A stretch of DNA of 64,000 nt from Euglena gracilis. Lineage: Eukaryota. Position 1 is the stretch's first letter; each line of letters opens with the position of its first letter. The stretch spans positions 20,446,642-20,510,641 of the forward strand of contig CP154954.1 in assembly GCA_039621445.1 (NCBI GenBank), read 5' to 3'. A model generated the notes under the pieces. It saw nothing but the letters and a program-made list of their open reading frames with translations. It was not told where the DNA came from and did not search any database. The position numbers were made by a program, and so were the translations under genes. Shown one piece after another: positions 1 to 64,000 of this stretch.

Positions 1-385
1 CCGGCGTGGAAGCGGGGGGCAACTTCGGTGCCCCCCGTTTCCACGCCAGGGCCCCAAGATGTGGTACCAAAATGGCCCCAAGATGTGGCACCAAACTGGC
101 CCCAAGACTGGCTCAGTGGTTTGGCAGAATTCCGAAAGGTTTTGGCCATTGCGACCACCAGTGGATTGCATATGCAGGCTGTTATTGCAACCTTTCTTCG
201 CTTCATGTTCCATATGTGTTTTGCTTTCTCTTTCAAGCATTCCCTGACAAAAAAAAATTTGTCAGCCAAGGTTCCAAAGGTTTGGAACTTAGGCCCCCCT
301 GGTCACCATTGGCAAGGCTTGTCCCTCATATGGGAAAAGGAAATCTCAAAGCAATTAGTTTGGAGCTTCTTAACTAACCTCTGCG

Positions 386-1620
386 GTGGGTGACACTCTC
401 CGCCGCCTTGTGGGCAAAGCCGTTTTAGCAACTGGGGTTGGCCCAATTCTCTCCCGCCCAGGTGGGCGTGGGTGTTTCCAGAGCAGCCGAAACGGTTGGA
501 ATAGGCTTGCAACAACTCATTCGGAAACTGGACCCACAAACTTGGCAATTCTACAACTGGATTTCCGGAACGCGTTTAATTGCATCGACCAAACGCTGCT
601 ATTAACTGCACAGAGCAGTCCCGTCATTATACAATTATTTGCATTTCGCGTACAGCTCTCCGAGCCCATTATTCTGTGACGGCCAAACACAACAAGGTTG
701 CCCACTGGGACCGGTGAGCTTTGCGATGGGTCTGGAGCCAATTGTGGAAACCATACACCGCTCTGCGGAGCTTTTATGGTCTGTTTGGTACCTTGACGAT
801 GGCCTTCTGGTGGGAGACCCGGAAAGAATTCAGCGGTGCCTACAATTCATCAAAGGCGAATCCGAGCGTGTTGGTATTCAGCTCAATTTGGGAGGGGACC
901 AGCTGCCACCCAGGCGGGCTGCCACGGGGACCTAAAGGTCATTCCCTGAGAACCAAATTTCAGAATAACAGTCTTGGGGGCCCCAATTGACTTCCCAACA
1001 ACACAAGCACACAATGCAGACTCCTGGTCAGAGGCAACCAACAAAATTGAACAGATGGCCGAAACAGTCACACAGTTGGCTGACCCACAACTGGCGCACC
1101 ACTTAATACATTTTTGATTAGACAAGGTTCCCGGGCTGTTTTTAAACAAGTTGTTTAAAACAGATTTTTTTCCTATTTGTAGTGTTTTATTTTTAAAAAA
1201 CACCCTTTTTTAAAACAAAAACCGTTTTTAAACCGTTTTTTTATTCATGAAAAAACAATAACTTTTTTTGCTTTGTTTTAAAGCAAAAAAAAAACGGGAA
1301 CCTTGTGCCTAGACGGCTGCCGCGTAAACCACCTGCTGAGGAATTCGGATTTGTACGGCTGTCAAGACAGCATTGCTGCGTGCTCTGAGGTCATACTGCA
1401 GGCGTTTCAAGACGTTGTTGGTAACAGCCTGTCTGCAGAACAAAGGATGCAAGCTTCACTGCCACTATCAAAAAGGGGCTGCGGTCTGCAGATTCCTGCT
1501 TTGACGCAAATCGCAGCATGCATGGCTGCCCTATGCTCCTTCTTCACAAACGGCCACAGGTTGGTTGCCCCGGCGTATGCGACAACACCTGACAGAGAAA
1601 CTACACTCCCCGTCACCACG
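386..1620 (+). pseudogene. Decayed reverse transcriptase of an RLE-type (CRE-like) non-LTR retrotransposon
   Basis: Frameshifted motifs GDTLRRLVGK, LDFRNAFN, QQGCPLGP, WYLDDG and later ASLPLSKRGCGL. Interrupted by the MITE at 1123-1305. Preceded (305-375) by an RLE C-terminal scrap, WQGLSL..KEISKQLVW. Confidence 0.9.
1123..1305. mobile_element. hAT-like MITE (CAAGGTTCCC...GGGAACCTTG)
   Basis: Terminal inverted repeats with degenerate 8-bp TSD tgattaga/tgcctaga (tgactaga in the 55-kb copy). Removing it restores HLIHFCLDGCRVNHLLR. Confidence 0.85.
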
Positions 1621-3171
1621 GCTCGGCCCCAAGGGCGCCCCACACCACACGGCGCTCGGAGGTTTGGCACGTCTGACGAGGACCCTCGGCCACCAGGGGG
1701 GGGGGGGGTCCCCATTTTGCTGTGGCGAGGGGGTTAGTCCCCCAGGCGGGGTCCACCGTGGCGGACAGCCCGAATTTCCCAAAGGAATATTCATTGGTAT
1801 GGTTCAGCATGCCGTGCCGAGGAGGTCGGCTGACCAGGGGGGGTCCCCATTTTGCCGTGCCGAGGGGGTCCGACCACCAGGGGGGGGGGTGGCTGCCGAA
1901 CCTCCCTCCTGACCGTTGCTCCTTCCGACCCCTCACCGTGGCTGGGGGGAGATGGGCTCGTCAAGGCCGAGGATTACACCCGTGCGGAGCTGGCACCCAT
2001 CCTCCTCATGCCGTGTCACCCTCAGGATTTGGGGCTCACCACTTTTCATGGATCGCCTTTTTCCCGAGGCCATGCTCACCCCAAGGAGCTTTGTCTGCTT
2101 CCACGGGGGCTTACATGGGCGTGACTGTACATTGAGCCACCATGCGCAGGTGCCTCCACGGCGACCTCCCTGTGTTTAGGTGACTGACTGTATGTGTGTA
2201 CTGTACAAAGTAAAACGTCCGTGAGGTAAGATGCGGCAGGGAAGGAGTGAGGGCAAAACCCCGCAACGGTGGTTCTTGCCGCGGTAAGTGTCTCCATCTC
2301 TCTGTTGTCGCTTCTCGTTTTTGCCGCGTGCTGCTCCCCGCGGCTGGTGCTGATGTCATCGACTTGTTTGCTCGCCTGGCGTTCTGGTTCGCTTATCTTC
2401 TTTCTTCTGGCCTTTTGCTTTTACCGTGTGGCGTGCTTTGGTCGTAGCAGCTGCCAAACTTGACTCACCTCAATGCCAAACTTTTAAGGAAAGTGGCTTA
2501 TAAAGAAAATTTCTGCCGAGTGAAGGCAATTTTATGCAAAAAATCAGAAATTGGCCATTCTTGTCACGAATCTCTTTTGGCAGTTTTTGAAACCACCCAT
2601 CCGGATAGTTTTTCTCATTCGTAACCTAAACAAGAGGCGTTGAGATGCTAATTTGCCAAATTTGAGGCATTTGGAGCCTTTTGTGTCCCTCATTGGTGCC
2701 AGTTTATGACATTTTATGGACATAGAGGTGACATAGAGGTAGAGGTGGAGGTGGAGGTGGGTCAGATAGAGGTAGAGGACTTTGACCTCTACCTCTACCT
2801 GACTCAGCACGCACCGAGCACACACAGCACGCACCGCTGTACATGTTGTACATAGAACGCCCCACGGAGTCCCTCAAGGACAACAATCGACAAATTTTGC
2901 ACAGGGGAAAAAATTGGGGGTAGGGGTCCTTGAGCCCCCCCCCCCCCAATTGAATTGGCTGATTGGGGGTCTGAAGGAGCCCATTAGCCAAATATGGGGG
3001 GGGGTGAGGGTAAAGTGCCAGGGAGGGGGGGGGGGCACATGTGTTGTGCTTTCTTGCCGTTGGATGGCGTGCGTGTGTCGGGACCCAAGGGCTGTTTTGC
3101 TCCATGGATTCATGGGTTAGGGTTAATTTTTATCTTTGGTCGCGAACAGATGGCTACACTGACGTTGGTGG

Positions 3172-3346
3172 CAAGGTTCCCGTTTTTTTTTGTTTTACAA
3201 CAAAGCAAAAAAAACTTTCATGAGTAAAAAATGGTTTAAAAACGGTTTTTTTATTTTAAAAAAGGGTGTTTTTTTAAAATAAAACACAACAAATAGGAAA
3301 AAAACCTGTTTTAAACAACTTGTATAAAAACAGCCCGGGAACCTTG
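3172..3346. mobile_element. MITE of the CAAGGTTCCC family (also 12706-12876)
   Basis: Same TIRs as 1123-1305 in the opposite orientation, flanked by a ggtgg direct repeat. Confidence 0.8.
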
Positions 3347-3484
3347 GGTGGCATATCAAGGAGAGGACATGGGAGACAGGAGTGTGAAGCGGGTATGGTT
3401 CATGTGGAGGGGGTGGGTTAACCAAGGTCGACAGGTGTTTACTGGGAATAGGGGAGGTGGCAACCGGCAGATAGGTCAGTGTCA

Positions 3485-3880
3485 TTTGACAGGTTGGTGT
3501 AGAAGCTCCAAACCAGTTGTTTAGAGATTTCTTTGGCCAGGAGTGAGAGTCCTTGCCACACTTCTGCTTGGGTTTGGCGCTGAAGCCAACTCTCCCTTTG
3601 CCCTAACAAGGCTTTAAGGAGAGTGGACATCAGAGAATGGCCTTGCTGCCCCATGCCGCCAAACACAAACGGGGTGAGGCGCCAGCCTCGTCTCGAACAT
3701 GTTGCATCATATTTGCGGTGTTTGTCTCTTCTTGTTTTTCTTGCCAAATGGGAAGTTGTGCGGCACGGCTCAGAGGGTTGCTTGGGGTCTGTGTGTGACG
3801 GTTGGTGACGTCGATGGCGACCGGGCCTTCACTGTCAAGGCGAGGAATGAAGATATCGCCAGGCTGAGAATTGTCATCAG
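3485..3880 (-). pseudogene. Restriction-like endonuclease (RLE) domain fragment of a non-LTR retrotransposon
   Basis: QPGDIFIPRLDSEGPVAIDVT ... KHRKYDATCSRRGWRLTPFVF ... QAEVWQGLSLLAKEISKQL, frameshifted. Partial paralog at ~14780-14945. Confidence 0.85.
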
Positions 3881-4019
3881 CCCGTTGTTCTTTTTTTGGC
3901 TTGGAATCTGGCGAGTTGAGCCAAGGAGGTGAGGAAGTCTTGGACCGCTGCGTGTCGCGTGTTTCGAACCATTCAGAGCGCGAAAAGGTATTTAGTCCTA
4001 ATTCATGTGACTTTTCTTC

Positions 4020-4042
4020 TTCTGAGTGTCTATTTTTTTTCG
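4020..4042 (+). other. Genomic copy of the Euglena spliced-leader exon fused to mRNA-like sequence
   Basis: TTCTGAGTGTCTATTTTTTTTCG matches the 3' 23 nt of the E. gracilis SL as I recall it. It is followed by ttggcattcaccATG rather than a GT donor. Identical copy at 58154-58176, degenerate copies at ~7190, ~61367 and ~63577. Confidence 0.8.
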
Positions 4043-5599
4043 TTGGCATTCACCATGTTTTGAAAGCCCCTGGAGGGGTTCAAGTGTGGAGAAGCTGGAA
4101 ATGCTGTTGCCACTGGCCGCAGGTACTGTGGCCGGTGCTGGTATTGCTTTGCGCCTGAAAAGGCCTTGCTTCTGTTTTCTGGGCGCAAAGGCCCCCTATT
4201 CAAGTTGTTTGGTGAAGCATTCAAGTTTGGGTGAAGCCGAAGAAGTTCAAGCAATAACTGAAGTTCAAGAACTATCAAGTTCTTGGTGAACTTCACCGGT
4301 GAAGTTCACCGATGGGTTAGGCAGAGGCCCGGGACCCCCCGGTGAACTTTCAAACGGTGAACTTCACCATGGGGGGGGGGGGAGGGGGGTCAAAATGACC
4401 AAAGTCTACTGCCTGATCCCCTGAGGAGTAAGTGGACAGACCCCTTGTCAGTCCTGTACCCTCGTATTGCTGCTCGTCCAGAAGGCAAACCTGTGGGGCA
4501 GGTTTCATCAAACAACCACCTCCCCCTGTGGGGTAAGCACACCAACGTTTGCCACAGCCTTTGTACGGCTTCACCACAACACTGCGCACGGTCGGTGGAA
4601 AAACAAAAGCTCTGTCGTTCCACCCAGAAGAACTCTTCGGAAAACGCCCGAGGCACCGCAGCCCCTGCCCCTTTTCAAAGACAAGGCACGGAGGTGTTGG
4701 GGACGCGGGGGGGACGCGGGGGGGTCGCGGGGGGGGACGCGGGGGCACCACCATTCTAGGGACCATGATCAAAGCTGACGTTTTTTTAAAAAAAAATTAC
4801 TTTGTTTAAAAAAACCAACAAAAAAGTGTTTTTTTTTAAAAAAATGGAAAGTGTGTTTTTTAAAAGAAGTTTTACAACGCAAAAGTCTTGTCCTCTAAAA
4901 AAAAAGGCTCCAAAAACCGGTGCGTTTCCACACCCAAAATGGAGTTTTGTCAAAAATGGCCCGACATTCATCCCAAAAAATGTGATGGTCGATAAGAATA
5001 TCCTACAAAATTCCCTTTCAAAAAAATTCTTTGGAGGCTAGGCGCGCCACTGGGGGGGGGGGTCCGGGACCCCCCTCCCCCCCCCGCGGCCCCTCGGACC
5101 CCCCCCTCCCCACTGTGCCTAGCATAGCCAAGAAAAAGGCATTTTTTTGAGCAAAAATGGCCCAAAAATGGCCAAAAATGACCATTTTTGGACCCGAAAA
5201 TGGGCCGCGCACCGCCCGGCGGCCCTCCCCCCCCCCCTCAGCGGTGTCGGAACAATTTTTTCCCGGGGGGGGGGGGGGCGAGGAACCGACAAAATTTGGA
5301 GCACATCCTTTTTTCCCCGGCGCGAAGGAAGCGCCGAGGAAAATTTTTTTCATGGCACAACCAAAATGTACTTTTTTCTGTCCCCCTGGCCCCGAAGGGG
5401 CCGAGACGCTAACGCCTTTTTTGAAGTCCAATGCTCCAAAAACTTGAGCTAGAAAGCGAAATCATGGGTAGAACCCCTTTGGAAACCTCCCAATTCAACC
5501 CAACTGTCGACTTCGCAACCTGGGGGGGGGGTGAAGAAGCCCCCTCACCCCCCCCCCACCATGCCTAGTCTCCTTTGAAAGGCAGTCTCTAGCAAACTC

Positions 5600-6562
5600 T
5601 ACTACAAAAAAGAGGTGCCGGACGCCGGTTCTGTCCAAAGCCCGGCGTTCCAAACGCCGGTTCCGTCCGAAGGACGGAACCGGCGTTTGGAACGCCGGGC
5701 TTTGGACAGAACCGGCGTCCGACACCTCTTGTTTAAGCCGGCGTTTTAGAGACGCCGGGCTCAGGACAGAACCGGCGTCCCCAACCTTCGGCCAAAGGAC
5801 ACTCCCAGGACCAATCTCCGACCTCTGATCTGCAATGTCACACCACTTTGCACTTCACCAAATTCCGGCGATCGCGAGGGTATTTCTGGCTGTGTCAATC
5901 GTCCAGGTGTAAAATCACCCCTCGATCGAAAGCTCTTTTCATCAGACGACTGGCGATCACCACCAAATTCAGCCACGTCGCCTGGAGCTCTTATTTTCTG
6001 TCAGTGGGGAATCCTAATTTCACAACTCTGGTGCCCCCCAAGGCCCTCAGGTCGTTGATTCGAAGAGGAAAAACGTTTCTGTAAGGTTTATTAAGCATCT
6101 TAAACCAAAAATCACTGAAAATTGCGACAAATTTCGACTCAGATTCTGGCCGATCCGACGATCGCGAGCGTATCTCGGGCTGCGTGCAACGTTAGGGTAC
6201 CAAGTTACCCCTCGATCGAAAGCTCTTTTCAACAGACGACCAGCGGTGCTCATCAGATCTTTCCACGCTGCACGGTACTCTATTTCCAAAACTGGGCCAA
6301 TTTTCACCAAATTTGGATATCCACCCTAGTGGTCCCCAGATGGCAAAATTCATTGTCCTAGATGGTTGAAACACTCATACCAGCACCTTAGGGCCACCTT
6401 TGGGCACTTTTGGTGACATTTTTAGGAATGAAAACCGGACGCCGGGGGCTTTGGACAGAACCGGCGTTCCTAACGCCGGGCTTTAGGACAGAACCGGCGT
6501 CCGGAAGCCCGTGGGGGGGGACGCCGGTTCTGTCCTGAGCCCGGCGTCTCAAACGCCGGCTT
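5600..6562 (-). mobile_element. Family A TSD-less hairpin element (Helitron2/Helentron-like architecture)
   Basis: Empty site at 62958/62959 (gcaaactc^aaaatggg). 59-bp stem with GAA loop at 5610-5730. Asymmetric inverted repeats at 5735-5782 and 6517-6562. No TSD. Confidence 0.85.
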
Positions 6563-9399
6563 AAAATGGGAAGATGGCTCTTTGGTATACACCATGATCA
6601 GAATTTCCAGGTGAGAGGATGGGCTGAACGCCATGGGCTGTAAAAAATCGACAAAATGGAAAAGACAACAGGAGATGGGAACGGTGTCAACAAAAAGGAC
6701 ACAAAATGGGAAATGTGTGCAGTGGTTGCAGGGGGACATCCTAGGATTAGCATTGATCATGCCGAACAAATAGGAAATAACAAATGGACACTCTTTGCAT
6801 GGCCAACACCAATTGTCTTCCCGAATCCCATCAACTACAGTGTAAAGAAATGGGAAGCATTCCCTTAGAGACTCGTTAGGTCACGACCTTCACCCATCAC
6901 AAGCGGTAGGGGGGTCCCACGGGACCCCTCCACCCATGCCTGGGCTCCAGCAACTCACATTTTTTGAGGGGCAAGGATAAATTTTTGACTTATCACTTGT
7001 TTTTGCAACGTTCTTTTTCCTTCTCCCCTCTTCTTCGTTTCATCGCATCAAGCATTGCAGAAAAGCCTCTTCAAAAAAAAGGACACCAAGCCACTTGGTG
7101 GGGACGCGGGGGGGACGCGGGGGGGGGGGACGCGGGGGGGACGCGGGGGCTCAACCCCCATTTAGTCCTAATTCATGTGACTTTTCTTCTTCTGGGTGTC
7201 TATTTTTTTTTGGTCGCATTCACCATGTTTTGAAAGCCCCTGGAGGGGTTCAAGTGTGGAGAAGCTGGAAATGCTGTTGCCACTGGCCGCAGGTACTGTG
7301 GCCGGTGCTGGTATTGCTTTGCGCCTGAAAAGGCCTTGCTTCTGTTTTCTGGGCGCAAAGGCCCCCTATTCAAGTTGTTTGGTGAAGCATTCAAGTTTGG
7401 GTGAAGCCGAAGAAGTTCAAGCAATAACTGAAGTTCAAGAACTATCAAGTTCTTGGTGAACTTCACCGGTGAAGTTCACCGATGGGTTAGGCAGAGGTGG
7501 GGGGCCCGGGACCCCCCGGTGAACTTTCAAACGGTGAACTTCACCATAGGGGGGGGAGGGGGTCAAAATGACCAAAGTCTACTGCCTGATCCCATGAGGA
7601 GTAAGTGGACAGACCCCTTGTCAGTCCTGTACCCTCGTATTGCTGCTCGTCCAGGAGGCAAACCTGTGGGGCAGGTTTCATCAAACAACCACCTCCCCCT
7701 GTGGGGTAAGCACACCAACGTTTGCCACAGCCTTCGTACGGCTTCACCACAACACTGCACACGGTCGGTGGAAAAACAAACGCTCTGTCGTTCCACCCAG
7801 AAGAACTCTTCGGAAAACGCCCGAGGCACCGCAGCCCCTGCCCCTTTTCAAAGACAAGGCACGGAGGACAGCAGGGTCACGCAGAAAAGGAAGACGCTAC
7901 AAGGCCCAGGCGATACCTCCGCTCGACACGACAAAAGGTCTCGGAAGCCCATGGGGGGCATTTGGCCCGACCAACCTAGCCGGCTGGCAGACCAACCTAG
8001 CCGGGTGGCAGACCAACCTAGCCAGCCAACATGCCGGCTGTCCAGATGTTTGTCCAGATGAAAGCCACTATCGCTAGCCGCCCGGCTATCCAGACCAAAC
8101 AATACGTACGCGCGCTGTGTACGTATTGTGCTAGGGGGACTAAGTTCGTCGGGGCCAAACTTCGCCCGGGTGAATGTTCGGACCTTAGGAGCTCCGGACA
8201 AAAAGATGCCTGCCGGAGGCACCCCCCCCCCCGTAGTGGAGAAGCGGACCACGACCGGCGCGAGCATTCGGTGATGTGTCCTGACCGTCCCCCCAGTCAC
8301 GCAGGGTTCCCCCGGGAAAAAAGGTGCAGAACATTAACTCGCAGGTGTGTTACATTTTCTGCAGAAGCCTGATTTGATCATTTACACAAGGTGCGCCCAA
8401 GGCCTCGCAAAAAAAACCTAAATAAATCCAGCCTGAAAAGCAAAAGGATTTGTTTCAAGGGGGCATAACCCAAAAAAATACAAATAATAATACAGGGGGT
8501 GGCGTGCAGACCAGCAGATTGCACTTACAATGCAAAACCCCAACGGCAGGTTGGTACACCCCTCCCCCCCCCCCTCTCCGAGTGCCTCGCCACGTAGCCG
8601 GACCCCCTCGCCACCGGGATTTTCGCGATTTTTTGAGATTTTCGCGATTTTTTGAGGGAAAATTGCTTGGCCCCCCTTCTCACATAACAGGGCAAAGCAC
8701 AGAACCAGGGAAGAAAACAACATGCAGTGACAATTAAATCTGCACATGGGCCATGGGGGGGCCACCAGTCCAGAGCCAAATGAATGTCGATAGAGAGGCC
8801 AATGGCCCAAAAGCTGGGTGGGGACCACAGCTGCCGGTGGCCACCAGTGGGGACCGATGTGGACCACAGGGACAGGCCACGGGCCAATGAATAAAAATTC
8901 AAGTTACAGCACAAACTGGTACAGTGCACTTGTGGGCTGGCACGGAGAGGTTGGCGGGCTGACAAAACTGTGGCATCTGAGAGGTCCCAGGTGCGGAAGG
9001 AAGGAGATGCGTCGCCTGAATCCATGGGCTTGGACCAGGAGCCACCGGTTTGAGTAGTTGTCAGGTGACAAAATGTCCGAAATTTTTTGTGTTTTGTATT
9101 CACCTCAGGGCTCAATGGGGTCTTGAAATTTTCAAGCGGTTTTCCGCAGTAATACACGGTGGGTAGCACAGCTTCATCCATACGTCTCTTTTGGCCCTCG
9201 CCACAAGGAGAACCTGCTCATGACTCCCTGTGCGCACACAGGGCAGTGGTAGCTATACTGAGGTTGCTGTACAAAGAGATCTTCGGTGACTTGGTGAGAG
9301 GTTACCCCCCCCCCATTATGCACCTCCCCCCGGGAGGCCGAAACTGGGGGGGAGGTACACTGCTTCCATACCAACCCGCTACAATTCTCTGTAGTGACT

Positions 9400-10796
9400 C
9401 CAGATGAATGCTCACAACACTGGTGGCAACAGGAACTCACCAAATCCTCAATTGACAATTTGCTCGCCAAACTGCCCCCCAGGGATCAAGCCCGTTTGCT
9501 GGGGGTGTTCCCCCCCCACCCCCCCGCCCCCCCCCCCCCCCGCGTCCCCCCTGCATCCCGGATTTTGGCCGGGTACATTTTTTCGGTCGACTAAAGGAAA
9601 AGTACACACAAATTTTGTTGACGCCAAAGAAAACGAGTGGGGCCAGTTGGGCAATTCCCCCGCCCCCCGCGTCCCCCCCCCGCGCAGTGGTTTCGGTCAC
9701 GGTTGGATGGCATCCCCTCCCAACTTCGCGAACCACTGCATAATCAAACCAGTTGACTACTGCCTGGGCCCGAAATGGTGGCTGGGCTTGCAAATATCCC
9801 CGACTTCACCTGATGCACTTTGTGAAGGCTGCCAAAGTGCGGTGGATCCGTTCGGGGATCACTGGATGTGCTGCATCCGGAACAACTTCTCTCTGCGCCA
9901 CAACGCCGTACAGGACGCTCTTTTCACACTTTTGTCCAACACCGGCCAAGGGGTACAGAGGGAGGTCCCAGTTCCAAATCAACCCGATGGCAGTCTACGC
10001 CCTCCTGACCTGTTGTTGGCCAGTTGGCAAGATGGTCAACCAACAGCAGTCGACATTACAATTTGCCATTGCTGGCAAGCTTCAGAAAGAACAGCATCGA
10101 GAGAGCTTTGGCGCATATTCCTAAAGAGAAAAGAGACCAGCAAGCGCCTCAAGGAGGTTAGGCAGGGGTGGGGGGGGGCTGTGGACCCCCCCCGGTGAAG
10201 TTCACCGGTGAACGTTCACCGGGGGGGAGGGGGGGGTACTTTCGGCGGTGAAGTTCACCGGTGAAGTTCACCGGTGAACTTCACCGTTTTGATGGTTGGG
10301 GGTGAAAATTTCACGGGTAAAATTTTGCTCCTTTCCTCTCAAAATGGTCATTTTGAGGTTGATGCTTCATGGAATTTTATCGAAATTTCCGAAAACTTGC
10401 CTGAAATGCCATTTTTTGGCCATTTTTGGCCAAAAAAAAGTGCTCTCTTGGTGAACTTCACCGGTGAAGTTCACCGATGGGTTAGGCAGAGGGGGGGGGA
10501 GGTGGTCCGGGACCCCCCGGTGAACTTTCAAACGGTGAACTTCACCATAGGGGGGGGGGAGGGGGGTCAAAACGACCAAAGTCCACTGCCTGATCTCCCA
10601 AGTAACGGCCCGTGCAAAGCAGGAGGCTGGACTTTCACCATGTTGGCATTCGGAACCTGGGGAGGCGGCCTGGGTCCGGAGACGTCCAAACTGCTCGGTA
10701 GGATCATCAAACGAGCAGCTGCATGGCATGACGGTGAACAGCGAACGACGCGTCACGCCAAACTCTACCAGAGCATATCCCTAGCCCTCGCCCGAG
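9400..10796 (+). pseudogene. C-terminal CCHC + RLE region of a CRE-like non-LTR retrotransposon
   Basis: CEGC...DPFGDHWMCC, RHNAVQD, REVP, LRPPDLLL, AVDITI, K..KY, GWTF..LAFGTWGG. Interrupted by insertions at ~9500-9690 and 10153-10598. Confidence 0.9.
10153..10598. mobile_element. MITE with 3-bp TSD (GGAGGTTAGGCAG...CTGCCTGATCTCC), GTGAAGTTCAC palindromic subterminal repeats
   Basis: TSD caa/caa and imperfect TIRs. Partial relatives at ~4285-4420, ~14957-15346 and ~53264-53455. Confidence 0.85.
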
Positions 10797-10806
10797 GTAG
10801 AGGTGA

Positions 10807-11033
<227 letters not shown>

Positions 11034-11577
11034 GTACAAAGTAAAACATCTGTGAGGTAAGATGCGGCAGGGAAGGAGTGAGGGCAAAACCCCGCAACGG
11101 TGGTTCTTGCCGCGGTAAGTGTCTCCATCTCTCCGTTGTTGCTTCTCGTTTTGCTGCGTGCTGCTCCCCGCGGCTGGTGCTGATGTCATCGACTTGTTTG
11201 CTCGCCTGGCGTTCTGGTTGGCTTATCTTCTTTCTTCTGGCCTTTTGCTTTTACCATGTGGCATGCTTTGGTCGTAGCAGCTGCCAAACTTGACTCACCT
11301 CAATGCCAAAATTTTAAGGAAAGTGGCTTATAAAGAAAATTTCTGCCGAGCGAAGGCAATTTTATGCAAAAAATCAGAAATTGGCCATTCTTGTCACGAA
11401 TCTCTTAGGTATGGCAGTTTTTGAAACCACCCATCCGGATAGTTTTTCTCATTCGTAACCTAAATAAGAAGCGTTGAGATGCTAATTTGCCAAATTTGAG
11501 GCATGTGGAGCCTTTTGTGGCCCTCATTGGTGCCAGTTTATGACATTTTATGGACATAGAGGTGACATAGAGGTAGA

Positions 11578-11800
11578 GGGGGGTCGGCACACCCCTCCCC
11601 CCCCCCTCACCAACCCCCTCGCCACGCCATTTTACCCCCCCCCCCTTTTTAGACCCCCTCGCCACGCCATGTCAGGCCCGCCAAAGAAAATTTTCTTGGC
11701 AAACCCCCGCGCACCCCTCCCCCCCCCCATCCGGGACACCCTCGCCACGCCAAACCCCCCCCCCCTAGCCGGATACCTCGCCACGGCGTGCCGACCCCCC
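11578..11800. mobile_element. MITE with 3-bp TSD (GGGGGGTCGGCAC TIR), CGCCACG motifs
   Basis: TSD aga/aga. Absent from the paralogous region at ~2740. Confidence 0.8.
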
Positions 11801-11930
11801 AGAGGTAGAGGTAGACGTGGGTCAGATAGAGGTAGAGGACTTTGACCTCTACCTCTACCTCTATCCAGCCCTGACTCAGCACGTACCGAGCACACACAGC
11901 ACGCACCGCTGTACATGTTGTACATAGAAC

Positions 11931-12385
11931 GGAGGTTAGGCAGGGGTGGGGGGGGGGCCTGTGGACCCCCCCCCCCCCGGTGAAGTTCACCGGTGAACAT
12001 TCCCGGGGGGGGGGGAGGGGGGGGGTACTTTCGGCGGTGAAGTTCACCGGTGAAGTTCACCGGTGAACTTCACCGTTTTGATGGTTGGGGGTGAAATTTT
12101 CATGGGTAAAATTTTGCTCCTTTCCTCTCAAAATGGTCATTTTGAGGTTGATGCTTCATGTAATTTTATCGAAATTTCCGAAAACTTGCCCAAAATGTCA
12201 TTTTTTGGCCATTTTTGGCCAAAAAGTGCTCTCTTGGTGAACTTCACCGGTGAAGTTCACCGATGGGTTAGGCAGAGGGGGGGGGGAGGGGGTCCGGGAC
12301 CCCCCGGTGAACTTTCAAACGGTGAACCTCACCATAGGGGGGGGGAGGGGGGGTCAAAATGACCAAAGTCTACTGCCTGATCTCC
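11931..12385. mobile_element. MITE of the GGAGGTTAGGCAG family
   Basis: TSD aac/aac. Empty site catagaacgccccacgg at ~2851-2867. Confidence 0.9.
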
Positions 12386-13014
12386 AACGCCCCACGGAGT
12401 CTCTCAAGGACAACAATCGACAAATTTTGCACAGGGAAAAAATTGGGGGTAGGGGTCCTTGAGCCCCCCCCCCCCCCAATTGAATTGGCTGATTGGGGGT
12501 CTGAAGGAGCCCATTAGCCAAATAGGGGGGGGGGGGAGGGTAATGTGCCAGGGAGGGGGGGGGGGGGCGCGTGTGTTGTGCTTTCTTTCCGTTGGATGGC
12601 GTGTGTGTGTCGGGACCTAAGGGCTGTTTTGCTCCATGGATTCATATGGGTTTCGGTTAATTTTCATCTTTGGTCGCGAACAGATGGCTACACTGACGTT
12701 GGTGGCAAGGTTCCCGTTTTTTTTGTTTTACAACAAAGCAAAAAAACTTTCATGAGTAAAAAAACGGTTTAAAAACGGTTTTTTGTTTTAAAAAAGGGTG
12801 TTTTTTTAAAATAAAACACTACAAATAGGAAAAACCTGTTTTAAACAACTTGTTTAAAAACAGCCCGGGAACCTTGGGTGGCATATCAAGGAGAGGACAT
12901 GGGGGACAGGGTGGTTGGTACGCCATGGCGAGGGGGTCCGAATAGGGGGGGGGGAGGGAGGGTAAATGGCGTGGCGAGGGGGTCGGCGACCAAGGGGGGG
13001 GGAGGGGCGCAAGG

Positions 13015-14527
13015 CGGTAGACTGGGGGGGGGGGGTAGTGGGTAGTCGGCCGACTAGTCGGCCGACTACCCAATTGGTCCACCGACTAGTCCTAGTCGGT
13101 AGCTAGTCGGCGAGACAGGGGGGGGGGGTAGTGGGTAGTCGGCCAACTAGTCGGCCGACTACCCACTCTAATGTACTAACGGGTCAAAACCGCCGACTTT
13201 TAAGCCCCCCCCCATGAACAAAATCCAATGCAAACTAGTCGGTGGCTAGTCGGCGGTCATAAAAATGGTCTGTGGCGGGCCCAAATCACCCGGAAATGGT
13301 CCGGATGGGTCCAAATAAGTGTCTTACGCCTAAATAAACACCCCCAGATGGAAATCTTTGGTCAGTGGGGGGTCGGTGGGCCCTTGATGGGGTCCGGAGG
13401 GGTAAAAAACCAATGATGAAACAGGGATTACATTAAAATCCTTTAGAAATGCAATCTGCAATCTGCGTTTTGCATCACGAGAGGCAGAAAACTCCCCCCT
13501 CCACCCCAATCCGACCCCCCCCCTCAAATAACAAAATCCCTTCTGTGTTGGCAACATACTCGGGGGCTAATTCGTTTTTGTGGCTCACTTTGGCATAGGC
13601 GGGGGGGGCTCCGCCCCCCCGCCCGCACCCCCCCCCCCCCCCCCCCCCTCAAATAACAAAATCCCTTCTGTGTTTGCAACATACTCGGGGGCTAAGTCGT
13701 TTTTGTGGCTCACTTTGGCATAGGCGGGGGGGGGTGGGTGGCTCCACCCCCCACGCACTCCCCCCCTCAAATAACAAAATCCCTTCTGCGTTGGCAACAT
13801 ACTCGGGGGCTAAGTCGTTTTTGTGGCTCACTTTGGCATAGGCGGGGGGGGCTCCGGCCCCCCCCTCAAATAACAAAATCCCTTCTCTGTTGGCAACATA
13901 TTCGGGGGCTAAGTCGTTTTTGTGGCTCACTTTGGCATAGGCGGGGGGGGCTCCGCCCCCCCCCCCCCCCCCCCCCCCTCAAAAAACAAAAACCCCTCTG
14001 TGTTGGCAACATACTCGGGGGCTAAGTCGTTTTTGTGGCTTACTTTGGCATAGGCGGGGGGGGGCTCCGCCCCTCCGCACCCCCCCCCTCAAATAACAAC
14101 ATCCCGGCTATGTTGGCTATAGACTTGGGGGATAAGACCCTTTTTTTGTGCAAATTTTGACTTATATTGAAAATTCAATGGGGAGAGGTGTACTTTTGTC
14201 AAAAGTGGCCCAAAATGGACATTTTCCCCCAATTTTTTTTTGCATATTCACCCCCGATTGGGGGGTTCTGGAGCCATTTGGGTCGGTTTTGACCGGCGTT
14301 GAGGTGATTCAGACATTTTTTTTTACCAGGGGGGGGGGCTTAAAAGTCGGCGGTTTTGACCCGTTAGTACATTAGAGTGGGTAGTCGGCCGACTAGTCGG
14401 CCGACTACCCACTACCCCCCCGCCGACTAGCCACCGACCAATTAGTCGGCCGACTAGTCGGTGGACCAATTGGGTAGTCGGCCGACTAGTCGGCCGACTA
14501 CCCACTACCCCCCCCCCCAGTCTACCG
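13015..14527. mobile_element. Foldback-type element with ~200-bp TIRs built of TAGTCGGCCGACTA palindromes
   Basis: cggtagactggggg... / ...cccccagtctaccg. Arms at ~13015-13215 and ~14329-14527. No clear TSD. Confidence 0.8.
13521..14105 (+). repeat. Minisatellite: ~80-bp constant unit separated by variable G-run/C-run hairpin linkers
   Basis: ccctcaaataacaaaatcccttctgtgttggcaacatactcgggggctaagtcgtttttgtggctcactttggcataggc, 5 full copies plus one partial. Confidence 0.9.
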
Positions 14528-16320
14528 TTTGGCACTGGGGGGAGGGGTGTACCATGGTATCCAACAAAATTTTCGTTCAAAAAATCACGAAAATCCCCGG
14601 CGGCGTGACGAGGGGGTCCGGCTAGGGGGGGGGGGTAAATGGCATGGCGAGGCCCTCGGAGGGGGGGGGAGGGGTGTACCAACCCCCCACGGGAGTGTGA
14701 AGCGGGTATGGTTCATGTGGAGGGGGTGGGTTAACCAAGGTCGACAGGTGTTTACTGGGAATACGGGAGGTGGCAACCGGCAGATAGGTCGTGTCATTTG
14801 ACAGGTTGGTGTAGAAGCTCCAAACCAGTTGTTTAGAGATTTCTTTGGCCAGGAGTGAGAGTCCTTGCCACACTTCTGCTTGGGTTTGGCGCTGAAGCCA
14901 ACTCTCCCTTTGCCCTAACAAGGCTTTAAGGAGAGTGGAAATCAGAGAACGTCCTTGTGAAGTTCACCGTTTGAAAGTTCACCGGGGGGTCCCGGACCGC
15001 CCCCCCCCCCTCTGCCTAACCCATCGGTGAATTTCACCGGTGAAGTTCACCAAGAGAGCACTTTTTGACCAAAAATGGCCAAAAATGACATTTTTGGGCA
15101 AGTTTTCGGAAGTTTCGATTTAATTACATGAAGCATCAACCTCAAAATGACCATTTTGAGAGGGAAGGAGCAAAATTTCACCCATGAAAATTTCACCCCC
15201 AACCATCAAAACAGTGAATTTCACCGGTGAACTTCACCGGTGAACTTCACTACCGAAAGTACCCCCCCCCCCGGTGAACGTTCACCGGTGAAGTTCACCG
15301 GGGGGTCCCCCGCCGCCCCCCCCCCCCCCCGTACTGCCTAACCTCCGAGGACTTTGACCTCTACCTCTACCTCTATCCAGCCCTGACTCAGCACGTACCG
15401 AGCACACACAGCACGCACCGCTGTACATGTTGTACATAGAACGCCCCATGGAGTCCCTCAAGGATGATGTGGAATGTACATTTCTAACCCGCCGGAGCAC
15501 CATGTAACGTGACCCCCCCTATTTGTCCCCCCCCCCTAATTGGCCAGAGCCCAGGTGGCCAATTAGGGGGGGGGTTACTCATTTTCAAGGGAAAATGCCT
15601 TTATTGGGTGTTTACGGGGGTTCGCGACTATGAAGGACGGGGTCCAGGTGGCCAATTAGGGGGGGGGTTAGGGGTAACCCCCCCCTAATTGTCACCCCCC
15701 CCCCTAATTGGCCAGAAGGGGGGTCCGGGCCGCCCGGAGGGCGGCCAAATAGGGGGGGGGGTGTTGGTACATAAAAAGTGCACGCCGGTATATGTATGAC
15801 CCCTGATCCGCGAAAAAAAAATCGAAACAATAGTGGTGGTGGGGCAAATGGTTCGAAACTGTTGAATCTGGTTAATTTTTCAGAAGATTTCACCTGTGCA
15901 GCACAGCCACCTCGGGAAAAGGTGTCACAAAAACATTGGGGAAACATTTGCTCAGTTTTGTGCCAAAAGAAACTGCAACAATCCTTGTCCGGAGCCGACG
16001 CCGTTCGGTTTGCTTGCCAAACAAGGCCGCATGCAATGGCCTGGGCATGTGCATGCCCTTCAATAGGAGTGAAAACTCTCATTCCGACCAAAGAGTTTGG
16101 TGCCCTTCTCCAATGGACCCTGGGTGCTCCTGTAGTAAAATCGGATGAGGGAGACTTGGATGTCCACGATGTAGGAGTGCGCTTGACACAGCTGGCCACC
16201 ACCTCTTCTGCTGCCACCGCAACAACCTTACTCGACGGCATGGGGTGGTACAAAGCTTTGTCCTGAGCCTTGCGAGTTGGCTTCCCGGCACGTCGTGAAG
16301 AGAAAGCCGAGGATGGCACC

Positions 16321-17038
16321 CAAGGTTGACGGCTTGTTTTTTTTAAACAAAAAAAACATGTTTTTTTTGAAAAAATATGTTTTTTTAAAAAAAACGTGTT
16401 TTTTTGAAAAAAAAATTTTTTTAAAAAAAACGTCATGTACGGCTTAGGGGAAAAATTTTTTGCATTTTTTTTTTAGAAAAAAGTTCATTTTTTATCTCCG
16501 CAGCATTCATTTTTTGTTTTTTTGGGGGGGGTTTGAAAGCATGATTTTTTTGCACTAGAAAACACAGATTTGGAAATACTTTCACACAAAGAAAACTTTA
16601 GAGGGGGTGTTCCCCCCGTGACCCCTCCCTCGACCCGACCTAGGACCCTTTTCGGCCATTTTTTTTCTGAAAAACTTTGCCGGTGATGCCTAATTTGACA
16701 AAATATTCAGGTAGATTCCTATTTTTGAGGCATAAATTTTGCAAAATTTGGAATGGTGATGCCTAATTTGGTGTCAAAATGCTAATTTTAAGTTGGGGAT
16801 TCCTAATTTGGAGCCTAAAAAGGATTTTTTCCCAAAAAATTCGCTTTCGGTGATTCCTAATTTGGCCACCAAAAAATGTGATGTTCCCCCGTGACCCCCG
16901 ATGACCAAACCACCCCCGAAAATTTTTCTTCAAAAAATGGCCATTTCGCAAGGAAAAAGGTACATGTTTTTTTTGTGCTATTTTTAAAAAAAACATGTTT
17001 TTTTGTTGTTTTTTTTTTAAAAAAAAACATCAACCCTG
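16321..17038. mobile_element. hAT-like MITE (CAAGGTTGAC...TCAACCCTG)
   Basis: Perfect 8-bp TSD atggcacc at 16313-16320 and 17039-17046. Confidence 0.92.
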
Positions 17039-17149
17039 ATGGCACCCGACCCGGAGACGTGTTCATCACCCGGTTTGACGCCAATGGACCCGCTGCCATC
17101 GATGTCACTGTCCGGCACCCACTGGCATCGTCCAGGTCACCCCCAGCTC

Positions 17150-18864
17150 TGTGACAAGAACTGTGTTTGGGCCAAGTGTTGGGGGAGCCTGGGGGCGGGG
17201 ACCGCGGCGCCGAAGGCGCCGTGGTCGCCCCCAGGCCCCCCTAAAACCTTGGCCCAAAACACTGTTCTTGGTTTAAAAACGTGTTCAGCCCGCCAAATGC
17301 CTGCCCTGAAATTCGTGGTCATGAACACGTTTTCAATGAGGGCATCTGTGGCAATGACACATTTTCAATGAAGCCATCTGTGGTTAGGCACGTTTTCAAT
17401 GAGGGCATCTGTGGCAATGACACGTTTTCGATTAAGGCATCTGTGCTCAGGCACGTTTTCAATGAAGGCATATGTGGCAACCCTGAGTAAAAAGCAAAAA
17501 ACGCTGTCATGAAAAATCGGCGGGTGGTTGCGAGGCCGGGTGGTCCTCAACGAGTGAGGCGGGTCGGGGGCACTCTACAACACGACAGAAGGCTAGGTTG
17601 CCTTGGAGCACAACGAGACAGAGTGGCGGACATCACTGAACACGACACGCTTTACACAAAAAAGAGCCATACTTTGGTGGCCGCCGCAATCTTGGCAATG
17701 AAAATGATATGCCAAACCGCAGGCGTCACAGACAACTTTGTTCAGCTCCACACAATTTGGATTTTTGGGAATGGGAACACCACAAAAACCACATTTCTGC
17801 TGTTTTATAGGCAGTCGGGACACAGCACAAGGGACAGGGGGTTGGTCAGGGGAGGAAACGGAGCTGCTGACCACAGGAGCGGAACGTTGCTCGGCGGTGG
17901 GAAACACAGACGGAACATCGGTCAGGTCCTGATTTTCGACCGAGTGTTTTGCGGAATGCCCGAGCGACGGCATTCACGTATGTCTGAAAAGAGGTTGCCG
18001 AACGATTCCCTGAAACGAACAAAGTTCCCGACTGCTGCTCACGTTGAGCCACACATTGTTCAAAGACGCTCGCCTCATCGAACAACAGGCTGGGTTCCAG
18101 CTCCCATCCCGTCCAGGCAACAAAGAAAGCATCCAGCTCAGGATAAGAGGCTTGCCGATGTTGACACAGTTTGGCAAACTCCAAACAGTTGGCAACAGCA
18201 GCAAGCTCTGCACCTACGGAGCCGGACTTTTTCTTTGTGTTGCCCTGTGCCAGCAAGGTGCCATGAAGGGGGTCAACCTTCGGCTTCTTGGCATCTTGCT
18301 GGTATACCGCGAGAGCAGCCAGGAACAGTTCCGTCCTAGGGGGAGGTGGTAAAAGACCATTCACAAAGTTAGCCGTGCGTTTCGCCATAGTGGGAGGGCT
18401 GCGGAAAAAGGGTGGGGGTGACACGTTTTCAATGAGGGCATCTGTGGCAATGACACGTTTTCAATGAAGGCATCTGTGGTTAGGCACGTTTTCAGTTTTC
18501 AATGAGGGCATCTGTGGCAATGACACGTTTTCAATTAAGGCATCTGTGTTCAGGCACGTTTTCAATGAGGGCGCCGTTTCTTGGGTCCGAATTTCACAAA
18601 TTCGCGTTTTTGACCCCTTGCGTGAATCATGACCACGAATTTCAGGGCAGGCATTTGGCGGGCTCTGAACACGTTTTTAAACAAATTGTGGCTGAGCCCA
18701 GATTTCAGCCTGAAAACGTGTTCAGGGGGCCCCCTTCGGGAACCCCCTGGCTGAACACGTTTTCAGGCTGAAATCTGGGCTCAGCCACAATTTGTGTATA
18801 GAAACCGTGTTTGGGCGAAGATTTAAAACTTTTAACGTCTCGAAATCGGCCCAAACACGGTTTC
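17150..18864 (-). mobile_element. Family G TSD-less hairpin-ended element carrying a gene
   Basis: Terminal GAA-loop hairpin at 17156-17269, TTC-loop hairpin at ~18681-18794, second hairpin at ~18799-18864. Inverted repeats at ~17278-17330 and ~18620-18675, plus ~31-bp tandem units. Inserted at gctc^aagt. Confidence 0.8.
17593..18388 (-). pseudogene. Element-borne gene: helical N-terminal domain plus PHD-like finger, frameshifted near 17935
   Basis: ATG at 18388, preceded by a pyrimidine tract + CAG acceptor. C-terminal CGFC...CDAC...YHFHC...FC pattern. Confidence 0.65.
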
Positions 18865-19798
18865 TACTACAAAAAAGAGGTGGCGTTCCGGACGCCGGTT
18901 CCGTCCGAAGGACGGAACCGGCGTCCGGAACGCCAGGCTTTGGACAGAACCGGCGTCCGCCACCTCTTGTTTAAGCCGGCGTTTTAGAGACGCCGGGCTC
19001 AGGACAGAACCGGCGTCCCCAACCTTCGGCCAAAGGACACTCCCAGGACCAATCTCCGACCACTGATCTGCAATGTCACACCACTTTGCACTTCACCAAA
19101 TTCCGGCGATCGCGAGGGTATTTCTGGCTGTGTCAATCGTCCAGGTATAAAATCACCCCTCGATCGAAAGCTCTTTTCATCAGACGACTGGCGATCACCA
19201 CCAAATTCAGCCACGTCGCCTGGAGCTATTTTCTGTCACTGGGGAATCCTAATTTCACAACTCTGGTGCCCCCCCAAGGCCCTCAGGTCGTTGATTCGAA
19301 GAGGAAAAACGTTTCTGTAGGGTTTATTCAGCATCTTAAACCAAAAGTCACTGAAGATTGCTACAAGTTTCGACTCAGATTCTGGCCGATCCGACCATCG
19401 CGAGCGTATCTCGGGCTGCGTGCAACGTTAGGGTACCAAGTTACCCCTCGATCGAAAGCTCTTTTCAACAGACGACCAGCGGTGCTCATCAGATCTTTCC
19501 ACGCTGCACGGTACTCTATTTCCAAATCTGGGCCAATTTTCACGAGATTTGGATATCCACCCTACTGGTCCCCAGATGGCAAAATTCATTGTCCTTGATG
19601 GTTGAAACACTCATACCAGCACCTTAGGGCCACTTTTGGGCACTTTTGGTGACATTTTTAGGAATGAAAATCGGACGCCGGGCTTTGGACAAAACCGGCG
19701 TTCCTAACGCCGGGCTTTAGGACAGAACCGGCGTCCGGAAAGCCCGTGGGGGGGGGACGCCGGTTCTGTCCTGAGCCCGGCGTCTCAAACGCCGGCTT
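18865..19798 (-). mobile_element. Family A TSD-less hairpin element, second copy
   Basis: Homologous to 5600-6562, with the same ends tc^tactac...ggctt^aa. Confidence 0.85.
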
Positions 19799-19828
19799 AA
19801 GTGGACAACTGGCACCACCGACAGGAGG

Positions 19829-20240
19829 CAGGGTTGACGTTAAAAAACAACAACAAAAAACATGTTTTTATAAAAAAACCCGCAAAAAAACATGTTTTTT
19901 GAAAAAGCAAAAATTGACCTTTTTCCCTGTGAAATGGCCATTTTTTGAGGAAAAAGTTCTAAAGTCATTTTTTTTGGTCATCAAAGTGACGTTTTCTTTC
20001 GTTTTCCCAGACCCTTCATCCAAAAATACTAAAATCATGGTTCATGTGAAAACCATCACCCTTTACGGACTACGAAGTTGCAAAGATAAAAAAAATGACC
20101 TTTCTCCTTTAAAAAAGATTCAAAAAAGTTTTCACCCAAACCCTCCGTGGCATTTTTTTTTGTTTTTTTATAAAAAATCATATTTTTTTAAAAAAAGACA
20201 TGTTTTTTTTGTTTCAAAAAAAAACAAGCTGTCAACCTTG
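19829..20240. mobile_element. hAT-like MITE (CAGGGTTGAC...GTCAACCTTG)
   Basis: Perfect 8-bp TSD acaggagg at 19821-19828 and 20241-20248. Confidence 0.92.
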
Positions 20241-21520
20241 ACAGGAGGAAGACAAAATTGCCAAGTATGGAGACCCTTGCAAGCGGCGTGGCTGGACCTT
20301 TGTTCCCTTGGTCATGGACTGCTATGAGGCATGAGTGAAGCAGGACAGGGCTTCATCTCCACATGCATCCGCCTTCTGACCAGCCAACACAACGGCTGGG
20401 AGATGCGGGGTGTGGAGGCCAATGTGTGGCAGGGAATTGGAATGGCATTGATGCGAGAGCTAGCCCGACAATTGGCTTGGGGGCAATGCCCTGAACAGCT
20501 TCTGCTGTGGTGACGTAAGTACACATGCCCCGTACCAGTCGTAAATGGATATTCAGCCTTTCAAATGACCGTAGCGGTCTCTGCACCTTCTACCGGCCCC
20601 TGGGCTCCCTTGCAACTTGTGATTTGCCACTTCTCAAGCCCGATAAACACAATTCTCACCGAAAACTTCCACGCAAGGATGTGTCAGTGCAGGAGCCGGA
20701 GAACGCGGGAAGCACGCAGCGGGACGACGGATGACGGAAGGCAGAAGCAGCGGGCGGACGGAGCACAATGCCCTCTGTTGCTCATGTACGCTAGCTAACC
20801 ACCAGGAACGCCTGGGGGCTACGGTGGCCACACGAGAAAGTGGGTTTTGCTCATTTTCAATCTCACAACGCTCACGTCAGCTGTAAATAACTCTCACCAC
20901 CTACGGTGTAAATGTTGTGCATAGAACACTCAACCGAGTCCCCTCGGGATGACGTGGAATGTATATCTCTGACCCGCCGGAGCACCATGTACACAAAAGG
21001 TGCACGCCGATTATATCTGGTTTACCACCCCCCCCCCCTAATTGACCCCCCCCCTAATTGACCAAACGCCCTGGGGAAAATTTTTTCACCCCCCCCCTAA
21101 TTGACTGCCCGAGGGGATTCCGTGCTGAAGCACCCCCTAATTGACGGTACCCCCCCCCTAATTGACGCCCCCCCCCCTAATTGAACCCCCCCCCCTAATT
21201 GACCAAAAGGGGGGTCCCGTGGAGAGGTCCCACGGTCAATTAGGGGGGGGGGAGGTGGTAATACAGTTTTTTTGCATTTAACTTCTCCGAGCTGTTTAAA
21301 ACCCAACCCTGGCTGCACCCAAGGTAAACAGGCAAGGCCTGTGAAAACGGCCAAAGTTCGTACGCACCCGGCCGGGGGCTGCGGTTCAGACTGTCTGTTC
21401 CTCCCCGGGGAAACCCGGGTGGCCCAGCGGGGGCTCTGGCCCCTTCTGGGTTGCACTGGAGTGTGGCGCACTGGTGTTGGGGATCGCTATCGACTGGGTC
21501 ACTGGCCAGTCACCTAAACG

Positions 21521-22203
21521 CAGGGAGGTCGCCGTGGAGGCACCTGCGCATGGTGGCTCAATGTACAGTCAGGCCCATGTAAGCCCACGTGAAATCAGAC
21601 GAAGCTCCTTGGGGTGAGCATGGCCTCGGGAAAAAGGCGATCCATGAAAAGTGGTGAGCCCCTCCTCATCCTGAGGGTGACACGGCATGAGGAGGATGGG
21701 TGCCAGCTCCGCACGGGTGTAATCCTCGGCCTTGACGAGCCCATCTCCCCCCAGCCACGGTGAGGGGTCGGAAGGAGCAACGGTCAGGAGGGAGGTTCGG
21801 CAGCCACCCCCCCCCCTGGTGGTCGGACCCCCTCGGCACGGCCAAAAGGGGACCCCCCCCCCTGTCGGCCGACCTCCTCGGCACGGCATGCTGAACCATA
21901 CCAATGAATTTTCCTTTGGGAAATTCGGGCTGTCCGCCACGGTGGACCCCGCCTGGGGGACCAACGGTCCTCGTCAGACGTGCCAAACCTCCGAGCGCCG
22001 TGTGTTGTGGGGCGCCCTTGGGGCCGAGTCCGTGGTGACGGGGAGTGTAGTTTCTCTGTCAGGTGTTGTCGCGTACGCCGGGGCAACCAACCTGTGGCCG
22101 TTTGTGAAGAAGCTTGCATCCTTTGTTCTGCAGACAGGTTGTCACCAACAACGGCTTGAAACGCCTGCAGTATGACCTCAGAGCACGCAGCAAAGCTGTC
22201 TTG
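21521..22203 (-). repeat. Inverted diverged copy of ~1365-2172 (retroelement-derived)
   Basis: Reverse-complement homology, e.g. ACSEVILQAFQ..LSAEQRMQAS and DPSPWLGGDGLVKAEDY. Confidence 0.85.
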
Positions 22204-22226
22204 ATGTGTTGCTGGTTTTGTGGGAA

Positions 22227-22248
22227 TCCCCCCGCTTCCCCCCCACAG
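22227..22248 (+). promoter_or_regulatory. Probable SL trans-splice acceptor of the phosphatase gene
   Basis: C-rich pyrimidine tract tccccccgcttcccccccacAG ending 16 nt before the ATG. Confidence 0.6.
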
Positions 22249-22264
22249 CACAGCAGCCCCCGCC

Positions 22265-25200
22265 ATGTCCTCCACCCCAGCCGACGTCCGTGCCGCATGC
22301 CTCAAGGCGGCCCGCCCCGACGCCAACCACGGGCTGCCCCCCGCCGAGATCCGCTGAGGGCGCTGCAGGAAGGGCAGAAGGGCCTGTCAACGGCCGACAA
22401 ATGGTGGCGCAAGGTTTGCGTTCTCCAGCCGCGTGTTGGATCCCGGAAACTTTAAACGCAAACAGATTTGTAAGCAAAGCACCCAAAATTTCCCCAAAGC
22501 GTGAAGGGTGTGGCTTTTCACAACGGGCGCTCTTTGAAATCTTCCAACAAAAATTCATCAATGATGTCCGATCCCACCCCAAGAGGATCCTTGTCTGCGG
22601 GCATCCAGATCCGCCCGTAGGGGGCTAGGGGGCTGGGGGGCTGGGGGGGGGGATTGGGTGGACCCTGTTTGATTTTTTTTTGTGCAGGCTGTGTGCAATG
22701 GTTTTCTTCATCAACACATTCTCAATTTTTACAAAGTATTCTTGAGAGGATTATTTCAGGGGCTGGCGAAGAACAACGATGAAGAATTTTGCAGCTGTCC
22801 AGCTCATCTTGGGGAGTTGCGAGTTGAGTTGCTTTTTTGCTGCTCACTTCCTGTGCTTTCGCATGGCCCTCCCCCTTTCCATGGCTGCACATTGGGACGA
22901 AGGACGACGCCCTGAAATTGCCACTCTTGGATGATTTGAATGTGAAGCCCAGGACCACCCCCACACAGGCGGAACCCTGGGAACCTGGATATCTGGACAC
23001 CACACATTCATTTATCCCTTGTGTGATCCCACCCCCTGGAGGGAGACGGGTGAGTGTATTTTCAAAAGTGGGTGGGTGGGTTTGGACCGCTGCCCCCCCC
23101 CCCCTTGGGGTGGTGTGCGCCAGGGCAGTAGGTTGGACAGAAAATTCTTAAGGGTTTTCGGCTGATTTTCGGGCGATTTTGGGTGGCTGAGTGGGTGCTG
23201 TGGATTGGCAGGTTTTCAAAAAAAAAAGTGGGTGGATGGGTTTTTGCCCAGGAAAGTGCCAGGGGGTCACAACGTGAAAAGCGCCGCTCCCTTCCTTAAG
23301 GGGCTAAGTTTTAGGTCAGAAGTTTCTTTCGGCACCTTTTTTTCAGAAGGAATTTTCCTGCACTATCCTGCTCCGTTGGAAACTCCAAGGCCAGGGCAGG
23401 GGGGACATGCAAGTTGCATAGTTTGCTTTTTTTTGCATACTGAATTTTTCTTGCATTTTTTTTGCATTTTTTTGCATTTTTTTGCATTTTTTTTTTTGCA
23501 TTTTTTGCATTTTTTTTGCATTTTTTTTTTTTGCATTGGGTATTTTGCCCCCGGTCAGCAGGGGATTATTTTTTTTCCAAGGGGAGGGTGCGAAGCAAAT
23601 TGCAGAATTTTTGAAGCCCCGCCGGCCACCGCTGTGTAGGGCCTGGGTGACGGGAAGGTGGCCGTAGTGCTGGGTGGTGCTGCCGCGGACCGTGATCAAT
23701 GCGGGACTGAACAAAAGCAATCCGGGGCCTGCCCAGTGGGGAACTAGCGACTTTGCATCCTGGTGGTGCTGTCCAAATCTCATCACTAAACATGCCCACA
23801 AACCCCTGTGCTCACCAACCTATCCTTAATCTCAACCTATTCTTTTGTCTCCTGTCTCTGCACCTGCTGATAATTATTCTTCAATCTTTTTTTATTTTTC
23901 ACTCCTAATTTGTAAATACTTTTCTCAAATAAATACACTTCTTCTGTGCTTCGTTTTCTTGACCTTTGAATCAGCTATATTTCAGTCGGGCCTAATGAAA
24001 ATGAAAATGACCATGCATTGAGGGGAAATGTCTGAGAGTCCAAAAAGAAAGGCCAGGGGGCCATGTTTGAATTGAAAATTGAACCTTCTCGGTCAATTTT
24101 TGGCGCTGAAAATCATGCGGAACAATTTTATCCCCCTCCCCCTGTATATGCTAAAATACAACTGCAGCGACACTGATACACATAAAAATGGTATTGAGGC
24201 AATAGAAGTAGGTACACGCTGCCCAAACATTCTTTTTGCCCCTCCAAAAACAGTGCCTCCAAATCAACTCCCTGAGAGCCTAAATTCTGCCCAAATATGA
24301 GGCTCTTGGCATTGTTGGTACACATTCAGGAAATGTCGTAAGATGTGTGGGAGTGCAGAGGCAGACAACAGCTGCCCAATGATCTGTATGACTTTCCCAA
24401 TGCTTCTGGTTTCAGTTCATTGGGGGCAGGCTTTTGCTTAAGGGATTGCAGTTCCCCCGGGGGGGGGGGGGGGCTGGGCTGCAGCTAGTCCAAATCTGGC
24501 GAGTGGGATTTCTAGCAGACCCCCCCCGGGGGAGTCTGCTAGCAGGGCTAGCTAGTGGAAAATTTTTTTCCAGTGCCCGGCGCTTCGAATTTTTTTTGGG
24601 ACCCCCAAAAATGGCCCAAAATGCCCGTTTTTGGCCATTTTTGGGAATTTTTGGAACAAAATCAGCCAAAAACCTGTTAAAAACCTCATTTTTCCAGTTC
24701 GGGGGACCCCCGGACCCCCCCCCCCCCAGGGGGGAGGGGGTCTAGCTATCCCCCTTTTTCCAGTGTCTAGCCGATTGGCTACCCAGTCCCCCCCCCCCCC
24801 CCCGGGTCCTTAAGCAAAAAGCCTGATTGGGGGGTTATTATTTCGGCCGTCAAAGTTGGAGGCGAGGTGAATGTTTTTTTGGGTGTTTTCATCGACTTTT
24901 CCCCTGCAAGTTTTTAGGAGTAAATGGGTGTCAAACAAACAAACCGGAGTTTGGTGTCAAATGTGGTGTACTAAAGATCTCTTATTCCAAACCAACAAAT
25001 AAAAAGCACGAGGAGAGCACGACCCTGCCTTGGCTCTTGGGCCCTCTTGTGAAATGCAGGGAGTCCCCCCATGTTCATCTAACCCCCCGGAAGGGGACCC
25101 AGTTATTGAAAGATTTCATTTGTTTATTTTCAATCGTGGGTTGCACCGTTGCTGGCCAGCCACTGCCTCGGACTTACCCCCTGGCCCGAAACAGTTTCGG

Positions 25201-27703
25201 CCCCCCGTTTTGGCTTTGGGAATCATGGAAAAATTTTTTTAGTTTTTTTTTTAACCCCCCCCCAACGGCCCCGCCCCCCCCAGGGCCTCTCCCAGTTTTC
25301 CAGTGTCTAGCTATTGGCTACCATACCTGTGACCCCCCCCCCCCCCCTCGGAAGCCTGAAGTTCTGTTCTTTTATGTTATCCCGTGTTTTCACTAGGGTG
25401 TTTCTCCCCCCCACAGCAGACAAATGGGTTGAGAGTTGTTAGGGTACTTTTTACCTTTTCCAACCAAAAGAGCACACTGACCCACCCCCAAATGCAGGAG
25501 TCTTTTTCCCCATTTTCATCTAACCCCGGAAGGTGGTTTTGCCCTCGTGAAATTTCCGTTCTAGCCACCCCCCCCCCCTGGACTTCTACCCCGAAAACTT
25601 TCTCCGACCCCCCGAAGACCCCGGAGACCTCTGGGACCCTCAGGACCGTTTCCGTTTTTCCCAACTTTCTAAACTGCGGCGCGCCGGGGGGGTCTGTCAG
25701 CGGCGCCCCGGCACAGTGGAGATCGAGGACGAGACGGGGGACGTGCTAGCAGTGCTCCCGAAGGTGATCGATGCCATCGACGGGGCGAAGGCGGCCGGGG
25801 AGCCCGCCTACGTGCACTGCGCCGCCTCGGTTTCCCATCCTGGAAGCCCAATGCCCGCACCCGGGTTTGACTGACGATGCGTGACCAGGCCAGCACAAAA
25901 CCCAGGTCATTCTTGCCTACACTCCCGGGCATTCTGAACCCCCCTCCCCCGCGGTTGGTCAAATTCAGTCTGGTCCAACCCCACCTGCATTACTAAATCC
26001 CCAAATGATACCACGGGGTTTGCTCCTTTTCGCCCGAGGTCCCGGTCCAAAAGGGGGCTATTATTTGGGGGAGTATTCCCTCCTGAAATCTTTTGAAGTC
26101 AAAAAATTCGAGGTTGAAAAGGGCCAAAAAAGAAGCCATTTAACGGATTTGAGGTCAGGAAGAGTGCTTGAAGATGCATTTGCCCAACAAATGTCTCTCA
26201 AAAGAACAGAAATACGGGGGGTATTGTTTTTTGGGGGGGGTGGGAACAGGGATTTTTTTAAGTTTGGACCCCGGGGGGGGGAAGGGGGGGTAGGGTGGGT
26301 GGGTCCGGCCGAGCCCCCCCCCCGGGGGGGGGGGTCCGGGGGTGGGATATACTTTTCGGCGCCGAAAAAATTCTATTTTTAGCACTTTTCGCGATTTTTC
26401 GGCCATTTTTTGTGGGTCCCCCCCCCCCCCCCCCCCCCCCCGGGGGGGGCCCGCCCGCGGGTGGTCGTGGGTGCGTGGGGGGACCCCCCCCTCCCCCCCG
26501 GTCTTAAAAAAACCCCTGGGTGGGAAGGGTTGTACTTTTTGCCACCACTTCCAGCCCGAGAGGGCCAGTGTTCGCCATCGCCTACGTGATGAAAGAGAAG
26601 GGGCTGAACGCCGCTGATGCTACACGGTACGTGGCGGAGCGCTGGGGCGCACCCAAGCCCCAAAGCTCGATTGAAAGTCCCTTGTCCCCCCCCCCCCCGA
26701 TGGTGCCAGACAGCCCCCCCACCCCAATAGTTTCCCCCCTGATAGTGTCCCATACCCACCCTGTGGTCGAGCTGGGTATGGGACACTGTTGGGGGGGGCA
26801 TGGCACATTACATCACAACACAATGCTAGAATTCCGATTCGATCACGAATGAGGTATTTGTGTCTTTTTTTGATGTTTTGAAGTAGCCCAGTGCCCTGGA
26901 TGTGCTTCAACCACCTGACGAAACCTCACTGAATGCAGTTTTGAAACGCCAATGAACGCAGTTCTGAAGTCCTGAAGGTCACAGCCAGGCTTCTTTTTAA
27001 GGCCCCCAAAGGGGCTCCCCTTCGCAACCAGCCCAGCAGGCATTCCCAGTGGGCAGGGGTCACAAAAAAAAATCCATTAGACAAAACAACAACAACAAGA
27101 ACAAACCATCATTTCATCGTTCTTGACCCCTGCTTGAAAATTAGGGATTATTTTGGCAAATATTTTTCAGGTTGGCCTCTGAAAAATACAAACAATACAA
27201 ACAAAAAATTTCCGATTATATTCTGCCGGTTTCTTTTTTCAGAATGTCCGGCTCGGTTCCGGCCTTGCCCTGTCCGGGTGTTGTGTGCTTAAAGAAAACC
27301 CATGTCTCCAATTGGCGCAAATCAAATGGTTTAGGGAATAGGATTCATGGCAGGGCGGGGTGATCCAACAACCAACTCAGGAGGGCCACCCCTCGTGAGT
27401 GAAGCCAGACAAACTAACAAAACAAACAACTCATTTTACTTAGTTTGTGATTCTTCAGTTTTCTCGGTATTTGGTTGTTGATGAGGCTCCCAGCACCTAT
27501 TTCCCCTGTGAAATAAGTTTTTTTTGGTATTTGCTTTCCCCAAGACTCCAGCTGTTATCAACCACTTTCTGTGGGGGCCAGCTCTTTCTCCGCACCACCA
27601 CTCTCGTTGTTCAGTGAGCTGCCATGGGTGCTTGCTGGCAACATTCCCTTGTGACGGTTTCATCGACCAACTGATCACATATGAGAAGCAGCTCCAGAAA
27701 TAA
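22265..27703 (+). CDS. Dual-specificity protein phosphatase (multi-exon)
   Basis: Exons 22265-22352, 22877-22946, 23688-(unresolved), ~24284-24322 (tentative, KYEALGIV), 25716-25836, 26560-26646 and 27636-27703. They give PAEILPWLHIGTKDDA..LNVKTVINA..VEIED..VHCAASVSRGPVFAIAYVM..WVATFPCDGFIDQLITYEKQLQK*, with a CX5R P-loop. Confidence 0.9.
24427..24825. mobile_element. hAT-like MITE (CAGGCTTTTGCTTAAGG...) in a phosphatase intron, CTAGC motifs
   Basis: 8-bp TSD attggggg. Related segments at ~41680-42245. Confidence 0.9.
26247..26518. mobile_element. hAT-like MITE (CAGGGATTTTTTTAAG...CTTAAAAAAACCCCTG) in a phosphatase intron
   Basis: 8-bp TSD ggtgggaa. Confidence 0.9.
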
Positions 27704-30116
27704 GTCCAAAGGGGGCTGGGAACCCTTCCCAGGCTGTATTTTGCAATGCCGACTCACTGGGCTCATGCGTCAAAAATGGGCCCAGCGCTGCCCCGCCCAG
27801 GGTTGACAAGGAGGTCTCTGGGGCCAAAATTATGCGATGATGGTGCTTTCTACGCTTTCAATGGCGAGTGCCAAAGTAACTTGGGCCACACACATAGATT
27901 CACTGAACACCTGTGCGACCCCCCCTGGGGGTGGGTTTTCGAGAGTGGGTGGGTGGGTCGGGGCCTCTGGACCACAGCCAAAATCGTCCCAAAACGCTGG
28001 AAAAAATTTACGTTCAGCAAGGCCAAAACCCTGACCCATGCGCACCCTACCCCTCAGCGGGGGATTGTTTTACTTAAGTCTCAGACCCCCCCCCCCCCAG
28101 GGCCGCCCCCAGGAGGGAAGGAGGGAGGGAGGGTAGGTCATGATCCCCTGGAGGGGGGTCAGATCTTTCCTCCCCCTGTAAAAATACGCACAAAGCGCCA
28201 GAAATTTTTGGGGATTTGAAATTTGCCCCCCCCAAATGGCATTTTCGGGCATTTTTTTTCTCACCGACTCTATCAAAAATATTGTGCAATGCACACACAA
28301 ACACATATCTTATGGCGGGTTCAACCCCCCCCCCCCCCAAGAAGGGGAGCAGGGGTGCCTACATCATTTTCAGTTTGGTGACATTGGGGGTCCCCAGGGA
28401 CAAGCCGAGTGCTTAACCCCCCCCTACGGGGGGCCCTCCCTCTTTTTTTTGTGCGAAGCAACAAAAAAATTTGGACTCAAGATTGTCTCCCCCAAGCCCC
28501 CCACCCCCAAGGTGTGCGTTGCACAGAAATGCTCTCACCAGTAGGAAGGATGTGGTTGCTTCGGTGCCTGACTGTTGTTCAGTCAAATCCAGCCTGCTCC
28601 TCACCATGTTGTCTGCGGCACCTAAGCGCCAAGGGCAGCATGCCAGGTAAGCAATGCCGCATGTGCGGCCCCTCAATGACCCCCCCATTGGGTGTCGGCC
28701 GCCGTGTCAGTATATGATGTTGTGCGTGTACGGCGTACAATGGTGCCTCTGCAGGGTCTGATACTTTGGGGTGGTGGAATGTGGACCATCAAATTAAAGA
28801 GGGCTGTCACCGCCCCCCACCTCCCACGCTTCCTCCCTGATGCCTGAAATGGTCGGGGTCCCTTGTGAAGCCAGGGTCTCTGGGTCAGGAGGTCAGGAAG
28901 TTGTAGCAAACCGGTTCTCGAATTGCCAGGGACAAATGATGGGCGAGCACCCTGCCGTCACAGCGAGCTCCTTCCGCAGCCTCTCAACCCCTGCCTCCGA
29001 TAGGCTGAATTTGACCAACCTGGGGGGGGAGGGGGGGGGGCAGGGCAGAACGGGAAGGCCTGGTGGGGGGGGGTGGTCGACCCCCTCCGACACCCTGGTT
29101 GTTTGGCCGACTCCCGTTCTGCTTTGAGGGAGGGCCCCTCCCCGGGAAGGTGGCCCAGACCTGTACTGCGCTGGAAAAACCGGGCCACATACCACCCCCA
29201 CAAAACTGTCCTCTACCCACTTTTCTCTCACAGGGACCTGATAGTCTGGCTCCTGCCCCGTCTCTTGACAGTTTTTCCCCCACATTTTACAGCAATTTCC
29301 CACAGTGAAGAAAACTACAAACACTTTTTCCAGGTTTCTGGTCATGAACATGTGTGAGCTTTATTTTGGATTCTTCTGTTGGCGGCAAGCAACTGTCATT
29401 TCCCCCTCTGATCGAGACCCCCTCGGAAATTGTCCTCTGGTCCTGCACTCGCTTGTGCGTCCTCACAATGCGTCCTCACAATGCGTCATCACAATGCGTC
29501 ATCACAATACGAGGAAAGTCGTCTTTAATAATGAGGAAAGGTGCTGAAAACCCACCCCAAACACCATGGTCCCCAACCATTACAACGCAAGCTTTTGGGC
29601 ATTGGCTTCGGAAGTTATCATTGTTTTGCACAATACCTTAAAGAGGGGACGTGTTTCGGGTTACCTGACAGTTAGGCCCTGGGCCAATCCGTGTCACCCT
29701 GGCTCGGTCACCCCCCCCTGGTGCATTGGGACAGTGCTGAAACAGGTTGTGTGTTCAAGGATTTCCTTTCTGTCCCAAACATATTTAAAAGTATTCATCT
29801 CAGTTTGAATCTTAAGCCCCCCCCCCCAGTTGTTTGTTCACAAAAACAAGGGAACGCCGTCACACAAGACGCTGTATCAGACCTTCATTTGGGCCCTTGT
29901 TGCAAGTGTTAGGCCGGATGACCTCCTTCCTGGCCTGACCCAGAGCCTTTCTCGCGCTTTCTTGCTGGCCTCCACACTGCTTTTCTAACGTCTATTTTTT
30001 TTCTTCACTTGTTGCAAGGGGGGAATGAAACTATGTTTCTTTTGCAGCCTTTGCATTTTTTCGCTTTTGGTGTTTTTCTTGCATGTTTCGAAACAGTGTC
30101 CATGCATGAATGCATG

Positions 30117-30301
30117 CATGTATGTATGTATGTATGTATGTATGTATGTATGTATGTATGTATGTATGTATGTATGTATGTATGTATGTATGTATGTATG
30201 TATGTATGTATGTATGTATGTATGTATGTATGTATGTATGTATGTATGTATGTATGTATGTATGTATGTATGTATGTATGTATGTATGTATGTATGTATG
30301 T

Positions 30302-30341
<40 letters not shown>

Positions 30342-30796
30342 ATGTATGTATGTATGTATGTATGTATGTATGTATGTATGTATGTATGTATGTGTGTGTA
30401 TGTGTATGTATGTATGTGTATGTGTATGTATGTATGTATGTATGTATGTATGTATGTATGTATGTATGTGTCTGTCTGTATGTATGTGTATGTATGTATG
30501 TATGTATGGTATGTATGTGTCTGTGTGTATGTGTGTATGTATGTGTGTATGTATGTATGTATGTATGTATGTATGTATGTATGTATGTATGTATGTATGT
30601 ATGTATGTATGTATGTATGTATGTGTGTATGTATGTGTGTGTGTATGTATGTATGTATGTATGTATGTATGTATGTATGTATGTATGTATGTATGTATGT
30701 ATGTATGTATGTATGTATGTATGTATGTATGTATGTATGTATGTATGTATGTATGTATGTATGTATGTATGTATGTATGTATGTATGTATGTATGT
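30117..30796. repeat. (TATG)n microsatellite
   Basis: Direct reading, with a few TG interruptions. Confidence 0.97.
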
Positions 30797-31649
30797 AGTA
30801 TGCATACACACCCACACACTTGCGTTTTTTTTTTGTTTTCTTGCTCGTTTTTGTATTTTTGTGCCGCTTTTTTCAAAGTCCACGTTGCATTCTCTCCCCC
30901 CGTTTGTTGTTCACTTCTGTGCTCTTGATATTTTCACAATCAATCTTCACATTGTGCGATTTGTGATGAAATGCGTAGATGGAGCCCCTCTTTGTTGAAA
31001 AATTGAGACAGTAATCATCTCATTAGAGTTTTTGGGGGCAGAAGTAGAGTATTTGCAAAAATAGTTTCACAAGGGTTTTTTGCAGACCATTCAGGTATGT
31101 GCTTCCTCTCGCGCAGTATTGTGCAATCAAGGGCTCTTCAAGAAAAATACATGAGAATTATTGAATCATTGAAACGTTTTCGGAAAGGGGTGGCAAGTCG
31201 ACAAACAATTGCATGCGGTGATGGCTCCAGATTAACCCTGAATATTCAACGATTGCTCATTTTGTGGTAATTTCCTAACTTTTGCTCTTTTGCTCTTTTG
31301 CTCTTTTGCGTCCCCAAACTTTTGCAGTCTAATGTGTCCATTTCGAAAATTGATTGAAAATTGGCATGGCGGCCGTCCACATGACAGGGCAGGGGATGAT
31401 ACTTCGGTCTGCATCGTTGATTCTGATGAATTTGACCCCCTGGGAGGACAAATATCACTGCGCTGGTTGAGTGCCCTCATTCCTCCTCGCAACAGATCAA
31501 TGTCATTTCTTGCAATCTGCCCTGTAGCGACCATAACAGCCGATGTGTGATGGGCCCGAAGCGGAAAGGGGATCGGCCCTCACGTTGATGGGGAGGAGCC
31601 TCCCGCATTTTTTTTGTGGTCCTTTTAATACAATTCGTCTCAGAAAAAT

Positions 31650-31858
31650 CTGTGTGCGTGCGTGCGTGCGTGTATGCGTGCTGTGTTGTGCATGCGGTGT
31701 GTGTGTGTGTGTGGTGTGTGTGTTGTGTGTGTGTGTGTGTGTGTGTGTGTTGTGTGTGTGTGTGTGTGTGTGTTGTGCATGAGTGCGTGCGTGTGTGTTG
31801 TGCATGCATATTGCAAGGGTGTGTGTGTGTGTGTTATGTGTGCGTGTGGTGTGTGGCG
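31650..31858. repeat. Degenerate (TG)n
   Basis: Direct reading. Confidence 0.9.
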
Positions 31859-31903
31859 TTTTGTCCTAAGTGCTTCTTGGCCTCAACGTCGGTGCCCCGG
31901 CAA

Positions 31904-32782
31904 CCAGACCGCCTAGCGGCCACCCTGCGGGCCTTTGACGCCCACTATGGAGCGGTGTACGGCGGCCGCTGGGTTGGCCTCAGGCAGGCGATGCAGCGCC
32001 TGGGGTGAATCTCATGCACCGCCGCGGTGGCGAGGGGTGGCGGTGGCCACTGTCAGTGTGTTCCTGGGGGACGGATCGATGGGGACATGCCTCTGATGGG
32101 AAAATGTTTTTAGGTAACGATCTAAGCTTGATTATGCATGAAAAAATGTTAAAAAAAGGACTGGGATGTTTACTATTTTTCCTCTTGGTTGGGGAACCTT
32201 ACTACCCCCCCCCCCCCCAAGTAATAACCCCCTGGGTATTCTTTTTTTCGCCCGAAGTCCCGGCCCGGGGGGGGGAGGGCCATTGTTTGGGCGGGGCAAT
32301 CGCACCCCAAATTTTTCGAAATTTTTCGAAGTCCCGTAATACGGGCCCAAAACAGCACCCAAAACCACCCTTTGGGGTCATTTTTTTTGTATTTTCTCAT
32401 GAAATTCAGCATTTTTGGAGGCCAGATGATCCAGAAAAATCAATTTCTTTTCGTATTTTTTTTGTCAGAGATTGAGATTTTTACCTATGTTTTCAGGTCA
32501 AAATCCGGGTCGTCGGCCCGAGATTGGGGGGAGGGTATTGATTCGGTCGCCGAAGTTGGAACCCGAGCGGGGGGAGTATTATTTGGGGGTGGTATTATTT
32601 GAGGGGAGGGTTTACTTTGCTCTTGAAGCCCCAAACTCCCGGTGTCTTGCAGCAAGAAAGTCAGCCACAACACCAAAAAAGAAAGTGGGCCGCACTCCTG
32701 TCCTTATTCTCAGCACCGATGGGCCCCATCCCAACCCACGCAGCACATTGTCCGCGTCAACGGCTTTGCCCCGATGGAGGAG
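31904..32782 (+). CDS. N-terminal exons of an NSUN3/NSUN4-like RNA m5C methyltransferase (partial)
   Basis: Exon ~31904-31996 LRAFDAHYGAVYGGRWVGLRQAMQ and exon ~32735-32782 PTQHIVRVNGFAPMEE|gt resemble the F..Y...G..W..R..L......ALVN.F N-terminus. A possible next exon follows ttttctgcag at 33161. No catalytic motifs were found. Confidence 0.6.
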
Positions 32783-33678
32783 GTGTGTTCTTATCCCAAT
32801 GACCCGCTGGAACTGTGCCAAAATAGTTTCGACTCTTTGGGTATTTTTCCCTGCTAAAACATGGTAAACGATACCTTAAACGATGCAAGAAGACAGTTCA
32901 TACTCCGCCCCTAAAACATTTCATGACAGCCGCTGCTGTATTTTTTTGGCACGTGTAAGTGACGGTGTGCAATTTGCCTCAGCTGTTTTTTTTTGCAATT
33001 TGCTGTTGTATATTTGTCGTTTGTGGAGACAGAATTGCATTTTACCCCCCCCCCCCCGTCCAACGACCCCCCCCCCCCCATGTCCAACGACCCCCCTATG
33101 CCCAACGACCCCCCCCCCGGTCAGAGGACACCTTTTCGGACGTTTGATGTTTTTCTGCAGGTGTGTGAAAACTGGAGGTTTGCCAGCCCTGAAAGGCTTT
33201 TCTTCTGCCCTTCTCTTCTACACTGCAGCCCATCGTCCATTAAAATGTTCCCTCTGGGGAGTTTTGTGCATTAACGAGCGCTCCACCGGGGAGATAGTGC
33301 CTGCGGTTGTTGAAGGAGCTTCACCACACTCCTAACATTCCACCATGACATTTTCGGGTGTTTGCTGGGTTGTATGATGGAGTGAAGATGGTTGATGGAA
33401 TGCAGGGATTGTCGACTGGGTATCTTTGTTTTTTTCCCGATTTTGAAGCAATGTGGATTTTTTCGATTCCAAAGTGATCCTGTTTGCTGAGGGCAAGAGG
33501 GGAACATGGGGCTTGGCACACAGTTTTGGAGGCAAACTGTATTTCACACGCGATGTGCTGCGGGATGATTTCATTCCTCCAATTTGGAGGTCCCAAAGAT
33601 GGAAGAACCGAAGAAAAAGAAGGAAGCTGTACCTGTGGTGGGAAAGGATGGAAAAGTTGTGCAAGAGTTTGCCGTGAT

Positions 33679-34039
33679 CGTGTGTGCTGTGCGTGTGTGC
33701 GTGTTGCGTGTGTGGGGTGTGCGTGTGTTGGGTGTGGGTGTGTGCGTGTGTTCGTGTGTGCGTGTGTGCGTGTGTGCGTGTGTGCGTGTGTGCGTGTGTG
33801 CGTGTGTGCTTGTGTGCGTGTGTGCGTGTGTGCGTGTGTGCGTGTGTGCGTGTGTGCGTGTGTGCGTGTGTGCGTGTGTGCGTGTGTGCGTGTGTGCGTG
33901 TGTGCGTGTGTGCGTGTGTGCGTGTGCGTGTGCGTGTGCGTGTGCGTGTGCGTGTGCGTGTGCGTGTGCGTGTGCGTGCGCGTGCGCGTGCGCGTGCGTG
34001 TGCGTGTGCGTGTGTGTGTGCGTGTGTGTGTGCGTGTGT

Positions 34040-34106
<67 letters not shown>

Positions 34107-34137
34107 TGGGTGTGTGGGTGTGTGTGTGTGTGTGTGT

Positions 34138-34188
<51 letters not shown>

Positions 34189-34232
34189 TGTGTGTGTGTG
34201 TGTGTGGTGTGTGTGCGCGCGCGCGCGCGCGC
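33679..34232. repeat. Compound (TGTGCG)/(TG)/(CG) microsatellite
   Basis: Direct reading. Confidence 0.95.
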
Positions 34233-34668
34233 CGCGTGCGGTGCATGAAATTCAATGAAACACACCTGTGGGCAGGATACGTGCGAACGGCTGTGGCTAA
34301 CAGGTAAACCAGAGGGATGGGGGATGGGAACGGTTGAGACAGGCTCACAGCTCAGCGGAGCGAAAAGGCTTTGGCGACGGAATGGGACCATATTTTGTGC
34401 AATTGAACAGAGGAGGGTGAAAATTGGAGCACTCGAAACTAGGAAAATAAAAAAGATAATGGGGTGATGGTTTGCCGGAGGACTGGATCTGGGGGTGTGA
34501 TCATCCAACACCATTGCAAACGATGGCGTGTGATTTTCATTCACCAATGCCCATCACTTTTCTTGAACCTTCAGAGTGATAATAAGACTTCATTGATGGT
34601 CAGCAATTAGGAAATGGCAAAGAGCCTCAGGGCTTTGAGTTTAGTCTCTAAGTTGCTCCCACCACCTC

Positions 34669-42476
<7,808 letters not shown>

Positions 42477-45425
42477 CTGTGAAAACAGCATTGTATTGTC
42501 TGGGATTGTGTGTGGGTAACCCGCTGGTCCTGGAAAACGAGATATGGGCTCAAGGCGAAGTGAGTGGGGGGGGGGGGGCACTTTGGGGGGACCCCCCAAA
42601 GAGCCCATTGTGGGGTTTTCCCCCAAAAGCCCCCACAATGCTTGGCACAATGTTTGTAGGGTGTGGGTGGACTGCCGAGAAAATTTTCATTATTTCTGAA
42701 AGGGTCTGTCACACAATATATGCCCCTATTGACCCTCTATCGCTCCGCATTTGCCGTTTTGGCCGCCGACATGCCTGGCTTTCGGCTTGTTTTCGTGGCC
42801 CAAACCGGCCATTTGGGGTGTTTGGGGGGGGGGGGGGTTGGTCAAAAAAATCGGTTTTTTTGATAAAGAAATCTCAACAATGAAGCAAAATGAAAGGAAA
42901 TGTCCGGAGTCCAAAAATGAAATGGGATGCAACCACGCTAAAAAAATTCCCAACTATCGATTTGACCTTTTTTTCGCCATTTTGGGTCAAAAATCAAAGG
43001 GGCGTTGTCCCCGTGCCCCCCCCCCTGACCACCCCCCAAGACCCCCCGACCCAGATTTGAGACCTCAAAAATTTTGACGGAAACCCCAAGCAATTTGGCC
43101 CTTTTTCGCGGTTTTGCAAGGCTCGTGCCGACCCCAAATCCCCCGTCACCCCCCGTGACCCCCCCAAACTTGTATGGGAATCCTGGAGGGGGGGGGACCC
43201 TTCCAAAACGGGGGGGGGGGGGGGACCGCCCTCCGACCTCCAGTTTTCGGTCGACGAACTTCTCGCCATTGAGTGCAAAATTTCGGCCATTTTTTTGGGT
43301 CAAAAGAATCGGTTTTCCCGAAATTTATCAAAAATGGTGGGGAATCAAAAGAAATGTCCGGATCCCTAAATTGAAGCCCACTAAATGCCCCATCTAACAG
43401 TATTTTGATTTCCCTGCAACTCCTGCCCAGCCCGAGTTACAGCCATTTTTGGCCCATTTTGGCCATTTTGCCAAAATTTCATATTGAGCCTCAAGGGGAT
43501 CCTGAAATACACACCCGGCACGAAGCACAGCAAAAAAAAATCCCCCCCCCCCGCAGAGGAGGAAGAGGGGTGGGGGGACCCCCTTCTGAAACTGGGGGCG
43601 CACCACCTTACCCCCCTAGGGATGGGGGGTGACCCCCCCTACCCACCTCATGTCTGCGGAACTTCCCATACAACCCTGACCCCCCCCCCTGCAACCCGGC
43701 CCACCCCAAAAAAAACTTAAAACATCTCCAAATGGTGGCCAATCAAAGGAAATAACTGGGGAGCTAAAAGCACCCCCACACAATCACAATCACAATCACC
43801 CAATCACACCCCCAATCACATCCAAACAGGTGTAAAATCAAATATTTTTGTGTCGACCACCGTAATTGGACTGTGACATCTTGACAGGCTTAATAATTTA
43901 GGTTGACGAGACAAAAATTGGGAAAGCAAAGGAACCCCCCGCATCCCCCCCCCCCCCCCGTCGCAAAACCCCCCGGGCCTGACCCAGCCCAAGCAGGCCG
44001 GCGGCCTGGCACGGGTGCGCAGATGGCCCTGCAAGTCTATGGCGGGTGATAAAGCGTCTTCGAGGCATTATTTTAGGTCCCCAGTGATTTCTCTTCATCC
44101 TGAAACAAAAGTCATGACATCCATTTGGCTAACACCGGCTCCTTCAAACCCCAATTCGCCAATTGGGGGAGGGGACAATCGGGGGGGGGGGGGGCAAATA
44201 GGGTATATGAGGGATACTTACCAGTTTTTTTTTGCACAAATAATCTCAAAAATTGCCAAATATCCCCAGATTGTGATTTGTTCTGCGTCTCAATAGTCAG
44301 AAAAAGCACCAAAAACACAAAAATGAGATGGCAGACCACACAAAAGAGCATTTTTGCACTCCTCCCAAAACGGAGGATATTATCCTCTAATCCACCAATT
44401 TAATTTTTCTGGAGAAAGCCCGCCAGGCCTGAAATGTTGTAAAGAACCTTCATTTGGGATGGTTTTTTCACCCATCGAACGAAATATCTCCAAGGCAGGT
44501 ATTCTGAGCAACCCTTTTTTCCAGCCTGCCACTTTTGCAAGATGATTCACCTTTTGCGAGAACTATGTCCGACACACCGGTTCGGGTGTGAAGCTGGCAC
44601 CTGTGACCGGTGCCTGGGTTCGGGCTGCCCATGCTCCCCGCGTCCCCCCTCCCATCGTGGCTGAGCGAAGGGGGCCCCCCGATTTCAGGCTGAAATCCGG
44701 GTCAGCCACAGACATTCATTTAGCGTGGTTCACAAAGGCCCGGGGTGTGCCTGGGGGCGACCGCGGCGCCTTAACCTCCTCCTAACTCTTGGCCCAAACA
44801 CATACCTTGACATAGAAAACCGGTCGTAAACTGGGACGTGGGGGGACACGGGGGGGGGGGGGGGGCACGAGGAGATAACCCCACCGTCGGGCCAGGCCAC
44901 CGGTCCGAGCCGGGCCACTGCATTGGTTTAAAAGAATTTTTTCTCAGGGGAGAGGCAAGACCAAAAAAAACTTTTCGTAGGACGACACATGCGAAAGACA
45001 AAAATTGAGATCGCTCATGTGTGGTCACGCTTCATGTGTTGGTCACAGGGGGGGGGGGGGAAGCTTACGAGGGGGCGTGGGGGGGTGGTCACGGGGGTGC
45101 ACACCTGTCATCGCAAGAAAGGTTCCCATTGCACGAAATTTAACAAAAAAATGAGAAACCCGCCCTCTCAAAGTGTCACCCACCCCAAAGTGGCAAAATT
45201 TTTTGGCAAGGCCTGGTTTGCTCCCCTCAAAGCGGCCATTTTTTAATAAGCGCCTTTGGCGCTGAAGGCAAAATTTTGATCCCCCCCCTGTGCCCCCCCC
45301 CCCCCCCGTGACCTGGCCCACCCCCGATCTATTGTGCCAATATGGGGATGTCAACCACCATTTTGGCCAATTTTCCTTTGGCAATTGGGGTGGATTGGAC
45401 ACGGGGGGGAGCTCAGCCCCCCTGG

Positions 45426-45552
45426 CAGGGTTCGATATAAGGACAGGTGGGGGGGGGGGTGGTCCGGACCCCCCCTGCGGGCCAGGAGGGGGGGGGGGTG
45501 GGGGGGACACCCCCCACCTAAACCATGTACGCCCTCCTTATATCAAACCCTG
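45426..45552. mobile_element. Small hAT-like MITE (CAGGGTTCGATATAAGGA...TCCTTATATCAAACCCTG)
   Basis: TSD ccccctgg/ccccctgc. Confidence 0.8.
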
Positions 45553-47560
45553 CCCCCTGCTCACTGGGGGAAGTGAACTCCACAGGGGGGGGACAGGGTT
45601 GGATGGGAAGCTCCGCAGACATGAGGGAGGTGGTAGGGGGTCCCCACCACCCCCCCCCTCCTAGGGGGGGAGGTGGTAGGGGGTCGCTGAGCTCTTATCT
45701 CTTCAAAGTAAGAGCGAAGCTCACCCCTGGGGAAAAGGGGGGTCCAACCCCCCCTCCCCCCGCCCCCCTCGGGAACCGGCGGATTATCACCATGTTCCCG
45801 GCTCCGTTGGCGGATTTTTTTTTCAGTCGCGAGCGACTGGATTTCAAGTTTCCGAATCACCTCCGTTTGACCCCAAACTCCCCGCCAGGCCCGAGTTATT
45901 CAAGCGCGAAGGGGTCCAAACTGGGTAGGATTGGCCCGCCCGCCCCCTCTTCCGACTCTGCCATTTTGCCGGAGTCCAAAAAACGGTCAAAAAATCAATT
46001 TTTCGAAAATACCTCGAGAAAACGTACATTATTTCGGAAGTGTCCCACTGACAAAATGTACCCCTGGAGGCCCAACCCCCCCATTCACCGTTTTGGCCGC
46101 CGACACACCTGGCCCGTGTTCCGGTGCACTTTTGCGGCCCAAAACGGCCATTTTTGGGGCCGTTTTTGGGCCAAAAAAAAACGATTTTCCCAAAATATCT
46201 CGACAATGAAGCAAAATCAAAGAAAATGTCCGGAGAGCTAAAACGAAGCCCTTGGAATGCCCTATCCAACCATGGTTTACTTTCCCCCCAACTCTGCGTG
46301 TAGCCCGAGTTACGACCATTTTTCGGCCAATTTCTGGGGCCATTTTGGGCCGTTTTCGGGGTCAACAATTCGATGTTTCCAAAATATCTCGGAAATGAAG
46401 CAAAATCAAAGGAAATGCCCAAACTAAGCGAATACTCAAGCCCTTGAAACGCCCTGGCTAACGGTATTTTGATTTCCCCGCAACTCCCCGCCTAGCCCGA
46501 AATATGGCCGATTTACGGCCCAAAACAGTGCGACAGGTTTGCGCCTTAGCCATTTTCGGCCCTGTTTTGGGTCAAAAAAAAAATTAATTTTTCTGAAATT
46601 TCTCAAAAATGGTGGGGAATCAAAGGAAATGTCTGGAGACCTAAATTTAAGCCCTTGGAACGCCCCACCCAACAGTACCCTGATTTCCCCGCAATTCCCA
46701 GTCTTGCCCGAGTTACGGTCATCTTACGGCCAATTTTGGCCATTTTGTACAGTTTTTGGCTTGCTTTGACTTTGCCGTTTTCGGGCATTTTTGGGTCAAA
46801 AAGTCGAAAAAAAAAATCGAAAAAAATTACCCAAAACCAATGTTTTCGGGCCTCCCGTACTCAGTAAAACTTTTTTTGAGCCTAAAATGAGCGTTTTTTT
46901 GACCCGCCAGCGCCCCGTTTTGGGCCCGAAACCAATGGATTTCGGGTCAAAAACAGGTCGAAAAAATCGAAAAAAAATCAAAAAAATTGGCCCAAAACTA
47001 TGTTTTTTGGCCTCCCGGACCCAGAAAAACTGTTTTTGAGCCGAAAATGAGCGTTTTTCGACCCGCCAGCGCCCTGTTTTTGGCCCTAAACCAATGGTGT
47101 TTGGGTCAAAAACTGGTTTTATTTATTATTTATTATTCATTTCTTATTTATTATTTTTTTCTTCGAAAAATTGAAGGAAAAAATAAATGTAAATCTGCGA
47201 AATTTGCAGTCCTAGTCTTTTCTAACGTCCATTATTGCGCAGCTCCTATTAAGAGCTCAGCACTGTTCAAAACCTGGTCCCCCACCCCCACCCCCTAGTT
47301 TCGGAAGGGGGTCCCCCCACCCCCATTGGAGAGTGAGCCATTTGTGCCCCAGGGCACCTCAAACACATCGAACCACCTTTAGGACGGGGGATATGGGGGT
47401 CAGTACAAACTTGCCAGACAGCCATACAGGGCCAAATTGCCAAAGCTTTCCTTTTGACTTTGGGTTTCCTTTTCCTTTGGATTTTGGGGGGTTTCAAATC
47501 CGGGTCACGGGGTGGTCACGGGGGGTCACGGGGGGGGTCATGGGGGGTCACCCATTGCGA

Positions 47561-47585
47561 ACACTTTCTGAGTCTATTTTTTTCG
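47561..47585 (+). other. SL exon-like sequence followed by GTAT
   Basis: ACACTTTCTGAGTCTATTTTTTTCG|GTATT is the Euglena SL with small deletions, embedded in a GTCACGGGG-type repeat. Confidence 0.7.
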
Positions 47586-50500
47586 GTATTTTTTTGTTCC
47601 ATCCATGTGGACAAGGAAGCCAACAGCGTCACGGGGGGGTCATGGGGACGACACCCCCATTTAAGCACATACCCCCCCTGAATGACCCCCCTCTTGTCCT
47701 GGCTAGGACCCTGGAGGGTTTTTTTGGCCCATGAGAATTTTAATAAACATAGAGGGATAGTAGAGGTAGAGGTGACATCTACCTCTACCTCATTGCAGCT
47801 GCATGGGGGGATCTACAGAAATGTATGTATGATGCCTCCCAAAAAACTGCTTTCTGATGTGTCTCGGGGGAGCTTGTTTGTGGGGGTTTTTCCGTGCGTC
47901 CCCCTCCCAGGGGGAGAATGTCATTCATGTGGGGTCCAAGTTTTAAAGGAAATGCATTGGACCGCCCACGGGTGGCTGAAAAAATTTCTGATCCGGGAGG
48001 GGGTCGTATCCGCATGAAGTGCTGGGGAGATTTTTAGCCTTTTCGGGATTTTATTTTCTGTCGTTATGGGTTGGCAAGACCCCCCTACGGCACGACCGCC
48101 CTCCTGGAAAGTTCTCATCAGCCGCGTTGACCCTCCCCATTTGCCACCCCCCACTTGGCGAAATGAACATCTCAAAAATATTTTGCCTTTTTTTGATATA
48201 ATTTTCATCCCTTTCCCGTATTTTTGTCAGGGTTGGATAGAGGCAGAGGGATAATAGATGCAAACCCTGGGGGGGGGGGATAATCAGGTCCGCCACCAAG
48301 CTGTTCCAGCTGAGGAAGGGGGGCGACTTCCACCATATGGCGCCAAGAGCCAAGAATCACATCACATCTTCTCTCCCCAAAATTTAGGGGGAAGAATAAT
48401 CAACCAATCTTTCCAATTCTGGGCCAAAAATGGGGGGATATTCGACCAGGGAAAACGTATGGTGATGTGCAGCAAGGTTCCCCAAACTTCCACAAAAAAT
48501 ATGCAACAAATGAGCATACTATTGCGCCGAAGGGCAATGGACCCGCAGGTGGTTGACCAGCTGAGGACATATTGCAAAATAGAAATCTGTGAGGGGGCAA
48601 AAAAATATCCCATGTGCATTGCCCATGTTTTGAAAGAAAAAAAATGCTTTTAGTGTTGGGGGTGACAACAAAAGACAAACTTGGTGGTTTTTTTCAAAAA
48701 ATTATTTGAAAAAAAATACAAAAAAATAATAATAAAAATGGAAGTTTCATTGAAAAACTCGCTACAAAACACCGAAATCAAACTTCGAATCCAACTGACT
48801 TCAAAACTGCCACATCCATCATTTTTTTTTGTGGAAGGAAGTTTTTGGCAGAAATGACCCAGAAGATGCCAAAGATGATTGAAATGTGCATTCAAAATTT
48901 GTGCAAAATTGAAGGGAAAAAAACAAGCATCCAAACAAACAATGTTAATTATATTATTTTTTATGTTTATTTAATGGACCATTCATCATGGGGGAGCACA
49001 CGGCTGGCCGATGGCCAACAGACGGAAGCTAGGTGAGGTTGATGAGCTGATGTTGATTAGCTAATGCCTAATTTGGCGTTCGAGTTCCAAATTTTGAGTG
49101 GTAAATTCCTAATTTAGTATAAATTGGGTGGCAAATGCCTAATTTCATGTACAAATTCCTATTTTTGAGTGGCAAATGCCCAGTTTGGTGCAATTCCATG
49201 CGCGAGTTCGTTTTTGAGTGGCAAATGCCCAGTTTGGTGCAATTCCATGCGCGAGTTCGTTGCAGACACCTAATATTTTGATTGGTTAATGCCCAATTTT
49301 GTTCCTAATTCTGAGTGGGAAGTGCAAATGTGCAAACTGCTAATTTCAAGTGCAACTATTTTGGTGTCCTAACTCCAATGTTGGTACCCAACTGTACAAA
49401 ACCCTCCATTTTCTTATTTTGCTTTCAAATTTTATACTGGAGGACCACTTTGGGCAATTTTGGTCATTTTATGCTTTTGACGTCAAAATTGAGCCATCTT
49501 CAACCATTATGGTCCGTTTTGAGGCCATTTTACCCGTTCATGGCGGGACAGCAGTTGTACATTGTGTGCCTTCTCTGACAACTGCACTTTTTGGGGTGGA
49601 AAATCGCTCAACATTACCATTAAATGACCAAAAATTGGCCAAAAAAAATCCAAAGTTGGCAACATGGACAAAAAATGGCTTGGAAATACCCAAGAATGGC
49701 CGAAAAAGGCCAAACATATGGACACCACCAACGATGTATATGAACTTCATGGAGGCTAGGTAGTCCATTTCGGGACTCTGGACCCCCTCCCCCCTCCCCC
49801 TTGTTCAGTTCACTTCGGAAATGAACAGGGGGGGGGGGGGTCCCGAGACTACCTCATTTCTGGAGGGAAAAAAAAACTGAAAACCGGAACGACAGCCGCA
49901 CACCGATCAAGGTACTTTTTAAAAAAAAATTGGCGCCTTCGGCGCCGGACCCCCCCCCCCCCCTCCATTTCCAGTTCAGTTCGGAAGTGAACGGGGGGGG
50001 GGGGTCCCAGCTCCCCCCCTTCACCACGTTATCTGGGACACAAATGGATAATGTTATCTGGTTTTGACGATTCAGAGATCGTTCTGGTTGATGAACGTGC
50101 AATATTGTTCACCCAAAAGGCCTGTTTCAGACCTTTCTGTTTTGTAAAATCCAACAAAAGAAAATTTCTGTTTTCTAGGGTTTCTTATTCTAAAAGATGT
50201 GGTCCGGGTGGGGTTCAGCCCGCCAAGAGGCGGTGTTAATACAACCAATTTACCTTTAAAATATTTATGCATCTGCACCTCACAACCCAACAGCAAATAA
50301 AGAGTTCGTAGACGTCTGGTCTGCTCCTTGAAGTCTTTTCCATCCACCCAGAAAAAGGTCACCAGTCTCACGCAGAAGTGTCCACCGGGGCCCAACGAAA
50401 ATGTCTATGGGGTTCTAAATTTTTCGTCCATTGGTGACCAATAATTGTGTCCGGGGGAGGGGGGTTCTTGGGAACGAGGGACAACAAAATTTGTCCAGAA

Positions 50501-51710
50501 GGGATCTTCATTTTGTCCGAAATTCCCTACTCAGGTGTCCGCTGAAAAGTCAACATGTCCAATTCAGATCGGGGGTCCCAGCCCCACCCCCCTGTGTACC
50601 TGGCTCCCTCTTGCATGGGCTGCGGTCCGATACTCCCAGGTATTCTAATTTGTCCCGACACAATTTGTCAGATTTCTTGTCTTTTTGGACATTTAGTGAG
50701 GTGTGGCAAATTTTGTAAAGCAAAACATGGTTCGGAGCGGTGCAGGAGGATCACTCTGAACTAAAATCCGGGGCCTTGGAATGTGTATACGGATGTGCTA
50801 GGGGTGTGCACAGAGCTTTTTGGGAGGTATTTGGTTGGATAGAAGAATGGGCAAAACCATTCTTCACCATTTGGTATGGCTTCGAAAGAAATTTTTTTTT
50901 GAGAAACAAAATAATTTCAACATAATCGCAATCTCCGTTTTTCGGAAAGCATTTGAGGTCAGAGGTTTGAGAAAAGGAAAGGTGCATTTCCAATGTTTTC
51001 AATTCGCGTATTTTTTTAAAAAAGGATTTAGGCAGCTTTTTTTCACCAAACTTACAACAAGGCAATTTGGAACCACCCAGGAGAGAGCAGGACAAAATAT
51101 TTGTCCTTCCTTTTGTTGCAGTTCTTCTTGTCAGGTTCAATGGGGAGAAAAACGGCCCGGTGCTCTCGCTGGTCATATGCTGGAGATGTGGCACCAAGAT
51201 GTGGCACCAAACTCGCAACTGATTGGTGCAGGTCACGGGGAGGGGGGGTCGGTCACGGGGGGGTCACGGGGGGGGGGGGGGCGGGACACGGGGGGAACAC
51301 CACATTTTTAGTGGCAAAATTAGGAATCACCGAGCCGGAATTTTTGGGAAAAATTCCACAAATTAGGAATCCCCACACCTGAAATTAGGATTTTGACACC
51401 AAATTAGGAATTACCAAGCCCAAATTCGAAAAATTTACGCCTTAAAATTAGGAATCTGCCTGAGAATTTTCTTGAATTAGGCATCACCGGCCAAAAAAAT
51501 TTCCCTACAAAATTTCGCCAAAAAAGATCCTTGTTCGGGTCAACGGGGGGTCACGGGGAGGGGTCACGGGTCATGGGGGGAACACCCCCATTGGGGGGAC
51601 GGGAATAGCTCACTGTCAGGCCACCTCCCCCCCCCCAATTGACTATGGGACCTCTCCACGGGACCCTCCTTTTGGTCAATTTGGGGGGGGGGGTTCAATT
51701 AGGGGGGGTG

Positions 51711-52595
51711 CAGGGATCCTCACACGTCCGTGCTGGCCGAGGCCAAAATGTATCCGTGATTTTCCGTGATTTTCCGTGATTTTCTGTGATTTTCCATGAA
51801 TTTCCTGTTTCCGGAAAAGGTCAAAAGTCACATTCCATTCTGCACCGGAGCCATATTTGGGCAGTTGTGGCAGCAGATTGTTTCTCCATATTATAGTCCT
51901 GGAGATCCTCCAGGGCCTCGACAACAGCTGAAGCCAATTCCAAGTGCTCAACCCCCAAGTTAGGCCTTTTGCAATCCAACTGAACGCATGCTACAACGTA
52001 CATCTTCCCTTGCATACCCAACAAAATGTTTATGGTCGCATGCCCAGAACTGTGAGTCCATCCATCAATTCCTAAAAGTGAAAATGAAAAGGGTACAGGA
52101 GGGAAAAAACAACCTTTTGTCCTTGAATTTTTTTATTGATTGCCCCTAAATGGGTTGCCAAAACCCTGTCAGCGGACCAATATAGCGATTGACCCTTCTG
52201 GATGCAGCCTGGGCAGAAAGGTGGAAAATCATTTTCTGAATAAGCAAAAACCCACCCGTCCTCAATTTGTGTGTATTTTTGGAGAACACCTCTGTTGCTT
52301 TTGTGGTCCAATTTTGTGACCGGGAGACCAGAATGGAGGAAAGCGTGTGATTGTCTGAATGAGGTTTTGCTAGATCTGTTTGGAAAGGCAGAGAATGTGC
52401 AAAACATCCCATCAAAATGCATCTGCACAAACAAAGCACATTCAAAAAAGACCCAAAAATTTTTTCCGAACCCTCCGCCGCATCCGTGAATTTCCGTGAT
52501 TTTGCGTGATTTCCGTGAAAATGGCCTTCTGCCCATTTCCGTGATCCTCCGTGAATTTCCGTGAATTTCCTTTTCAGGACGTGTGAGGATCCCTG
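51711..52595 (-). mobile_element. Internally deleted hAT-like element with possible BED-finger transposase remnant
   Basis: 19-bp TIR cagggatcctcacacgtcc, near-TSD ggggggtg/gggggtgc and TTTCCGTGA subterminal repeats. Internal minus-strand GWVF...FCPGC...LATHL. Confidence 0.75.
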
Positions 52596-52686
52596 GGGGG
52601 TGCCGTCAATTAGGGGGAGGTGCCGTCGATTAGGGGGGGGGGGTACCGTCAATTAGGGGGGTACCTTCAATTGGGGGAAGCAATGT

Positions 52687-52747
52687 CCTAACCTTAACCC
52701 TAACCCTAACCCTAACCCAAGCCCTAACCCTAACCCTAACCCTAACC
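52687..52747. repeat. Interstitial telomere-type repeat (CCCTAA)~10
   Basis: Direct reading, with two variant units. Confidence 0.85.
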
Positions 52748-54135
52748 GGCATTCTGCAAGCCCGGCAGCCTTGCGCGAGGAATAAAAGATAGAGCCATTT
52801 GCTTCATCTTTGGTGCCATGGCTGTGAAGCATGCAGGTTGGATGCCCCCGGGCAGTCAATTAGGGGGGGGGGGTTTCCCCGGGGTGTTTGGTCAAATAGG
52901 GGGGGGAGGGTTCAATTAGGGGGGGGGTAGCACTTTTTATAAAGAACTTCCAAAAAAAAAGTGCTCAAAAATTGACGTTTTTGGGACGTTTTCAAAAATC
53001 ACTTTTTGGCAAATGTGATTAAAATTGACCATTTTTTGCGAACATCCAAAAAAGTTGCCAAAAATGACCCCTTTTGGGTTGCCCGAGGGTCGGGTATGGG
53101 AATAGCTCGGGGGGGGGGGACCTAGGTCCCCCCCCCCCCGAGTTGTTGTTCCCTCCCCCCCATACCGTTCCCATTCGGCCGTAAAGGGTCCCGGGGACGG
53201 GAATAGCTCGGGAGGGGGAGGGGGGGGATTGGTATTCACGGGGCCCCGCGCCCCCCCCCAAGTGGAGGTTAAGCAGTACGGGGGGGGGGGGGGGTTGCTC
53301 CTTTTCCTCTCAAAATGGTCATTTTGAGGTTGAATGGTTCGTGGAATTTTATCAAAATTTCCGAAAAAATGTCATTTTTGGCCATTTTTGGCCAAAAAAA
53401 AGTGCCCTTGTGGTGACCTTCACCGGTGAAATTCACTGTTGGTTAGGCAGAGGGGGACACCGGAGGGGCAGACGGCAATCCCGGATGGTGGTGAACCTGG
53501 ACCGGTTAAAAAGTAGACCAGAATTACAGGAGGCAATGCAAGTGGTGGCACACTGAACTGACACGTAGCGAGCAAGTTTCAGCGCAAAAACATATGATCA
53601 CAAATCCGTTGTCAGCATGGTCAAAAAGCCAACAACTGCACAAGGGCGTCGTGGTGGACACCCTACCACCTCCCAGGCGGGAATACACCTTTGTGACCTC
53701 AGTGAATCTTTTGTGAACAAAACTACAAACAAAGAAAGAGTGCCCCCACCTGTGCCAACAAACTGGCCCCAAAATCTTTTGCCATAAATGCCCTTAATAC
53801 TATGACACAAACTGGCCCCAAAATGCGGCACCAAACTGGCCCAAGACATGACACCGATTCCGAACTGAACTGGAAATGTTGACTTCCCAGAGTGGGGGGG
53901 AAGGGGGGGTCCGGCACCCAAGGCGCCAAAAATTTGCTGAAAAAAAATGCCTTGATCAGTGTGCGCCCGTCGTTCCGTTTTTCGTTTTTTTCCCGATGGG
54001 GATCTCGGGACCCCACTGTTCACTTCCGAAGTGAACTGAACAAGAGGGGGGGGGGAGGAGGGTTCCGGGGATTGTGGGGAAGCCCGTGAATTTGGGTAAC
54101 GGTTTTAACCCAGAATCGGGGGTCAGTCACGATTC

Positions 54136-57100
54136 CCGGCGTGGAAGCGGGGGGCAACTTCGGTGCCCCCCGTTTCCACGCCAGGGCCCCAAGATGTGGT
54201 ACCAAAATGGCCCCAAGATGTGGCACCAAACTGGCCCCAAGACTGGCTCAGTGGTTTGGCAGAATTCCGAAAGGTTTTGGCCATTGCGACCACCAGTGGA
54301 TTGCATATGCAGGCTGTTATTGCAACCTTTCTTCGCTTCATGTTCCATATGTGTTTTGCTTTCTCTTTCAAGCATTCCCTGACAAAAAAAATTTGTCAGC
54401 CAAGGTTCCAAAGGTTTGGAACTTAGGCCCCCCTGGTCACCATTGGCAAGGCTTGTCCCTCATATGGGAAAAGGAAATCTCAAAGCAATTAGTTTGGAGC
54501 TTCTTAACTAACCTCTGCGGTGGGTGACACTCTCCGCCGCCTTGTGGGCAAAGCCGTTTTAGCAACTGGGGTTGGCCCAATTCTCTCCCGCCCAGGTGGG
54601 CGTGGGTGTTTCCAGAGCAGCCGAAACGGTTGGAATAGGCTTGCAACAACTCATTCGGAAACTGGACCCACAAACTTGGCAATTCTACAACTGGATTTCC
54701 GGAACGCGTTTAATTGCATCGACCAAACGCTGCTATTAACTGCACAGAGCAGTCCCGTCATTATACAATTATTTGCATTTCGCGTACAGCTCTCCGAGCC
54801 CATTATTCTGTGACGGCCAAACACAACAAGGTTGCCCACTGGGACCGGTGAGCTTTGCGATGGGTCTGGAGCCAATTGTGGAAACCATACACCGCTCTGC
54901 GGAGCTTTTATGGTCTGTTTGGTACCTTGACGATGGCCTTCTGGTGGGAGACCCGGAAAGAATTCAGCGGTGCCTACAATTCATCAAAGGCGAATCCGAG
55001 CGTGTTGGCATTCAGCTCAATTTGGGAGGAGACCAGCTGCCACCCAGGCGGGCTGCCACGGGGACCTAAAGGTCATTCCCTGAGAACCAAATTTCAGAAT
55101 AACAGTCTTGGGGGCCCCAATTGACTTCCCAACAACACAAGCACACAATGCAGACTCCTGGTCAGAGGCAACCAACAAAATTGAACAGATGGCCGAAACA
55201 GTCACACAGTTGGCTGACCCACAACTGGCGCACCACTTAATACATTTTTGACTAGACAAGGTTCCCGGGCTGTTTTTAAACAAGTTGTTTAAAACAGATT
55301 TTTTTCCTATTTGTAGTGTTTTATTTTTAAAAAACACCCTTTTTTAAAACAAAAACCGTTTTTAAACCGTTTTTTTATTCATGAAAAAACAATAAATTTT
55401 TTTGCTTTGTTTTAAAGCAAAAAAAAAACGGGAACCTTGTGCCTAGACGGCTGCCGCGTAAACCACCTGCTGAGGAATTCGGATTCGTACGGCTGTCAAG
55501 ACAGCATTGCTGCGTGCTCTGAGGTCATACTGCAGGCGTTTCAAGACGTTGTTGGTAACAGCCTGTCTGCAGAACAAAGGATGCAAGCTTCACTGCCACT
55601 ATCAAAAAGGGGCTGCGGTCTGCAGATTCCTGCTTTGACGCAAATCGCAGCATGCATGGCTGCCCTATGCTCCTTCTTCACAAACGGCCACAGGTTGGTT
55701 GCCCCGGCGTATGCGACAACACCTGACAGAGAGACTACACTCCCCGTCACCACGGCTCGGCCCCAAGGGCGCCCCACACCACACGGCGCTCGGAGGTTTG
55801 GCACGTCTGACGAGGACCCTCGGCCACCAGGGGGGGGGGGGTCCCCATTTTGCTGTGGCGAGGGGGTTAGTCCCCCAGGCGGGGTCCACCGTGGCGGACA
55901 GCCCGAATTTCCCAAAGGAATATTCATTGGTATGGTTCAGCATGCCGTGCCGAGGAGGTCGGCTGACCAGGGGGGGTCCCCATTTTGCCGTGCCGAGGGG
56001 GTCCGACCACCAGGGGGGGGGGTGGCTGCCGAACCTCCCTCCTGACCGTTGCTCCTTCCGACCCCTCACCGTGGCTGGGGGGAGATGGGCTCGTCAAGGC
56101 CGAGGATTACACCCGTGCGGAGCTGGCACCCATCCTCCTCATGCCGTGTCACCCTCAGGATTTGGGGCTCACCACTTTTCATGGATCGCCTTTTTCCCGA
56201 GGCCATGCTCACCCCAAGGAGCTTTGTCTGCTTCCACGGGGGCTTACATGGGCGTGACTGTACATTGAGCCACCATGCGCAGGTGCCTCCACGGCGACCT
56301 CCCTGTGTTTAGGTGACTGACTGTATGTGTGTACTGTACAAAGTAAAACGTCCGTGAGGTAAGATGCGGCAGGGAAGGAGTGAGGGCAAAACCCCGCAAC
56401 GGTGGTTCTTGCCGCGGTAAGTGTCTCCATCTCTCTGTTGTCGCTTCTCGTTTTGCCGCGTGCTGCTCCCCGCGGCTGGTGCTGATGTCATCGACTTGTT
56501 TGCTCGCCTGGCGTTCTGGTTCGCTTATCTTCTTTCTTCTGGCCTTTTGCTTTTACCGTGTGGCGTGCTTTGGTCGTAGCAGCTGCCAAACTTGACTCAC
56601 CTCAATGCCAAACTTTTAAGGAAAGTGGCTTATAAAGAAAATTTCTGCCGAGTGAAGGCAATTTTATGCAAAAAATCAGAAATTGGCCATTCTTGTCACG
56701 AATCTCTTTTGGCAGTTTTTGAAACCACCCATCCGGATAGTTTTTCTCATTCGTAACCTAAACAAGAGGCGTTGAGATGCTAATTTGCCAAATTTGAGGC
56801 ATTTGGAGCCTTTTGTGTCCCTCATTGGTGCCAGTTTATGACATTTTATGGACATAGAGGTGACATAGAGGTAGAGGTGGAGGTGGAGGTGGGTCAGATA
56901 GAGGTAGAGGACTTTGACCTCTACCTCTACCTGACTCAGCACGCACCGAGCACACACGGCACGCACCGCTGTACATGTTGTACATAGAACGCCCCACGGA
57001 GTCCCTCAAGGACAACAATCGACAAATTTTGCACAGGGGAAAAAATTGGGGGTAGGGGTCCTTGAGCCCCCCCCCCCCTAATTGAATTGGCTGATTGGGG

Positions 57101-60100
57101 GTCTGAAGGAGCCCATTAGCCAAATATGGGGGGGGGGTGAGGGTAAAGTGCCAGGGAGGGGGGGGGGGGCACATGTGTTGTGCTTTCTTGCCGTTGGATG
57201 GCGTGCGTGTGTCGGGACCCAAGGGCTGTTTTGCTCCATGGATTCATGGGTTAGGGTTAATTTTTATCTTTGGTCGCGAACAGATGGCTACACTGACGTT
57301 GGTGGCAAGGTTCCCGTTTTTTTTTGTTTTACAACAAAGCAAAAAAAACTTTCATGAGTAAAAAACGGTTTAAAAACGGTTTTTTTATTTTAAAAAAGGG
57401 TGTTTTTTTAAAATAAAACACAACAAATAGGAAAAAAACCTGTTTTAAACAACTTGTATAAAAACAGCCCGGGAACCTTGGGTGGCATATCAAGGAGAGG
57501 ACATGGGAGACAGGAGTGTGAAGCGGGTATGGTTCATGTGGAGGGGGTGGGTTAACCAAGGTCGACAGGTGTTTACTGGGAATACGGGAGGTGGCAACCG
57601 GCAGATAGGTCAGTGTCATTTGACAGGTTGGTGTAGAAGCTCCAAACCAGTTGTTTAGAGATTTCTTTGGCCAGGAGTGAGAGTCCTTGCCACACTTCTG
57701 CTTGGGTTTGGCGCTGAAGCCAACTCTCCCTTTGCCCTAACAAGGCTTTAAGGAGAGTGGACATCAGAGAATGGCCTTGCTGCCCCATGCCGCCAAACAC
57801 AAACGGGGTGAGGCGCCAGCCTCGTCTCGAACATGTTGCATCATATTTGCGGTGTTTGTCTCTTCTTGTTTTTCTTGCCAAATGGGAAGTTGTGCGGCAC
57901 GGCTCATAGGGTTGCTTGGGGTCTGTGTGTGACGGATGGTGACGTCGATGGCGACCGGGCCTTCACTGTCAAGGCGAGGAATGAAGATATCGCCAGGCTG
58001 AGAATTGTCATCAGCCCGTTGTTCTTTTTTTGGCTTGGAATCTGGCGAGTTGAGCCAAGGAGGTGAGGAAGTCTTGGACCGCTGCGTGTCGCGTGTTTCG
58101 AACCATTCAGAGCGCGAAAAGGTATTTAGTCCTAATTCATGTGACTTTTCTTCTTCTGAGTGTCTATTTTTTTTCGTTGGCATTCACCATGTTTTGAAAG
58201 CCCCTGGAGGGGTTCAAGTGTGGAGAAGCTGGAAATGCTGTTGCCACTGGCCGCAGGTACTGTGGCCGGTGCTGGTATTGCTTTGCGCCTGAAAAGGCCT
58301 TGCTTCTGTTTTCTGGGCGCAAAGGCCCCCTATTCAAGTTGTTTGGTGAAGCATTCAAGTTTGGGTGAAGCCGAAGAAGTTCAAGCAATAACTGAAGTTC
58401 AAGAACTATCAAGTTCTTGGTGAACTTCACCGGTGAAGTTCACCGATGGGTTAGGCAGAGGCCCGGGACCCCCCGGTGAACTTTCAAACGGTGAACTTCA
58501 CCATAGGGGGGGGGGGAGGGGGGTCAAAATGACCAAAGTCTACTGCCTGATCCCCTGAGGAGTAAGTGGACAGACCCCTTGTCAGTCCTGTACCCTCGTA
58601 TTGCTGCTCGTCCAGAAGGCAAACCTGTGGGGCAGGTTTCATCAAACAACCACCTCCCCCTGTGGGGTAAGCACACCAACGTTTGCCACAGCCTTTGTAC
58701 GGCTTCACCACAACACTGCGCACGGTCGGTGGAAAAACAAAAGCTCTGTCGTTCCACCCAGAAGAACTCTTCGGAAAACGCCCGAGGCACCGCAGCCCCT
58801 GCCCCTTTTCAAAGACAAGGCACGGAGGTGTTGGGGACGCGGGGGGGACGCGGGGGGGGACGCGGGGGGGGGACGCGGGGGCACCACCATTCTAGGGACC
58901 ATGATCAAAGCTGACGTTTTTTTTTAAAAAAAATACTTTTTTTAAAAAAAACCAACAAAAAAGTGTTTTTTTTTAAAAAAATGGAAAGTGTGTTTTTTAA
59001 AAGAAGTTTTACAACGCAAAAGTCTTGTCCTCTAAAAAAAAAGGCTCCAAAAACCGGTGCGTTTCCACACCCAAAATGGAGTTTTGTCAAAAATGGCCCG
59101 ACATTCATCCCAAAAAATGTGATGGTCGATAAGAATATCCTACAAAATTCCCTTTCAAAAAAATTCTTTGGAGGCTAGGCGCGCCACTGGGGGGGGGGGT
59201 CCGGGACCCCCCTCCCCCCCCCCGCGGCCCCTCGGACCCCCCCCTCCCCACTGTGCCTAGCATAGCCAAGAAAAAGGCATTTTTTGAGCAAAAATGGCCC
59301 AAAAATGGCCAAAAATGACCATTTTTGGACCCGAAAATGGGCCGCGCACCGCCCGGCGGCCCTCCCCCCCCCTCAGCGGTGTCGGAACAATTTTTTCCCG
59401 GGGGGGGGGGGGCGAGGAACCGACAAAATTTGGAGCACATCCTTTTTTCCCCGGCGCGAAGGAAGCGCCGAGGAAAATTTTTTTCATGGCACAACCAAAA
59501 TGTACTTTTTTCTGTCCCCCTGGCCCCGAAGGGGCCGAGACGCTAACGCCTTTTTTGAAGTCCAATGCTCCAAAAACTTGAGCTAGAAAGCGAAATCATG
59601 GGTAGAACCCCTTTGGAAACCTCCCAATTCAACCCAACTGTCGACTTCGCAACCTGGGGGGGGGTGAAGAAGCCCCCTCACCCCCCCCCCACCATGCCTA
59701 GTCTCCTTTGAAAGGCATTCTCTAGCAAACTCTACTACAAAAAAGAGGTGCCGGACGCCGGTTCTGTCCAAAGCCCGGCGTTCCAAACGCCGGTTCCGTC
59801 CGAAGGACGGAACCGGCGTTTGGAACGCCGGGCTTTGGACAGAACCGGCGTCCCACACCTCTTGTTTAAGCCGGCGTTTTTTTCTTTTTTTCTTTTTTAG
59901 AGACGCCCGGCCAAACGCTCAGACCAACCGCGGCAAACTTTTGTGAATGTCCCAAAAACCTTCGGCCAAAGGACACTCCCAGGACCAATCTCCGACCTCT
60001 GATCTGCAATGTCACACCACTTTGCACTTCACCAAATTCCGGCGATCGCGAGGGTATTTCTGGCTGTGTCAATCGTCCAGGTGTAAAATCACCCCTCGAT

Positions 60101-62050
60101 CGAAAGCTCTTTTCATCAGACGACTGGCGATCACCACCAAATTCAGCCACGTCGCCTGGAGCTCTTATTTTCTGTCAGTGGGGAATCCTAATTTCACAAC
60201 TCTGGTGCCCCCCCAAGGCCCTCAGGTCGTTGATTCGAAGAGGAAAAACGTTTCTGTAAGGTTTATTAAGCATCTTAAACCAAAAATCACTGAAAATTGC
60301 GACAAATTTCGACTCAGATTCTGGCCGATCCGACGATCGCGAGCGTATCTCGGGCTGCGTGCAACGTTAGGGTACCAAGTTACCCCTCGATCGAAAGCTC
60401 TTTTCAACAGACGACCAGCGGTGCTCATCAGATCTTTCCACGCTGCACGGTACTCTATTTCCAAAACTGGGCCAATTTTCACCAAATTTGGATATCCACC
60501 CTAGTGGTCCCCAGATGGCAAAATTCATTGTCCTAGATGGTTGAAACACTCATACCAGCACCTTAGGGCCACCTTTGGGCACTTTTGGTGACATTTTTAG
60601 GAATGAAAACCGGACGCCGGGGGCTTTGGACAGAACCGGCGTTCCTAACGCCGGGCTTTAGGACAGAACCGGCGTCCGGAAGCCCGTGGGGGGGGACGCC
60701 GGTTCTGTCCTGAGCCCGGCGTCTCAAACGCCGGCTTAAAATGGGAAGATGGCTCTTTGGTATACACCATGATCAGAATTTCCAGGTGAGAGGATGGGCT
60801 GAACGCCATGGGCTGTAAAAAATCGACAAAATGGAAAAGACAACAGGAGATGGGAACGGTGTCAACAAAAAGGACACAAAATGGGAAATGTGTGCAGTGG
60901 TTGCAGGGGGACATCCTAGGATTAGCATTGATCATGCCGAACAAATAGGAAATAACAAATGGACACTCTTTGCATGGCCAACACCAATTGTCTTCCCGAA
61001 TCCCATCAACTACAGTGTAAAGAAATGGGAAGCATTCCCTTAGAGACTCGTTAGGTCACGACCTTCACCCATCACAAGCGGTAGGGGGGTCCCACGGGAC
61101 CCCTCCACCCATGCCTGGGCTCCAGCAACTCACATTTTTTGAGGGGCAAGGATAAAATTTTTGACTTATCACTTGTTTTTGCAACGTTCGTTTTCCTTCT
61201 CCCCTCTTCTTCGTTTCATCGCATCAAGCAATGCAGAAAAGCCTCTTCAAAAAAAAGGACACCAAGCCACTTGGTGGGGACGCGGGGGGGACGCGGGGGG
61301 GGGGGGACGCGGGGGGGACGCGGGGGCTCAACCCCCATTTAGTCCTAATTCATGTGACTTTTCTTCTTCTGGGTGTCTATTTTTTTTTGGTCGCATTCAC
61401 CATGTTTTGAAAGCCCCTGGAGGGGTTCAAGTGTGGAGAAGCTGGAAATGCTGTTGCCACTGGCCGCAGGTACTGGTACTGTGGCCGGTGCTGGTATTGC
61501 TTTGCGCCTGAAAAGGCCTTGCTTCTGTTTTCTGGGCGCAAAGGCCCCCTATTCAAGTTGTTTGGTGAAGCATTCAAGTTTGGGTGAAGCCGAAGAAGTT
61601 CAAGCAATAACTGAAGTTCAAGAACTATCAAGTTCTTGGTGAACTTCACCGGTGAAGTTCACTGATGGGTTAGGCAGAGGTGGGGGGCCCGGGACCCCCC
61701 GGTGAACTTTCAAACGGTGAACTTCACCATAGGGGGGGGAGGGGGTCAAAATGACCAAAGTCTACTGCTTGATCCCCTGAGGAGTAAGTGGACAGACCCC
61801 TTGTCAGTCCTGTACCCTCGTATTGCTGCTCGTCCAGAAGGCAAACCTGTGGGGCAGGTTTCATCAAACAACCACCTCCCCCTGTGGGGTAAGCACACCA
61901 ACGTTTGCCACAGCCTTCGTACGGCTTCACCACAACACTGCGCACGGTCGGTGGAAAAACAAAAGCTCTGTCGTTCCACCCAGAAGAACTCTTCGGAAAA
62001 CGCCCGAGGCACCGCAGCCCCTGCCCCTTTTCAAAGACAAGGCACGGAGG
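54136..62050 (+). repeat. Right copy of the segmental duplication of 1-7867, continuing into further tandem units to the window end
   Basis: Contains duplicates of the RT pseudogene (~54520-55755), the RLE fragment (~57620-58015) and the MITEs. Confidence 0.95.
59733..60737 (-). mobile_element. Family A hairpin element (duplicated copy of 5600-6562)
   Basis: Same termini and flanks. The segment ~59880-59960 is altered. Confidence 0.85.
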
Positions 62051-64000
62051 TGTTGGGGACGCGGGGGGGACGCGGGGGGGTCGCGGGGGGGGACGCGGGG
62101 GCACCACCATTCTAGGTACCATGATCAAAGCTGACGTTTTTTTAAAAAAAAATTACTTTGTTTAAAAAAAACCAACAAAAAAGTGTTTTTTTAAAAAAAA
62201 TGGAAAGCGTGTTTTTTAAAAGAAGTTTTACAACGCAAAAGTCTTGTCCTCTAAAAAAAAAGGCTCCAAAAACCGGTGCGTTTCCACACCCAAAATGGAG
62301 TTTTGTCAAAAATGGCCCGACATTCATCCCAAAAAATGTGATGGTCGATAAGAATATCCTACAAAATTCCCTTTCAAAAAAATTCTTTGGAGGCTAGGCG
62401 CGCCACTAGGGGGGGGGTCCGGGACCCCCCTCCCCCCCCCCCCCGCGGCCCCTCGGACCCCCCCCTCCCCACTGTGCCTAGCATAGCCAAGAAAAAGGCA
62501 TTTTTTTGAGCAAAAATGGCCCAAAAATGGCCAAAAATGACCATTTTTGGACCCGAAAATGGGCCGCGCACCGCCCGGCGGCCCTCCCCCCCCCCTCAGC
62601 GGTGTCGGAACAATTTTTTCCCGGGGGGGGGGGGGGCGAGGAACCGACAAAATTTGGAGCACATCCTTTTTTCCCCGGCGCGAAGGAAGCGCCGAGGAAA
62701 ATTTTTTTCATAGCACAACCAAAATGTACTTTTTTCTGTCCCCCTGGCCCCGAAGGGGCCGAGACGCTAACGCCTTTTTTTGAAGTCCAATGCTCCAAAA
62801 ACTTGAGCTAGAAAGCGAAATCATGGGTAGAACCCCTTTGGAAACCTCCCAATTCAACCCAACTGTCGACTTCGCAACCTGGGGGGGGGTGAAGAAGCCC
62901 CCTCAGCCCCCCCCCCACCGTGCCTAGTCTCCTTTGAAAGGCAGTCTCTAGCAAACTCAAAATGGGAAGATGGCTCTTTGGTATGCACCATGATCAGAAT
63001 TTCCAGGTGAGAGGATGGGCTGAACGCCATGGGCTGTAAAAAATCGACAAAATGGAAAAGACAACAGGAGATGGGAACGGTGTCAACAAAAAGGACACAA
63101 AATGGGAAATGTGTGCAGTGGTTGCAGGGGGACATCCTAGGATTAGCATTGATCATGCCGAACAAATAGGAAATAACAAATGGACACTCTTTGCATGGCC
63201 AACACCAATTGTCTTCCCGAATCCCATCAACTACAGTGTAAAGAAATGGGAAGCATTCCCTTAGAGACTCGTTAGGTCACGACCTTCACCCATCACAAGC
63301 GGTAGGGGGGTCCCACGGGACCCCTCCACCCATGCCTGGGCTCCAGCAACTCACATTTTTTGAGGGGCAAGGATAAAAATTTTGACTTATCACTTGTTTT
63401 TGCAACGTTCTTTTTCCTTCTCCCCTCTTCTTCGTTTCATCGCATCAAGCAATGCAGAAAAGCCTCTTCAAAAAAAAGGACACCAAGCCACTTGGTGGGG
63501 ACGCGGGGGGGACGCGGGGGGGGGGGGACGCGGGGGCTCAACCCCCATTTAGTCCTAATTCATGTGACTTTTCTTCTTCTGGGTGTCTATTTTTTTTTGG
63601 TCGCATTCACCATGTTTTGAAAGCCCCTGGAGGGGTTCAAGTGTGGAGAAGCTGGAAATGCTGTTGCCACTGGCCGCAGGTACTGTGGCCGGTGCTGGTA
63701 TTGCTTTGCGCCTGAAAAGGCCTTGCTTCTGTTTTCTGGGCGCAAAGGCCCCCTATTCAAGTTGTTTGGTGAAGCATTCAAGTTTGGGTGAAGCCGAAGA
63801 AGTTCAAGCAATAACTGAAGTTCAAGAACTATCAAGTTCTTGGTGAACTTCACCGGTGAAGTTCACCGATGGGTTAGGCAGAGGTGGGGGGCCCGGGACC
63901 CCCCGGTGAACTTTCAAACGGTGAACTTCACCATAGGGGGGGGGGAGGGGGGTCAAAATGACCAAAGTCTACTGCCTGATCCCCTGAGGAGTAAGTGGAC

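Follow-up and report, generated by a model that had tools for sequence, protein, structure and literature searches.

What kind of element gives rise to the two families of hairpin-ended insertions, A and G, in this DNA, and which enzyme moves them? The window, a 64,000-nt stretch of Euglena gracilis contig CP154954.1, holds copies of both families and a short G-like remnant. A sequence-only reading had proposed a possibly undescribed site-specific class moving by rolling-circle (HUH) or tyrosine-recombinase chemistry. A and G were probably moved by a tyrosine recombinase and are probably not a wholly new kind of element. Family A has the following features, with coordinates counted from the first letter of the window.

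5600..6562, minus strand: copy A1, TACTAC...GGCTT between ...AACTC and AAAATGG
5606..5734: giant hairpin of A1, 63-nt arms, 97% complementary, GAA loop at 5669-5671
5735..5782: internal arm of A1, pairing with the opposite terminus (96% over 48 nt)
6460..6562: far-end hairpin of A1, containing the terminal arm 6517-6562
18865..19798, minus strand: copy A2, abutting G
18871-18972: shortened hairpin of A2, 26-nt perfect arms
18973-19020: internal complement of the left end in A2
19753-19798: terminal arm of A2
59733..60737, minus strand: copy A3, the A1 insertion duplicated along with its segment
62958..62959: empty paralogous site of A1/A3, AACTC^AAAA

A1 and A2 are 96.5% identical from first to last base and have unrelated flanks. 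A1 and A3 represent a single event, since a segmental duplication encloses both (1-5747 versus 54136-59880 at 99.4%; 5783-7867 versus 59957-62050 at 99.2%), and the internal arm of A3 is broken at ~59881-59956. The independent insertions are therefore only two of A and one of G. An exact empty site at 62958/9 had been claimed for family A and is borne out, with the A1 flanks running uninterrupted through it. The flanks of A1 and of the empty site match at 97.4% over 1630 bp and 98.2% over 1055 bp because both lie in a 2.2-kb tandem unit. Family A thus inserted without a target-site duplication (TSD), and comparison of A1 with the empty site makes its boundary unambiguous.

Family G is represented by one longer copy, which carries an open reading frame (ORF), and by the remnant.

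17150..18864, minus strand (sense strand of the ORF): family G copy, start and end uncertain by one C
17150..17155, minus strand: G tail of 6 nt, plus-strand leader TGTGAC, outside the hairpin
17156..17267: hairpin H1, GAA loop at 17212-17214
17268..17324: inverted-repeat arm, partner at 18627-18685
17325..17480: tandem array 1, 31-32 bp units, ~5 copies
17849..18388, minus strand: ORF of 180 aa, residues 1-150 forming the N-terminal (core-binding) domain of a Cre-like tyrosine recombinase family
18419..18572: tandem array 2, in the orientation of array 1 and 92% identical to it
18627..18685: inverted-repeat arm, partner at 17268-17324
18678..18798: hairpin H2, 48-nt arms, 98% complementary
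18801..18864: terminal hairpin H3, stem similar to the H1 stem
44650..44806, plus strand: degenerate short G-like remnant, ending ...CTTGACATA, then GAA

G and A2 lie back-to-back, as had been described, with 17150-18864 directly against 18865-19798. Removal of both restores an open frame (...SPPAQVDNWHHRQEAG), also as proposed; the peptide, quoted earlier as RQEE, reads RQEA. A paralog of the restored frame reads ...AAQLPIWQEKQEE at ~57946 and at 3746, both on the minus strand. No support was obtained for calling this host sequence an "RLE pseudogene". Three read-through frames of the paralog (54200-58120, minus strand) gave 0 Pfam families, a single homolog search limited to proteins of 206-2000 residues returned 0 of 49 candidates for the "RLE" ORF, and the protein atlas placed that ORF in unnamed clusters only.

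Both families are extremely abundant in contigs of four public sequencing runs. The 5-kb stretch around G/A2 is covered by 35,533 to 52,979 contigs per run, and summed contig depth rises several-hundred-fold inside G and A2. No contig skipping G, A2, or both is found among the joints listed, a result that is uninformative on polymorphism. RNA-labelled runs contain about one quarter of the sampled words; no inference on transcription is made from this. A non-mobile origin, with A and G as palindrome-rich satellite or duplication debris and the "empty" unit as a deletion, would suit a window that is rich in duplications and tandem arrays and in which A1 and A3 are one event. This reading is disfavoured and hardly credible, given end-to-end identity of A1 and A2 in unrelated flanks, an empty site exact to the base, alignment of the restored frame with its paralog, and the contig numbers and depth inside the elements.

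The termini of the two families have a common plan. On the minus strand, the order is left end, body, complement of the left end, hairpin, and a tail of 6-10 nt; the left end itself folds as a hairpin, and the outer arm of the giant hairpin is the right end. The giant hairpin of A1 has a predicted fold of -98.7 kcal/mol (z -17.4) and its far-end hairpin -53.4 kcal/mol (z -9.0), and H1 of G has -70.9 kcal/mol (z -10.6). Internal inverted repeats pair positions 133-183 of family A with its own 3′ end (96%, E 1e-15) and the two arms of G with each other (95% over 59 nt, E 3e-20). A leader, a stem of >50 bp, a GAA loop, and an inverted-repeat arm had been ascribed to both families; A1 and G have this arrangement, and A2 departs from it in its shortened stem. 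The opposite end of G adds two hairpins, H2 and H3, to those noted previously. Rfam gave 0 matches.

The two ends of A1, when joined and reverse-complemented, align to one continuous internal stretch on the 3′ side of the body in the orientation of the G ORF. The alignment consists of a 48-nt block with one 2-nt internal gap, a 6-nt gap, and 60 columns with 2 mismatches that reach the loop. In its left half and over the junction, A2 follows the A1 layout; its hairpin arm carries indels. The internal complement of family A does not include the final 6 nt of the tail. Judged by motif orientations, the outermost repeat units of A have the same orientation at both ends and are direct, not inverted. 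In G, the terminal 17 nt and the arm behind the 6-nt leader have opposite orientations, and the complements of its two ends are not adjacent in the window's copy. Contigs in four of four runs join 17270-17277 to 18802-18810 and are read as G variants with both complements side by side. Two motif leads were discarded. Matches to the A junction complement CTTG(G)TTTAA at 12849, 1142, and 55276 stem from a different, unrelated element of 170 bp that carries inverted repeats, and a metagenome scan with a 21-nt family-A motif gave 2 loci, both ordinary bacterial coding sequence without A-family context.

A likeness to the Helitron2/Helentron layout had been pointed out; it is structurally fair, with the same minus-strand topology. 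The published Helitron2 has a terminal 5′ ATIR folding as a 5′ hairpin and a 3′ ATIR that leads straight into a 3′ hairpin; its tail is short, a TSD is absent, and the insertion point follows a T run (PMC3627910). Hairpins at both ends and a terminal 5′ arm paired with a subterminal 3′ arm are shared, and the minus-strand layout of A and G agrees with that description (PMC3627910). The 5′ flanks on the minus strand are T-rich (ATTTT and CACTT). Helentron-derived HINE/DINE-1 elements typically have huge copy numbers and tandem repeats inside, as A and G do (PMC4067079). A and G might be non-autonomous elements of Helitron2/Helentron type with unusually long ATIRs and hairpins, driven by an HUH Rep/helicase; the recombinase piece in G would then be the captured 5′ portion of a gene. 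The details diverge from Helitron2. Its 5′ terminal T is replaced by A in family A and by G in family G, and every junction seen has G just past the element, versus T or C. The ATIRs of A and G measure 48-57 nt versus 8-15 nt, and sizes are 3-6x those published. The 3′ ATIR lies ~120-135 nt from the end versus 20-30 nt, and the hairpin stems of 50-63 bp are unlike those of Helitron2/Helentron. A six-frame regex search, a weak test, found no Walker-A, HUH, or Y2 motifs in plausible context.

The protein evidence comes from the G ORF; family A is without a recombinase fragment. Using phmmer, the G ORF has 86 relatives at E <= 1e-3 and 40 at E <= 1e-10, the best at 2.6e-29 with 45% identity, in a eukaryotic protein family. 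The ORF and its relatives share the same Met and the same opening motif and align without gaps over 150 residues. A profile of 16 relatives, with the window's own row left out, matches the ORF at E 3.5e-43 over profile positions 1-150. A profile search found no catalytic domain of the recombinase in the 64-kb window, including the sequence after the fragment in G. At 400-490 aa, the relatives are stand-alone proteins and have a helix-turn-helix-like region at the C terminus. The predicted structure of one full-length relative (P0012) has a mean pLDDT of 80.4 and matches Cre in Foldseek at E 1.7e-7 with probability 1.0. Foldseek gave 47 matches at E <= 1e-3, and those among the matches listed are tyrosine recombinases. 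VIA-align superposed residues 27-409 of the model on residues 12-341 of the Cre chain with Z 18.0 and an rmsd of 3.8 Å over 290 residues. R234, K267, R361, R362, and Y392 are invariant in five of five full-length relatives.

Pfam Phage_integrase matches weakly in 5 of 17 alignment members (best E 0.001, all below the cut-off), and the Crypton-related Pfam families DUF3504 and GCR1_C are not reported for the relatives. Pfam gave 0 families for 10 of 10 window ORFs, and reverse transcriptase (RT), RNase H, and methyltransferase were absent by Pfam from 20 window ORFs and the three read-through frames. A profile search of PDB sequences returned nothing significant (best E 1). The word-indexed homolog search retained 0 of 88 candidates for the G ORF, though phmmer detects the family, and 0 of 7658 candidates for longer fused forms of P0012, which is weak evidence. 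A search with a five-row recombinase alignment raised 20 candidate stretches from viral contigs and 66 from prokaryote genomes, and 0 of either set were relatives. An ALOG-domain lead from the protein atlas was dropped, with Pfam ALOG in 0 of 17 alignment members.

The tyrosine-recombinase half of the chemistry proposed earlier gains direct support, since G carries the ORF start and 150 residues of a family whose full-length member models as Cre-like; the rolling-circle half finds nothing Rep/helicase-like, by a weak motif test. The recombinase piece in G could be captured cargo, and Helitrons capture gene fragments (PMC5148889). The retained piece begins precisely at the start codon of the family, which is expected of an internally deleted autonomous element and unusual for random capture. 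The only coding remnant here is a tyrosine recombinase domain, unlike the Rep/helicase of Helitron2/Helentron, and we consider a Helitron2/Helentron origin unlikely. The reading we modestly favour places A and G in one group of mobile elements, as non-autonomous or deleted members derived from a tyrosine-recombinase element inserting at TT^GAR. The window contains no autonomous copy.

Three insertions, all at TC^AA, had been reported; this holds only if G preceded A2, and the inner G/A2 junction is TTC^TAC. Beyond the tail, the flank reads GAG both at A1 and at the G/A2 pair, and GAA both between A2 and G and at the remnant (44806). Start and flank triplets are AAG...GAG in A and GAA...GAG in G, an agreement at two of three positions that comes from only 3-4 events. 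Independent events behind the target rule are too few: family A contributes two insertions and family G one, and a single degenerate G-like end makes up the rest. In one run (X3), 18 contigs fit from 17148 onward, which is TC plus the start of G; upstream agreement is only 0.41.

Beyond the other end of A, 2-3 flank bases prolong the complementarity of the internal arm in both independent copies, to 6565 and 19800. Such pairing might act as an internal guide that reads the flank in another single-strand DNA mechanism, either IS200/IS605-like with an HUH Y1 enzyme or a protelomerase-like hairpin resolution. A constant TC flank (plus strand) adjoining a short leader and a subterminal hairpin, with no TSD, would fit this mechanism. 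Loops of the cGNAg type are very stable in single-stranded DNA, and this stability also counts in its favour. The flank complementarity is just 2-3 nt in two events, the sole element-borne protein signal is a Cre-like recombinase domain, and no HUH-type ORF was seen in the window by the weak regex test. A single-strand mechanism of this kind is improbable.

Under the tyrosine-recombinase reading, both ends of an element would be joined into a circular or end-to-end intermediate. By analogy with proposals for DIRS1-type elements, the internal complementary region may template the joined-end junction or hold it together. The recombinase would then swap strands between the 3-nt element start (AAG in A, GAA in G) and a genomic GAR following TT, and exchange at a 3-nt site would leave no target duplication. 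After insertion, a GAR-type triplet would stand at each junction and the TT context at the left one only. A later element could insert at precisely the left boundary of one already resident, and the G/A2 pair would be explained by retention of TT and a GAR-type triplet at the resident's left junction. A would use the same enzyme as G. Copying could proceed via RNA, as in DIRS-like elements, or through DNA throughout, as in Crypton-like elements.

Novelty at the level of a class is not shown, because DIRS1-type elements already have this arrangement of termini and internal joined-end complement. A narrower proposal is tentative: A, G, and an unseen autonomous partner may form an undescribed lineage. 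It would combine a Cre-like recombinase without a Pfam match above the cut-off, double-hairpin termini, a joined-end complement, strict TSD-less TT^GAR insertion, and massive non-coding amplification. If this lineage is real, amplification on such a scale is unreported for recombinase-only elements in the literature examined. In published descriptions, tyrosine-recombinase elements are rare and reach few copies, and accounts of how they integrate remain largely models. If the tyrosine-recombinase reading is right, thousands of natural integration events would be available for mapping the crossover site, since abundant short derivatives here have exact ends, an exact empty site, a clear joined-end complement, and a short target.

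Among known systems, Cryptons share a recombinase-only protein of ~400-490 aa whose C-terminal region is helix-turn-helix-like, and they too insert through a short matching sequence with no TSD made. They are described without terminal inverted repeats and with terminal direct repeats of 4-6 bp, whereas the termini of A and G are long and structured and any shared sequence is imperfect and no longer than 3 nt. Cryptons are also described as generally low in copy number (PMC8969392), in contrast to the extreme abundance of A and G.

DIRS1-type elements share two consecutive inverted-repeat pairs, absence of a TSD, brief constant sequences where the element starts and in its flank, a gene for a tyrosine recombinase (only its N-terminal 150 residues in G), and insertion beside or into resident copies. 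A 3′-side internal stretch complementary to both joined ends, as in DIRS1-type elements, is present in A1. The published DIRS1 model has a 3-bp junction sequence and no TSD, with start and end trinucleotides that often differ at one base; the DIRS-1 paper states that recombinase specificity was not tested. The differences concern content and termini. Unlike DIRS1-type elements, A and G have no RT, RNase H, or methyltransferase seen in the window, are short non-coding or truncated copies of very high abundance, and have recombinase relatives that are stand-alone proteins. The inverted terminal repeats of DIRS1-type elements are lacking in A, since its termini are direct repeats of each other, and G resembles them only loosely. 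The DIRS1 right extension is complementary to the ICR, whereas the 6-nt tail of A lies outside the internal complement. The right-hand pair is here a near-perfect hairpin with a 3-nt loop, and the triplets are AAG, GAA, and GAG instead of the usual NTT. The recognition layout of Helitron2 has the same topology as the DIRS1 layout, so annotation by structure only could misfile such elements.

Two mobile families with giant hairpins, A and G, occur in the window, A three times and G once. A degenerate short relative of G lies at 44650–44806.

5600–6562, family A, copy A1
18865–19798, family A, copy A2 (96.5% identity to A1)
59733–60737, family A, copy A3
17150–18864, family G

A1 is located in a 2.2-kb tandem unit. 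The array of these units spans 3990–7867 and 58124–64000, with units 97–98% identical; family A fills one unit and the next is empty. In the second copy, the neighboring unit is uninterrupted at 62958/62959, with flanks 97–98% identical, and therefore the inserted DNA is exactly TACTAC...GGCTT, without target duplication and with an unambiguous boundary. This bears out the sequence-only reading that family A inserted without a target-site duplication (TSD) and left an exact empty site. A1 and A3 are a single insertion, not two, because 1–5747 matches 54136–59880 (99.4%) and 5783–7867 matches 59957–62050 (99.2%). The A1/A3 insertion is carried along by a segmental duplication of ~7.9 kb (1–7867 versus 54136–62050, 99.2–99.4% identity), whose copies diverge past 7867 and 62050. 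At 59881–59956, 35 nt of A1 (5748–5782) are replaced in A3 by ~76 nt that are partly T-rich, which disrupts the internal complementary arm in A3 although A1 and A3 are one insertion.

G directly adjoins A2, as first described. In-silico removal of both restores an open frame, ...SPPAQVDNWHHRQEAG, that parallels ...AAQLPIWQEKQEE of a paralog (minus strand, near 57946 and 3746); the in-frame host reading proposed earlier also holds. The homologous DNA of the paralog reads GCACAACTT, so the C^AA triplet where the elements inserted is a codon of the host. The naming of this host as an RLE pseudogene was not confirmed: three read-through frames of the paralog gave no Pfam family, a homolog search restricted to longer proteins came back empty, and the protein atlas yielded unnamed clusters only. 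The host (16940–17149, 19799–19941) is itself a repeat, short and very abundant, with ~24-nt inverted repeats (GGCCATTTC...AAAGGT) and AAAAACATGTTTTT palindromes at its borders and a summed contig depth of 2–7 × 10^5. The earlier observation is largely right, and its interpretation is half right.

The first triplet of family A is AAG, and the flank behind the element reads GAG; G opens with GAA and likewise has GAG behind it. The A2 tail is followed by the GAA of G, and the remnant ending at 44806 by GAA. Upstream flanks on the minus strand are ATTTT and CACTT. The minus-strand target is TT^GAR, the same as the TC^AA reported from sequence.

The hairpins of A and G are far beyond chance by folding. 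The A1 hairpin has 63-nt arms and a GAA loop (−98.7 kcal/mol, z −17.4), and the first hairpin of G also has a GAA loop (−70.9 kcal/mol, z −10.6). The other end of A carries a hairpin (−53.4 kcal/mol, z −9.0), and the other end of G carries two (18678–18798 and 18801–18864; −97 kcal/mol, z −15.6). cGNAg loops are very stable in single-stranded DNA. Both families contain a long-range inverted repeat (A, 48 nt, 96% identity; G, 59 nt, 95%) with one arm directly behind the first hairpin. Each is assembled from copies of a family-specific short motif in both orientations; the motif of A occurs eight times in A1 and seven times in A2, and the window lacks it outside the A copies. G has two arrays, each of ~5 units of 31–32 bp in the same orientation, on either side of its center. 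A and G have little sequence in common, apart from similar ends (T-R-Y-K-ACAA at one, CGGYTT at the other) and the motif CTTG(G)TTTAA at the junction of hairpin and arm. Other repeats were also observed. An AT-rich element of 170 bp, with inverted repeats of 11 bp at its termini (CAAGGTTCCCG), occurs at 12706–12876, 1123–1305 (−), and 55257–55439 (−); it resembles a MITE and has no relation to A or G. Recurrent palindromes with long flanking G or C runs (10186–10286, 11968–12075, 13020–13160, 14435–14500; e.g., CCCCCCCC GGTGAAGTTCACCGG, and TAGTCGGCCGACTA arrays) are members of further repeat families with hairpin potential. Dense short-period tandem arrays at about 30100–30800 and 39250–39700 are alike by up to 98% in parts, and the 30001–32000 bin has strong GC and AT skew.

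G encodes an ORF of 180 residues on its minus strand (17849–18388). Word-indexed search missed its relatives. Against 1.84 billion representative proteins, a full HMMER scan recovered 86 relatives with E ≤ 1e-3, of which 40 reach E ≤ 1e-10 (best E 2.6e-29, 45% identity). The majority of these matches, the best ones among them, begin at or near the relatives' own N-termini. The ORF of G has the same starting Met and opening motif as its relatives and a gap-free alignment over 150 residues. A profile built from 16 relatives, with the window's own row left out, matched the ORF over profile positions 1–150 (E 3.5e-43) and nothing else in the six-frame window. Relatives of 400–490 residues run on into a domain with R234, K267, R361/R362, and Y392, invariant in all five full-length relatives. 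One relative, modeled with AlphaFold (mean pLDDT 80.4), matches both domains of Cre recombinase. Foldseek gave E 1.7e-7 (probability 1.0) for Cre and 47 matches in all at E ≤ 1e-3; those listed are tyrosine recombinases. VIA-align superposed model residues 27–409 on Cre chain residues 12–341 (Z 18.0, rmsd 3.8 Å, 290 residues aligned), followed in rank by XerH, Tn1549 integrase, integron integrase, and lambda integrase. At the sequence level the tyrosine-recombinase signal is weak: Pfam Phage_integrase matched 5 of 17 alignment members, all below cut-off (best E 0.001), and a PDB sequence search with the family profile found nothing. G therefore holds the opening of a Cre-like tyrosine recombinase gene, with its predicted N-terminal DNA-binding domain. 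Past residue ~150, G continues into unrelated, frame-shifted, Cys-rich sequence, the pattern left by internal deletion of an autonomous element. A 126-residue Cys-rich frame lies downstream of the fragment in a different frame (17470–17850, −); the pattern is reminiscent of a PHD-type zinc finger, but Pfam gave no match. One recombinase relative, P0008, likewise ends in a Cys-rich tail.

The topology of A and G is also that published for Helitron2, in which a terminal 5′ asymmetric terminal inverted repeat (ATIR) forms the 5′ hairpin, the 3′ ATIR lies just upstream of the 3′ hairpin, and insertion follows TTTT without a TSD, as these sources describe it (PMC3627910, PMC4067079, PMC11417382). 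However, the 5′ terminal base here is not T, the following base is G rather than T or C, the arms measure 48–57 nt versus 8–15, and the 3′ ATIR lies ~120–135 nt from the end versus 20–30. A crude six-frame regex found no Rep or helicase motif in the window. That A and G are Helitron2-type elements is unlikely, and keeps about a quarter of the weight because gene capture is known for Helitrons. Of the two chemistries first proposed, rolling-circle or tyrosine recombinase, the latter is most likely, given the Cre-like fragment in G. The recombinase would act on a joined-end intermediate. In the 3-bp integration model published for DIRS1-type elements, the left junction of G would recreate TT^GAA exactly where A2 lies, which would account for the back-to-back pair.

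The stretch was detected in 20 public runs from 16 studies. Contigs from four DNA runs (four studies) were placed on 16000–21000, where 35,533 to 52,979 per run matched. Summed word depth, which is not a copy number, was ~0.4–1.8 million inside G and A versus 870–4,300 in the outermost bins. A, G, and the short repeat hosting their insertion are very abundant. In one run (X3), at least 18 contigs fit from 17148 on, with agreement of only 0.41 before it; therefore, other G copies share the start and preceding TC in different flanks. In at least three of the four runs, contigs link ~17660 with 18864 in opposite strand orientation (depth as high as 25,399), which points to a common G variant, either rearranged or nested. 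The stretch TACACAAAAAAGAG inside G (17653–17668) resembles the leader of family A.

Read on the minus strand, A opens with a 48-nt left terminus, followed by the body and then by a complement of that terminus. Four bases separate this complement from the giant hairpin, which has the right terminus as its outer arm, and a 10-nt tail closes the element. Ends were joined in silico and the reverse complement was aligned to the element. In A1 it aligns to one continuous internal stretch on the body's 3′ side, made up of a 48-nt block that holds a single internal gap of 2 nt, a 6-nt gap, and 60 columns with 2 mismatches, reaching the loop. A2 keeps this layout in the left half and over the junction but has indels in its hairpin arm, and A3 is disrupted in its left half. 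[quoted passage not shown] PMC7192593 describes the ICR as essential for DIRS-1 retrotransposition and the intermediates as mostly linear single-stranded cDNA. In the integration model of PMC3266345, a 3-bp junction sequence recombines with an identical genomic triplet, leaving no TSD, and start and end triplets are often one base apart. Unlike DIRS1, no reverse transcriptase was seen in the window, the recombinase relatives are stand-alone proteins (the lack of longer fused forms among those found is weak evidence), the termini of A are direct rather than inverted repeats of one another, the final 6 nt of its tail are missing from the internal complement, and in the G copy at 17150–18864 the two end complements lie apart. 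Among the joints listed, contigs of all four runs join 17270–17277 to 18802–18810, which we read as G variants with both complements side by side. A and G cannot be assigned to DIRS1, Crypton, or Helitron2, since for each of these at least one defining feature fails or cannot be judged from the window. A genome census has a fair chance of raising A and G to a new lineage of recombinase elements. In way of working, DIRS1-type elements are their closest described relatives.

Follow-up and report, generated by a model that had tools for sequence, protein, structure and literature searches.

The minus-strand open reading frame described here, which lies in a 64,000 nt stretch of Euglena gracilis DNA (the window), is probably a recombinase gene, now dead and internally deleted, that belonged to a Crypton-like DNA transposon of the tyrosine-recombinase (YR) type, and the element around it a non-autonomous member of that family rather than a carrier of captured cargo. 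The parent protein would have consisted of a helical core-binding domain of 150 residues followed by a catalytic domain in which Arg, Lys, Arg and Tyr occupy the recombinase positions and a further Lys stands at the usual place of the second-box His; downstream of the catalytic domain, this lineage presumably had a C4HC3 (PHD-type) finger. The window copy appears to have lost at least ~700 nt of catalytic-domain coding sequence at an out-of-frame junction near 17945, and a further 1-nt deletion breaks its finger, so that it could encode at most a core-binding-only protein of 180 residues. The features of the element, with the means by which each was located, were as follows.

18678..18798, no strand: adjacent hairpin of 121 nt, 48-nt arms (98%), with the AAAACGTGTTCAG motif in both arms (inverted-repeat search)
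18627..18682, minus strand: upstream terminal inverted repeat arm of 56 nt, beginning GTTTAAAAACGTGTTC (arm alignment)
18419..18572, minus strand: tandem array on the upstream side, 4.7 copies at period 32, units with AAAACGTG (repeat search)
18399..18418, minus strand: run of pyrimidines and then GCAG, 10 nt ahead of the ATG (read directly in the sequence)
17939..18388, minus strand: all-helical N-terminal domain of 150 residues, predicted to be a core-binding (SAM-like) domain of the tyrosine-recombinase family (HMMER relatives, model, fold search, tblastn)
17941..17945, no strand: putative internal-deletion junction, initially read as a frameshift (loose ends at 17945/17946 in runs X15, X16 and X20)
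17846..17848, minus strand: TGA closing frame A after 30 out-of-frame codons (ORF lists)
17633..17793, minus strand: C4HC3 (PHD-type) zinc-finger segment including the stop codon, split over two frames (frames, spacing pattern, likeness to P0010)
17687..17688, no strand: copy-specific 1-nt deletion breaking the finger (extra base in contigs of other copies)
17325..17480, minus strand: tandem array on the downstream side, 4.9 copies at period 31, running the same way as the upstream array (repeat search)
17271..17324, minus strand: downstream terminal inverted repeat arm of 54 nt (arm alignment, loose ends)

Direct reading of the sequence placed the ATG at 18388-18386 on the minus strand, and frame A extended for 180 codons from there to the TGA at 17846-17848. 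The original prediction had put a minus-strand reading frame, with its own pyrimidine-tract/CAG acceptor, in the middle of a ~31-bp tandem array. The frame was found between direct 31-bp arrays, which flank it in one orientation and are in turn bounded by 54-nt inverted repeats, and the pyrimidine tract and CAG are indeed present at 18399-18418 as a candidate acceptor. Contigs from one RNA library tile 17451-18450, including the reading frame; these may stem from DNA carry-over and are not proof of a transcript.

The two arrays were 92.1% alike over 152 nt. The inverted repeats share a perfect 38-nt core and are 94.9% alike over 59 nt, with one 2-nt indel between the arms. The flanks of other copies diverge at 17272/17273, and loose ends were seen at 17273, 17277 and 17285. 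The tetranucleotide TTAA occurs at both ends, 17273-17276 and 18677-18680. The motif AAAACGTGT, common to the inverted repeats and the 31-bp subterminal arrays, occurs 10 times in the window, compared with 0.79 expected, and nine of the ten occurrences fall within 17276-18763. Contigs resembling an empty site resume only past the 121-nt hairpin, which may belong to the inserted block or have inserted separately. No end-to-end joint was present among the 15 of 51 joints that were listed, a search of the window against Rfam gave no family, and no other transposase was found beside the element in the window.

Neither Pfam nor word-indexed protein searches gave a match to the window reading frame. 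An exhaustive HMMER search with residues 1-150 retrieved 84 database proteins at E ≤ 1e-3; of these, 39 also passed E ≤ 1e-10, and the top match had E 3e-29. Most of the matches start at residue 1, and the shared Met start indicates that there is no coding exon upstream. An AlphaFold2 model of residues 1-150 built with the 84 relatives had a pLDDT of 95.3 and seven helices; a model built from the single sequence (pLDDT 42.5) was discarded. When the former was compared with 48,161 chains by VIA-align, rows 1-7 were all N-terminal or core-binding domains of tyrosine recombinases (Z 6.5-5.4), including lambda Int 74-156, XerA 4-86 and Cre 23-104, and 17 of the top 25 rows were such domains (Z 6.5-4.3). 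Since Z values up to 6.5 lie in the range that the tool calls common among helical proteins, the identification rests on the enrichment of this one family among the fold matches and not on Z itself. Weaker matches were ALOG (8p5q, Z 4.1), 3sqi (Z 3.9) and QRICH1 (9hjt_H, Z 3.9), and QRICH1-like proteins accounted for 8 of the 30 nearest clusters by language-model features. Foldseek with the same model found nothing in the PDB at E ≤ 0.001 (best 0.52), Cre ranking no higher than 22nd and 27th (E about 2), and sequence-profile searches of the PDB with alignments A1 and A3 gave no matches. The proposed check of the first ~150 residues by HHpred or Foldseek was thus answered by the VIA-align search, while Foldseek itself gave no significant match. 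The predicted structure supports the suggested resemblance to core-binding (SAM-like) helices, and a lack of structural similarity to integrase SAM/CB domains, the outcome that would have told against it, was not what the fold search found. The N-terminal domain of the reading frame is accordingly modelled as a tyrosine-recombinase core-binding (SAM-like) fold.

The long relatives, of 395-491 residues, have a conserved C-terminal domain of ~250 residues directly after the N-terminal domain. A 14-sequence family alignment (A3) was compared by hhalign with 14 known recombinases, namely 13 from E. coli K-12 plus lambda Int; the E. coli K-12 set was used because the lambda Int relatives from viral contigs were 99-100% identical and unfit for a profile. 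The match (probability 72.5%, E 3.3e-5) covered 169 columns that span the entire catalytic domain, and R234, K267, R362 and Y392 of P0014 aligned with Arg-I, Lys-beta, Arg-II and the nucleophile Tyr. The second-box His position is Lys in the family, and the residue at His-III varies, its alignment being offset. A reversed template gave E 0.2, and all eight column shuffles fell at E 0.63-0.87; lambda Int as the only template fell short of significance (E 0.56). Sub-threshold matches to Pfam Phage_integrase were present in 7 of the 83 family proteins scanned, six at the start of the catalytic domain and one (P0055) over most of it, and none of the 83 reached the PF00589 gathering score (best 19.3 vs 27.1 bits). 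In scans of 15 long homologues PHROGs gave no integrase match and NCBIfam one weak match to XerA (E 0.00096) and otherwise no integrase family. By language-model features, the Phage_integrase set supplied 17 of the 30 clusters nearest to P0014 residues 185-405. The stretch with the proposed Tyr also matches helix-turn-helix models weakly (HTH_23 in six of nine long proteins). Taken at the level of sequence, the C-terminal domain of the family appears to be homologous to the tyrosine-recombinase catalytic domain (Phage_integrase).

A word-indexed search with the family profile returned six family members only, the sole annotated relative being a "hypothetical protein" entry, and all family proteins with a visible source name are labelled hypothetical. 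Searches of metagenome contigs with alignment A4 and the window protein gave pattern matches and no relatives, and those of viral contigs with A4 likewise no relatives. Family contigs of 1446-2011 nt carry the recombinase reading frame alone, and no full genomic element was among them. An ordinary host gene as best match would have counted against the transposase interpretation; the relatives proved to be diverse and often truncated, and the long ones recombinase-like.

The window copy has no catalytic domain. When 10 homologues were compared with the window by tblastn, no catalytic remnant was detected and only residues 1-150 were found (E down to 1e-34), in agreement with the earlier remark that no catalytic R-H-R-Y motifs are visible. 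Longer copies in three runs (X15, X16 and X20) part from the window exactly at 17945; beyond it they stay in frame A and enter the conserved VPSS linker of the family, and the window copy runs out of frame into the sequence that precedes the finger, ~175 nt away. The exact divergence at 17945 indicates that the "frameshift" is a deletion junction: the change of frame predicted near 17935 is real and lies at ~17941-17945, and its cause is the loss of the intervening sequence. Many other deletion joints between the N-terminal domain and the finger occur among the family contigs.

The finger itself is spread over more than one frame. A second frame, 17973-17593, encodes the spacing C-x2-C-x17-C-x2-C-x4-H-x2-C, and the last C-x2-C comes solely from a third. 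Other copies have an extra base at 17687/17688 (25 contigs of run X1, and the one covering contig in each of X15, X16 and X20), and this base restores the complete C4HC3 pattern. Proteins with PHD fingers keep to canonical ranges of spacing between their zinc ligands, and the predicted Cys/His PHD-like finger shows the C4HC3 order and those spacings once an X is put in to bridge the 1-nt break. With the broken frame as query, which lacks the last Cys pair, Pfam gave only GATA (0.19) and Prok-RING_1 (0.21), and phmmer against the PDB only TFIIH p44 (E 0.89). The finger has a homologue at the C-terminus of P0010 (score 68; shuffle mean 22.4, sd 4.3; none of 2000 shuffles reached it), a short family protein without most of the catalytic domain and the sole other family protein with the finger. 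The tails of 10 long homologues showed no likeness to the finger or to the post-junction segment of the window (z -1.0 to 1.1). Since the finger was absent from all ten, a single recombinase-finger polypeptide can only be presumed. In the suggestion of a deleted YR-PHD transposase, the deleted recombinase is supported and the fusion of finger and catalytic domain in the parent is presumptive.

In run X1, 12,741 contigs match the repeat family at 90 to >99% identity. The summed contig depth of the reading-frame region was about that of the arrays, so the label "cargo" does not fit.

Cryptons, which occur in fungi, oomycetes, diatoms, animals and green algae, are elements with a tyrosine recombinase as their only enzyme; they excise as a circle and integrate at specific sites. 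The present family is similar in that it is eukaryotic and the proteins seen, on contigs of 1.4-2.0 kb, have a tyrosine-recombinase-like domain and no reverse transcriptase. The differences from Cryptons, for which published descriptions and Pfam models served as the reference, include the Lys at the second-box His position, a PHD-type finger associated with the family, for which the literature search found no Crypton counterpart, and the lack of any match to DUF3504 or GCR1_C, either at E ≤ 1 in 12 family proteins (the nine longest included) or at E ≤ 0.05 in a further 71. Cryptons are described as having no inverted repeats (PMC3212892, PMC13465315) and as having terminal direct repeats of 4-6 bp (PMC3212892, PMC9977147). 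The TTAA at both ends of the window element could act as the Crypton direct repeats, whereas its 54-nt inverted repeats and 31-bp subterminal arrays depart from Cryptons if they are its own ends.

The best fold matches (the lambda Int, XerA/XerH, Cre, integron and Tn1549 integrases) always involved the N-terminal core-binding part, and in those enzymes as in the family this domain comes directly before the catalytic domain. The resemblance amounted to 7-12% identity with ~80 of 150 residues aligned, the family domain being larger, with seven helices, and it was undetectable by sequence profile (hhalign, Pfam). ALOG, Ndc10/Cbf2 and QRICH1/ZMYM (DUF3504 genes) are domesticated recombinase N-domains that matched less well; they are single-copy host genes, whereas the window family is a decayed repeat of several thousand copies. 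In keeping its ends, losing its gene at many points and reaching a very high copy number, the family resembles MITE-like deletion derivatives of DNA transposons, but the deleted gene is a tyrosine recombinase and not a DDE transposase. DIRS/Ngaro retroelements carry reverse transcriptase/RNase H beside the recombinase, along with split long repeats, direct or inverted. No such reverse transcriptase or RNase H reading frame flanked the copy in the ORF lists, although a deleted copy could have lost such a frame, and six larger reading frames in the window had no convincing Pfam match (one at E 0.027, LTP_2).

It is conceivable, though unlikely, that an unrelated inverted-repeat or foldback element took up pieces of a recombinase together with a finger exon and that the chimera was then amplified, under the action of a different transposase, perhaps one with TTAA as its target. 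The ends do carry TTAA, and the reading frame lies within a single tandem array whose units carry on to either side of it without a change of orientation, as if it had inserted there. The finger missing from the tails of all ten long homologues points the same way, as does the failure to see a full-length recombinase copy with these ends, and Cryptons are described as having none of the inverted repeats seen here (PMC3212892, PMC13465315). However, a captured fragment sits poorly with a true start codon and a 5'-to-3' order that is still N-terminal domain, finger and stop, the order also present in the independent protein P0010. Moreover, many different internal deletions of one gene coexist, which is the usual decay pattern of an autonomous element and unlike a single capture, and the window offered no other transposase beside the element.

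We consider it very unlikely that the reading frame is a working host gene or short isoform encoding a DNA-binding protein with the core-binding domain only, akin to domesticated domains of the ALOG or QRICH1 type or to a truncated-transposase repressor. Such a protein would agree with 180 open codons from a conserved start, a domain that folds confidently (pLDDT 95.3), the presence of ALOG and QRICH1 among the fold matches and the RNA-library contigs over 17451-18450, but this locus has thousands of diverged copies beside it, its frame ends with 30 out-of-frame codons and the contigs may reflect DNA carry-over. A chance open frame in repetitive DNA, which the lack of a Pfam family and of any match in two word-indexed searches might have suggested, is refuted by the 84 HMMER relatives (best E 3e-29) and the model with pLDDT 95.

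On the main reading, that of a decayed recombinase gene, the window copy is one of a very high-copy family of deletion derivatives, bounded by the 54-nt inverted repeats and the 31-bp arrays, and such copies would be moved in trans by a full-length recombinase. That enzyme may bind AAAACGTGT in the ends and arrays and would bring the ends together as a palindromic site with TTAA, the putative crossover, at its centre. A more tentative proposal, which we regard as possible but doubtful, is that the family belongs to a branch of eukaryotic tyrosine-recombinase DNA transposons that ranks as a superfamily and has not been described before, with a PHD finger and, unlike Cryptons, with long inverted repeats and motif arrays. 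Its enzyme would have three parts: a core-binding domain of 150 residues, a catalytic site in which Lys replaces the second-box His, as it does in type IB topoisomerases, and a chromatin-reading PHD finger. The subterminal 31-bp arrays would consist of recombinase-binding motifs, circle formation would join the ends and so recreate a lox-like palindrome with TTAA at its centre, and a MITE-like burst to thousands of copies would have been driven by a recombinase and not by a DDE transposase.

To our knowledge, no class of eukaryotic transposon is less well understood than the tyrosine-recombinase DNA transposons, which are hard to recognise because they have no conserved ends. The present work adds a family that standard domain libraries missed, in that no Pfam cut-off was reached and PHROGs and NCBIfam gave only one weak XerA match, and it makes available a confidently predicted fold for the DNA-binding domain of that family. 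The window also offers a candidate DNA anatomy, in which the inverted repeats, motif arrays and TTAA ends are concrete substrates for tests of movement. What looks like a cargo gene in a raw window can be the element's own decayed engine.

The original prediction of a minus-strand open reading frame (ORF) set among tandem arrays, with a change of frame leading into a Cys/His finger, agreed with what was observed, and a pyrimidine tract with GCAG was found before the ORF, where an acceptor had been proposed. The element (about 17271-18682) was made up of the following features.

Features of the element
18388 (ATG) to 17846-17848 (TGA), minus strand: frame A of the ORF, 180 codons open
17973-17593, minus strand: second frame with the Cys/His ligands, spacing C-x2-C-x17-C-x2-C-x4-H-x2-C
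17633-17635, minus strand: stop which, with the last C-x2-C pair of the finger, is present in the third frame only
17325-17480: downstream tandem array, period 31, 4.9 copies
18419-18572: upstream tandem array, period 32, 4.7 copies
17271-17324 and 18627-18682: inverted repeats outside the arrays; the arms pair perfectly over a 38-nt core and differ by one 2-nt indel
18399-18418: pyrimidine run and GCAG, read in the sequence

The arrays flank the ORF in the same orientation and were 92.1% alike over 152 nt. Microsatellites and palindromes were abundant in the window, no Rfam family matched within it, and its sequence has a eukaryotic look. Repeat comparison and tblastn found the ORF, the arrays and the repeats nowhere else in the window.

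Pfam and two word-indexed protein searches gave no match to the ORF. When 1.84 billion representatives were searched exhaustively with HMMER, residues 1-150, the N-terminal domain, had 84 relatives at E <= 1e-3 and 39 at E <= 1e-10; none reached E <= 1e-30, the best having an E of 3.0e-29 and 46% identity. Most matches started at residue 1 of the relative. P0065, an internal repeat protein of 614 residues with 6 short matched stretches, was left out of all alignments. Many relatives had 80-250 residues and appeared truncated, while nine, of 367-491 residues, had in common a second conserved domain, some 250 residues long. By these comparisons, the N-terminal part of the ORF is a genuine protein domain with a family.

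The model of this domain was useless without an alignment (pLDDT 42.5), while the 84-row alignment A2 gave seven helices with a pLDDT of 95.3 and a pTM of 0.85. The proposed likeness of the first ~150 residues to the core-binding helices of tyrosine recombinases was borne out by one structural search and not by the other. Foldseek found nothing in the PDB at E <= 0.001 (best 0.52), while a VIA-align search of 48,161 representative chains returned the following first seven rows, with Z values that, by the tool's own warning, are modest taken alone for a helical protein.

First seven VIA-align rows
Haloarcula integrase N-terminal domain: Z 6.5
lambda Int core-binding domain: Z 6.4
XerA: Z 6.0
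two more lambda Int entries: Z 5.9
Lactococcus prophage integrase N-domain: Z 5.7
Cre: Z 5.4

The matched residues always lay in the N-terminal core-binding part of the chain, and 17 of the first 25 rows had integrase or recombinase descriptions. Lower matches were ALOG (Z 4.1), which is recombinase-derived, Ndc10 (Z 3.9) and QRICH1 (Z 3.9). Ndc10/Cbf2 and QRICH1 are described as recombinase-derived in PMC3212892. Among the nearest 30 clusters in a language-model feature search, 8 were QRICH1-like and 5 carried Phage_int_SAM_1, at a recognition value of 2167, under the tool's 2300 mark. Several observations support a recombinase core-binding fold for the modelled domain, 1) the fold matches are enriched for one domain type, 2) in the homologues, the recombinase catalytic domain follows immediately after it and 3) the independent feature search gave QRICH1-like and Phage_int_SAM_1 clusters.

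Each individual line identifying the second domain as a recombinase was weak. Pfam Phage_integrase matched 7 of 83 family proteins (12 + 71 scanned), all below the cut-off (best 19.3 vs 27.1 bits); six of these matches covered the start of the second domain, and that of P0055 covered profile positions 3-158 of 172. NCBIfam gave a single XerA match (E 0.00096), the PHROGs integrase families were unmatched among the family proteins scanned, PDB sequence-profile searches with the family gave no match, and hhalign of the family with lambda Int alone gave an E of 0.56. A template profile was made by aligning 13 E. coli K-12 Phage_integrase matches with lambda Int. Against these 14 recombinases, the 14-sequence family alignment A3 gave a probability of 72.5% and an E of 3.3e-5 over 169 columns, the whole catalytic domain, compared with an E of 0.2 for the reversed template and 0.63-0.87 for column-shuffled templates (8/8). 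The residues of one relative, P0014, were aligned as follows.

P0014 residues on recombinase catalytic positions
R234 (in TGxR): Arg-I
K267 (MKN): beta-hairpin Lys
K357: second-box His
R362: Arg-II
Y392 (VYH): nucleophile Tyr

The third His of the recombinases fell at an alignment offset, at a position unconserved in the family. The stretch with the proposed Tyr also attracted weak helix-turn-helix matches in Pfam. The Phage_integrase set contributed 17 of the 30 clusters closest to P0014 residues 185-405 by language-model features (score 0.97). As judged from the profile alignment, the second domain of the long relatives is a tyrosine-recombinase catalytic domain. The ORF had been noted to lack visible catalytic motifs, and tblastn with 10 homologues likewise gave no catalytic-domain remnant anywhere in the window.

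The finger was not called by Pfam, and a PDB sequence search returned p44 only (E 0.89); its ligand order and spacings fit the canonical ranges of the PHD type. P0010, a relative of 255 residues, consists of the N-terminal domain, a linker, the first catalytic-domain residues and the second half of the finger. The score of the finger against the P0010 C-terminus was 68 (shuffle mean 22.4, sd 4.3, max 49; 0/2000 shuffles equal), which indicates homology. Among 87 stored proteins, the finger patterns matched P0010 alone, and with the second-half pattern only. The suggestion of a deleted YR-PHD transposase held for the recombinase remnant and the finger's homology, but finger-like sequence was missing from the C-terminal tails of all 10 long homologues. 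The finger is therefore part of the element family in two lineages or more, where it is located downstream of the recombinase gene; that recombinase and finger formed one polypeptide is an inference.

The element's stretch was present in 20 of 24 listed sequencing runs, and in 14 runs marked 'DNA?', from one organism, at 0.65-0.74 of sampled words. Logan contigs of four runs (X1, X15, X16 and X20) were aligned to the element. In X1, 12,741 contigs matched, 4003 at >=99%, 4651 at 95-99% and 4087 at 90-95% identity. Over the ORF, arrays and repeats alike, the word depths summed to between 1.7e5 and 2.1e6. Contigs of X15, X16 and X20 had loose ends at 17945/17946, in three variants, and the sequence past this point, in frame A of the minus strand, ended in the family's conserved VPSS linker. 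There are therefore longer copies, from which the one in the window diverges at this position. The change of frame predicted near 17935 is real, but it is a deletion junction rather than a frameshift, and the window copy is one among thousands. The numerous further joints connecting 17755-17871 to 17947-18069 are other internal deletions. An extra base behind 17687 was present in X15, X16 and X20 (the sole covering contig in each) and in 25 X1 contigs, and with it the finger had the complete C4HC3 pattern (regular expression, X read-through). Loose ends at 17273, 17277 and 17285 showed where the element ends, and also the flank in copies of the surrounding repeat that are not interrupted. In some X15/X16 copies the pyrimidine tract was shorter by ~20 nt and the start codon was altered (loose ends 18414/18415; region 18388-18415), so the ORF start is not kept by all copies.

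Both inverted-repeat arms start with GTTTAAAAACGTGTTC, and TTAA is the outermost sequence common to both ends (17273-17276 and 18677-18680). The motif AAAACGTGT occurred 10 times in the window vs 0.79 expected, a count reached in 0/100 shuffles, with 9 of the 10 occurrences within 17276-18763; these nine lay at both ends (inverted), in five units of the arrays and in each arm of the adjacent hairpin 18678-18798. Joining of the two ends on a circle would create a perfect palindrome centred on TTAA, which would resemble lox-type sites, with inverted binding sites and a central crossover. According to PMC3212892 and PMC9977147, Cryptons probably integrate when a short sequence at their end recombines with a similar target; PMC3212892 and PMC13465315 describe them as having no inverted repeats, whereas the element here bears them. 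The family is therefore treated as Crypton-like in its likely mode of working and is assigned to no Crypton group.

The surroundings were also rich in repeats. Near-perfect, differing palindromic hairpins lay around the element (17162-17261, 18678-18798, 18791-18875 and 18881-18935) and at 5628-5712, 44666-44710 and 59761-59845; two hairpins recur elsewhere in the window, and GTGTTTGGGC/GCCCAAACAC is common to several stems. The hairpins have the appearance of small, separate foldback repeats, one inserted into another. Two inverted-repeat pairs of 55 nt, 76-84% complementary (16321-16375/20186-20240 and 16920-16974/19904-19958), enclose the whole 3.9-kb region with the element, so this region may constitute a larger foldback structure. 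Short tandem arrays of period 19-33 (16349-16431, 16962-17026, 19841-19910 and 20163-20209) have a palindromic unit of an A-run, CATG or CGTG, then a T-run. A ~600-nt unit that includes a long open frame is present in at least two copies in the window (18975-19598 and 59947-60504, both plus strand) and is duplicated inside (19102-19232/19390-19520, spacing 288 nt). Long tetra- and dinucleotide microsatellites (29922-30998, 33321-34553 and 39532-40098) contain spurious long ORFs in several frames. The plus-strand ORFs 9398-10198 and 16882-17154, the latter adjoining the element's low end, have in common the series GDH..C, RHN, RP(P/G)D.., then (A)(V/I)D(I/V)T(I/V), which resembles the restriction-like (PD-D/ExK) endonuclease module found in certain retroelement-like genes; Pfam found nothing in either.

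No paper describing a Crypton or tyrosine recombinase combined with a PHD was found in the limited collection of literature searched; in the text of PMC9977147, the only occurrences of 'PHD' are in the legend of a figure, among the domains listed, and in the citation of a thesis. Three of six listed family proteins had a source name, all 'hypothetical' or 'uncharacterized'. One of the three, the full-length member P0038, is entered in NCBI as hypothetical and assigned to Genlisea aurea, a carnivorous plant. Its contig measures 1892 nt, and those of the other listed members are likewise short (1.4-2.0 kb); contamination from another organism may explain the plant entry. The results support the view that the ORF is what decay has left of the tyrosine-recombinase gene of a transposon, with no catalytic part, and that its host is a massively amplified non-autonomous element.

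Follow-up and report, generated by a model that had tools for sequence, protein, structure and literature searches.

Within a window of 64,000 nucleotides of the Euglena gracilis genome (GCA_039621445.1, CP154954.1:20446642-20510641; the window denotes this whole stretch, and positions are counted from its first letter), an expressed dual-specificity phosphatase gene with nonconventional introns lies downstream of decayed, repeated sequence that carries a 412-bp hAT-like MITE at 19829-20240. Five further MITEs occur in the window, two of them inside introns of the phosphatase gene (Table 1).

Table 1. Coordinates and character of the features discussed in the text
Feature	Position	Strand	Description and basis
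hAT-like MITE, non-autonomous, 412 bp	19829-20240	.	Ends, duplication, repeat family
Left copy of target-site duplication, ACAGGAGG	19821-19828	.	Exact 8-mer, again at 20241-20248
Right copy of target-site duplication, ACAGGAGG	20241-20248	.	Exact 8-mer
Hypothetical RNA excision unit	19826-20245	+	3 nt + MITE + 5 nt = 420 nt; proposal of the first-pass annotation
Decayed host ORF, frameshifted	20242-20510	+	KxxKY...G..F.P-type C-terminal domain of repeated element; translation, paralogues
Repeat of ~920 bp with inverted ends	18882-19800	.	Interrupts the same host sequence, 21 bp upstream of left duplication copy
MITE, 718 bp	16321-17038	.	Same family as 19829-20240; ends CAA...CTG; exact duplication ATGGCACC
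MITE, 399 bp	24427-24825	.	CAG...CTG; duplication ATTGGGGG; inside composite phosphatase intron 23732-25713
MITE, 272 bp	26247-26518	.	CAG...CTG; duplication GGTGGGAA; inside phosphatase intron 25837-26559
MITE, 127 bp	45426-45552	.	CAG...CTG; duplication 7/8
Element, 885 bp	51711-52595	.	Inverted ends of 12 bp, perfect (CAGGGATCCTCA); flanked directly by a 7-nt repeat in a G run
Dual-specificity phosphatase gene, expressed	22249-30010	+	RNA joints, Pfam DSPc, open joined frame
Phosphatase exons, first part	22249-22352, 22877-22946, 23688-23731, 27-nt micro-exon (transcripts), 25714-25836	+	
Phosphatase exons, later part	26560-26648, 27638-27723 (stop codon), 28599-28751, 29892 onward	+	
I1			GAG-CTC; stem 6 bp; register as annotated
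I2			CAG-CTG; 3 bp contiguous, 10 of first 11 positions pair; register as annotated
I4	25837-26559	+	ATC, CTGGAAG ... CTTCCAG, CCCGA; CTG-CAG; register as annotated
I5			CAA-TTG; stem 5 bp; register +2
I6	27727-28601	+	TCC, CAGGCTG ... CAGCCTG, CTCCT; CAG-CTG; register +3
I7 (3' UTR)	28752-29891	+	Starts CAGGGTCTGATAC; 10-12-bp terminal stem

The element at 19829-20240 has a GC content of 30%, against 51% for the whole window, and reads in order ACAGGAGG / CAGGGTTGAC ... GTCAACCTTG / ACAGGAGG. Its 10-bp terminal inverted repeats occupy 19829-19838 and 20231-20240; the 5' end (CAGGGTTGAC) and the 3' end (GTCAACCTTG, reverse complement CAAGGTTGAC) are complementary as DNA at 9 of 10 positions, the one odd terminal pair being G.U in RNA. 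Near both ends, inside the element, lies a subterminal palindromic motif of the AAAAACATGTTTTT type (repeat family D1, 5 copies). When the element is folded as RNA together with 8-nt flanks, the stem spans it from first to last base and the flanks stay unpaired; the minimum-free-energy fold contains the 10-bp terminal stem plus an extension, that is, pairing beyond the motif, and the fold strength (z = -2.86) is equalled by 1 of 100 shuffles. The relative at 16321-17038 lies in inverted orientation and matches at 91% over 79 nt and at 81% over 101 nt. The ends, the duplication, the relative and an empty site in DNA (see below) are established for this element.

Elements of the hAT superfamily are marked by an 8-bp duplication and YARNG-type ends. 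The element at 19829-20240 has the 8-bp duplication, the inverted ends and the empty site of a hAT-like MITE, and is small, non-coding and repeated; Pfam revealed no coding capacity in it. Pfam was searched with ORFs of at least 125 aa over the whole window and with those of 55-124 aa from 16488 to 63998, which covers 556 of the 701 window ORFs of at least 55 aa (the other 145 are short ORFs in 1-16444), and no hAT transposase domain was found in this set. Because the scanned ORFs hold no hAT transposase, the superfamily assignment is made from the length of the duplication and the end motif alone. The element is very probably a non-autonomous hAT-like MITE that sits in a decayed repeat and does not work as an intron there.

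The element is embedded in a decayed repeat, to which the 28 bp before it and the sequence after it belong; one frame of the repeat reads DKIAKYGDPCKRRGWTFVPLVMD, after which the frame shifts. Paralogues of the host ORF are found by tblastn on the minus strand at 57639-57860 (E 9e-5) and at 3505-3726 (E 2e-8), and both carry PGD...IDVT...KxxKY, which we take to be the look of a restriction-like endonuclease (PD-(D/E)xK). The host ORFs match nothing in Pfam, even at E 10, and a 61-aa piece of the host has no usable match in the protein atlas; an 'RLE' identity of the host element is plausible from the motif of the paralogues and its likeness to PD-(D/E)xK endonucleases. The repeat at 18882-19800 has inverted terminal matches, and its identity is 96.5% with 5644-6564 and 96.8% with 59957-60739. 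The locus is a transposon graveyard, not a working gene.

Reads were mapped on 15300-29900 from two raw RNA runs carrying the same species label (X21 and X24), from probable RNA contigs (X15) and from DNA contigs (X1). In the DNA contigs, the joint 19819>20240 skips 420 nt, with 9 ambiguous letters, and leaves an empty site with one copy of the 8-mer; the element is therefore a DNA insertion, the empty site most likely stemming from other copies of the host repeat. This is the only joint at the element among those listed: among 15 of 544 joints listed, the RNA sets (X21, X24, X15) have none at 19826-20245, nor any at the MITEs starting at 16321, 19829, 24427 and 26247. RNA depth in the two bins covering 19683-20656 is 0 to 0.57, while exon bins of the phosphatase gene have 10-18. 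The summed DNA word depth of the bins that hold MITEs reaches 2.2e5 to 6.9e5, against 188-404 in the exon bins; at the MITE it is about 1000-fold that of the exon bins, a contrast in word depth and not in copy number, which fits high-copy MITE families.

The best account of these observations is that a presumed hAT transposase, supplied in trans, cut and pasted the element into a decayed, highly repeated element; a staggered 8-bp cut, once filled in, would have produced the duplication of ACAGGAGG. It very probably plays no intron role at 19829-20240, a site with hardly any transcription, and its 3' motif reads TTG instead of CTG. It is an ordinary transposon copy, and the proposal that it could serve as an intron extends a hypothesis that is already in print.

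The six MITEs named by the first-pass annotation were said to carry 8-bp duplications and to end in CAG...CTG or a one-base variant. The duplication is exact in four of the six, and has to be relaxed to 7/8 at 45426-45552 and to a 7-nt repeat at 51711-52595; the description of the ends holds throughout, with CAG...CTG in four and one-base variants in two. All six start with CA(G/A)G(G/C); the four perfect-ended elements start with CAGG and end with CCTG, and both variants retain one such end each. A scan of the window for an exact, non-palindromic 8-bp flank combined with an inverted end matching at 8/10 or better returned 11 candidates, whereas 30 block shuffles averaged 0.4. Block shuffles served as the null, as sequence reversal would keep structures made of an inverted repeat plus a duplication. 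CA(G/A)GG elements make up 4 of the 11 candidates, the others being AT-rich or lying within long palindromes; a stricter scan with inverted-end matches of 10/12 recovered mostly palindromes at 10.2-15.2 kb and failed to detect four of the six MITEs.

The phosphatase gene downstream provides verified introns with which the MITEs can be compared. Six RNA joints (22352>22877, 22946>23688, 23731>25714, 25836>26560, 26648>27638 and 27723>28599) are each supported by 39-93 reads in X21, 25-48 reads in X24 and one RNA contig, and by 0 DNA contigs; a loose end behind 28751 recurs at 29892 and yields a seventh intron (33 reads in X24, one X15 contig). A loose end before 22249 finishes in ATTTTTTTTC, presumably the euglenid spliced leader or a similar sequence. 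The gene is recognized by two weak Pfam DSPc matches on two short-ORF exons, which cover contiguous parts of the profile (47-85 and 86-120); the joined exons are open in frame and form the H-C-x5-R active-site loop across the junction 25836>26560. Searches for PPP- and PTP-type phosphatase motifs gave nothing useful. Exon 27638-27723 contains the stop codon, which places the last two introns in the 3' UTR.

None of the seven RNA-supported introns is of the GT-AG type. The nonconventional introns here had been described beforehand as having 3 unpaired nucleotides, a stem starting at +4 and 5 unpaired nucleotides after its partner at -6, and five of the seven bear this out. The best register of I7 is 3/4, not 3/5, and I3 (23732-25713) is composite, with a 27-nt micro-exon in transcripts. 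The 7-bp stem of I4 runs from +4 to -6 and its junction is not slidable; I6 also has a 7-bp stem, with a 3-nt junction repeat. The terminal inverted repeats of the verified introns measure 6-11 bp, close in length to the MITE ends. No verified intron (0/7) has an 8-nt junction repeat, the possible slides being 0, 1, 1, 0, 3, 3 and 2, and comparison of the two junction 8-mers (last 5 exon nt plus first 3 intron nt, against last 5 intron nt plus first 3 exon nt) in the five 3/5 introns gives 1, 3, 1, 4 and 4 matches of 8 in the chosen registers, against 2 expected. A BLAST search of the MITEs against the window found no match at verified intron ends beyond the shared CAGG. Single-copy DNA depth is found in the bins that contain the ends of I1, I2 and I7 and one end each of I4 (5') and I6 (3'); the high-copy sequence lies within the introns, between these termini. 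Since they have no 8-nt repeats and mostly single-copy termini, the verified introns are not young MITE copies; as to an old MITE origin, they bear neither way.

The comparison with MITEs gains its point from the published intron code. Knock-ins in E. gracilis define nonconventional introns as 5'-N3CDG-/-CH'GN5-6 followed by R, with a donor spacer of strictly 3 nt and an acceptor spacer that is best at 5 nt; in EaNC-INT1, every single substitution tried in CAG or CTG caused a splicing defect, and fully synthetic 50-bp introns were spliced when they had only the code features, 12 complementary bases and a purine after the intron (Nomura et al., 2025, PMC12501133). The E. gracilis consensus has CCAGG at +3 to +7 and CCTG at -9 to -6 (PMC11170887). 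In E. agilis, 61.2% of the nonconventional introns fit the code and 38.8% do not, junction repeats occur in 84.4% of introns, and the 'CAG-nnn' class makes up 6.6% of all natural introns (Dataset S7, PMC12501133).

Given a code with spacers of 3 and 5 nt, a CAG...CTG element with an 8-bp duplication fits, and its removal would be scarless. Coordinates and exact flanks agree that excision of 19826-20245 (420 nt) would take out the MITE together with one copy of the duplication, as had been claimed. The accompanying statement that this restores the 'RLE' frame seamlessly is true, although it follows from the duplication itself, and the label has no Pfam support. Half of the arithmetic of 3 + 5 = 8 is thus trivial, since any division of an 8-bp duplication into a + b = 8 restores the host. 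The other half is a real correspondence: the published spacers sum to 8, and MITE ends of the form CAGG...CCTG equal the E. gracilis consensus, so that the CAG/CTG trinucleotides, the fourth base and the identity of spacer sum and duplication length all agree with a hAT-type element. The length of 420 nt is a multiple of 3; the frame is in any case open straight through the MITE.

The individual MITEs conform to the code to different degrees. At 19829-20240, the donor side reads AGG and then CAG, which gives the 3-nt spacer and CDG, and the acceptor side reads ACAGG and then A, which gives the 5-nt spacer and the purine; the 3' motif is TTG and not CH'G at -8 to -6, so that the element fails the strict code. 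The existence of the 'CAG-nnn' introns in E. agilis means that the TTG end alone does not rule out splicing. On the transcribed strand, MITE 24427 has all sequence elements of the code (N3 GGG, CAG, CTG, N5 ATTGG, then G), and so does MITE 26247 on the + strand, where N5 is GGTGG and G follows. For two other MITEs, the base that follows on the + strand is a pyrimidine, and the element at 16321-17038, with CAA, is one base off the code motif. The element at 19829-20240 is thus like a euglenid nonconventional intron in having 3 nt, CAG, a stem, 5 nt and a purine, bar one base; it is unlike one in that it ends in TTG, that its site is barely transcribed and that no RNA joint at it is among those listed; it is also a high-copy insertion in DNA, in contrast to the neighbouring verified introns, most of whose termini are single-copy sequence.

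The proposal that euglenid nonconventional introns have a MITE-like origin dates from 2014 (PMC3935182) and was repeated in 2016, 2018, 2024 and 2025; according to the 2014 paper, euglenid genomes had at that time yielded no identified transposable elements. The first-pass annotation held that the link had been suggested only in general terms, which understates the record, as a 2024 review already describes CAG/CTG at +4-6 and -8-6 as TIR and the junction repeats as TSD-like (PMC11282704). The terms 'hAT' and '8 bp' are both absent from that review. Outside most subscription journals, our search of the literature found no work on euglenid nonconventional introns that mentions hAT or an 8-bp duplication, nor a euglenid description of the family of MITE 19829-20240; the only paper found that contains both 'nonconventional introns' and 'hAT' concerns barley MITEs. 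The equation of 3 + 5 with 8 apparently sharpens a published hypothesis in a form so far unstated in print. The most pertinent published case is intron 4 of gapC, recently gained in one strain of E. agilis (ACOI 323), which has 8-nt direct repeats at its junctions, longer than in any other intron studied; the authors read these repeats as a mark of double-strand-break repair (Milanowski et al., 2016, PMC4770533). An 8-nt repeat is exactly what the idea of MITE-derived introns predicts.

What follows for the origin of the introns can be read in different ways. It may be that hAT-type MITEs with CAG...CTG ends are ready-made introns, cut 3 nt before and 5 nt after the stem, and that they were the main historical source of nonconventional introns, a reading that we consider possible but rather unlikely. 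It draws on the spacer sum of 8 combined with the CAG/CTG requirement, on the splicing of synthetic introns that have the code features alone and on the 84.4% of E. agilis introns with junction repeats (PMC12501133), on a consensus that reaches CAGG/CCTG as the MITE ends do (PMC11170887), and on the 8-nt repeats of the newly gained gapC intron (PMC4770533); within the window, it is favoured by the two of six MITEs (24427 and 26247) whose transcribed strand carries the complete set of code sequence elements, and by the likeness in length between the terminal inverted repeats of verified introns (6-11 bp) and the MITE ends. The verified introns otherwise speak against it: none of the seven has the 8-nt repeat, the 8-mer comparison scatters around the 2 matches expected (1, 3, 1, 4 and 4), I7 is spaced 3/4, and the termini of I1, I2 and I7, as well as one terminus of I4 (5') and one of I6 (3'), are at single-copy depth and enclose the high-copy sequence. 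The end motifs of two of the six MITEs fall outside the code, two more are followed on the + strand by a pyrimidine, and no RNA joint at a MITE appears among the 15 of 544 listed. The claim that these MITEs are ready-made introns stands as far as its sequence logic is concerned, which fits the published code and the gapC repeat, and gains no support from the listed RNA joints (15 of 544), the 0/7 introns with an 8-nt repeat or the TTG end.

Introns may instead have other origins, for example in the conversion of older introns or in double-strand breaks repaired with short fill-in, with the MITEs as ordinary passengers; this we hold to be a serious possibility, if one somewhat short of an even chance. 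CAG...CTG with 8 bp is then, as this reading has it, the look of hAT elements everywhere, and the gapC repeat is the mark of double-strand-break repair that its authors took it for (PMC4770533). All four MITEs in 15300-29900 lie in intron interiors or dead repeats, which is typical of transposons in eukaryotes; the motifs of the neighbouring introns are varied (GAG-CTC, CTG-CAG, CAA-TTG, and CAG-CTG twice), and 38.8% of the nonconventional introns of E. agilis are off the code (PMC12501133). Mere coincidence sits less easily with three independent features in agreement (the trinucleotide, the fourth base, and spacers that add up to the duplication length), or with a share of junction repeats of 84.4% (PMC12501133), against about 44% computed for chance one-base slides. 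A further prediction, that the MITEs at 24427 and 26247 are removed alone, before or beside their host phosphatase introns, as nested, twintron-like units, seems improbable: both fit the sequence code on the + strand, but the 15 of 544 joints listed include no such joint, and the host introns have terminal stems of their own, so that an inner excision is not needed.

To return to MITEs as a source, the match of code and element predicts scarless removal from the RNA for any perfect-ended copy that has landed in an exon. The window neither shows nor refutes such a removal of exonic MITEs, nor that MITEs were the source of euglenid nonconventional introns. The proposal built on 3 + 5 = 8 is unproven and not yet a finding: one published observation favours it, and none from the window does. 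We would put forward only tentatively, as a doubtful proposition, that the spacer rule of the splicing machinery is matched to the 8-bp duplication of hAT-type MITEs with CAGG...CCTG ends, so that every exonic insertion of this type would vanish from the mRNA, that the nonconventional introns are a fossil record of bursts of hAT MITEs and that the gapC repeat of E. agilis is a hAT duplication and not a repair scar. If hAT-like MITEs were the source, the rule of 3- and 5-nt spacers would gain a rationale, the scarless removal of transposons at the level of RNA, and the question of intron origin would become testable with existing data.

Among known systems, the element at 19829-20240 is closest to the hAT-superfamily MITEs (Ac/Ds-like), with which it shares the 8-bp duplication, the short CAGG(G/C) inverted ends, the small size, the lack of coding sequence, the multiple copies and the empty site in DNA; it differs from them in that neither an autonomous partner nor a transposase is seen in the window ORFs scanned. 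The maize element Ds, itself a hAT element, reportedly acted as a de novo intron (the account is attributed to Giroux et al. in 1994). As is proposed for the MITEs here, this was a hAT-family insertion removed from RNA; unlike in the MITE proposal, the removal is said to have been spliceosomal and imprecise and to have used cryptic sites. The introner elements of Micromonas, Aureococcus and others offer a second parallel, in that a transposon supplies part of the splice signal, co-opting its target duplication as a splice site, and the duplication makes removal exact; they depend on the spliceosome, GY-AG sites and 3-nt duplications, whereas the MITE proposal invokes the nonconventional machinery, guided by the terminal stem (PMC11282704).

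All seven RNA-supported introns of the dual-specificity phosphatase gene are non-GT-AG; one of them (25837-26559) interrupts the HC-x5-R active-site loop of the enzyme, and two lie in the 3' UTR. At the 5' end of the gene, position 22248/22249 is presumably the spliced-leader acceptor. Intron 7 (28752-29891), one of the two in the 3' UTR, opens with CAGGGTCTGATAC, which closely resembles the ends of the MITEs, and has a terminal stem of 10-12 bp, the CAG of which begins 0-2 nt, rather than 3 nt, after the exon junction. Its best register is 3/4 (three unpaired nucleotides before the terminal stem and four after it); it thus departs from the published spacer rule for nonconventional introns, a 3-nt donor spacer and a 5-6-nt acceptor spacer (PMC12501133).

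Between 23731 and 25714, that is, within the composite third intron, the phosphatase transcripts carry a 27-nt micro-exon; no exact copy of it occurs in the window, where the closest match (~25582-25608) is two small indels and one substitution apart. In one contig of the DNA set X1, 52 letters stand in place of the 452 nt at 25176-25627, which points to a difference of ~400 bp between alleles or strains in this intron.

The left copy of the target-site duplication of the flagged MITE (19829-20240) lies 21 bp downstream of one copy of a ~920-bp repeat, present in three copies of ~96.5% identity (18882-19800, 5644-6564, and 59957-60739). This repeat has inverted ends of ~50 bp and contains GC-rich hairpins, for example the perfect 18-nt inverted repeat 19719-19736 / 19755-19772. 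On a larger scale, two copies of a 5.7-kb segment (1-5747 and 54136-59880) share 99.4% identity. Long palindromic and tandem structures cluster at 10200-15250; these and other features are listed in the table.

Coordinates of the phosphatase gene and of repeats in the window
Feature	Position	Strand	Remark
Dual-specificity phosphatase gene, expressed	22249-30010	+	RNA-supported introns
Additional pieces of 5.7-kb segment	61337-62958, 7160-7867, 11020-11579, 12386-12913		Recurring
RVT_1 fragment in 54-60 kb copy of 5.7-kb segment	54740-55066		E 1.2e-5
CACCGGTG-centred hairpins	~10260, ~12050, ~15040		10200-15250 cluster
Inverted copies	13046-13160 and 14385-14497		10200-15250 cluster
Tandem units	13514-14136		99-118 bp each; 10200-15250 cluster
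Long microsatellite (ATGT)n	30102-30802		~700 bp
Long microsatellite (TGTGCGTG)n	33688-34217		~530 bp
Long microsatellite (TATG)n/(TATC)n	39249-39694		~420 bp

Across the stretch to which the RNA runs were aligned (15300-29900), RNA depth is maximal at 15300-15786 on both strands, reaching ~22-23 in X21; loose ends at C runs (15307-15331) adjoin this peak, which probably represents repeat transcripts. Many RNA reads end abruptly at long homopolymer tracts of G or C, which are common.
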